Shown: positions 1-32,000, counted from the stretch's first letter. The stretch is DNA of 32,000 nucleotides from Halalkalibacterium halodurans (GCF_004376175.1 NZ_SNUY01000010.1:45485-77484); one strand, 5' to 3'. Translations and numbers: made by a program. The notes: generated from the letters alone by a model not told the origin.

Positions 1-1
1 A

Positions 2-310
2 CGAACGGTCGAACGAGGCTATAAGGAAGCAAAGGAGATCGTCAACAAAGAGTTTGTTATGGGGATCGGGGGTGGGATTTGTCAAACATCATCCACGCTC
101 TTTAATGCCGTTGATCAAGCTGGTTTATCCATCGTTGAGCGTTTCACCCATTCAAGAGAAATTGGGTATGTTCCAACGGGACGGGATGCGACGGTTTCTT
201 GGGGAGGACCTGATTTTCGATTTTCAAATCCATTTGACGAGCCGATCTGGATCCAAACAAGCGTCGAAGGTGGTGCCATTACCGTATCAGTCTATGTCTT
301 TACTTCATAA
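2..310 (+). CDS. VanW-domain protein, C-terminal fragment (5' end outside window)
   Basis: The frame is open from the window edge to TAA 308-310. The motif GIGGGICQTSSTLFNA matches the VanW family as I recall it. The overlapping alternative frame 54..326 has no recognisable features. Confidence 0.6.
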   Translation, partial: RTVERGYKEAKEIVNKEFVMGIGGGICQTSSTLFNAVDQAGLSIVERFTHSREIGYVPTGRDATVSWGGPDFRFSNPFDEPIWIQTSVEGGAITVSVYVFTS

Positions 311-330
311 CCTTGCAACATTCTAATGTA

Positions 331-360
331 CCGCATGCTGAAAATAGCTGCGGTTTTTTT
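331..360 (+). terminator. weak rho-independent terminator candidate
   Basis: ccgca...tgcgg forms a 5-bp stem followed by a T7 run, just after the VanW-like stop. Confidence 0.35.
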
Positions 361-372
361 GTTGCACTATTT

Positions 373-403
373 GTCATAAAACGGCCTCGCTTATCTCATA
401 CTA
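373..403 (+). promoter_or_regulatory. candidate forespore (sigma-G-type) promoter for the ger operon
   Basis: gtCATA, an 18-nt spacer, then CATACTA (397-403) resembles the sigma-G consensus (GnATA ... CATnnTA). Ger receptor operons are classically sigma-G dependent. The match is by eye only. Confidence 0.3.
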
Positions 404-434
404 ACGAATAATGACGGGCGAGGAGGGAAGGCAA

Positions 435-1925
435 ATGTTTTTTAAATGGCTGTTAAACCAAATGCATGCCAAGCCGAAGCTCACCGTTGCAGACGTTTTG
501 TCCCAGTGTAAACAGTCCAATGATTATACGGAGTTTTTAAACCATCAAAAAGGTTTCCCATACATACTCTCTTACTACGAAACATTAATCGATGCTGACC
601 GTCTCAATCAAGATGTCACGCCTTATTTAAAGAAAGAAGCAAAAACATTAGAGGAATTAATTGAAGATGTTCCAATTCAAAATAAGGAAATCTCAGATGA
701 TCCCCAGCAAATTAAGACAAAGGTGATGCAAGGGTTTGTCTTATTACGAAAAAAAGGGGAGGGCCATGAGGTTGCTCTTATTGAAGTGACGATGGATTCT
801 GGGCGTGAGGTTCAAAGGCCTGAAGTAGAATTTAGCGTTTCCGGACCACAGGAGTCGTTTGTTGAAGCTTTGCAGATCAATATTAACTTAATTCGTAAAC
901 GTCTGCCAATGCCACAGTTAAAAGTCGAACAATTAACCGTCGGTCAGTTAACGAAAACAAAGGTCGCCCTGTTGTACATTGAGGGGATTGCCAATGAAGA
1001 GAATGTGAATACGATTCGCCAGCGGATCGATAAAATCGAATTCGACCAAGTCATTGACTCTAACAGCTTAGCACAAATGATTACCGATAAGTCGTTGTCT
1101 ATTTTTCCACAATTGATTAATACGGAAAGGCCAGAACGGGTAGCCGCCGTATTAGCAGAAGGCAAAGTTGCCTTTTTATGCGATGGTTCCCCTGAAGTGA
1201 TCTTTGGCCCATCGACTCTTGTGGAATTTTTCTCTTCACTTGAGGATTATTACTTAACATGGCAAATTGCAACATTTGTTCGGCTATTACGTTTTTTTTC
1301 GCTTACGTTTTCCGTGCTTGCTACACCCGTTTATATTGCAGTATTAACGTTTCATTATGAGCTGATTCCGAAAGATTTACTCGCGACGATAATTGCTTCG
1401 CGAAGCAACATTCCCCTCCCTCCGTTCATTGAAGCGATCATTTTAGAGTTAACGATCGAATTGCTTCGCGAAGCGGGAGCAAGACTCCCGACGAGGATAG
1501 GGCAAACGATCGGGATCGTAGGCGGGATTGTCATTGGACAAGCGTCGGTTGAAGCAGGTCTTACGAGTAACGTGCTATTAATCATCGTCGCGTTAGCCGC
1601 ACTTGCCTCCTTTACAACGCCTGTCTACCAGATGGGGAATACGATTCGTTTATTACGCTTTCCGTTCATGATCGCAGCAGCTGCATTAGGATTAGTAGGG
1701 ATTACGGTGTGTACGATTTATTTAATCGTCCACCTCTTGCGCTTGACTTCTCTCGGCAGACCTTATTTGCAACCAATTTATCCATTCCGGTTTAAGGATC
1801 TTCGCGATGCGTTTGTGCGTATGCCGTTCAGTTGGATGGCAGAGCGACCGCAATTGACACGGCCGAAAGATCGCGGACGTCTGAATTTCTTTCGCGCCAA
1901 TGAACGTCGCGACATCGATGAGTGA
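435..1925 (+). CDS. spore germination protein, GerA-family A subunit
   Basis: Long ORF with a soluble N-terminal region plus C-terminal TM segments typical of GerAA/GerKA. ATG 435 is preceded by GGAGGGAAGG. It is first of three consecutive ger genes. Confidence 0.9.
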   Translation: MFFKWLLNQMHAKPKLTVADVLSQCKQSNDYTEFLNHQKGFPYILSYYETLIDADRLNQDVTPYLKKEAKTLEELIEDVPIQNKEISDDPQQIKTKVMQGFVLLRKKGEGHEVALIEVTMDSGREVQRPEVEFSVSGPQESFVEALQININLIRKRLPMPQLKVEQLTVGQLTKTKVALLYIEGIANEENVNTIRQRIDKIEFDQVIDSNSLAQMITDKSLSIFPQLINTERPERVAAVLAEGKVAFLCDGSPEVIFGPSTLVEFFSSLEDYYLTWQIATFVRLLRFFSLTFSVLATPVYIAVLTFHYELIPKDLLATIIASRSNIPLPPFIEAIILELTIELLREAGARLPTRIGQTIGIVGGIVIGQASVEAGLTSNVLLIIVALAALASFTTPVYQMGNTIRLLRFPFMIAAAALGLVGITVCTIYLIVHLLRLTSLGRPYLQPIYPFRFKDLRDAFVRMPFSWMAERPQLTRPKDRGRLNFFRANERRDIDE

Positions 1926-1949
1926 TTATTTAGAGAAAAAGGTGATTGG

Positions 1950-3062
1950 ATGGGACATCAAGTAAAGGAGCCATTTCTCGTTTCGACTGGAATGACGTTC
2001 TTTTTAGTTCACGGAATGCAGGTCGGAATCGGGGCCCTTAGTTTTCAACGGGCAATCGTGAAAATTTCCGGTTATGATGGATGGATATCGATCATCATCG
2101 CCGGAATTGTCGTTCAAATCATCATTGCCCTCATGTACGCTCTCCTTAACCGGGCGAATGGTGATTTAATCTCGGTTCATGACGATATTTTTGGAAAATG
2201 GCTTGGTGGGGTCTTTAGCGTCATCTTCGGTGTCTATCTCCTTTTATTAGCTGTCGTTATTTTGCGAATCTATATTCAGATTGTTCAAGCATGGGTGTTT
2301 CATGATTTACCGACATGGATCATTACGCTTATCTTAGCATGGATCTTTTATTTGCTCATCTCTGGGGGATTCCGTAAAGTGGTCGGCATTTGCTTTCTTG
2401 GGGTCATTGTACCAGCGCCGTTGTTTACGATCTTATTAATGCCTCTAGAATTCGGGCATTTTATTAACATGCTGCCGATCTGGAAGCATACGCTTAGCGA
2501 GTTAATAGCAGGTGCGAAGGAAGCTTCTTTAAGTTATTTAGGCTTTGAAATTTTGTTGTTATGCTATCCGTTCATTAAACAACGAGAAAAATCCCATAAA
2601 TGGGCACAGCTTGGTGGTTTAATGACGATTTTTGCTTATACTAGCTTAATGGTAATTAGTTTAGCCTTTTATAGTGAGGAACAGCTTCATCGCACGATTT
2701 GGGCAACATTGACCCTTTTTAAAGTAGTAGAGTTTCCGTTTATTGAGCGATTTGAATATATTGGTATTTCTTTATGGTTGTTGTTAATTTCACCGAATAT
2801 TGCGTTACCTGTATGGGGAGCCAGTCGAATTGGAAAACGTGTATTAGGCATTAATCAGCGGACGGTCTTAGTGTTTGTCATAGCAATCTTAGCTTTAATT
2901 ACGATGTTCCTTCAGACGAGCCAAGAAATAGAAACGCTCGCTTTATGGGTTTCTGAATTCGGTTTTTATTTTGTTGGGGTATACGTTCCGTTGTTGGTTA
3001 TGGTTTATCTTGCGGTTTCCCACTTAAGGAGTGGTGCTGATGAAAAAACAACGACAAGTTAA
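1950..3062 (+). CDS. spore germination protein, GerAB-type permease subunit
   Basis: 370-aa polytopic hydrophobic protein (about 10 TM) of the APC-like GerAB/GerKB type. The RBS AAAGGTGA precedes the ATG. Confidence 0.9.
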   Translation: MGHQVKEPFLVSTGMTFFLVHGMQVGIGALSFQRAIVKISGYDGWISIIIAGIVVQIIIALMYALLNRANGDLISVHDDIFGKWLGGVFSVIFGVYLLLLAVVILRIYIQIVQAWVFHDLPTWIITLILAWIFYLLISGGFRKVVGICFLGVIVPAPLFTILLMPLEFGHFINMLPIWKHTLSELIAGAKEASLSYLGFEILLLCYPFIKQREKSHKWAQLGGLMTIFAYTSLMVISLAFYSEEQLHRTIWATLTLFKVVEFPFIERFEYIGISLWLLLISPNIALPVWGASRIGKRVLGINQRTVLVFVIAILALITMFLQTSQEIETLALWVSEFGFYFVGVYVPLLVMVYLAVSHLRSGADEKTTTS

Positions 3063-4149
3063 AAAGCTTGCTGTACTTGCGGCAGTATTCCTAATAACTG
3101 GCTGCATCCAAACAAGTATCATTGATGATGTGGCACTTATTGAGGCAGCGGCACTTGATCGGACGGAAAATGACAACATTAAGCTGACCGTAAGTTATCC
3201 TACTTTTTTAGAGCAAGGTCAAGAAAACATCTTGCAATCTGACCAAGCAACGGCTGTTGCCAAAACGATCAAAGGAGCCCGAGAGCTATTGAACGGTAGC
3301 TCACAGCGGCCATTAAAGTTCGGACAAATTCGCGTCCTTCTGTTTAGTGATGCCCTTTCAGAATCAGGAGTTGAGCCGTATGTAGATTCGATGTATCGGG
3401 ATCCATCCATAGGGAACCGCGTCTTGTTAGCTGTAGTCGACGGGGAGGCACAGGACGCCTTGATGATTAGGCTTGGAGCAGGGGAGCGACCTGGCGTCTT
3501 TTTAGGGGATTTATTGCTACATAACATGGAGGAACATTTGCTTCCATCGACAAACCTCCATGTTTTTATGTTTAGCGCCCTTAACGATGCCCGTGATCCT
3601 TACTTACCGTTATTACTCGTAAAAGATGATAAGCTAAGGATCGGAGGAACGGCCCTTTTTAAAAGAGATCGATTCGTCGATAATATCGGAATCGAGGATT
3701 CTTTCTTTCTTAAATTGATGGTGGATGAGATGAAACAAACAACCCATCAATTTCAAATCGATGAGGATGGAGAAAAAGCCTATGTGGTGGTAGAGAAAAT
3801 TTTTTCATCCTTCAATCGCGAGATGACCGGTTCAATGGAGGCGCCTCACTTCCGTTGTCATATTCATTTTCGCGGGGAAATAACCGACTATACAGGCCCG
3901 TTGACTTTAACAAAAGATGAGACGATGAATAAAATTGAAGAGGGAATGGCACGACAAATTGCAACAAAAGGTGAGGAATTGCTCAAGAGATTTCAATCTC
4001 TTGGCATCGATCCTGTAGGGTTAGGGGAAAAATACCGTAGCCATACACGAGACTGGAAGCCGGAAGTGTGGCACGATTCCATATATGAACAGGCCACTGT
4101 AGAAGTGACAGCCGAGGTGGAAATTGTCCAATCAGGAGTAACGGAATAA
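3040..4149 (+). CDS. spore germination lipoprotein, Ger(x)C subunit
   Basis: The signal peptide has a lipobox (VFLITGC). ATG 3040 lies 9 nt after AAGGAG and overlaps the end of the B subunit gene. Length and position fit a GerAC/GerKC protein. Confidence 0.9.
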   Translation: MKKQRQVKKLAVLAAVFLITGCIQTSIIDDVALIEAAALDRTENDNIKLTVSYPTFLEQGQENILQSDQATAVAKTIKGARELLNGSSQRPLKFGQIRVLLFSDALSESGVEPYVDSMYRDPSIGNRVLLAVVDGEAQDALMIRLGAGERPGVFLGDLLLHNMEEHLLPSTNLHVFMFSALNDARDPYLPLLLVKDDKLRIGGTALFKRDRFVDNIGIEDSFFLKLMVDEMKQTTHQFQIDEDGEKAYVVVEKIFSSFNREMTGSMEAPHFRCHIHFRGEITDYTGPLTLTKDETMNKIEEGMARQIATKGEELLKRFQSLGIDPVGLGEKYRSHTRDWKPEVWHDSIYEQATVEVTAEVEIVQSGVTE

Positions 4150-4270
4150 ACAACCTTTCACATACGTTTGAACTTTTTTAGTCATAATATGGAGCATGTG
4201 TCCATAGGATAGCAGTAGATCATGGACGAGTTCATTCCAGCTAAATGAGCGAACACATAAGGAGGAACCC

Positions 4271-5182
4271 ATGCTTGATTTTATTAAAAGGTTGTTTATT
4301 GCCCTTGCGATCGGAACGTGTATCGGAATCATGTTCATCGGTACAAGTACAGCCTCTGCAGAAGAAAAAGCGATTTCACCTATTCATATTTGGCCGACCG
4401 TAGGGGAAATTACAGATACATTTGGAACGAGAGGCGGGACCCATCACGGGATTGATATTGCTGCACCTGTTGGGACCCCTGTTATTTCTATTGCAGACGG
4501 AATGGTAAGAAAATCTTATTATTCAGATAGCTATGGCCATGTCATTTTTGTTCAACATGATCATGGTTTGGAAACGGTTTATGCACACTTGAATGAAAGG
4601 TTTGTAGAGGAAGGCGACACAGTAAAGGAAGGCGAGCAAATTGGTACCGTTGGTAACACCGGGAGATCGTCTGGTCCGCACCTTCATTTTGAGGTACATA
4701 AGGATGAATGGAATGTTGAAAAATCAAATGCGATTGACCCGTTTCTCGTCTTAGCTGATGAGCGGGATTATATGTATGCTGCCGTGGATGATAGCTGGAA
4801 AGACGGGAAGGAAGAGGAATCCACGTATGCATTTAAAAACAAATTTACTAACGAAGATGAGGATGAACTAGAAGAAATAGAGCTGCTAGAAAATCAACAA
4901 GTTTTTACGGTTTCAAAAGGTGATACTTTATGGGGAATCGCGCAAAAACATGAAATGAGTGTAGAAACGTTAATGGAGATCAACGGTTTAAACGACACAT
5001 TGATCCATCCTAGAGATGACCTTATCGTCCTTCTTGATGACGAAGAAAGTCATGTCGTGAAAACGGGAGATACACTCTATCGGATTGCGCTAAACCATCA
5101 GTTAACAGTGGAAGAGTTGCAAGCGAATAATGACTTAACAGATGAGTTGATTTTCCCTGGTCAAGTGTTGGCTCTAAAGTAA
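4271..5182 (+). CDS. M23 family metallopeptidase with two C-terminal LysM domains
   Basis: Contains HHGIDIAAPVGTPV and GNTGRSSGPHLHFEV (M23 zinc motifs), an N-terminal signal/TM and two LysM-like repeats (VSKGDTLWGIA..., VKTGDTLYRIA...). The RBS AAGGAGGA precedes the ATG. Confidence 0.9.
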   Translation: MLDFIKRLFIALAIGTCIGIMFIGTSTASAEEKAISPIHIWPTVGEITDTFGTRGGTHHGIDIAAPVGTPVISIADGMVRKSYYSDSYGHVIFVQHDHGLETVYAHLNERFVEEGDTVKEGEQIGTVGNTGRSSGPHLHFEVHKDEWNVEKSNAIDPFLVLADERDYMYAAVDDSWKDGKEEESTYAFKNKFTNEDEDELEEIELLENQQVFTVSKGDTLWGIAQKHEMSVETLMEINGLNDTLIHPRDDLIVLLDDEESHVVKTGDTLYRIALNHQLTVEELQANNDLTDELIFPGQVLALK

Positions 5183-5260
5183 AAGGAGCTCTGTCGCCAG
5201 CCTATGTGTAAGTGTGGTAAAATAAGACTTGATCACTAGGTAAAAAGGACGGAAAATAGG

Positions 5261-5644
5261 ATGGGACAGGTGCAAGCGACAACAGAGCTTTTTCAATGGT
5301 TAAATGAACAAACAGACCTTACAAGCTATCAGATCGATTTAGTGGATGGGTTTGTGTTTATGCTGAAAAGAATTAAACACCATGGCCATATTCGTTTAAC
5401 AGCACCGGATACGATTCACCCTCGTTTTTGGAAATGTCATGATCGGACATTTGGCTATCGGTTGATGAAAGGGAACAGAAGACGACCCGCTCATCTATAC
5501 AAGTTTTATTTTGATGTGGCAAAGGTGGAAGGGCTTCTTCACATTCACAAGCAATCCGTTAGCTTGTCAGACAAAGGGGTTCAATTTCTTACGTATTCCA
5601 AAGAAATACAATTAGATCGTTTGTGCCATCATATCTGGATATAA
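5261..5644 (+). CDS. hypothetical protein (127 aa)
   Basis: ORF ending at a strong terminator. I recognise no motif, and the RBS is weak (GGACGGAAAATAGG). Confidence 0.5.
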   Translation: MGQVQATTELFQWLNEQTDLTSYQIDLVDGFVFMLKRIKHHGHIRLTAPDTIHPRFWKCHDRTFGYRLMKGNRRRPAHLYKFYFDVAKVEGLLHIHKQSVSLSDKGVQFLTYSKEIQLDRLCHHIWI

Positions 5645-5678
5645 AAAAACTAGCTGGGTAACGCCAGCTAGTTTTTTT
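5643..5678. terminator. bidirectional rho-independent terminator between convergent genes
   Basis: aaaaaaaCTAGCTGG-gtaacg-CCAGCTAGttttttt is a perfect 8-bp core stem flanked by an A-run and a T-run. It lies between the 5261..5644 ORF (+) and serA (-). Confidence 0.8.
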
Positions 5679-5706
5679 ACAATAGGGACAAGCTTCATTG
5701 CTCGTG

Positions 5707-7329
5707 CTACAACTCGATGCGATCGGCAAAATGGATTTCATCAACCGCTTTTAAGGCTTCGATCACTTCATCGGTGGCAACTTTGTCCACTGCTACCATC
5801 ATGATCGCGTCGCCGCCTTCCTCTTGACGACCAACTTGCATTGTCGCGATGTTCACATTGTGCTCGGCGAGGAGCTGACCCATTTTTCCGATGACACCTG
5901 GACGGTCATTGTGTTGAATGTAAATTAAGTGACCTTCTGGAACAAAATCAACATTGAAGCCATTAATTTTCACAATCCGTGGTCCATATTCCTTAATAAA
6001 CGTTCCGTGAACCTCAAACGTGCGATCTTCTCCATGAACGACCGCATGGATGATGTTTGCATACCCGAACGTTTGGTTGCTGCTATGCTTTTCTGTAAAA
6101 CTAATTCCACGCTCTTTTGCAATGAGACCAGCGTTAACATCGTTCACGCCCGCATCAACACGTGGAGAAAGGAATCCGGCCATTAAGCTTCTTGTCGTAA
6201 TCGACGTTTCAATATCGGCGACGTTCCCGCCGTAGCGAACTTCAATTTCTTGTACCGGTGTTTTCATACATTGGGAGAGCAAGAAGCCCATTTTCTTCGT
6301 TAACTCATAATAAGGCTTGACCTTCTCATAAACTTCTTTAGAGAGGGTCGGTAGGTTAATGGAGTTGCTGACAGGGTTGCCTTCTAAGAAGTGAAGAACT
6401 TCCTGTGAGACTTGTTCTGCCACGTTAAGCTGTGCTTCTTTTGTGGAAGCAGCAATATGCGGAGTGGCGATGACGTTGTCAAAGGCGAGTAGCTCTTCGT
6501 CAGCGACAGGCTCTTCTTCAAATACGTCCAATGCCGCACCAGCAATATGGCCTTCACGCAAGTAATGCTTAAGCGCCTCTTCATCGATGATTCCACCGCG
6601 GGCACAGTTAATGAGAAATACCCCTTTTTTCGTTTTGCCAATGTTTTTCATGCCTAGGAGGCCTTTCGTTTCTTTCGTTAAAGGGGTGTGGACCGTAATA
6701 ATATCGGCGACCTGAAGAACGTCGTCTAAGCTTGCTACAGTGACACCAAGCTTTTCGGCACGGGCTTTCGTTAAAAATGGATCAAACACATAAGGAGTCA
6801 TCTCAAACGCCTTGACACGTTTCGCAATTTGTGAGCCGATTCGGCCGAATCCGATAATCCCGAGCGTCTTGCCGCGGAGCTCGGTTCCTTGGAACGCCTT
6901 ACGCTTCCATTCACCTGCTTTTATCGATGCATTCGCTTGTGGAATTTTGCGCAGGAGGGAACAAATCATCGCAAAAGTATGCTCAGCCGTAGAAATGGTG
7001 TTTCCGTCGGGAGCGTTTACGACGACAATCCCATGCTTTGTCGCAGCATCGATGTCGATATTGTCAACGCCCACACCAGCGCGGGCAATGATTTTTAAGG
7101 AAGACATCTTTTCCATGAGTTCTTCTGTGACCGTTGTGGCGCTACGAACGAGTAACGCATCATATTCATGTAAATCATCCGCGTCTGCTACGTTTTGTTG
7201 TACGCACTCTACACGAGGGTCATTCAATAAAGGGGAAAGTCCTTGTTCGCTCATAGCATCCGATACGAGGATGCGATAAATGGCTTTGTTCTCCGTTTGG
7301 CTTTTGTCAGCGATTGCTTGTTCAATCAC
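5707..7329 (-). CDS. serA: D-3-phosphoglycerate dehydrogenase (long form with C-terminal ACT domain)
   Basis: Near-collinear with B. subtilis SerA as I recall it (YRILVSD..., GVGVDNIDIDAATKHGI, CARGGIIDE, C-terminal ACT region). The start is uncertain. GTG 7341 overlaps its own SD. GTG 7329 sits 6 nt after GGAG. Both give an N-terminal extension of about 20 aa over B. subtilis. A rare ATT at 7281, 8 nt after GGAGA, would remove that extension. Confidence 0.9.
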   Translation of the reverse strand: MIEQAIADKSQTENKAIYRILVSDAMSEQGLSPLLNDPRVECVQQNVADADDLHEYDALLVRSATTVTEELMEKMSSLKIIARAGVGVDNIDIDAATKHGIVVVNAPDGNTISTAEHTFAMICSLLRKIPQANASIKAGEWKRKAFQGTELRGKTLGIIGFGRIGSQIAKRVKAFEMTPYVFDPFLTKARAEKLGVTVASLDDVLQVADIITVHTPLTKETKGLLGMKNIGKTKKGVFLINCARGGIIDEEALKHYLREGHIAGAALDVFEEEPVADEELLAFDNVIATPHIAASTKEAQLNVAEQVSQEVLHFLEGNPVSNSINLPTLSKEVYEKVKPYYELTKKMGFLLSQCMKTPVQEIEVRYGGNVADIETSITTRSLMAGFLSPRVDAGVNDVNAGLIAKERGISFTEKHSSNQTFGYANIIHAVVHGEDRTFEVHGTFIKEYGPRIVKINGFNVDFVPEGHLIYIQHNDRPGVIGKMGQLLAEHNVNIATMQVGRQEEGGDAIMMVAVDKVATDEVIEALKAVDEIHFADRIEL

Positions 7330-7444
7330 GTTAAACTCCACTCCTTAAATTAAGTATTCTCTCTTGATCGTCTGTCCTCTCTACCTTTAGCAGCAAGCAA
7401 TGGAATGATTTTGAAGCACATGCCCCCCTAACATCAAACTTTTT

Positions 7445-7720
7445 TGATAGTAAAAAAACCTTCTGCCCACACGACGACTGTCGTGAGGGGCGGAAGGTTC
7501 ATACCGCGGTGCCACCCTCATTCACACATACTTGTTGTCGCAGTATGTGCCTCAAGGAGATTTAACTACGTCTCCAAGGTAACGGATTAACCGGAGCGCT
7601 CCTACTTAAATGTTCAGAGCGTCAACTCAGAAGGGCTACGGAAATTGTAGAGCCAAGCTGGTTCACAGCAACCACCAGCTCTCTGGATTGGTCATCTACA
7701 TTCCTCATCTTCGTCATCGT
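7445..7720 (-). promoter_or_regulatory. T-box riboswitch leader controlling serA
   Basis: Read on the minus strand: CGATGACGAAGA...GAGGAATGTAG (GA/AGUA-like), an AGAGAGCTGG...GCTGTGAA distal region, the CCGTTA F-box and the T-box AATGAGGGTGGCACCGCGG (7504-7520). The terminator hairpin follows. Confidence 0.85.
7452..7499 (-). terminator. T-box attenuator (intrinsic terminator)
   Basis: On the minus strand, CCTTCCGCCC...GGGCAGAAGG (9 of 10 bp) is followed by a T7 run. Its 5' arm overlaps the T-box antiterminator sequence. Confidence 0.8.
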
Positions 7721-7832
7721 TTTTAAGCAAATGTGTTTTATAATTTTTTGATAACTTACCACAGGAGATGGACATTTGTCAATTAGGTACTGAAGATTTA
7801 CGGTGAGAAATATTGTGAAAAGAGGTGGTGAA

Positions 7833-8900
7833 ATGTTGAAACATGTTGTAGAAAAAGGGGAGACGCTAGCGAAAATTGCAAATCGCTACGGAGTTCGTGC
7901 GGTCGACCTTTTGGATAGCAATTCGTTTATTGCCCATGAACGATCTTACGTCTATCCGGGAACAGAACTTTTGATCCCAAAAAGCGTGAATTCAACATTT
8001 GCTGCAGGACCGTTCGAATGTTTGTATGAGTATGGATATACGGAGCTGCTGCTTGATCGGAATAGGCTAAAACAACAACGGGTTAAAGAATCGGTCATCG
8101 GCAAATCGGTCATGGGGAAGGAGATTGTCGCATTTGAAATAGGATCAGGAGAGATTCCGATTTTTTATTCAGGCGGTTGGCATGCGAACGAATGGCATAC
8201 AGCAAAATTTTTGATGACTTTTTTACAAACGTTAATCGAGGCGGAGGTGAGTAAAGCCGATTTGTTCGGCTATTCGGTTTACGAGTTGCTAAAAAAGGTG
8301 ACTCTCCATCTCGTGCCCCTCGTCAACCCTGATGGTGTCGAGCTTGTTCAGCAAGGAATCTACCCAGAACATCCTTTTTATGAACAGGTTCTTGCCATCA
8401 ATAAAGGTGCACGGACGTTTGATCATTGGTCGAGCAACATTCGCGGTGTCGATTTGAACCACCAGTGGCCAGCAGGGTGGGAGAAGGAGGCGGCGGAAAG
8501 TCCACAGCAGCCATGGCCGCGCCACTATAGCGGACCTTCGCCGCTGTCAGAACCAGAGGCGATCGCAATCTACGAGTATACGAAGGCAAATGACTTTGCG
8601 TATGTGCTTGCCTTTCATTCCCAAGGTCAAGAGATTTATTGGGGGTATAAAGGATTCGAGCCTAACGTTAGCAAAGCCATGGTGGAGCGCCTTTCACTTA
8701 TGAGCTCGTATAAACCGGTTCATACGGCGGATAGCGATGGGGGATACAAGGATTGGTTTATTCAAGAGACGAGAAGACCGGGATTTACAATTGAAGTGGG
8801 CGTAGGGAAAAATCCGCTTCCACTTGAGGCGTTCGGAGAGATTTGGTCTAACAACATTTTGCTCGCATTGGAAGGGCTCACCTTACACGAACTTATGTAA
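7833..8900 (+). CDS. LysM domain + M14 zinc carboxypeptidase-family peptidase (gamma-D-glutamyl-meso-diaminopimelate peptidase-like, YqgT-type)
   Basis: N-terminal LysM (VEKGETLAKIANRYGV), then M14-like motifs (GGWHANEWHT, NPDGVE, FHSQG). ATG 7833 follows GAGGTGGTGA. Confidence 0.85.
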   Translation: MLKHVVEKGETLAKIANRYGVRAVDLLDSNSFIAHERSYVYPGTELLIPKSVNSTFAAGPFECLYEYGYTELLLDRNRLKQQRVKESVIGKSVMGKEIVAFEIGSGEIPIFYSGGWHANEWHTAKFLMTFLQTLIEAEVSKADLFGYSVYELLKKVTLHLVPLVNPDGVELVQQGIYPEHPFYEQVLAINKGARTFDHWSSNIRGVDLNHQWPAGWEKEAAESPQQPWPRHYSGPSPLSEPEAIAIYEYTKANDFAYVLAFHSQGQEIYWGYKGFEPNVSKAMVERLSLMSSYKPVHTADSDGGYKDWFIQETRRPGFTIEVGVGKNPLPLEAFGEIWSNNILLALEGLTLHELM

Positions 8901-8918
8901 AGGCATAGTGAAAGAATG

Positions 8919-8950
8919 AAAAAGACTCGGGATAATCCCGAGCCTTTTTT
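8919..8950. terminator. bidirectional terminator (peptidase + / ppa -)
   Basis: CTCGGG-ataat-CCCGAG (8926-8942) is flanked by an A-run upstream and a T6 run downstream. Confidence 0.75.
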
Positions 8951-8957
8951 CCATATA

Positions 8958-9449
8958 TTATCCTTTATAACGAGCAAAGCACTCGTCAATTAATTTAGCG
9001 GCTGCTTCTGCATCTTCATACGCACCAACCTCTGTTTTCTTTCCTTCAAGGTCTTTGTACGTTTTGAAGAAGTGAGCGATTTCATCCAGCTTATGCTTGG
9101 GTAGATCGTTTAAAGAGTTCACATCTTTAAAACGAGGATCTTCTGTTGGAACGGCGATTAGTTTTTGATCCTCTTCACCACCGTCAATCATGTTTAAAAA
9201 TCCGAGTACTTTGGCATCAATAACGCAGCCCGGGAATGTTGGATTTGAGACAATGACAAGAACATCTAATGGATCGCCGTCAAGGGCTAGTGTGTTTTCA
9301 ATGTAGCCGTATTCTGCTGGATAGAACATTGGCGAAAAAAGAACACGATCCAATTTGAAAACGCCACGCTCTTTGTCATACTCGTATTTGTTTTGACTAC
9401 CAGTTGGAATTTCAATAAATGCTTCAATGACCTTTGGTTCGATTGCCAT
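8958..9449 (-). CDS. ppa: inorganic pyrophosphatase, family I
   Basis: Contains the family I PPase signatures IEIPTGSQNKYEYDKE..., YPAEYGYI and DGDPLDVLV. ATG 9449 lies 7 nt after GGGAGGA. Confidence 0.9.
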   Translation of the reverse strand: MAIEPKVIEAFIEIPTGSQNKYEYDKERGVFKLDRVLFSPMFYPAEYGYIENTLALDGDPLDVLVIVSNPTFPGCVIDAKVLGFLNMIDGGEEDQKLIAVPTEDPRFKDVNSLNDLPKHKLDEIAHFFKTYKDLEGKKTEVGAYEDAEAAAKLIDECFARYKG

Positions 9450-9520
9450 CTGAAGTCCTCCCTTGTTATGTATAAATGTAATCAACGTCCATTATAGCAA
9501 CTTCGAAAAAAGAAAGGAAG

Positions 9521-9550
9521 AAAAAAACGGCTCCACCGAAAAGGGCCGCT
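9521..9550 (-). terminator. terminator downstream of fer
   Basis: On the minus strand, a GCGGCC...GGAGCCG hairpin is followed by a T7 run (plus-strand A-run 9521-9527). Confidence 0.5.
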
Positions 9551-9565
9551 TTTTCTGCCAACGAT

Positions 9566-9841
<276 letters not shown>

Positions 9842-10092
9842 CTATCTCTTCTCTAACAGTTGTATGACAGAAAAGAAATGGATGTTTATATATTTTTAAC
9901 GGTCAGCTCGTTCGTTCCAGTAACTATTGTATCGGTGATGACAACAGTTTTCAACCGTTAAGTTTTTTTCGTATAACGGTTTGTCTTTAACTTGTCCAGA
10001 GAGAGTGAGCATTACCCCTCTTTTTCAGAGCATTGTCTGTTAAAATAAACGAAGAGCTGTGATCGGTAATTTCGGTGAAGGGAGAGGCGTTC

Positions 10093-11172
10093 ATGACGAA
10101 TCACGTAACAAAAGGTGTCATCTTACTGGCAATCGATCGGGTAAGGGGTGATCGCTCCATTTACGGCCTTTACCATTTATTGAACGGAAAACGATCAGCA
10201 CAAACGATTCAAGATGGACACTTATTTGGACTGCTTCCTTACTTCGGACTTCTTTCCCATCTATCGCGAACCGAGTTTGAGGAATTAATTGAGGAGTTAA
10301 AAAAGGATGATGCTCTCACGGTCAACGATAGGCGAGTGGTCGTGACAGCTAAGGGGAGAGAGGAGCTTGAAGAGTGGCGACATACACATACCTTTCTTCA
10401 CTATGTCGATGGATGGAGATGGAAGAATGAAACGAAAAAAGCTTGGATGTGTTTACAATTATGGTTGCAAGCCTTATCGAATCGTGTCGCAGGTGTAACG
10501 TTTTATCCTGTAACCTTAAATGAGGCCGTTCAACAATGGGTGAAGCGAACCATTCCTCACAGCCCACAAGCTCGCATCCAGCAATTAACACGATTGCATC
10601 ATGAACTCGTCGAGCTGTTGACGAAAATGGAGGAAGTGCAATGCGAAGTGCTCGTTCGCCAATTAAGCGGATCTACACAAATCGGCCAAACGTTGGAGCA
10701 AATCGCCTATGATCTAGGGCTCTCCCGATCTGATGCAGCTTTGATCCATACAGTATCGCTACAGCAAATTGGTTCGGTTGTTATAGAGAATCGTGAGTGT
10801 TATCCGCTGATCCAGTCGTTGTTTCAATCGGGAGAAGATTCGGGTAACGTGTTAACCAATTCAGCTCAGAAGACGTGGTCAATGTTCAGGCAAGGCTTAT
10901 CATTAGAGGGAATTGCAAAGGCTCGGCGATTAAAACGGAGCACGATTGAAGATCATTTTGTCGAAATTGCTCTACACGATGAGACGTTTTCGCTCAGGGC
11001 GTTTGTCCCGCGGGATTTGGAGCAAGAGATCATCCAAATTGCCAGAACGTTAAACACAAAAAAACTGAGGCCAATACGGGATCAGTTGACACAACCAGGT
11101 AGTTACTTTCAAATCCGATTAGTGCTTGTAAAAATGGAGGCTGTACATGAATTTGGAACAAGAATTACATAA
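10093..11172 (+). CDS. YpbB-like helix-turn-helix protein (RecS partner)
   Basis: It lies upstream of and overlaps the RecQ-family helicase gene, as ypbB-recS does in B. subtilis. ATG 10093 follows GGGAGAGG. The assignment rests mainly on position. Confidence 0.7.
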
Positions 11173-12622
11173 ATGGTTTGGATACCATTCGTTCCGCTCA
11201 GGACAAAAAGAAGTGATAGAAGCGCTAGTGGAGGGGAACGATGTGTTTGCGATGCTTCCGACAGGTACTGGGAAGTCCATTTGTTATCAATTACCGGCGC
11301 GAATAACAGAAGGGGTAACGCTCGTCATTTCACCACTGCTTTCACTAATGGAAGATCAAGTGCAGCAACTGAAATCGAACGGCTGGAAAGACGTGGCGGC
11401 GCTGAGTAGCTTTCTGTCAAAAGGAGCTAAGGAGCGAATTATTAAACAGCTTCATCTGTACAAGCTGTTGTTTCTCTCTCCTGAAATGGTGCAGCACCCT
11501 GTCGTTTTCAAGCGGTTAAAGCAAGTGAAGGTGTCGTATTTTGTTGTGGATGAAGCCCATTGTATTTCCCAATGGGGACATGATTTTCGTCCAGACTTCC
11601 TTCGCCTCTCAGACGTGAAACACCAGCTTGGGAATCCACCATGTTTGGCGTTGACAGCAACGGCTACCCCAGCTGTTCAGCAAGACATCTTAACCCAATT
11701 ATCGATTGATGAGGCAGTTACGATTGTTCATAGTGTGGACAGGCCAAACATATCCATTTCGGTAGAGCAAACACCGACCGTAAAGAATAAGCTTGAAGCA
11801 ATTCGGGGGATTATTGAGCGACATAGCGGGGCGGGGATTATTTATTTTTCAAGCCGTTTATGGAGTGAGCAAATCGCTAGGGAGCTTATGTTAAACGTCA
11901 AGAAACGAGTGGCCTTTTATCATGGGGGGATGAGCAACGAGGATCGAATCTTGATCCAACAGCAATTTATGGCGGGAGAGCTTGATTTGATTTGCAGTAC
12001 GAGTGCATTTGGAATGGGCATTAACAAGCAAGATATTCGCTTTGTGATTCATTACCATTACCCGCAGCAGATCGCCTCATATGTCCAGGAAATCGGTAGA
12101 GCCGGTCGTGATGGACTTGCGAGTAGCGCCTATGTGCTGTTTTCGGAGGAGGATAAGGGATTAGCTCGTTCGCTCATGACACATGATCACCCGTCAAAGG
12201 ATGAAATCATTCAAATGATTCAAGATTGTCAAACAACTGAAGTGCCTTCATATGGCGGGGATGTAGCGACGGCACACAGATTCGTCCGCTTCTTGCTTGA
12301 GAGGTTTAAGAAAAGGAACCGGACCGTTGATGATTTCGTATCCATTGTGGAATCCCACTTTCAACAGCGCGAGCGAATAAAGGCAAAAGAACTATACTTA
12401 GTCGAAGAATGGTTACAGACAAAGGAATGCCGCCGGGAAAGGCTTCTGTCATTTTTTTCAGAACAACTGACAAGCCGGCCTGTACGGTGCTGTGATAATT
12501 GTGGTTTAAAAGACCAGCCAGGTGAGCAAGCCTCTGCCATCATAGCAGTGGGTCAAACAGTGCCGCATTGGCGCGAGCGTCTAGCTTTATTGTGCCATCA
12601 ATCGAAAGGAGGGCGGGGATGA
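11147..12622 (+). CDS. recS: RecQ-family ATP-dependent DNA helicase (RecS-type, no HRDC)
   Basis: Has the helicase motifs [30 protein letters not shown] and [10 protein letters not shown], plus a C-terminal Cys cluster. The RBS GGAGG lies 6 nt before the ATG. Confidence 0.9.
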
Positions 12623-13209
12623 AGAGACAGCAACAGCTTATAAAACAGATGACAGACAGAGAGCTTTTAATAAATCTCTATCTTTCACAAACGTCCATGC
12701 TCGTCATTGCGTTCATATTAGGTTGGTGGTGGTTTGGAAGCTGGGACGCTTACATCGACATCCTTCGTTTCGAGCCGTTCAACATTTTCGTTCTCGGTGG
12801 CGGTGCAGCCGTTCTCGTTGTGACAGTCGACATTGTTTTATACCGATATGTTCCAAAAGAATGGATGGATGATGGGGGCATTAATGAGCGAGTGTTTCGC
12901 AACAGATCCACTTTCCACATTGCGTTTTTATCTCTCGTTGTTGCCGTTGCGGAAGAAACGTTATTCCGCGGCATCATTCAGCAACAGCTTGGTCTCGTGA
13001 TCGCAAGTCTCGTGTTCGCTCTCGTCCACTTTCGCTATTTACATAAGCCTATTTTGTTTATAAGCATCGTTGCGATCAGCTTTTTGCTAGGGGTTTTGTT
13101 TTTAGTGACAGGGAATTTACTCGTCACCATCTTTGCTCATTTTTGCATCGATTTTCTTCTCGGGATCTTCTTGCGAAATATGTTAAAATCATCTTCAAAT
13201 CGGGTATAA
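12619..13209 (+). CDS. CPBP (CAAX) family intramembrane protease, YpbD-like
   Basis: Multi-TM protein with the EETLFRG and HF/H motifs. Its ATG 12619 overlaps the recS stop (ATGA) and follows GGAGGGCGGGG. Confidence 0.85.
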
Positions 13210-13241
13210 CGTAGCCGATAATAACAATAGGGGGGATGATT

Positions 13242-13481
13242 ATGCCAGCACACGTGAATAACCAAGCAGAACATTTGCGGTATGAAGCTAAAGGCAGAAA
13301 CGTGGAAGAGTTGCCTGTTGCTAGCGAAAAGCTGCCTTCTCGGCTTGACGTGCATCGCCGTAAGCGAAGGAAGAAGAAAAAGGCGCTTAGCTTTCCACTC
13401 ATTCGGATCTTGCTCGTGTTTTTTTTCCTTATTGTCATTGGCGCCCTATTATCTCCGTTTTGGCTTGAATACATGTTATAA
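13242..13481 (+). CDS. small basic single-pass membrane protein
   Basis: It has a lysine/arginine cluster (HRRKRRKKKK) followed by one TM segment. The RBS AGGGGGGA lies 6 nt upstream. It occupies the position of ypbE but is far too short to carry a LysM domain. Confidence 0.5.
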   Translation: MPAHVNNQAEHLRYEAKGRNVEELPVASEKLPSRLDVHRRKRRKKKKALSFPLIRILLVFFFLIVIGALLSPFWLEYML

Positions 13482-13540
13482 AAGTTAGTTCTTTAAGCCC
13501 CTCTTCGTTCATATATCAGATAATGAAGGGGGACTGAAGC

Positions 13541-13990
13541 ATGGGCGGTAAAGGAGCAACTCTGTTCATAAAAAATCGAGTGACCGATGTGACATATGTT
13601 ATGATTGAAGAGCTAATTGTCCGTAAAGAAAAATGGGATAAGCTCGAAAAACAGCTTCGATTTTGGTCTGTGCTCGGACTAGCGTTCTTGTTACTAGGCA
13701 TCATCCATGTCATCGTCCTTACTACAAGCACGCACACCACATATTTATTGCAGTTCATTAGTGGCAATCAGACGTTTTTATTCGTGTTGTTAGGTGTGGC
13801 CCTTTCGTTCTTTCAAATGCAATTCGTTCATAAAAAAGCTGAAAAGGCGGAAACGGAATATGAAGAGCTTCGCAAGGAACTTGTGGAACGCTCGGTCGAA
13901 CTATGGGATACGGAACCTTTGTGGCAAAAGCGAAATGAGACGTTCCAACACTTAAAGGATACATTTGATATTAATTTATATTATAAATAA
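13541..13990 (+). CDS. membrane protein, YpbF-like by position
   Basis: 149 aa with two central TM segments. The RBS GAAGGGGGA precedes it and a terminator follows directly. Confidence 0.55.
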   Translation: MGGKGATLFIKNRVTDVTYVMIEELIVRKEKWDKLEKQLRFWSVLGLAFLLLGIIHVIVLTTSTHTTYLLQFISGNQTFLFVLLGVALSFFQMQFVHKKAEKAETEYEELRKELVERSVELWDTEPLWQKRNETFQHLKDTFDINLYYK

Positions 13991-14000
13991 CAGCAAAAAA

Positions 14001-14027
14001 GCCTGATCGACAACATCAGGCTTTCTT
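14001..14027. terminator. rho-independent terminator
   Basis: aaaaaaGCCTGAT-cgacaac-ATCAGGCtttcttt. It also overlaps the 3' end of the minus-strand ORF. Confidence 0.7.
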
Positions 14028-14252
14028 TAGTGAAGGGGTGGTTACAGGCTGACCAAAGAACAAGCATTGATCGCGGGAAAAGGTTTGGTCATTTACTTGA
14101 ACGTACTCTTCGCTATATGCTTGTATCCGACCAAAGGCGAGTGTGTGCAAACGTTGAAGGCAGACAACTTCAATCGGCAATCCGATCGTTCGGTTAAAGT
14201 GGAGGTCCGCATTTGTCACGAGTGATTTTTCCAATCGTTTCGTTGTGAACAA
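14016..14252 (-). CDS. hypothetical small protein (about 78 aa)
   Basis: Minus-strand ORF. TTG 14252 lies 8 nt after AAGGAAGG, whereas the track's GTG 14261 abuts the SD. I recognise no motif. Confidence 0.35.
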   Translation of the reverse strand: MFTTKRLEKSLVTNADLHFNRTIGLPIEVVCLQRLHTLAFGRIQAYSEEYVQVNDQTFSRDQCLFFGQPVTTPSLKKA

Positions 14253-14562
14253 ATAAGTCACCTTCCTTTTTCTGTTTTTTTAAATGATAACCAACACGAG
14301 CATTTAAACATAAGTTGTTTCATTTATTTGGACATATCATGTTTTATGAGAGATGGATCGAAAGAAATGTTAACGGTTTCATAATTAAAATTATACAATG
14401 AATGGAAATGAATTTCAATAAGTTTCTGAAAATTCTTGGTTAGAATTAGAAGTAAATGAATGTCTTATAATTGTCACAAAATGATCACATGAAAAGCCTT
14501 TGTTCATGTTAAGCTACAAGATAAGGAAACGTTTTAAAAAGATATGGGAGTGGATCAAGAGA

Positions 14563-14673
14563 ATGATGACAGCAGGGCAATTAGGTGCAATTATTGGCAT
14601 TGGTTTTTTAGCAATGGGAATTGCAGTGTTAATGGCATATTCTCTCTACAAATTCTCAAATATGTCAGATTAA
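14563..14673 (+). CDS. unannotated 36-aa hydrophobic peptide (MMTAGQLGAIIGIGFLAMGIAVLMAYSLYKFSNMSD)
   Basis: My own translation; it falls below the ORF-track cutoff. It has one predicted TM helix and sits in an AT-rich intergenic region. A very strong terminator follows 8 nt after the stop. The SD is only weak (GGGAG 12 nt upstream, or AAGAGA). Confidence 0.4.
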   Translation: MMTAGQLGAIIGIGFLAMGIAVLMAYSLYKFSNMSD

Positions 14674-14680
14674 TTTACTA

Positions 14681-14713
14681 GGCTGGTACTCATAAAGAGG
14701 TACCAGCCTTTTT
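14681..14713 (+). terminator. strong rho-independent terminator
   Basis: GGCTGGTAC-tcataaagag-GTACCAGCC is a perfect 9-bp stem followed by TTTTT. Confidence 0.8.
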
Positions 14714-14764
14714 CGTATATAATCATAACTAGAGTACTTACAGCACATCTTGGGGGGATGGACG

Positions 14765-15154
14765 TTGCTCGTTTTTGTTTATGGGACGCTTCGCAAAGGA
14801 GGAGCCAACGATCATTATTTGCGCGGAGCCCGGTGTCACAATCGGCGTTGCTATGTATATGGTCACTTGTATGATTCAGGGCTCGGCTATCCAGCACTTA
14901 TAGCCGATGAAAAAGGGGGAAAGGTGGTTGGTGAACTTTATGAGATTAATGAACAGCATTTAGTTTCCCTTGATGAATTGGAGGATTATGCTCCAGATCG
15001 GAATCATAACTTGTACGAGCGGGTCTTACATACACTAGAAGACGGTAGCCATTGTTATTTATATGTAGTTACTCCTGACTCGCCCCTTGTGCGCACATTG
15101 ATTCCTTCGGGGGATTGGCTTGACTGGACGGAAAACAAAAAATCAACCGAATAA
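14765..15154 (+). CDS. gamma-glutamylcyclotransferase (GGACT/AIG2-like) family protein
   Basis: The N-terminal LVFVYGTLRKGGANDHYL and the later GELY..., LDELEDY fit the family. In-frame TTG 14765 lies 6 nt after GGGGGGA. Confidence 0.85.
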   Translation: MLVFVYGTLRKGGANDHYLRGARCHNRRCYVYGHLYDSGLGYPALIADEKGGKVVGELYEINEQHLVSLDELEDYAPDRNHNLYERVLHTLEDGSHCYLYVVTPDSPLVRTLIPSGDWLDWTENKKSTE

Positions 15155-15215
15155 ACAGACTTTTCTTTTATTTACAGGAGCGTTACACTAGAAGAAAAAG
15201 ATGGAGGGGATTCAG

Positions 15216-16430
15216 ATGCTTGAAGCCGTATTGAAAAAAGTGGACGCTTATTTTGACGAATTGGTTGACATTCGGCGGACACTTCATAAACATCCTGAGT
15301 TATCATTTGAAGAAGTAAAAACACCTGCCTTCATCGCAGATTATTTAGAAAAGCTTGGTGTCAATGTTCGTCGCGGCGTAGGAGGCCGAGGCGTTGTTGG
15401 CACGATTAAAGGTGGAAAGCCTGGTCCAACGGTGGCGTTACGAGCTGATTTTGATGCCCTTCCGATCCAAGAGGAAACAGGTCTTCCTTACCAATCAACT
15501 GTTCCTGGAGTTATGCATGCGTGCGGGCACGATGGTCATACGGCCACCCTTCTCATCATTGCAAAAATTTTAATGGAGCACCGTCAACAGTTGGAAGGAA
15601 GTGTTGTCCTTATCCACCAATTTGCCGAAGAGCTTGCCCCAGGGGGTGCGATTGCCATGATTGAAGATGGTTGCCTCGATGGGGTGGACGTCATTTACGG
15701 CACACACTTATGGGCGACGATGCCCGTTGGCGAAATCGGGTATCGAAGCGGGGCATTCATGGCAGCAGCGGATAAATTTGCAGTGACGATTTACGGAAAA
15801 GGAGGACATGGAGCAGCACCTCACGAGACGGTCGATGCGGTGACGGTGGGTGCTTCGGTCGTCCAGCAATTGCAGCAAATTGTCAGTAGAAATGTCGACC
15901 CGTTAGAATCGGCTGTTGTAACCGTTGCGTCATTCCAAGCAGGCGGGCCATTTAACGTCATTGCTGATAAGGCAAACCTTGTTGGAACGGTTCGTACGTT
16001 TAAAGAAGACATTCAAGATATGATCATTGAACGAATGGAGCGCACGATTAAAGGTGTTTGTGATGCTGCAGGGGCTACATATGCCTTCGCTTATGATAAA
16101 GGCTATCCAGCGGTGATCAATCATCCGAAAGAAACAGACGACCTTAAGAATGCGGCGGTGGCAGTTGTCGGGGAAGAACATGTAGCTGAAATGGCTCCGG
16201 TTATGGGCGGCGAGGATTTTGCCTATTACCTTCATCATGTGCCAGGGGCCTTTTTCTTTACAGGTGCAGGAAATGAGGATGAAGGGATTATTTACCCTCA
16301 CCATCATCCGAAATTTATGATCGATGAACGATCGTTAGCGATTGCGGCCAAAACATTACTGACGGCTACGCTATCATATAGTCAAAAGGACGCTTCAGCT
16401 CATGAGCCATCTGCCACATCTGATCGCTAA
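15216..16430 (+). CDS. M20D family amidohydrolase (N-acyl-L-amino acid amidohydrolase type)
   Basis: Contains RRTLHKHPELSFEE, ALRADFDALP, MHACGHDGH and GGEDFAYY, typical of YxeP/AmhX/HipO-like enzymes. ATG 15216 lies 6 nt after GGAGGGG. Confidence 0.9.
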   Translation: MLEAVLKKVDAYFDELVDIRRTLHKHPELSFEEVKTPAFIADYLEKLGVNVRRGVGGRGVVGTIKGGKPGPTVALRADFDALPIQEETGLPYQSTVPGVMHACGHDGHTATLLIIAKILMEHRQQLEGSVVLIHQFAEELAPGGAIAMIEDGCLDGVDVIYGTHLWATMPVGEIGYRSGAFMAAADKFAVTIYGKGGHGAAPHETVDAVTVGASVVQQLQQIVSRNVDPLESAVVTVASFQAGGPFNVIADKANLVGTVRTFKEDIQDMIIERMERTIKGVCDAAGATYAFAYDKGYPAVINHPKETDDLKNAAVAVVGEEHVAEMAPVMGGEDFAYYLHHVPGAFFFTGAGNEDEGIIYPHHHPKFMIDERSLAIAAKTLLTATLSYSQKDASAHEPSATSDR

Positions 16431-17340
16431 GTTAGAGAATCACGCCGAATGGGTCAAACGCCTAGTGCTTGTGGGCCAGAAAAGCTGGCACACGCCACTC
16501 CAGAAGGGAGGATGGTCACCTGCTGAGGTGATTCATCACTTTCACCGCTGGGACGATTTTGCCCGCAATCATCGATTTATTCCCTTTCTTGGGGGAAGAG
16601 CGACGTTTACCGCCGGTGCTCATGCAAAGTTCAACGAACAATCGGAGAGGGAAGTTCGGGATGGATTAGGAAAAGAAGCGATCATCGTTCAATGCCTGAA
16701 AAGCCGTTATGCGCTTATTGAAACAGTAGAAAAATTATGTGAGGAAGCATGGGAACAGACGTTGACGATTGGGGATCATGATCTGTCTATTCATACGTAC
16801 TTACAAGGAGTGATCGAGCATGATCGACATCACCGCGAGCAAATAGAGCAGTTTTTTTCTTTAGAACAACAAGGAAAGTTGCCTATGGTCAATATAACGG
16901 AGCGATGCGGTGAGGAACTGCCGATGAATCTTTTGTTGTTAGCTGATCCCGAACAAGCGATGATCGAACGTTACCTTTCTGGTGGCTTAGGCTTCCTAGC
17001 CGAAGTGGAAGGAACGCCTGTTGGTGTCATCGTCTTGAAGGATAAAGGGCAAGGTCTGTTCGAAGTGATGAACATAGCGGTGGCTGAACAGGAGCAAGGA
17101 AAAGGATACGGAAAACTGTTGCTTCTTCACGGGATTCACGTTGCCCTCAAAAGGGGTACTGACAGAATCGAAATTGGCACGGGAAATTCAAGCATTGGTC
17201 AATTGGCTCTTTATCAGCGATGCGGGTTTTCGATCACCGCCGTCGACAAAGATTTCTTTACGAAGCATTATCGTGAGCCGATCGTTGAACAAGGTATTCG
17301 TTGTGAGCATATGATTCGCTTAGCCCAAGACTTGAAATAG
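16402..17340 (+). CDS. DinB-like domain fused to GNAT N-acetyltransferase domain
   Basis: The N-terminal roughly 150 aa carry His-rich DinB-type motifs (VIHHFHRWDDF, EHDRHHREQIEQF). The C-terminal roughly 150 aa are GNAT (LLLLADPEQAMIERYL, EQGKGYGKLLL = Q-x-x-G-x-G). It is a single uninterrupted frame overlapping the upstream stop by 29 nt. Confidence 0.75.
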   Translation: MSHLPHLIAKLENHAEWVKRLVLVGQKSWHTPLQKGGWSPAEVIHHFHRWDDFARNHRFIPFLGGRATFTAGAHAKFNEQSEREVRDGLGKEAIIVQCLKSRYALIETVEKLCEEAWEQTLTIGDHDLSIHTYLQGVIEHDRHHREQIEQFFSLEQQGKLPMVNITERCGEELPMNLLLLADPEQAMIERYLSGGLGFLAEVEGTPVGVIVLKDKGQGLFEVMNIAVAEQEQGKGYGKLLLLHGIHVALKRGTDRIEIGTGNSSIGQLALYQRCGFSITAVDKDFFTKHYREPIVEQGIRCEHMIRLAQDLK

Positions 17341-17370
17341 GGGACAAAACTAGCCAAACGTAATCAAAAA

Positions 17371-17409
17371 GGTTCGGATCATTTTCTTTTGATGACCCGA
17401 ACCTTTTTC
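17371..17409 (+). terminator. rho-independent terminator
   Basis: GGTTCGGATCAT...ATGACCCGAACC (12 bp, one mismatch) followed by TTTTT. Confidence 0.7.
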
Positions 17410-17644
17410 TTTTGATTGATGGGATCGTTTGATTAGCTTTTATGGCCGTGAACTTACGTACTGTATGTTTCAAAATGTTTTGTATCAACCTGTTTTGGTT
17501 GCATCACGGCACCATACAAATTTTCACAAAAAGAGCCCACCATGTGCCGGGAAATGGTAGGATGTAAGTATCGGGTCCATACAGGCTTTGCTTATGTCTT
17601 CAGGCTCATTAATCGCTGAGTTTTTCTAAAAAGACTACATATGG

Positions 17645-17671
17645 TGTAACCTTCAGCTCAAATGTGTCGTT
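17645..17671 (+). promoter_or_regulatory. candidate ECF-type autoregulated promoter
   Basis: TGTAAC, a 17-nt spacer, then CGTT lies about 50 nt upstream of the ECF sigma gene. It resembles the AAC ... CGT architecture of Bacillus ECF promoters. Confidence 0.4.
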
Positions 17672-17718
17672 TCATAGTCAGATAGAGAAGGTGTACATCT
17701 TACGGAGGGTCATTACAA

Positions 17719-18249
17719 ATGGAAGAGCTTTTACTGATGAAGGCAAAAAAGGGGGATGAGGGTGCGTTCGAGCAGCTGATCGAACTGCATCTGAAAACGG
17801 TAGAAAAATTTGCCTTCCAGCTAGGTGTTTCACCTTTTGCGGTAGAGGATATTTCCCAAGAGGTGTTTATTAAGGTATATCGGTTTCTCCATAAACATGA
17901 TCGGGGCAAATTTACGACGTGGCTCTATTCAATTACGTTGAACGTTGTCCGCGATCATTACCGAAAAGAGCAGCGGCTGCGAAAGAAAGCGCTAGAGCTG
18001 CAACATCAATCACCAGAGACGGCGTATGTTGAAGAGCATTTTGACGAAGAGGCGAGAGCCCTTCACGAGATGATTCAACAGCTTGACGATAAATACAAAA
18101 TCCCGATCGTTCTCCATTATTTTCACGATCAGACGTACCAGGAGATTGCTCAAGTGTTAGGGATTACAGAAGGAGCTGTTAAGACACGCATGCTTCGTGC
18201 AAAACAGCAACTTAAAGCGAAGTACGAAAAAGTAGGTGAACAGCTATGA
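17719..18249 (+). CDS. ECF-subfamily RNA polymerase sigma factor
   Basis: 176 aa. Region 2 (DISQEVFIKVYR..., TWLYSITLNVVRDHYRK) and region 4 HTH (YQEIAQVLGITEGAVKTRMLRAKQQL) are present. The RBS GGAGGG precedes it. Confidence 0.9.
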   Translation: MEELLLMKAKKGDEGAFEQLIELHLKTVEKFAFQLGVSPFAVEDISQEVFIKVYRFLHKHDRGKFTTWLYSITLNVVRDHYRKEQRLRKKALELQHQSPETAYVEEHFDEEARALHEMIQQLDDKYKIPIVLHYFHDQTYQEIAQVLGITEGAVKTRMLRAKQQLKAKYEKVGEQL

Positions 18250-19214
18250 GTGAAAACCAATTGGATCGGGCGATGGAAAGGTTGAAGCGTCAATATGATG
18301 AGATGCCTACACGTTCCTCCTCCGCCAAGATTGCGGCAAACATAAAAAAGAAACGTCAATGGTCCGCGCGATTCCGGCGCTGGCAAATGGCGGCCCTTCT
18401 CGTTTTAACGGTCGGCATTGGCTCTGTATTAGGGCTTAACCTTTTCGGCAACCCTTCCCAACCTGAGGAATTTAGCTTACATGCTGATTCTGAACAGGAG
18501 CGAGCAATCGAAAAGGGCTCGCTTGAACAAGACGAACATCAGACCAATATGGATCAAGGCGCAGAAGCCGGAGCGGTAGAAGCAGATGAGGAGCCGGTTG
18601 AGACTCCTGCGATGGAAGAGGAAGGAGAAGAAACATCTCCTGCTAATGATGCGGAACAGCCAGATATAGGCATGGCTGAAGCTGATGAAGCGGATGTAGA
18701 AACACGGATTGTCTATGGTGAGCTAGAAGGGATGTCTGAGGAATTTGTTTATAAAAAAGAAGTGATCGATGAGTTTGGATTAGATTTTTGGTATGACGAG
18801 CGTTTTGTTTTAGAGCGGTTCAACGAAAACGGTATCGTGGGCAGGCAAGTCTATGTAAAGTTTAGTGGTGGCGATCCTATTTGGGACGTACCTGTGTTTG
18901 AGCTGTTTGCGTTTACGAATGACGCGACTTTCGAAGCTTACGTAGATGTCCTTGAAACAGAGGGTTATACGAAAAGTGGCACAGATGACTTGATTACATC
19001 ACAGACCCGCCTCCAGGCGATCGACGATGAGTATGACGTTTTTAGAAACGACGATGTCGAAGTTCATCTCGCTCGATTTGAACACCATCAAGGAGGGGAA
19101 TTTGCCATCCGTTTGAATCGCCCGACAGAGTATGTTGAGTGGTCTGAAGGTTACGGCCCTCATGAACAGCTTATGTTAGAGAATATTGAGCATCGCTATG
19201 ATGAGCGAAATTAA
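18246..19214 (+). CDS. putative anti-sigma factor (single TM, acidic linker, unknown extracytoplasmic domain)
   Basis: Its ATGA overlaps the sigma stop. It has a short cytoplasmic N-terminus, one TM (MAALLVLTVGIGSVLGL), and a roughly 80-aa Asp/Glu-rich segment before a folded C-terminal region. There is no HxxxCxxC zinc motif. Confidence 0.65.
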   Translation: MSENQLDRAMERLKRQYDEMPTRSSSAKIAANIKKKRQWSARFRRWQMAALLVLTVGIGSVLGLNLFGNPSQPEEFSLHADSEQERAIEKGSLEQDEHQTNMDQGAEAGAVEADEEPVETPAMEEEGEETSPANDAEQPDIGMAEADEADVETRIVYGELEGMSEEFVYKKEVIDEFGLDFWYDERFVLERFNENGIVGRQVYVKFSGGDPIWDVPVFELFAFTNDATFEAYVDVLETEGYTKSGTDDLITSQTRLQAIDDEYDVFRNDDVEVHLARFEHHQGGEFAIRLNRPTEYVEWSEGYGPHEQLMLENIEHRYDERN

Positions 19215-19224
19215 GCAAACCAAT

Positions 19225-19250
19225 GCCCGTTTCACTGGACGGGCTTTTTC
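19225..19250 (+). terminator. rho-independent terminator
   Basis: GCCCGT-ttcactgg-ACGGGC followed by TTTTT. It lies inside the 5' extension of track ORF 19223, which argues for the later start at 19292. Confidence 0.7.
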
Positions 19251-19291
19251 TTTACCGTAAAAAGACATGCTTTAAGCGGAGGCTGAATACA

Positions 19292-19738
19292 ATGCTCTTA
19301 GCAACTTGTCTAGGAGGGTTTTACGTGCTAAAAGATGTCTCGATCAGGTCTGGTTTACTTCTAGCTGGGTATGGTGGCTTGCTTGCAGCTGCAGTTTCCT
19401 TTCCCCATTCCCATCCATGGTCGGTTTCACTCGTATTAGGACAACTTATTTTTTCGCCAATCAAGCTGCTCGTCGCTGCATTCATGTTTAGCATCGGCTT
19501 TTTAGCTTATTCGCTTTTTGTTCAAGATCTATGTAAAATTTTATTTTTAGAGAAGAATGGGAGACCGGCAGAAAGCCACGTTCGCCTTGCTTTCGTACTT
19601 GTGGCTGGGTTGTCACTCATCCATTTGTTTTTTCATCACTGGATTGTCGCCTTGCTTGGAGGGGTGTTCGCCTTGTTTTATGGTATAATGGACGTTGATT
19701 TACCTACTATTTGGCGGAATCGGAGGATTCCATTATGA
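19292..19738 (+). CDS. hypothetical polytopic membrane protein
   Basis: It has about 4 TM segments. ATG 19292 lies 9 nt after GGAGG. Its stop overlaps the start of the next gene (ATGA). Confidence 0.6.
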   Translation: MLLATCLGGFYVLKDVSIRSGLLLAGYGGLLAAAVSFPHSHPWSVSLVLGQLIFSPIKLLVAAFMFSIGFLAYSLFVQDLCKILFLEKNGRPAESHVRLAFVLVAGLSLIHLFFHHWIVALLGGVFALFYGIMDVDLPTIWRNRRIPL

Positions 19739-20505
19739 TCATCCTTGGTAGTATTATCGCTGTTATTATTGGAGCCGTACTTGTTGTCCATATGAAAAAA
19801 GAAGCCAAGCAAAATCGTTTGATTACTCATGAGTTGTATTTTCCGAGTCTACCTTTGTCATTTGATGGAGTAATGATCTTTTTTATTTCTGATCTCCATC
19901 GCCGGAAGCTGGAAGATGAGCTACTCGAACAGCTCCCTGCATCGATTGATTACGTCATCATCGGAGGCGACCTGCTTGAAAAGAACGTACCGCTCGAACA
20001 GGTTCGAGAAAATGTCCAAAAACTAAGGCGGCTCGGGCCGACCTTTTTTGTGTGGGGAAACAATGATTATGAAGGGGACATTCAAGGGCTTCGGACGCTA
20101 TTTCGAGAAGAGCAAGTAGAAGAGCTCGTGAATCGTTTTACGGTGATTGCGCAAAATGAAGATACCCTCGTTTTCATTGGCGTCGATGACTTGGGTCATG
20201 GACGGGATCGTCTGTCTGACGCGCTGGAAAACGCTCCTGACGGATTTCGTATTCTCATAAGCCATAACCCAGAGATCGTCCATCAGTTAGATCCCCGCCA
20301 TTCGCTTGACCTTGTATTAAGTGGTCATACCCACGGTGGACAAATTCGTCTTTTTGGACTCGGATTAGAAAAACCTGGAGCATTAACGAAGCACCGTACC
20401 TTCGTTCAACTCGTCAGCAATGGCTATGGGACGACCGGTGTTCCGTTCAGGCTGGGAGCACCCCCGGAAACTCATGTTCTCATCCTTCGTCGCGGGAAGG
20501 AATGA
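19735..20505 (+). CDS. metallophosphoesterase, YpbG-like, N-terminal TM anchor
   Basis: Contains the calcineurin-like phosphoesterase motifs ISDLHRR, GGDLLE, GNNDYE, LISHNPE and SGHTHGGQ. ATG 19735 follows GGAGGA. Confidence 0.85.
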   Translation: MIILGSIIAVIIGAVLVVHMKKEAKQNRLITHELYFPSLPLSFDGVMIFFISDLHRRKLEDELLEQLPASIDYVIIGGDLLEKNVPLEQVRENVQKLRRLGPTFFVWGNNDYEGDIQGLRTLFREEQVEELVNRFTVIAQNEDTLVFIGVDDLGHGRDRLSDALENAPDGFRILISHNPEIVHQLDPRHSLDLVLSGHTHGGQIRLFGLGLEKPGALTKHRTFVQLVSNGYGTTGVPFRLGAPPETHVLILRRGKE

Positions 20506-21165
20506 TCAAGATTGTACAAAGGGGTATGTTCCGTTATACTTACTATCAGTAATGGGAATGGGACAGCGTAGGGCAATCATTTGAAGTCGAACGAAGGGAA
20601 ATCTAACATAAAGAATGTCGACAAAGCGGGGGCATTTATCCATTCATTCTAAGCGATGGGGGATTGACTATTAGGAACATTTGTGCAATCAGGCGAAAAT
20701 GGACAAGTTATCATTGTGTCAATTGCGTATTTCGTTACAGTTTCAGGTTTCCGTTAGTAGCAAACAATGGGGTGTAACGTTCTTTTCCCCAGAGCAGGAA
20801 TTTCAGTGGAAGATGTGGAACTAATCATTCGTGACGCGAAAACGAGCTTTTTTTAGGGGATTACACGTGTCAATCAAAACTCTATATCGCCTTTTGCTTT
20901 ATCACAGAGCAGGAGCGTCAGTGCTTTGGCGTGACGATAAAGGTTACAAAGAGATAAGGCAACGGGCAAAACAGGGGTGGACGCTCCTTATTGGAAGTAC
21001 AAAAGAATTAGGAGCGATGGAGCTAAAAATTTATAAAAGTAAATGGGTTGGCTGAAAGGGTTGAATCATGAACCTTCTGTTCAATTCCACATACCGTATA
21101 GTAAGAAGATCTCAAGACTTGGTCCTTCTTCGTCGTGTTAGGAGGCCGTGAGAGGAGGGTCAGAG

Positions 21166-21771
21166 ATGCGTTTAGAGCGTTTAGCTGTGAATAAAATCAA
21201 AGTGTTTTTGACATTCGATGACTTAAAAGAGCGAGGCATTACCAAGGATGAACTTTGGCAGGATATCCCAAAGGTTCATGACTTGTTTCGCGATATGATG
21301 CTAGAAGCAGACGATGAATTAGGTTTTAAAGCCGATGGCCCGATTGCTGTTGAAGTGTTTGCCCTCCCAGCACAAGGGATGGTTATTATCGTAACGAAAG
21401 GTCACCAAGAATCAGATTTTGATGAAGATGGGCTCGAAGATGGCTATATTGAAATGCAAGTGACCCTTGATGAGAGCGATGAAGTGTTTTACGAATTTGC
21501 CGATATTGAAGATGTCATCTCACTTGTCCCTAGGCTGGTAACGTTAGGAATGACGGGCGGGACTCTTTATTCGTATCAAGGGCGATACTATATTTCTTTC
21601 ACAGATCTTGATTTGGACGGAATCGATGAAGAGTCGTTAATAGCCCTGCTGGCCGAATACGGTTATCCTTCAACAATCTCAACCTATCGTGTAGCAGAAT
21701 ACGGATCATTAATCATTGCTAATGATGCATGCATTAAGTTGTATCAATCTTTTTTCAAAGCGAGAACATAA
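21166..21771 (+). CDS. mecB: MecA-family adaptor protein (MecB/YpbH paralogue)
   Basis: MRLERLAVNKIKVFLTFDDLKERGITKDELW...GPIAVEVFALPAQGMVIIVTK closely parallels B. subtilis YpbH as I recall it. The RBS is GAGGAGGG. Confidence 0.9.
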   Translation: MRLERLAVNKIKVFLTFDDLKERGITKDELWQDIPKVHDLFRDMMLEADDELGFKADGPIAVEVFALPAQGMVIIVTKGHQESDFDEDGLEDGYIEMQVTLDESDEVFYEFADIEDVISLVPRLVTLGMTGGTLYSYQGRYYISFTDLDLDGIDEESLIALLAEYGYPSTISTYRVAEYGSLIIANDACIKLYQSFFKART

Positions 21772-21798
21772 ACTGATGGGGAAACTCATCGGTTTTTT
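21772..21798 (+). terminator. rho-independent terminator with GAAA tetraloop
   Basis: ACTGATGGG-gaaa-CTCATCGGT (9 bp including G-U pairs) followed by a T-run. Confidence 0.7.
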
Positions 21799-22121
21799 GC
21801 ACTTAAAAAAATTAACTACTAAAGAACAAAAGGATCAGAAACGGCTTCGTCAGAGGTCTAGCTCTAAGTCATAACTGGAAATCTCAACAGAGACGAAACG
21901 ATCCACGTCCTATGACAACGTCTAGGTGTCCCACATCGCCAGAGATTGGACAAACGTTCAGCAGAGGCGCCCACTTTGTGAAGTTCACTTTTTTGTGATG
22001 AAACTATTAGCTTCGTCATATTTGAAGCTGTGATACAATGATACAGGATAGACAATCGTCCAATACATAGTTCATTGAATAAAGTGATTGTAGAAACATA
22101 TGACAGTGGGAGTGAACATAC

Positions 22122-23039
22122 GTGAAAATAGCGGTTTTATATGGTGGGACATCAGCAGAACGAGAAGTATCATTATCATCAGGAAAAGGGATTATGGAGG
22201 CGTTAAAGGTCAACGGTCATGAGGTCATTGGCATTGATTTTCATCCAGATCAGGTTCGCGACTTGGTTGACTTAGACGTTGACCTTGTATTTATTGGACT
22301 TCACGGACGGTTAGGCGAAGATGGAAAGGTTCAAGCACTGCTTGACTTGTTAAACATCCCTTATGTTGGTACAGGTGTTCAAGGTTCGGCCCTTGCCATG
22401 GATAAAGCGAAGGCTAAGCTCTTTTTTGAAAAAGCAGGCATTCGGGTTGCAGAGGAGGTCGTACTCCATTCATTTACGTACGATGCAAATGCGTTTAACT
22501 TTACAGGCACATATCCTGTCGTCGTTAAACCAAATCAGGAAGGATCAACCATCGGCTTAACCGTAGCAGAAACAGAGGAGGAGCTTTTGCAAGGGATTGA
22601 AGAAGCTTTCCGTCATGATGATACAATTCTCATTGAAGAGTTTATCGCCGGAACAGAAGTAACGGTTGCTGTGCTTGGCAATAAAGGGGAAGAGCGGTCA
22701 CTTCCTGTTGTGGAAATTGTTCCGAAAAATAAACTTTATGATTATGAGTCAAAATACGCTCCAGGGATGAGCGAACATATTGTTCCTGCCCGAATTTCTG
22801 AGGAGCATACCGCTTATGTGCAACAAGCAGCCGTTCGTGCTCACCAAGCGCTAGGATGTGATGTATATTCGCGGGTTGATTTCATCGTTCCAAACGACGG
22901 ATCGGATCCGGTCATTTTAGAAGTCAATACGCTTCCGGGGATGACACCAACGAGTTTGTATCCAGATGCTGCCAAAGGGGTTGGTATGTCGTATGAGGAA
23001 ATGATCCAAACGTTTGTCAACCTTTCGTTAAAAAAATAA
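22122..23039 (+). CDS. ddl: D-alanine--D-alanine ligase (short, about 305-aa form)
   Basis: Contains KIAVLYGGTSAEREVSLSSG, HGRLGEDGKVQALLDLLNIPYVG and EVNTLPGMT. GTG start lies 9 nt after GGGAG. Confidence 0.92.
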   Translation: MKIAVLYGGTSAEREVSLSSGKGIMEALKVNGHEVIGIDFHPDQVRDLVDLDVDLVFIGLHGRLGEDGKVQALLDLLNIPYVGTGVQGSALAMDKAKAKLFFEKAGIRVAEEVVLHSFTYDANAFNFTGTYPVVVKPNQEGSTIGLTVAETEEELLQGIEEAFRHDDTILIEEFIAGTEVTVAVLGNKGEERSLPVVEIVPKNKLYDYESKYAPGMSEHIVPARISEEHTAYVQQAAVRAHQALGCDVYSRVDFIVPNDGSDPVILEVNTLPGMTPTSLYPDAAKGVGMSYEEMIQTFVNLSLKK

Positions 23040-23057
23040 CGTTTCCGTGTTTAAAAA

Positions 23058-23100
23058 CCCTTCAAAAATCGATGCAAAGAATCATCCGATTTTTGAAGGG
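23058..23100. repeat. 14-bp perfect inverted repeat (hairpin) downstream of ddl
   Basis: CCCTTCAAAAATCG, a 15-nt spacer, then CGATTTTTGAAGGG. The U-run is on the minus-strand side (plus-strand aaaaa at 23053-23057) and there is no T-run on the plus side. Confidence 0.6.
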
Positions 23101-23227
23101 TACACTATTGGATGATCTCGTAATTTTTCTTACAGAAACGGTGGAAAAAAGAAGGTACTTTCTTTATAGTTATAAGTGTCGAAGCTTTTTAACTAAAGAG
23201 TGTAAGGGTGGCCAGAGGTGAAAACGA

Positions 23228-24493
23228 ATGGAAGATAAAGACAAGCGGTCGGGGAAAACAACAGACGTGCTTGCTTCTACGCAAACAGTGATTAAAAAGG
23301 CGCTTGATAAATTAGGTTATCCAGATGAAATGTATGAGTTGATGAAAGAACCGATTCGCATGTTAACGGTTAGAATTCCTGTGCGAATGGATGACGGTTC
23401 AACAAAGATATTTACTGGCTATCGGGCCCAGCATAACGATGCGGTAGGCCCAACAAAAGGCGGTGTTCGCTTCCATCCAAATGTAACGGAAAAAGAAGTG
23501 AAAGCGCTTTCTATCTGGATGAGCTTAAAAGCAGGAATTGTCGACCTTCCGTACGGAGGAGGAAAAGGCGGAATTGTCTGCGACCCGCGGGACATGTCGT
23601 TCCGTGAACTAGAAAGACTCAGTCGCGGCTATGTGCGGGCGATTAGTCAAATTGTCGGTCCGACGAAGGACATTCCGGCACCAGATGTTTTTACAAACTC
23701 ACAGATCATGGCATGGATGCTTGATGAATATAGCCGAATACGTGAATTTGATTCACCGGGCTTTATTACAGGGAAACCAATTGTCCTTGGAGGCTCACAC
23801 GGACGGGAGTCTGCTACGGCTAAAGGGGTTACCATTTGCATTCGTGAGGCAGCGAAGAAAAAAGGTATCGATCTTCAAGATGCAAGGGTGGTGATCCAAG
23901 GCTTCGGAAACGCAGGGAGCTTCTTAGCAAAATTCATGCACGATGCAGGAGCAAAGGTGATTGGAATTTCGGATGCTTATGGAGCTCTTCACGATCCAGA
24001 CGGCCTTGACATTGACTATTTGCTCGATCGCAGGGACAGCTTTGGTACAGTTACAAAGCTCTTTAAAAATACGATCTCAAATGAAGAGCTATTAGAGTTA
24101 GATTGCGATATTCTTGTACCGGCTGCGATAGAAAATCAAATTACGGAAAAAAATGCGCATAACATTAAGGCACAAATCGTGGTCGAAGCTGCGAATGGTC
24201 CGACGACGATTGAAGCGACGGAAATTTTAACAAAGCGCGATATTCTTCTCGTACCAGACGTACTCGCAAGCGCAGGTGGCGTTACCGTCTCCTACTTTGA
24301 ATGGGTGCAAAACAACCAAGGGTATTATTGGACGGAAGAAGAGGTGGAAGGAAAGTTAGAAGCTGTTATGGTTCACGCTTTTGATAACATTTATAAGCTG
24401 GCGAAAGGACGGAAGGTGGATATGCGTCTAGCAGCGTATATGGTCGGCGTAAGGAAAATGGCCGAAGCATCTCGCTTCCGTGGCTGGGTATAA
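23228..24493 (+). CDS. gudB: NAD-specific glutamate dehydrogenase
   Basis: Has the GDH signatures GPTKGGVRFHP, LPYGGGKGG and GFGNAG. The position between mecB and ypdA matches B. subtilis gudB. Confidence 0.93.
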   Translation: MEDKDKRSGKTTDVLASTQTVIKKALDKLGYPDEMYELMKEPIRMLTVRIPVRMDDGSTKIFTGYRAQHNDAVGPTKGGVRFHPNVTEKEVKALSIWMSLKAGIVDLPYGGGKGGIVCDPRDMSFRELERLSRGYVRAISQIVGPTKDIPAPDVFTNSQIMAWMLDEYSRIREFDSPGFITGKPIVLGGSHGRESATAKGVTICIREAAKKKGIDLQDARVVIQGFGNAGSFLAKFMHDAGAKVIGISDAYGALHDPDGLDIDYLLDRRDSFGTVTKLFKNTISNEELLELDCDILVPAAIENQITEKNAHNIKAQIVVEAANGPTTIEATEILTKRDILLVPDVLASAGGVTVSYFEWVQNNQGYYWTEEEVEGKLEAVMVHAFDNIYKLAKGRKVDMRLAAYMVGVRKMAEASRFRGWV

Positions 24494-24515
24494 CGAGGTA
24501 TAATAAAGATGGTGT

Positions 24516-24560
24516 CCCCTTATAAAGCTTTCACTTTATAGGGGGTTGTTTCATTTTTGA
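24516..24560 (+). terminator. rho-independent terminator
   Basis: CCCCTTATAAAG-ctttca-CTTTATAGGGGG (12 bp including one G-U) followed by a T-rich tract. Confidence 0.65.
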
Positions 24561-24602
24561 ACGAAGGTCGATTTAAAGAATAAGAGTGTGGTGAATCAAC
24601 GT

Positions 24603-25571
24603 ATGGAACAAGAACAGGTGATTATTGTCGGTGGTGGTCCGTGCGGGTTGGCAGCAGCGATTGCGTTACAAAATGAAGGTCTCAAGCCTCTTGTTATTGA
24701 AAAGGACAACATTGTGAGCGCAATCCATCGTTATCCGACCCATCAAACGTTTTTTAGTACGAGTGAAAAGCTCGAAATTGGGCAAGTACCGTTTTTAACA
24801 GAAGAGCGAAAGCCAAAGCGAAGCCAAGCTCTCGTCTATTATCGAGAAGTGGTCAAACGAAAGCAGATTCGTGTCAATCCATTTGAGCGAGTCACGAAGG
24901 TGACGAAGCAAGAGGACGGGACATTCTATGTAGTAACATCAAAGCGAACATATCACTGCAAGCAAGTGGTCATTGCCACAGGTTATTATGATCATCCCAA
25001 TTCACTAGGTGTCCCAGGGGAAGATCTTCCCCATGTTTTTCACTATTTTAAAGAGGCGCACCCTTACTTTGACCAGGACGTTGTCGTGATCGGCGGGAAA
25101 AACTCCGCGGTTGACGCAGCCCTTGAATTGGAGAAGGCAGGAGCAAGAGTAACGGTCCTATATCGTGGAGACACGTACTCAGATAGTGTCAAGCCATGGA
25201 TTTTACCGGAATTTGTTTCTCTTGTAAACCACGACAAAGTAAAGATGGTGTTTCGTGCACAAGTGAAGCGAATCACAGCTTCGGAAGTGGAGTATGAGAC
25301 CCAGGGTGAGAGGAAAGCGGCAAGAGCCGATTTCGTGTTTGCCATGATTGGCTACCATCCGGACCACAACTTTCTGAAAACGATGGGTGTTGCTATCGAT
25401 CACGATACAGGTCGTCCCATTCACGACCCAGAAACGATGGAAACTAACGTGGAAGGGATTTTTATCGCAGGTGTTATTGCTGCAGGAAATAACGCTAACG
25501 AGATATTTATTGAAAATGGCAGATTTCACGGAGAAATGTTCGCAAAACTGATTCGGGAACGAGTGGAGTAA
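24603..25571 (+). CDS. ypdA: YpdA-family FAD-dependent oxidoreductase (putative bacillithiol disulfide reductase)
   Basis: VIIVGGGPCGLAAA, YPTHQTFFSTSEKLEIG, VVVIGGKNSAVDAALEL and IAGVIAAGNNANEIFIENGRFHG are collinear with B. subtilis YpdA as I recall it. ATG 24603 lies 8 nt after GGTGA. Confidence 0.85.
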   Translation: MEQEQVIIVGGGPCGLAAAIALQNEGLKPLVIEKDNIVSAIHRYPTHQTFFSTSEKLEIGQVPFLTEERKPKRSQALVYYREVVKRKQIRVNPFERVTKVTKQEDGTFYVVTSKRTYHCKQVVIATGYYDHPNSLGVPGEDLPHVFHYFKEAHPYFDQDVVVIGGKNSAVDAALELEKAGARVTVLYRGDTYSDSVKPWILPEFVSLVNHDKVKMVFRAQVKRITASEVEYETQGERKAARADFVFAMIGYHPDHNFLKTMGVAIDHDTGRPIHDPETMETNVEGIFIAGVIAAGNNANEIFIENGRFHGEMFAKLIRERVE

Positions 25572-25666
25572 AGAGCTGGGTACTCTGTAAGATTAAGTAC
25601 AAGTAATTGTACATTAAGTCTTATTTAACAGTGTTTTATTTATAATGTTACACATTAAATAAAAAT

Positions 25667-25715
25667 GCACATTACTAAAAACAAATTTTAGTGATGTGCT
25701 TTTTATTTTTATTAA
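25667..25715 (+). terminator. strong rho-independent terminator inside the junction region
   Basis: GCACATTACTAAAA-acaaa-TTTTAGTGATGTGC is a 14-bp stem with one G-U pair, followed by TTTTTATTTTTATT. Confidence 0.75.
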
Positions 25716-25749
25716 CTCTTAAATATAAATTTATTAAAAGGTTAAACAT

Positions 25750-25778
25750 TTTACAATTACTAAGAAAAATATTAATAT
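25750..25778 (+). promoter_or_regulatory. candidate sigma-A-type promoter for the first recombinase gene
   Basis: TTTACA, a 17-nt spacer, then TAATAT, ending 34 nt upstream of the TTG start at 25812. Confidence 0.45.
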
Positions 25779-25811
25779 AAGAACATACATTCCTATCGAG
25801 GGGGAGAATAA

Positions 25812-27152
25812 TTGTATTGGTTTAAGTATTGTCCGAAGCATGTTGAAAGTAAATATCAGTTACTTGTATTTAAAGATAACCTGCCCTTTATTCCTTTGAC
25901 AGACTATTATCATGATTGTTTAGGGAGAATTGATAAAAGCTCTGCAATATCATATATGAATTGTTTGTTACCATTTTTTAAATGGTTAGATAAAGAAAGT
26001 AATTATCAAGGAAACCAAGTACAATGGAATGATTCAGAAGAGAAAATACGTGTTGTAGTTGAAGATTATTTGATGAATGAAATGAAGTGTAAGATTCGTG
26101 ATAAAGATACCTTTCTTTTTGTAAATTTAACTAATAAAAGTCCTAACACAGTTAGTCGATTTTTATCAGCATTAAAATCATTTTACAAATCAATGATCAG
26201 GTTAAAACAGTATCACTATAGTAATCCATTAATAGATGGTCAGGCTATCCTACATAGCTACAAAGAGGAGATAAAGGGTGTGCGAGAAGGTAAATCAAGA
26301 ATGCCTTCAATCGCTGGTACAGAAGAAGCTATTCCTCATCGAAGATTAACAGATTCCTATTTTAAAATTATCAATGAAGAATGGCAACCACAGATTATTG
26401 ATGATATAGATTTACCATATCAAATATATCAAGCTGGTAAAAAAGCAAATTGGTCACTCCGTGAAATGGTAATAGCCCGTATGCTATTTGAAACAGGCGC
26501 AAGGGCAACAGAAATTATTGAGTTAACACTAGGGGATTACCGTAAACGTAAAAGTCATCAAGAATTTATTACCTTCAATAAAGGAAGTCATGGTAGAAAA
26601 ATCAAGTTTATACGTGTTAGCAAAGATACGGTAAAAAGGTTGTTTCATTACATAGATACTGAAAGAAAATCCTTTGACGAAAATCATTTAAATTTTGATC
26701 AATTACCTGATGATGCTTCTATCTTTTTATCAGTAAACGGAACGCCTCTTACTTATCACGCTTGGTACTACCACTGGAATCGAGCAATGAAGATAAATGA
26801 TTTAAGTTTAAATCCACATAAAGCAAGGCATTGGTTCGTTACTTCTCGATTAAGAGAAATTTATAACGTTTCAAAAAATGAAACAGAAATACATCAACGA
26901 AAAAATGAGTTGATCAAATATATGAAGTGGAAAAATCCCGATACGATAAATGTGTATGAACATCATTTTGATGAAACGAGACATCGAGAAGCACATGAGA
27001 AAATGTTAGATCAAATGCAACAAAACGAAAAGGGCTATGTTAAACGACAGGAAACTTCGAGGAAATCAAAGCAAAAGTTGAGTGTTGTTAAATCATTAGG
27101 TATCGAAGACTTTGATGAAGATTTAAAAGAATTATTAGAAGGGTTGGAGTAA
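25812..27152 (+). CDS. tyrosine recombinase, Tn554 TnpA-like (446 aa)
   Basis: Catalytic signature visible: ETGARATE (Arg I), HKARHWF (H-x-x-R), INVYEHH (Tyr). An N-terminal SAM-like core-binding motif (KSPNTVSRFLSALKSFYKSM) is present. TTG start lies 7 nt after GGGGGAG. Confidence 0.8.
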   Translation: MYWFKYCPKHVESKYQLLVFKDNLPFIPLTDYYHDCLGRIDKSSAISYMNCLLPFFKWLDKESNYQGNQVQWNDSEEKIRVVVEDYLMNEMKCKIRDKDTFLFVNLTNKSPNTVSRFLSALKSFYKSMIRLKQYHYSNPLIDGQAILHSYKEEIKGVREGKSRMPSIAGTEEAIPHRRLTDSYFKIINEEWQPQIIDDIDLPYQIYQAGKKANWSLREMVIARMLFETGARATEIIELTLGDYRKRKSHQEFITFNKGSHGRKIKFIRVSKDTVKRLFHYIDTERKSFDENHLNFDQLPDDASIFLSVNGTPLTYHAWYYHWNRAMKINDLSLNPHKARHWFVTSRLREIYNVSKNETEIHQRKNELIKYMKWKNPDTINVYEHHFDETRHREAHEKMLDQMQQNEKGYVKRQETSRKSKQKLSVVKSLGIEDFDEDLKELLEGLE

Positions 27153-27154
27153 AA

Positions 27155-29296
27155 TTGACTGAAACATCTGATGTCAGACCTGTTACAGCTTGGTATGATG
27201 AATGGTCTAGAAAAGTAGATTCTAACCTATTATGCATGCAAAACAGCCGAGGAGAATATTTAATTGATAAAGTAAATGAACGAAACTTAACACATTTAAA
27301 TTCAACTTGTATAGATAAAATTTGGTTCCCACAATTATTATTAATTACACTTATTGAAGCTGATAGAAATAAAGATGTGGGATCAATAAGTGTTCAGAAT
27401 ACTGCTTTAAATAATAGATTTAGCGATATTTTTAATGAACTTAAGATTGCTTCATGGTCAGATTTTAATCCAAATCAACATATGTATATGTATTTAAAAG
27501 CCGAGATTTATCCAGAACATACTAATAATCAACGGAGGAGATTGTTTGAGTACTATAAGACATGTTTGTACAATACCCAAAAATGGATTAATACTACATT
27601 ATCAATTGATAAACAAACAAATTATAAGCAATTTTTATTACCATCAATCCATTTTGATTCAAGAGATTTCTCCTTAAGTAAATTAGCCAGGGAAGAAGCC
27701 CAAAATACTCGAAAAGATGAAACAGACGCTATTGTACCACATCTTTCAACAATACGTGTAGAAGCAAATCTACGATGGAATCAAATAAAAAGACTAAAAG
27801 ATGCATTTCAGCAACAAATAAGAATTGTAGAAACCGATTCATTATCATTACCAATTGAATTTTCTTATGAGGAACCAAAACGTATTGGAGAAGTATTTCA
27901 TTTTCGCTTATGGGATAAACCTTCCTTTGTACTGAAGCACCAAAAGGAGTTTTCAGATGCCGTTGTAAAACTGGCAAAACAAAAAAAAGCAAATTATTCT
28001 GATGAAAATAATGCCTACTTCCTTGAATTTATTCGTGCTGAGTCTGTAGATAGTGATTCAGAACCAGAAGGACTTTGGTTTAATGATTTAATTGAGCAGA
28101 ATGTTTTAGGAAGTTGGCCAAAAACCAAACCAGTTGAAGAACATAAGAAGATTCTTAATTTCTTGTCCACTTGGGGCTACGAGGCTGAAAATGGGAAAAA
28201 GCCCGTTCCATTTTTTTCAGGTCATAAAGGTATAATAACACCTTCAACATTTGTTTCTTTACACAAGGATAAAGCAGAGGGCTTATTAATAGATGTAGAA
28301 CCATTCTATGTAGCTTGTACATTTGGATTATTAGCCATCGACATTTTAACAACAACAGGTGCAAGAAAGAACGAATTACTTCAAATTAGTAATACGAAAG
28401 AATGTATTCAAGTAAAGAAAATTAATAACAAGCTACATTATTCCTTTAGAGCTATTCCTAAAGGAAGAGATTCATTAGAAGAATTTTATATAAGTAAACA
28501 AACGATGGAATATATTCAAATTGTATCAAGGATGTTAAAAGCACATTGTGACAGTGATAAAATTCCAAGCGTCATATACAGAGATAAAAGAAAACATTTA
28601 TTTCCTACACCTATGCCCTATTATTTTCAATATGCAGATAGAGCATTAAGGGATGTTACTTTATATAGTTCCATTCGATTTTTACTTCATGGATTAGTAT
28701 TTGAGATGCAAGATGGAAAAGCTGTAACTATAAAAACACACCTATTACGTCATGCATTTGCGACAGAAGCTGTTCAACGTCAAAAAATGCCGATTGATAT
28801 TGTCGCAAAAATGTTGCATCAAAAAGATTTAAACGTAACAGCGTATTATTCAGCTCCTACACCTACCCAAATCTCAGAATCAGTAAGTGAATTACATGAC
28901 GTTATTTCAAGTTATGTAGATATTGATGATGTATATATAAGAAGTCCACAAGAGTTAAAAAAAGAATTTGATGCCTACGCAGAAAAAGTGGGTGTATTTA
29001 ATAAAGTGTTAGGTGGTACTTGTGTGACAGATTACATTTGTCCTACTAAAATGCAATGTTTAGGCTGCCAAGCAAAAATACCCGAACCAGATCAAGAGGA
29101 TGAATTATTAGAGGTCATTCAATTATCAAAAGATATGGAAAAACGATTTAAACAAATGGGATTAGATGTTGAAGTTCGGAAGGCTAAAGAAATGGCAAAG
29201 CAAGCTAGAATTGAATTAAAAGAGATTGAGTTAATCAAACAATATAGGGAGGAACGTCAATATGAACCAAAAGCAAGAAATAATCCATTCAGATAA
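27155..29296 (+). CDS. large tyrosine recombinase, Tn554 TnpB-like (713 aa)
   Basis: Contains TTGARKNE (Arg I), HLLRHAFATE (H-x-x-R) and TAYYSAP (Tyr). It has a long N-terminal region with no recognised motif and a C-terminal Cys4 cluster plus charged tail. TTG start lies 2 nt after the upstream stop, preceded by GGAG. Confidence 0.8.
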   Translation: MTETSDVRPVTAWYDEWSRKVDSNLLCMQNSRGEYLIDKVNERNLTHLNSTCIDKIWFPQLLLITLIEADRNKDVGSISVQNTALNNRFSDIFNELKIASWSDFNPNQHMYMYLKAEIYPEHTNNQRRRLFEYYKTCLYNTQKWINTTLSIDKQTNYKQFLLPSIHFDSRDFSLSKLAREEAQNTRKDETDAIVPHLSTIRVEANLRWNQIKRLKDAFQQQIRIVETDSLSLPIEFSYEEPKRIGEVFHFRLWDKPSFVLKHQKEFSDAVVKLAKQKKANYSDENNAYFLEFIRAESVDSDSEPEGLWFNDLIEQNVLGSWPKTKPVEEHKKILNFLSTWGYEAENGKKPVPFFSGHKGIITPSTFVSLHKDKAEGLLIDVEPFYVACTFGLLAIDILTTTGARKNELLQISNTKECIQVKKINNKLHYSFRAIPKGRDSLEEFYISKQTMEYIQIVSRMLKAHCDSDKIPSVIYRDKRKHLFPTPMPYYFQYADRALRDVTLYSSIRFLLHGLVFEMQDGKAVTIKTHLLRHAFATEAVQRQKMPIDIVAKMLHQKDLNVTAYYSAPTPTQISESVSELHDVISSYVDIDDVYIRSPQELKKEFDAYAEKVGVFNKVLGGTCVTDYICPTKMQCLGCQAKIPEPDQEDELLEVIQLSKDMEKRFKQMGLDVEVRKAKEMAKQARIELKEIELIKQYREERQYEPKARNNPFR

Positions 29297-29606
29297 GAAA
29301 AAGTGGCTTGAAAAAGTTCATCAGCAACGTAAAGAACGTTCCATATCTATTGGTATTCAAACGATTGATTTTCTTGTCAAACAAGGGATTCCTGTAACCT
29401 ATCATAACATTAGAGAGCATTCAAAAGCATTTGATGATAAAGAGAAAGGTATTCATTTAAATACTATTAAACGAAATGAAGAATTATATGAGTATTACAA
29501 AAAACATAGTAGAACTTATAAAGTAAAGAATGCTCGTAAAAAGCTAGCGAATCCTACTCCATATGACGAGTCAACTTTAAGAAGAATTTCACCTAACCGA
29601 GACTCC
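29262..29606 (+). pseudogene. TnpC-like small basic protein gene, 3' end cut by IS21-family insertion
   Basis: ATG follows GGGAGGA and overlaps the tnpB-like end by 35 nt. The native reading frame runs to codon 115. From 29607 the frame reads into the IS terminal repeat, so the last 40 aa of track ORF 29262..29729 are IS-derived. Confidence 0.55.
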
Positions 29607-29667
29607 TGTATTTTGCAAGCAAAAAGTTTAGAAGAATGCAATGAAAAGTTTAGAACTTTGCCAGCCC
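29607..29667. repeat. IS21-family terminal inverted repeat (istB-proximal end) with two internal direct repeats
   Basis: TGTATTTTGCAAGCAAAAAGTTTAGAAGAATGCAATGAAAAGTTTAGAACTTTGCCAGCCC. Confidence 0.75.
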
Positions 29668-29682
29668 TTACTTTCTTTCTAA

Positions 29683-30405
29683 TTAGCGATTCGATAATGC
29701 ATGTTTCACACGGTAACTATCGCCAGTAAAACTTAAAATATGTGCGTGATGTATCACTCGATCCACCAAGGCAGCGGTGAGCCGTGCATCCACAAATATT
29801 TTATTCCACTGACTAAATTCTAAATTGGACGTAATAATAAGGCTTTTCTGTTCATACCAATCGGAAATCAATTGAAATAATAACTCAGCTCCATCCTTAC
29901 TAAATGGCACGTATCCCATCTCATCAAGAATGATCATATCGACTTTATTGAATCGGTTACGTAATAGTTGATATCGGCCTTCTGCCCAGGACTTTTCCAA
30001 AAGGTCTATTAAATCAGCTACCCGGTAGAAACGGACCTCATATCCGTTTCTACAAGCCTTACGACCCAATGCTGTTGCCAAATGGGATTTCCCAGTTCCT
30101 GGCGCTCCGGATAGAATGACATTCTCTTTTCTCTTGATAAATGAAAGGGACTCCAGACCATCTCTGTCGAGATTTGTTGGGAAATGAATATGTTCGCCCC
30201 AACGATAATCATCTAGTTCCTTTTCATTCATGAATTTTGCCTTTTTAATTAGGCGTTCTCCTTTTGCTATTTCCCTTAACTCTATTTCTTGTTGTAGTAA
30301 ATCTATCAAGTATTGTTCTGGATTCTCGAAAGGAACCTTCTCGTACATGTCGGCTACATATGCTAAACGAAGCAATTTACATTTCTCTCTAATCGCATCA
30401 GTCAT
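29683..30405 (-). CDS. istB: IS21-family helper ATPase IstB
   Basis: Has Walker A (GAPGTGKSHLA) and Walker B (MIILDEMGY). ATG 30405 follows AAGGAGGG and overlaps the istA stop by 8 nt. Confidence 0.92.
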   Translation of the reverse strand: MTDAIREKCKLLRLAYVADMYEKVPFENPEQYLIDLLQQEIELREIAKGERLIKKAKFMNEKELDDYRWGEHIHFPTNLDRDGLESLSFIKRKENVILSGAPGTGKSHLATALGRKACRNGYEVRFYRVADLIDLLEKSWAEGRYQLLRNRFNKVDMIILDEMGYVPFSKDGAELLFQLISDWYEQKSLIITSNLEFSQWNKIFVDARLTAALVDRVIHHAHILSFTGDSYRVKHALSNR

Positions 30406-31861
30406 GATATACACCCTCCTTAACGGTAGGCTGGAGGGAGTCATAAATACTCCAATTTACATCATAAGGATGGTTCGTAGAATCATCCAGACTCGCATCA
30501 AACTGTTTTTCTTCTGGTAGTAACTCATAGAAGCGTTCGTCTATTTCTTGCATATCATGATTTACAATTAAGCTTAGTAACCACTCTACACGTTCTTTTC
30601 TTAATTTCATTGATTCAATGTTTAAGTAATAAGAAATTCTGCCGGGCAGGTAGGGGAAATACCGAGAATATACAATGGATCGTGGCTTCTGTTTCCAATT
30701 TTTTAAGATGGATTGCCACGGAATTTCCCTTGTTTGATTCATATACCGTCTAGGTCCTTTGGAGAGCACTTCACCGTTGCGGGTGACGACTTTATAGTGA
30801 TCCCAATATAAAATCAAATGCAGTTTACCGTAATGGTAACTTGTAGGCACATGGACCAGCACTCCATCAACCTTTACTTCACCATATTTATTAGCGGTTA
30901 CCATTGATTGCTTAAATACCGGATACTCGGACTCAGGTAAAGCTAGTCCATAATTCTTTTCCTCTTCAAACAGATCTGCAATTAAGATATCCTTCTTATA
31001 ATGGAGGCGTTGTTGATCCCTTTTACTCTGGTCAAATAACAAAGCACGTAAGTGTGTTAAATCTTTGATCACAGGAGAAGGAGTGAAAAAGTTATAACGT
31101 ACATATCCCACTTTGTTTTCGACATGTCCTTTTTCATTTCCTTTTCTTGCATTACAGGCTTGCGGCTCAAATCCATAATGGCTGGCAAAGCGAAGAAACT
31201 CTTCATTGAAAACAGTTTCTTCCCCACGCCCCCTTGCCTTTACTACTGCTGCTGAAAGGTTATCTAACCGAAGTTTCCTTGGAACGAATCCCGATTGTTT
31301 AAAGAGTATTTTAAGACCTTCTAAAAAGCACTCCTGGTTTTCTGCAGGCAGAGGAACGGTAAAACCTGCGTTACTATATGGAAAACTCATCACTAGTGCA
31401 TGGATGTCCTTTGCTTGTCCATCTTCAATTGCCTCGGTAATGCCAAAATCTATTTGGGCTTCGGCGGGAGGATGGGTTAGCCTTTCATATTCCTCTTTCA
31501 ATTCATCCGATTCATCTAATACTTTTTCTTTCCATTCTTCTTTAATGAAGTTACAAACGGTTCGATAAGAACCGGTAAACCCTAATTTCTGTAACCCTTC
31601 AAATATATTTTTATTGTTTCTTCTCGATTTCTTTTTGAGGGCATAATCTTCAACGAGCCAGTCAATTACAATTTCTCCCCACTTTTCTTCATACATCATG
31701 CCTTTTTTCTCAAGAATCTTTTCTGTAGGTAATTGATCATCATCCGCATATTTTTTAACTGTTACCCAACTAAAACCAGTACGTTTGGAGATTTCATTGA
31801 TCGATAGGGATTTTATATTCCTTAACTTTTTGATATGATTGATTTCAGGCATTGCTAGCAT
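30398..31861 (-). CDS. istA: IS21-family transposase IstA
   Basis: 487 aa with an N-terminal HTH (SINEISKRTGFSWVTVKKY), then a DDE-type catalytic region. ATG 31861 lies 7 nt after GGGAGGA. Confidence 0.92.
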   Translation of the reverse strand: MLAMPEINHIKKLRNIKSLSINEISKRTGFSWVTVKKYADDDQLPTEKILEKKGMMYEEKWGEIVIDWLVEDYALKKKSRRNNKNIFEGLQKLGFTGSYRTVCNFIKEEWKEKVLDESDELKEEYERLTHPPAEAQIDFGITEAIEDGQAKDIHALVMSFPYSNAGFTVPLPAENQECFLEGLKILFKQSGFVPRKLRLDNLSAAVVKARGRGEETVFNEEFLRFASHYGFEPQACNARKGNEKGHVENKVGYVRYNFFTPSPVIKDLTHLRALLFDQSKRDQQRLHYKKDILIADLFEEEKNYGLALPESEYPVFKQSMVTANKYGEVKVDGVLVHVPTSYHYGKLHLILYWDHYKVVTRNGEVLSKGPRRYMNQTREIPWQSILKNWKQKPRSIVYSRYFPYLPGRISYYLNIESMKLRKERVEWLLSLIVNHDMQEIDERFYELLPEEKQFDASLDDSTNHPYDVNWSIYDSLQPTVKEGVYHD

Positions 31862-31919
31862 CCTTTCATCCTCCCACCATTAGTTGATTAGACACCAATA
31901 ACGGTAGGGTATTTTGAGA

Positions 31920-31999
31920 GGGCTGGCAAGCCTTTTCTATTTGTGCAACCTTCTAACATTTTGGTTGCAATACTCTTAACTTTTATTTTGCACTAAACA
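31920..31999. repeat. IS21-family terminal inverted repeat (istA-proximal end) with three internal repeats
   Basis: The reverse complement reads TGTTTAGTGCAAAATAAAAGTTAAGAGTATTGCAACCAAAATGTTAGAAGGTTGCACAAATAGAAAAGGCTTGCCAGCCC, which aligns with the other end. Confidence 0.75.
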
Positions 32000-32000
32000 A

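What the first reader, a model, noticed from the sequence alone, without database searches (positions are those of the whole stretch)
25572..29606. Low-GC island at the ypdA stop codon carries a Tn554-like two-recombinase module with unusually large proteins
**Composition and layout (seen).** Composition switches within a few bases of the ypdA stop. Hand-counted lines give about 25-30% G+C in the island, against about 45-55% in flanking genes. Three genes are packed head to tail, with a 2-nt gap and then a 35-nt overlap.

**Recombinase signatures (seen).** ORF1 (446 aa) and ORF2 (713 aa) both show the tyrosine-recombinase R...HxxR...Y signature: ETGARATE / HKARHWF / VYEHH, and TTGARKNE / HLLRHAFAT / TAYY. 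ORF3 is a small basic protein.

**Comparison (established).** This is the gene order of the Staphylococcus Tn554 transposition module (tnpA, tnpB, tnpC). Tn554 has no terminal inverted repeats and integrates site- and orientation-specifically. From memory, the Tn554 proteins are about 361, 630 and 125 aa.

**Inference.** Both recombinases here carry roughly 80-aa extra regions, and the insertion site (3' flank of ypdA) differs. This looks like a divergent, probably uncharacterised member of that family in a Bacillaceae chromosome. Its cargo is not visible in this window and is the obvious place to look for an accessory or novel system.
Basis: partly seen in the sequence, partly recalled or inferred. 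Interest (0 to 1): 0.7.

Follow-up and report, generated by a model that had tools for sequence, protein, structure and literature searches.

The report
Terminator-hairpin-targeting tyrosine-recombinase transposon, IS-disrupted
The low-GC island after ypdA is the left 4 kb of a mobile element, common in Bacillus relatives, that has the same three-gene layout as the staphylococcal transposon Tn554 but inserts into the tip of transcription-terminator hairpins of any sequence, a targeting mode I could not find described.

Summary
A 31% G+C block (host 44%) starts 9 nt after the ypdA stop. It encodes two catalytically complete tyrosine recombinases (446 and 713 aa) and a small basic protein, which is cut at codon ~115 by a 2,393-bp IS21-family element.

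The Tn554 reading is only partly right:
- Gene order matches, but homology to real Tn554 TnpA/B/C is remote.
- The "large" sizes are the norm for a family of more than 200 protein clusters.
- The target is not one site.

Comparison with 46 related loci and with empty sites in other Halalkalibacterium halodurans strains defines:
- a sharp left end (window 25581, TACTCTGTAAG...);
- a conserved right end (...CTTGACTTTTAATAAAA);
- 0.5-7 kb of variable cargo, some of it matching defence-system models, between ORF3 and the right end;
- insertion without duplication at the 5' edge of the loop of terminator-like hairpins whose stems differ in sequence. A stem of 9 bp or more abuts the insertion point in 13 of 19 sites, against 0.4% of random positions.

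Here the target is the ypdA/asparaginase bidirectional terminator. This copy's cargo and right end lie beyond the window and could not be retrieved. No description of this targeting was found in the literature searched.

The parts
24603..25571 (+). ypdA (bacillithiol-disulfide reductase family), host gene upstream of the insertion
   Evidence: TIGR04018 at 1e-142. The exact 322-aa protein occurs in other H. halodurans genomes.
25572..25580 (+). AGAGCTGGG: the 5' arm of the host bidirectional terminator shared by ypdA and the convergent asparaginase gene, separated from its loop and 3' arm by the insertion
   Evidence: The empty site in L002-L005 reads taa-AGAGCTGGGC-TTGGT-GCCCAGCTCC-TTTATTT. 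It folds at -12.3 kcal/mol.
25581..25591 (+). Left-end tip of the element (TACTCTGTAAG)
   Evidence: Similarity to the closest relatives starts within a few bases of this position, at exactly 25581 in about ten loci, and the left flanks are unrelated. The motif is conserved in members down to about 50% protein identity.
25592..25603 (+). Subterminal repeat ATTAAGTACAAG. It is an imperfect inverted copy of the family's right-end CTTGACTTTTAAT and a presumed recombinase core-binding arm.
   Evidence: Comparison of left ends with reverse-complemented right ends in 19 complete relatives. The binding role is inferred.
25644..25656 (+). Palindromic box AATGTTACACATT. The same box lies about 55-70 nt inside the right end of relatives. 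It is a presumed accessory-protein site.
   Evidence: The function is inferred.
25667..25709 (+). Element-borne terminator-like hairpin plus T run just inside the left end. It would replace the terminator the insertion destroyed and block read-through from ypdA.
   Evidence: Terminator scan finds 14 pairs. It is conserved in 12 relatives, with a compensatory GCAC/GTGC to GTAC/GTAC change in L021 and L001. No Rfam family matches. The function is inferred.
25750..25778 (+). Promoter-like TTTACA-17-TAATAT upstream of ORF1, followed by the RBS GAGGGGG
   Evidence: Consensus scan only. The RBS and TTG start are conserved in the alignment.
25812..27152 (+). ORF1: short tyrosine recombinase (446 aa), counterpart of TnpA
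   Evidence: PF00589 at 1.7e-9. Catalytic residues are invariant. hhalign against Tn554 TnpA gives 91% probability over 285 columns. The cluster at 90% identity or more spans several Bacillales genera.
27155..29296 (+). ORF2: long tyrosine recombinase (713 aa) with a roughly 390-aa N-terminal region and a C-terminal four-cysteine tail; counterpart of TnpB
   Evidence: PF00589 at 7e-5. R404, K436, H529, R532, H555, Y565 and C623, C629, C635, C638 are invariant. hhalign against TnpB gives 84% probability, including the Cys motif. 218 clusters at E<=1e-30.
29262..29606 (+). ORF3, first ~115 codons of a 157-aa small basic protein; probable TnpC counterpart; truncated
   Evidence: Alignment with the full-length L001 homologue loses similarity after residue ~114. 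The trio is conserved in all complete loci. There is a weak transitive link to Pfam DUF6262, the family that Tn554 TnpC hits.
29607..31999 (-). IS21-family insertion sequence (2,393 bp; istA 30398-31861, istB 29683-30405) inserted in ORF3
   Evidence: IstB_IS21 at 7e-65. The source's own names are "IS21 family transposase" and IstB. Terminal inverted repeats TGTATTTTGCAAG... and TGTTTAGTGCAAA....

Best explanation
The island is the left part of an integrated transposon from a family widespread in Bacillales.

**Core and layout.** The core is a three-gene module: a short tyrosine recombinase, a long tyrosine recombinase with a Cys4 tail, and a small basic protein. In relatives it is bounded by a fixed left end (TACTCTGTAAG-ATTAAGTACAAG...) and a fixed right end (...CTTGACTTTTAAT-AAAA). 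Between ORF3 and the right end lie 0.5-7 kb of variable cargo.

**Shown.**
- The element sits, without target duplication, between the 5' arm and the loop of a pre-existing terminator-like hairpin. Here that is the ypdA/asparaginase bidirectional terminator.
- Relatives do the same in hairpins of unrelated sequence.
- The left end always abuts the stem. The right end is always followed by the 5-7 nt loop.

**Inferred.**
- The two recombinases excise the element as a circle. Its right-left junction forms a core site with two inverted binding arms.
- They integrate it by cutting at the 5' base of the loop of a hairpin recognised by shape. The substrate could be folded single-stranded DNA or a cruciform, as with integron attC sites or CTX phage.
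- This would explain the sequence-independent, strictly one-sided junction geometry.
- The terminator just inside the left end restores termination for the upstream host gene.
- This copy is probably disabled by the IS21-family insertion in ORF3.
For: **Ends and empty site.**
- Empty site in other strains.
- Sharp left end at 25581, with unrelated left flanks in the 14 relatives printed.
- Right-end motif found once downstream in the 17 longest loci where it was detected. This gives element lengths of 4.66-10.99 kb.

**Hairpin target.**
- In 11 loci the right flank is 6-7 nt plus the reverse complement of the left flank.
- 14 of 19 reconstructed sites fold with z <= -4 against shuffles, and two more with z of -2.6 and -1.4.
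- 13 of 19 have a stem of 9 bp or more ending 0-2 nt from the insertion point, against 0.37% of 9,500 random positions in the same flanks.
- The spacing from the insertion point to the 3' arm is 5-7 nt. The window's own site has the same geometry.
- In 14 of 19 loci a gene's stop codon lies within about 65 nt of an end, in either orientation.

**Core genes.**
- The trio is conserved in every complete locus.
- Catalytic residues are invariant.

**Other features.**
- Terminal inverted arms and the palindromic box.
- Internal terminator with a compensatory change.
- Cargo differs between close relatives.
- Evidence of recent spread: the ORF1 cluster at 90% identity or more spans genera, and 99.9%-identical copies occur in different hosts.
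Against: - This copy's right end, right junction and cargo are outside the window. The source contig is not in the retrievable index.
- Only one empty site is known, so a Tn554-style 6-bp carried-over footprint at the right junction is not formally excluded.
- 3 of 19 sites (L016, L029, L036) show weak or no hairpins.
- No experiment shows excision, circles or transposition.
- The single-strand or cruciform step is inference from geometry alone.
- The AlphaFold model of ORF2 was poor (pLDDT 63.5). It gave no significant structural match.
- Selection could enrich survivors in harmless terminators.
Confidence: 0.75

Rival explanations
1. It is a bona fide member of the Tn554 family, integrating at one sequence-defined attachment site as Tn554 does at att554 in radC.
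For: - Same gene order, orientation and cargo position. Tn554-like sizes.
- The C-terminal Cys motif of ORF2 aligns with TnpB.
- Tn554 TnpC is DUF6262. The enterobacterial homologue of ORF3 hits DUF6262 weakly, E = 0.0012.
- No target duplication.
Against: - Homology to TnpA and TnpB is at the level of generic tyrosine recombinases.
- TnpC is not detected directly.
- PF00589 scores are 38 and 23 bits here, against 160 and 159 bits for Tn554.
- No Tn554-bearing plasmid is hit.
- Targets are many different hairpins, not one site.
Confidence: 0.15
2. Insertion is essentially untargeted or merely AT-preferring. The hairpin association is survivor bias, because insertions in terminators between genes are harmless.
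For: - Terminators lie in dispensable intergenic DNA.
- 3 of 19 sites have poor hairpins.
- Only fixed insertions are observed.
Against: Selection cannot explain single-nucleotide registration. The left end lies 0-2 nt from the top of the stem and the 3' arm begins 5-7 nt away, in 13-16 of 19 sites against 0.4% of random flanking positions. The loop always ends up on the right-end side.
Confidence: 0.05
3. The element recognises the target as ordinary double-stranded DNA: an inverted repeat with a 6-7 bp spacer, the classical core-site geometry. It makes staggered cuts on both strands, and strand-biased resolution gives the one-sided junctions. Folded DNA is not involved.
For: - The 5-7 nt distance between the insertion point and the 3' arm equals a typical tyrosine-recombinase overlap.
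- Both recombinases keep full catalytic sets.
- Strand-biased elements with two recombinases exist (PMC10214605).
Against: - The arms differ completely in sequence between sites, so protein-base readout of the arms is unlikely.
- Stems vary from 7 to 26 bp.
Confidence: 0.25
4. It is a remnant of a prophage, an integrative conjugative or mobilisable element, or a chromosomal Xer-type pair, rather than a transposon.
For: The best curated-model hits of ORF1 are XerC and XerD, at 1e-13 but far below cut-off. The records label the genes "site-specific integrase".
Against: - Complete relatives are 4.7-11 kb units with only the trio plus small cargo. No phage, conjugation or relaxase gene turned up among the cargo ORFs scanned in relatives.
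- The element is absent from other strains of the species.
- Several copies occur per genome, and copies occur on plasmids.
Confidence: 0.03

Closest known systems
Tn554 family (Tn554, Tn558, Tn6674, Tn553, Tn6188) of Staphylococcus, Enterococcus and Listeria
   Same: - Three co-oriented genes in the order short tyrosine recombinase, long tyrosine recombinase, small protein.
- Cargo downstream of the third gene.
- No target duplication.
- The long recombinase has a Cys-rich tail after the catalytic tyrosine.
   Different: - Only remote sequence similarity. TnpC is not detected directly.
- Proteins are about 85 aa longer and far more divergent from PF00589.
- The target is the loop edge of diverse hairpins rather than att554 in radC.
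- Cargo in relatives is mostly not antibiotic resistance.
Actinobacterial and other "Tn554-like" recombinase pairs (Van Houdt et al. 2012, PMC3414803)
   Same: An abnormally long recombinase paired with a shorter one, often with a TnpC-like third gene. ORF2 gives weak hits (21-26% over the catalytic half) to Rhodococcus, Streptomyces, Mycobacterium and Arthrobacter plasmids.
   Different: Different lineage. That paper defines no ends or target for those elements and lists a single Bacillus cereus plasmid case.
Enterobacterial plasmid trio (445/977/150 aa), for example on an IncL/M pOXA-48-type plasmid
   Same: All three proteins are detectable homologues: 29%, 26% and 32% identity, with E of 6e-49, 4e-51 and 1e-11. 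Cargo follows the third gene: a toxin-antitoxin pair plus CBASS.
   Different: It is inserted inside umuC, not in a hairpin. The long recombinase is 260 aa longer. The ends are not alike.
[quoted passage not shown]
   Same: One ordinary plus one large RHRY recombinase and a small TnpC/Srap-like protein. Non-conjugative. Strand-biased behaviour.
   Different: SEs and GInts have four core genes, including a catalytically dead Tfp/GinC. They target a few sequence-defined sites and leave a 6-bp footprint. No homology was tested here.
Integron integrase with folded attC; XerCD with the folded CTX-phage attachment site
   Same: Tyrosine recombinases acting on a DNA hairpin recognised by structure. 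Single-strand exchange gives one fixed orientation. This is a mechanistic analogy only.
   Different: A single recombinase (IntI) or the host Xer pair. The hairpin is on the mobile partner, not the chromosome target. The Foldseek match to IntI (2a3v) was not significant.
Bacterial class C group II introns and hairpin- or REP-targeting insertion sequences (IS200/IS605, IS1397-type)
   Same: Preference for intrinsic terminators or extragenic palindromes as safe landing sites. This rests on established knowledge and was not tested here.
   Different: Entirely different enzymes: reverse transcriptase with ribozyme, HUH or DDE transposases.

Membership tests
Tyrosine recombinase superfamily (ORF1, ORF2) | Catalytic R-K-H-R-H/W-Y set and PF00589 fold | tested here: met
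   PF00589 at 1.7e-9 (ORF1) and 7e-5 (ORF2, below the gathering score). The residues are invariant in the family alignments. hhalign against TnpA and TnpB gives 91% and 84% probability.
Tn554 family | Gene order tnpA (short recombinase), tnpB (long recombinase), tnpC (small), co-oriented, cargo downstream | tested here: met
   Cargo position in relatives.
Tn554 family | Specific sequence homology to TnpA and TnpB, beyond that shared by all tyrosine recombinases | tested here: inconclusive
   - BLASTP: 23% over 149 aa and 24% over 178 aa.
- No Tn554-bearing plasmid hit at 1e-3 or 1e-5, although at least 60 such records exist.
- The shared Cys-rich tail of the long recombinase is the only feature beyond the generic fold.
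Tn554 family | Third protein is a TnpC homologue (Pfam DUF6262) | tested here: inconclusive
   - Direct BLASTP E = 0.06. hhalign probability 3%.
- Tn554 TnpC hits DUF6262 at 8e-15.
- Only the enterobacterial member of the ORF3 family hits it, at 0.0012, below cut-off.
Tn554 family | Site-specific integration at one attachment site (att554 in radC, core GATGTA) | tested here: not met
   Insertions lie in at least 17 different hairpins with unrelated stems and loops. The genuine Tn554-family copy abuts a radC-type gene.
Tn554 family | No target-site duplication | tested here: met
   Flanks of 19 relatives join into a hairpin with no direct repeat. This is not testable for the window copy, whose right end is missing.
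Tn554 family / SEs | A 6-bp footprint carried from the donor's left flank to the new right junction | tested here: inconclusive
   The 5-7 nt between the right end and the 3' arm are most simply the original loops. The window's empty site has a 5-nt loop in the same register. Only one empty site is available.
SE / GInt elements | Four core genes, including a recombinase-like protein lacking the catalytic motif | tested here: not met
   Only three conserved core genes in all complete loci.
RIT elements | Three tyrosine recombinases in a row, flanked by long terminal inverted repeats | tested here: not met
   ORF3 has no recombinase domain. The ends carry only about 12-nt imperfect subterminal repeats.
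IS21 family (the interrupting element) | istA plus istB and terminal inverted repeats beginning TGT | tested here: met
   IstB_IS21 at 7e-65, the source's own names and the terminal sequences. The target duplication cannot be seen because the window ends 1 nt after the IS.

The most novel reading that the evidence does not exclude
This family is a previously undescribed class of tyrosine-recombinase transposon. Its heteromeric recombinase pair finds targets by DNA shape. It would cut at the 5' base of the loop of any intrinsic-terminator hairpin, on folded single-stranded DNA or a cruciform, and complete integration by single-strand exchange plus replication, as integrons do. It carries its own replacement terminator, so the insertion is transcriptionally silent. 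It ferries small defence and accessory cassettes between Bacillales genomes and plasmids.
Probability: 0.35. Interest if true: 0.8.

Novelty: new variant of a known kind. Interest (0 to 1): 0.62.

Why it matters
- Tn554-type elements are regarded as narrow-host, single-site transposons whose mechanism is still unresolved (PMC10214605).
- Here a related architecture is abundant across Bacillales. The long recombinase has 218 clusters at 50% identity with E<=1e-30.
- The family follows a simple geometric targeting rule that can be read directly from genomes. That makes the mechanism of two-recombinase transposons experimentally approachable.
- Structure-guided, sequence-independent insertion at terminators would be a new targeting principle for tyrosine recombinases.
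- It points to an overlooked vehicle for defence systems. Cargo in relatives matches the Ppl and PDC-S28 defence models or carries cREC and Abi_C domains, and a distant enterobacterial relative carries CBASS.
- It suggests a naturally "safe-harbour" integration logic.
- For annotation, these genes are currently labelled only "site-specific integrase / hypothetical protein".

Tried and rejected
1. **Extending the source contig.** Exact-protein look-ups of ORF2 (713 and 686 aa), ORF1 and IstA found no record of the 86,913-bp contig. The ypdA look-up returned only empty sites.
2. **First reading of the comparisons.** I first took similarity between relatives to stop at the ORF3 stop, implying a cargo-less 4.2-kb unit. 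This was wrong. Downstream blocks, the flank-complement search and the right-end motif place the true right end 0.5-7.4 kb further on.
3. **The TATAATGTTRCACATT box.** It looked like a direct or inverted terminal repeat. It is itself a palindrome (AATGT-N3-ACATT), so its orientation carries no information.
4. **Fetching Tn558 plasmids named in a paper.** Three accessions were absent and one lacked tnpABC. A TnpA sequence recalled from memory was used only as a probe to retrieve a real annotated Tn554-family element.
5. **AlphaFold2 model of ORF2.** It was poor in the catalytic half. Foldseek gave only non-significant topoisomerase IB, IntI, Cre and Tn1549 matches.
6. **Rfam scan of the left end.** No match.
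7. **umuC fragments around the pBsph subfamily element.** None found.
8. **Literature.** Five full-text searches found no description of terminator-hairpin targeting by such elements. The library lacks most subscription journals.

Full report
**What is in the window.**

The window comes from a Halalkalibacterium halodurans draft contig. The proteins match TES56376-TES56381.
- ypdA (24603-25571; TIGR04018, 1e-142) is followed 9 nt later by a 4,026-bp block of 31.2% G+C. The host DNA upstream is 44.2%.
- The block holds ORF1 (25812-27152, 446 aa), ORF2 (27155-29296, 713 aa) and ORF3 (from 29262).
- ORF1 passes PF00589. ORF2 hits it below the gathering score. Both keep the full catalytic set as invariant columns in their family alignments.
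- ORF3 matches full-length 157-aa homologues only up to residue ~114. At 29607 a 2,393-bp IS21-family element begins. It has TGT... terminal repeats, istB and istA on the minus strand. It ends at 31999, one base before the window ends.

**Boundary and target.**

The exact YpdA protein occurs on many other H. halodurans contigs. The four distinct contexts returned all lack the island. There, ypdA is followed by taa-AGAGCTGGGC-TTGGT-GCCCAGCTCC-TTTATTT and a convergent asparaginase gene. The window diverges after AGAGCTGGG, so the left junction is 25580/25581. That is one base pair below the loop of a bidirectional terminator hairpin (-12.3 kcal/mol).

**A family with defined ends.**
- ORF2 has hundreds of homologues of about 710 aa in Lysinibacillus, Sporosarcina, the Bacillus cereus group, Brevibacillus and others.
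- A profile search of 1.8 billion representatives gives 728 hits at E<=1e-3 and 218 at E<=1e-30. This is a specific lineage, not generic integrases.
- ORF1's cluster at 90% identity or more spans Halalkalibacterium, Lysinibacillus, Kurthia, Psychrobacillus, Paenibacillus and B. cereus.
- Forty-six genomic loci plus plasmid loci were fetched. Every complete one has the same trio in the same order.
- Nucleotide similarity to the window starts at or within a few bases of window position 25581 in the closest relatives. All share TACTCTGTAA[G/T]ATTAA..., with unrelated DNA to the left. The motif persists in members down to about 50% protein identity.
- I first thought similarity ended at the ORF3 stop. 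Downstream comparison then showed conserved blocks at variable distances. A search for the reverse complement of each left flank located the right junctions.
- The family's right end is ...CTTGACTTTTAATAAAA. It is found once per locus and gives elements of 4.66 to 10.99 kb.
- The ends carry an imperfect inverted pair: ATTAAAGACAAG at the left and CTTGACTTTTAAT at the right. A palindromic box AATGT-N3-ACATT lies about 60 nt inside each end. In the window these are at 25592-25603 and 25644-25656.

**Hairpin targeting.**

In 11 loci the right end is followed by 6-7 nt and then the reverse complement of the left flank. I joined the flanks of 19 loci to reconstruct the sites before insertion.
- 14 fold with z <= -4 relative to shuffles, and two more fold less strongly. 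The insertion point falls at, or one to two pairs below, the 5' edge of the loop.
- By a simple stem criterion, 13 of 19 have at least 9 paired bases abutting the insertion point. Only 0.37% of 9,500 random positions in the same flanking DNA do.
- The distance from the insertion point to the 3' arm is 5-7 nt. The window's own empty site fits: 11 pairs, offset 1, loop 5.
- Stems and loops share no sequence. Most have flanking A and T runs.
- In 14 of 19 loci a gene's stop codon lies within about 65 nt, on either side.
- There is no target duplication.
- The left end always abuts the stem and the loop always follows the right end. By the symmetry of a palindrome, this means a single, strand-specific joining geometry.
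- Selection for harmless sites cannot give this nucleotide-level registration.

I therefore infer recognition of hairpin shape, on folded single-stranded DNA or a cruciform, with exchange at the 5' base of the loop. This is analogous to integron attC recombination. A double-strand reaction on an inverted repeat with a 6-7 bp overlap and biased resolution remains possible.

**Other anatomy.**
- Just inside the left end is a conserved terminator-like hairpin (25667-25699 plus a T run). L021 and L001 carry a compensatory change in it.
- It would replace the terminator that the insertion splits. This role is inferred.
- A promoter-like site, a strong RBS and the TTG start of ORF1 follow. No Rfam family matches.

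**Cargo.**

Between ORF3 and the right end, relatives carry different genes.
- L014 and L019: cREC_REC plus Abi_C, with a short-chain dehydrogenase or a kinase-like gene.
- L021: a STAND NTPase plus an 883-aa ATPase that matches the defence protein Ppl (2e-40).
- L001: an 855-aa helicase matching candidate system PDC-S28 (3.5e-282).
- L015: DinB plus a GTPase.
- L016 and L023: MFS transporters.
- L020: almost nothing.

The window copy's cargo cannot be seen.

**Relation to Tn554.**
- A genuine annotated Tn554-family element was retrieved. It has tnpA 361 aa, tnpB 630 aa, tnpC 125 aa, then spc and ermA, next to a radC-type gene.
- ORF1 against TnpA: 23% over 149 aa by BLASTP, and hhalign 91% probability over 285 columns.
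- ORF2 against TnpB: 24% over 178 aa, and hhalign 84% probability. The aligned region includes the Cys-rich tail after the catalytic tyrosine.
- ORF3 against TnpC: E = 0.06, and 3% probability.
- Tn554 TnpC is Pfam DUF6262 (8e-15). Only the enterobacterial member of the ORF3 family touches that model (0.0012).
- Tn554's recombinases score about 160 bits on PF00589, against 38 and 23 bits here.
- Searches with ORF1 and ORF2 never reach the many Tn554-bearing plasmids.

So this works like Tn554 in layout and probably in chemistry. It is a separate, divergent lineage with a different target rule.

More distant homologues of all three proteins sit on enterobacterial plasmids. There the element carries a toxin-antitoxin pair and CBASS and interrupts umuC.

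**Literature.**
- Van Houdt et al. 2012 noted "Tn554-like" pairs in Actinobacteria and one B. cereus plasmid, without ends or targets.
- Five full-text searches found nothing on terminator-hairpin targeting by tyrosine-recombinase transposons. The library is incomplete, so prior description cannot be excluded.

**Verdict.**

The element is best filed as a new variant of the two-recombinase (Tn554-type) transposon. It is defined by its own protein lineage, its conserved ends and structure-guided insertion into terminator hairpins. The copy in this window is IS-disrupted and incomplete in the data available.

Noticed in passing
window 29607-31999: A complete IS21-family element (2,393 bp, 38% G+C) has inserted into ORF3. 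The identical IstA protein is found on other H. halodurans contigs and in unrelated sequencing runs, so the IS appears to be active in this species.
   Followed up: partly
L057 (NZ_CP092591.1, K. pneumoniae IncL/M pOXA-48-type plasmid) ~5310-16410: A distant homologue of the whole trio (445/977/150 aa) carries a toxin-antitoxin pair, a CBASS system (NucC, Cap6, Cap7, cyclase) and an HTH/ImmA pair. It splits umuC. The same element appears on many Enterobacteriaceae plasmids.
   Followed up: partly
L060 (L. sphaericus C3-41 pBsph) 10589-14566: A subfamily at 38% identity sits immediately upstream of a yolD-like gene. No umuC fragment was found nearby. Its left end (TGTAAGATTAA...) only partly resembles the family consensus, and its target rule is unknown.
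   Followed up: partly
Family circle junction; window left end 25581-25597: If the ends were joined without extra bases, the right-end TTGACT and the left-end TAAGAT/TAATAT would lie 17 nt apart. That is a possible junction promoter formed only in a circular intermediate.
   Followed up: no
L030 11651-12338: A 688-bp segment spanning the ORF2 3' end and the ORF3 5' end is inverted relative to all relatives. This is either a recombinase-mediated inversion or an assembly error.
   Followed up: no
L028 9527-13492 (B. toyonensis chromosome): The three genes appear in the order ORF3-ORF2-ORF1 on one strand, with exactly abutting coordinates. This may be a rearrangement or an artefact.
   Followed up: no
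L017 / L018 / L020: Copies 99.9% identical occur in Jeotgalicoccus aerolatus and in two metagenome-assembled genomes. L018 shares its left flank with L020 and its right flank with L017. L017 and L018 break off 284 nt after ORF3, next to a near-repeat of L017's left flank (ATAA.AAACCACC). The cause may be chimeric assembly or a secondary rearrangement.
   Followed up: partly
L011 13497-15308: A 603-aa reverse transcriptase ORF (RVT_1, group II intron type) lies about 900 nt downstream of ORF3 in the relative closest to the window. The contig ends before the element's right end.
   Followed up: no
L014 12674-14006 and L019 12671-13995: A two-gene cassette (cREC_REC receiver domain plus an Abi_C-domain protein) is present in two relatives and absent from L011 at the same point. 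It gives no PADLOC hit and could be an uncharacterised defence pair.
   Followed up: partly
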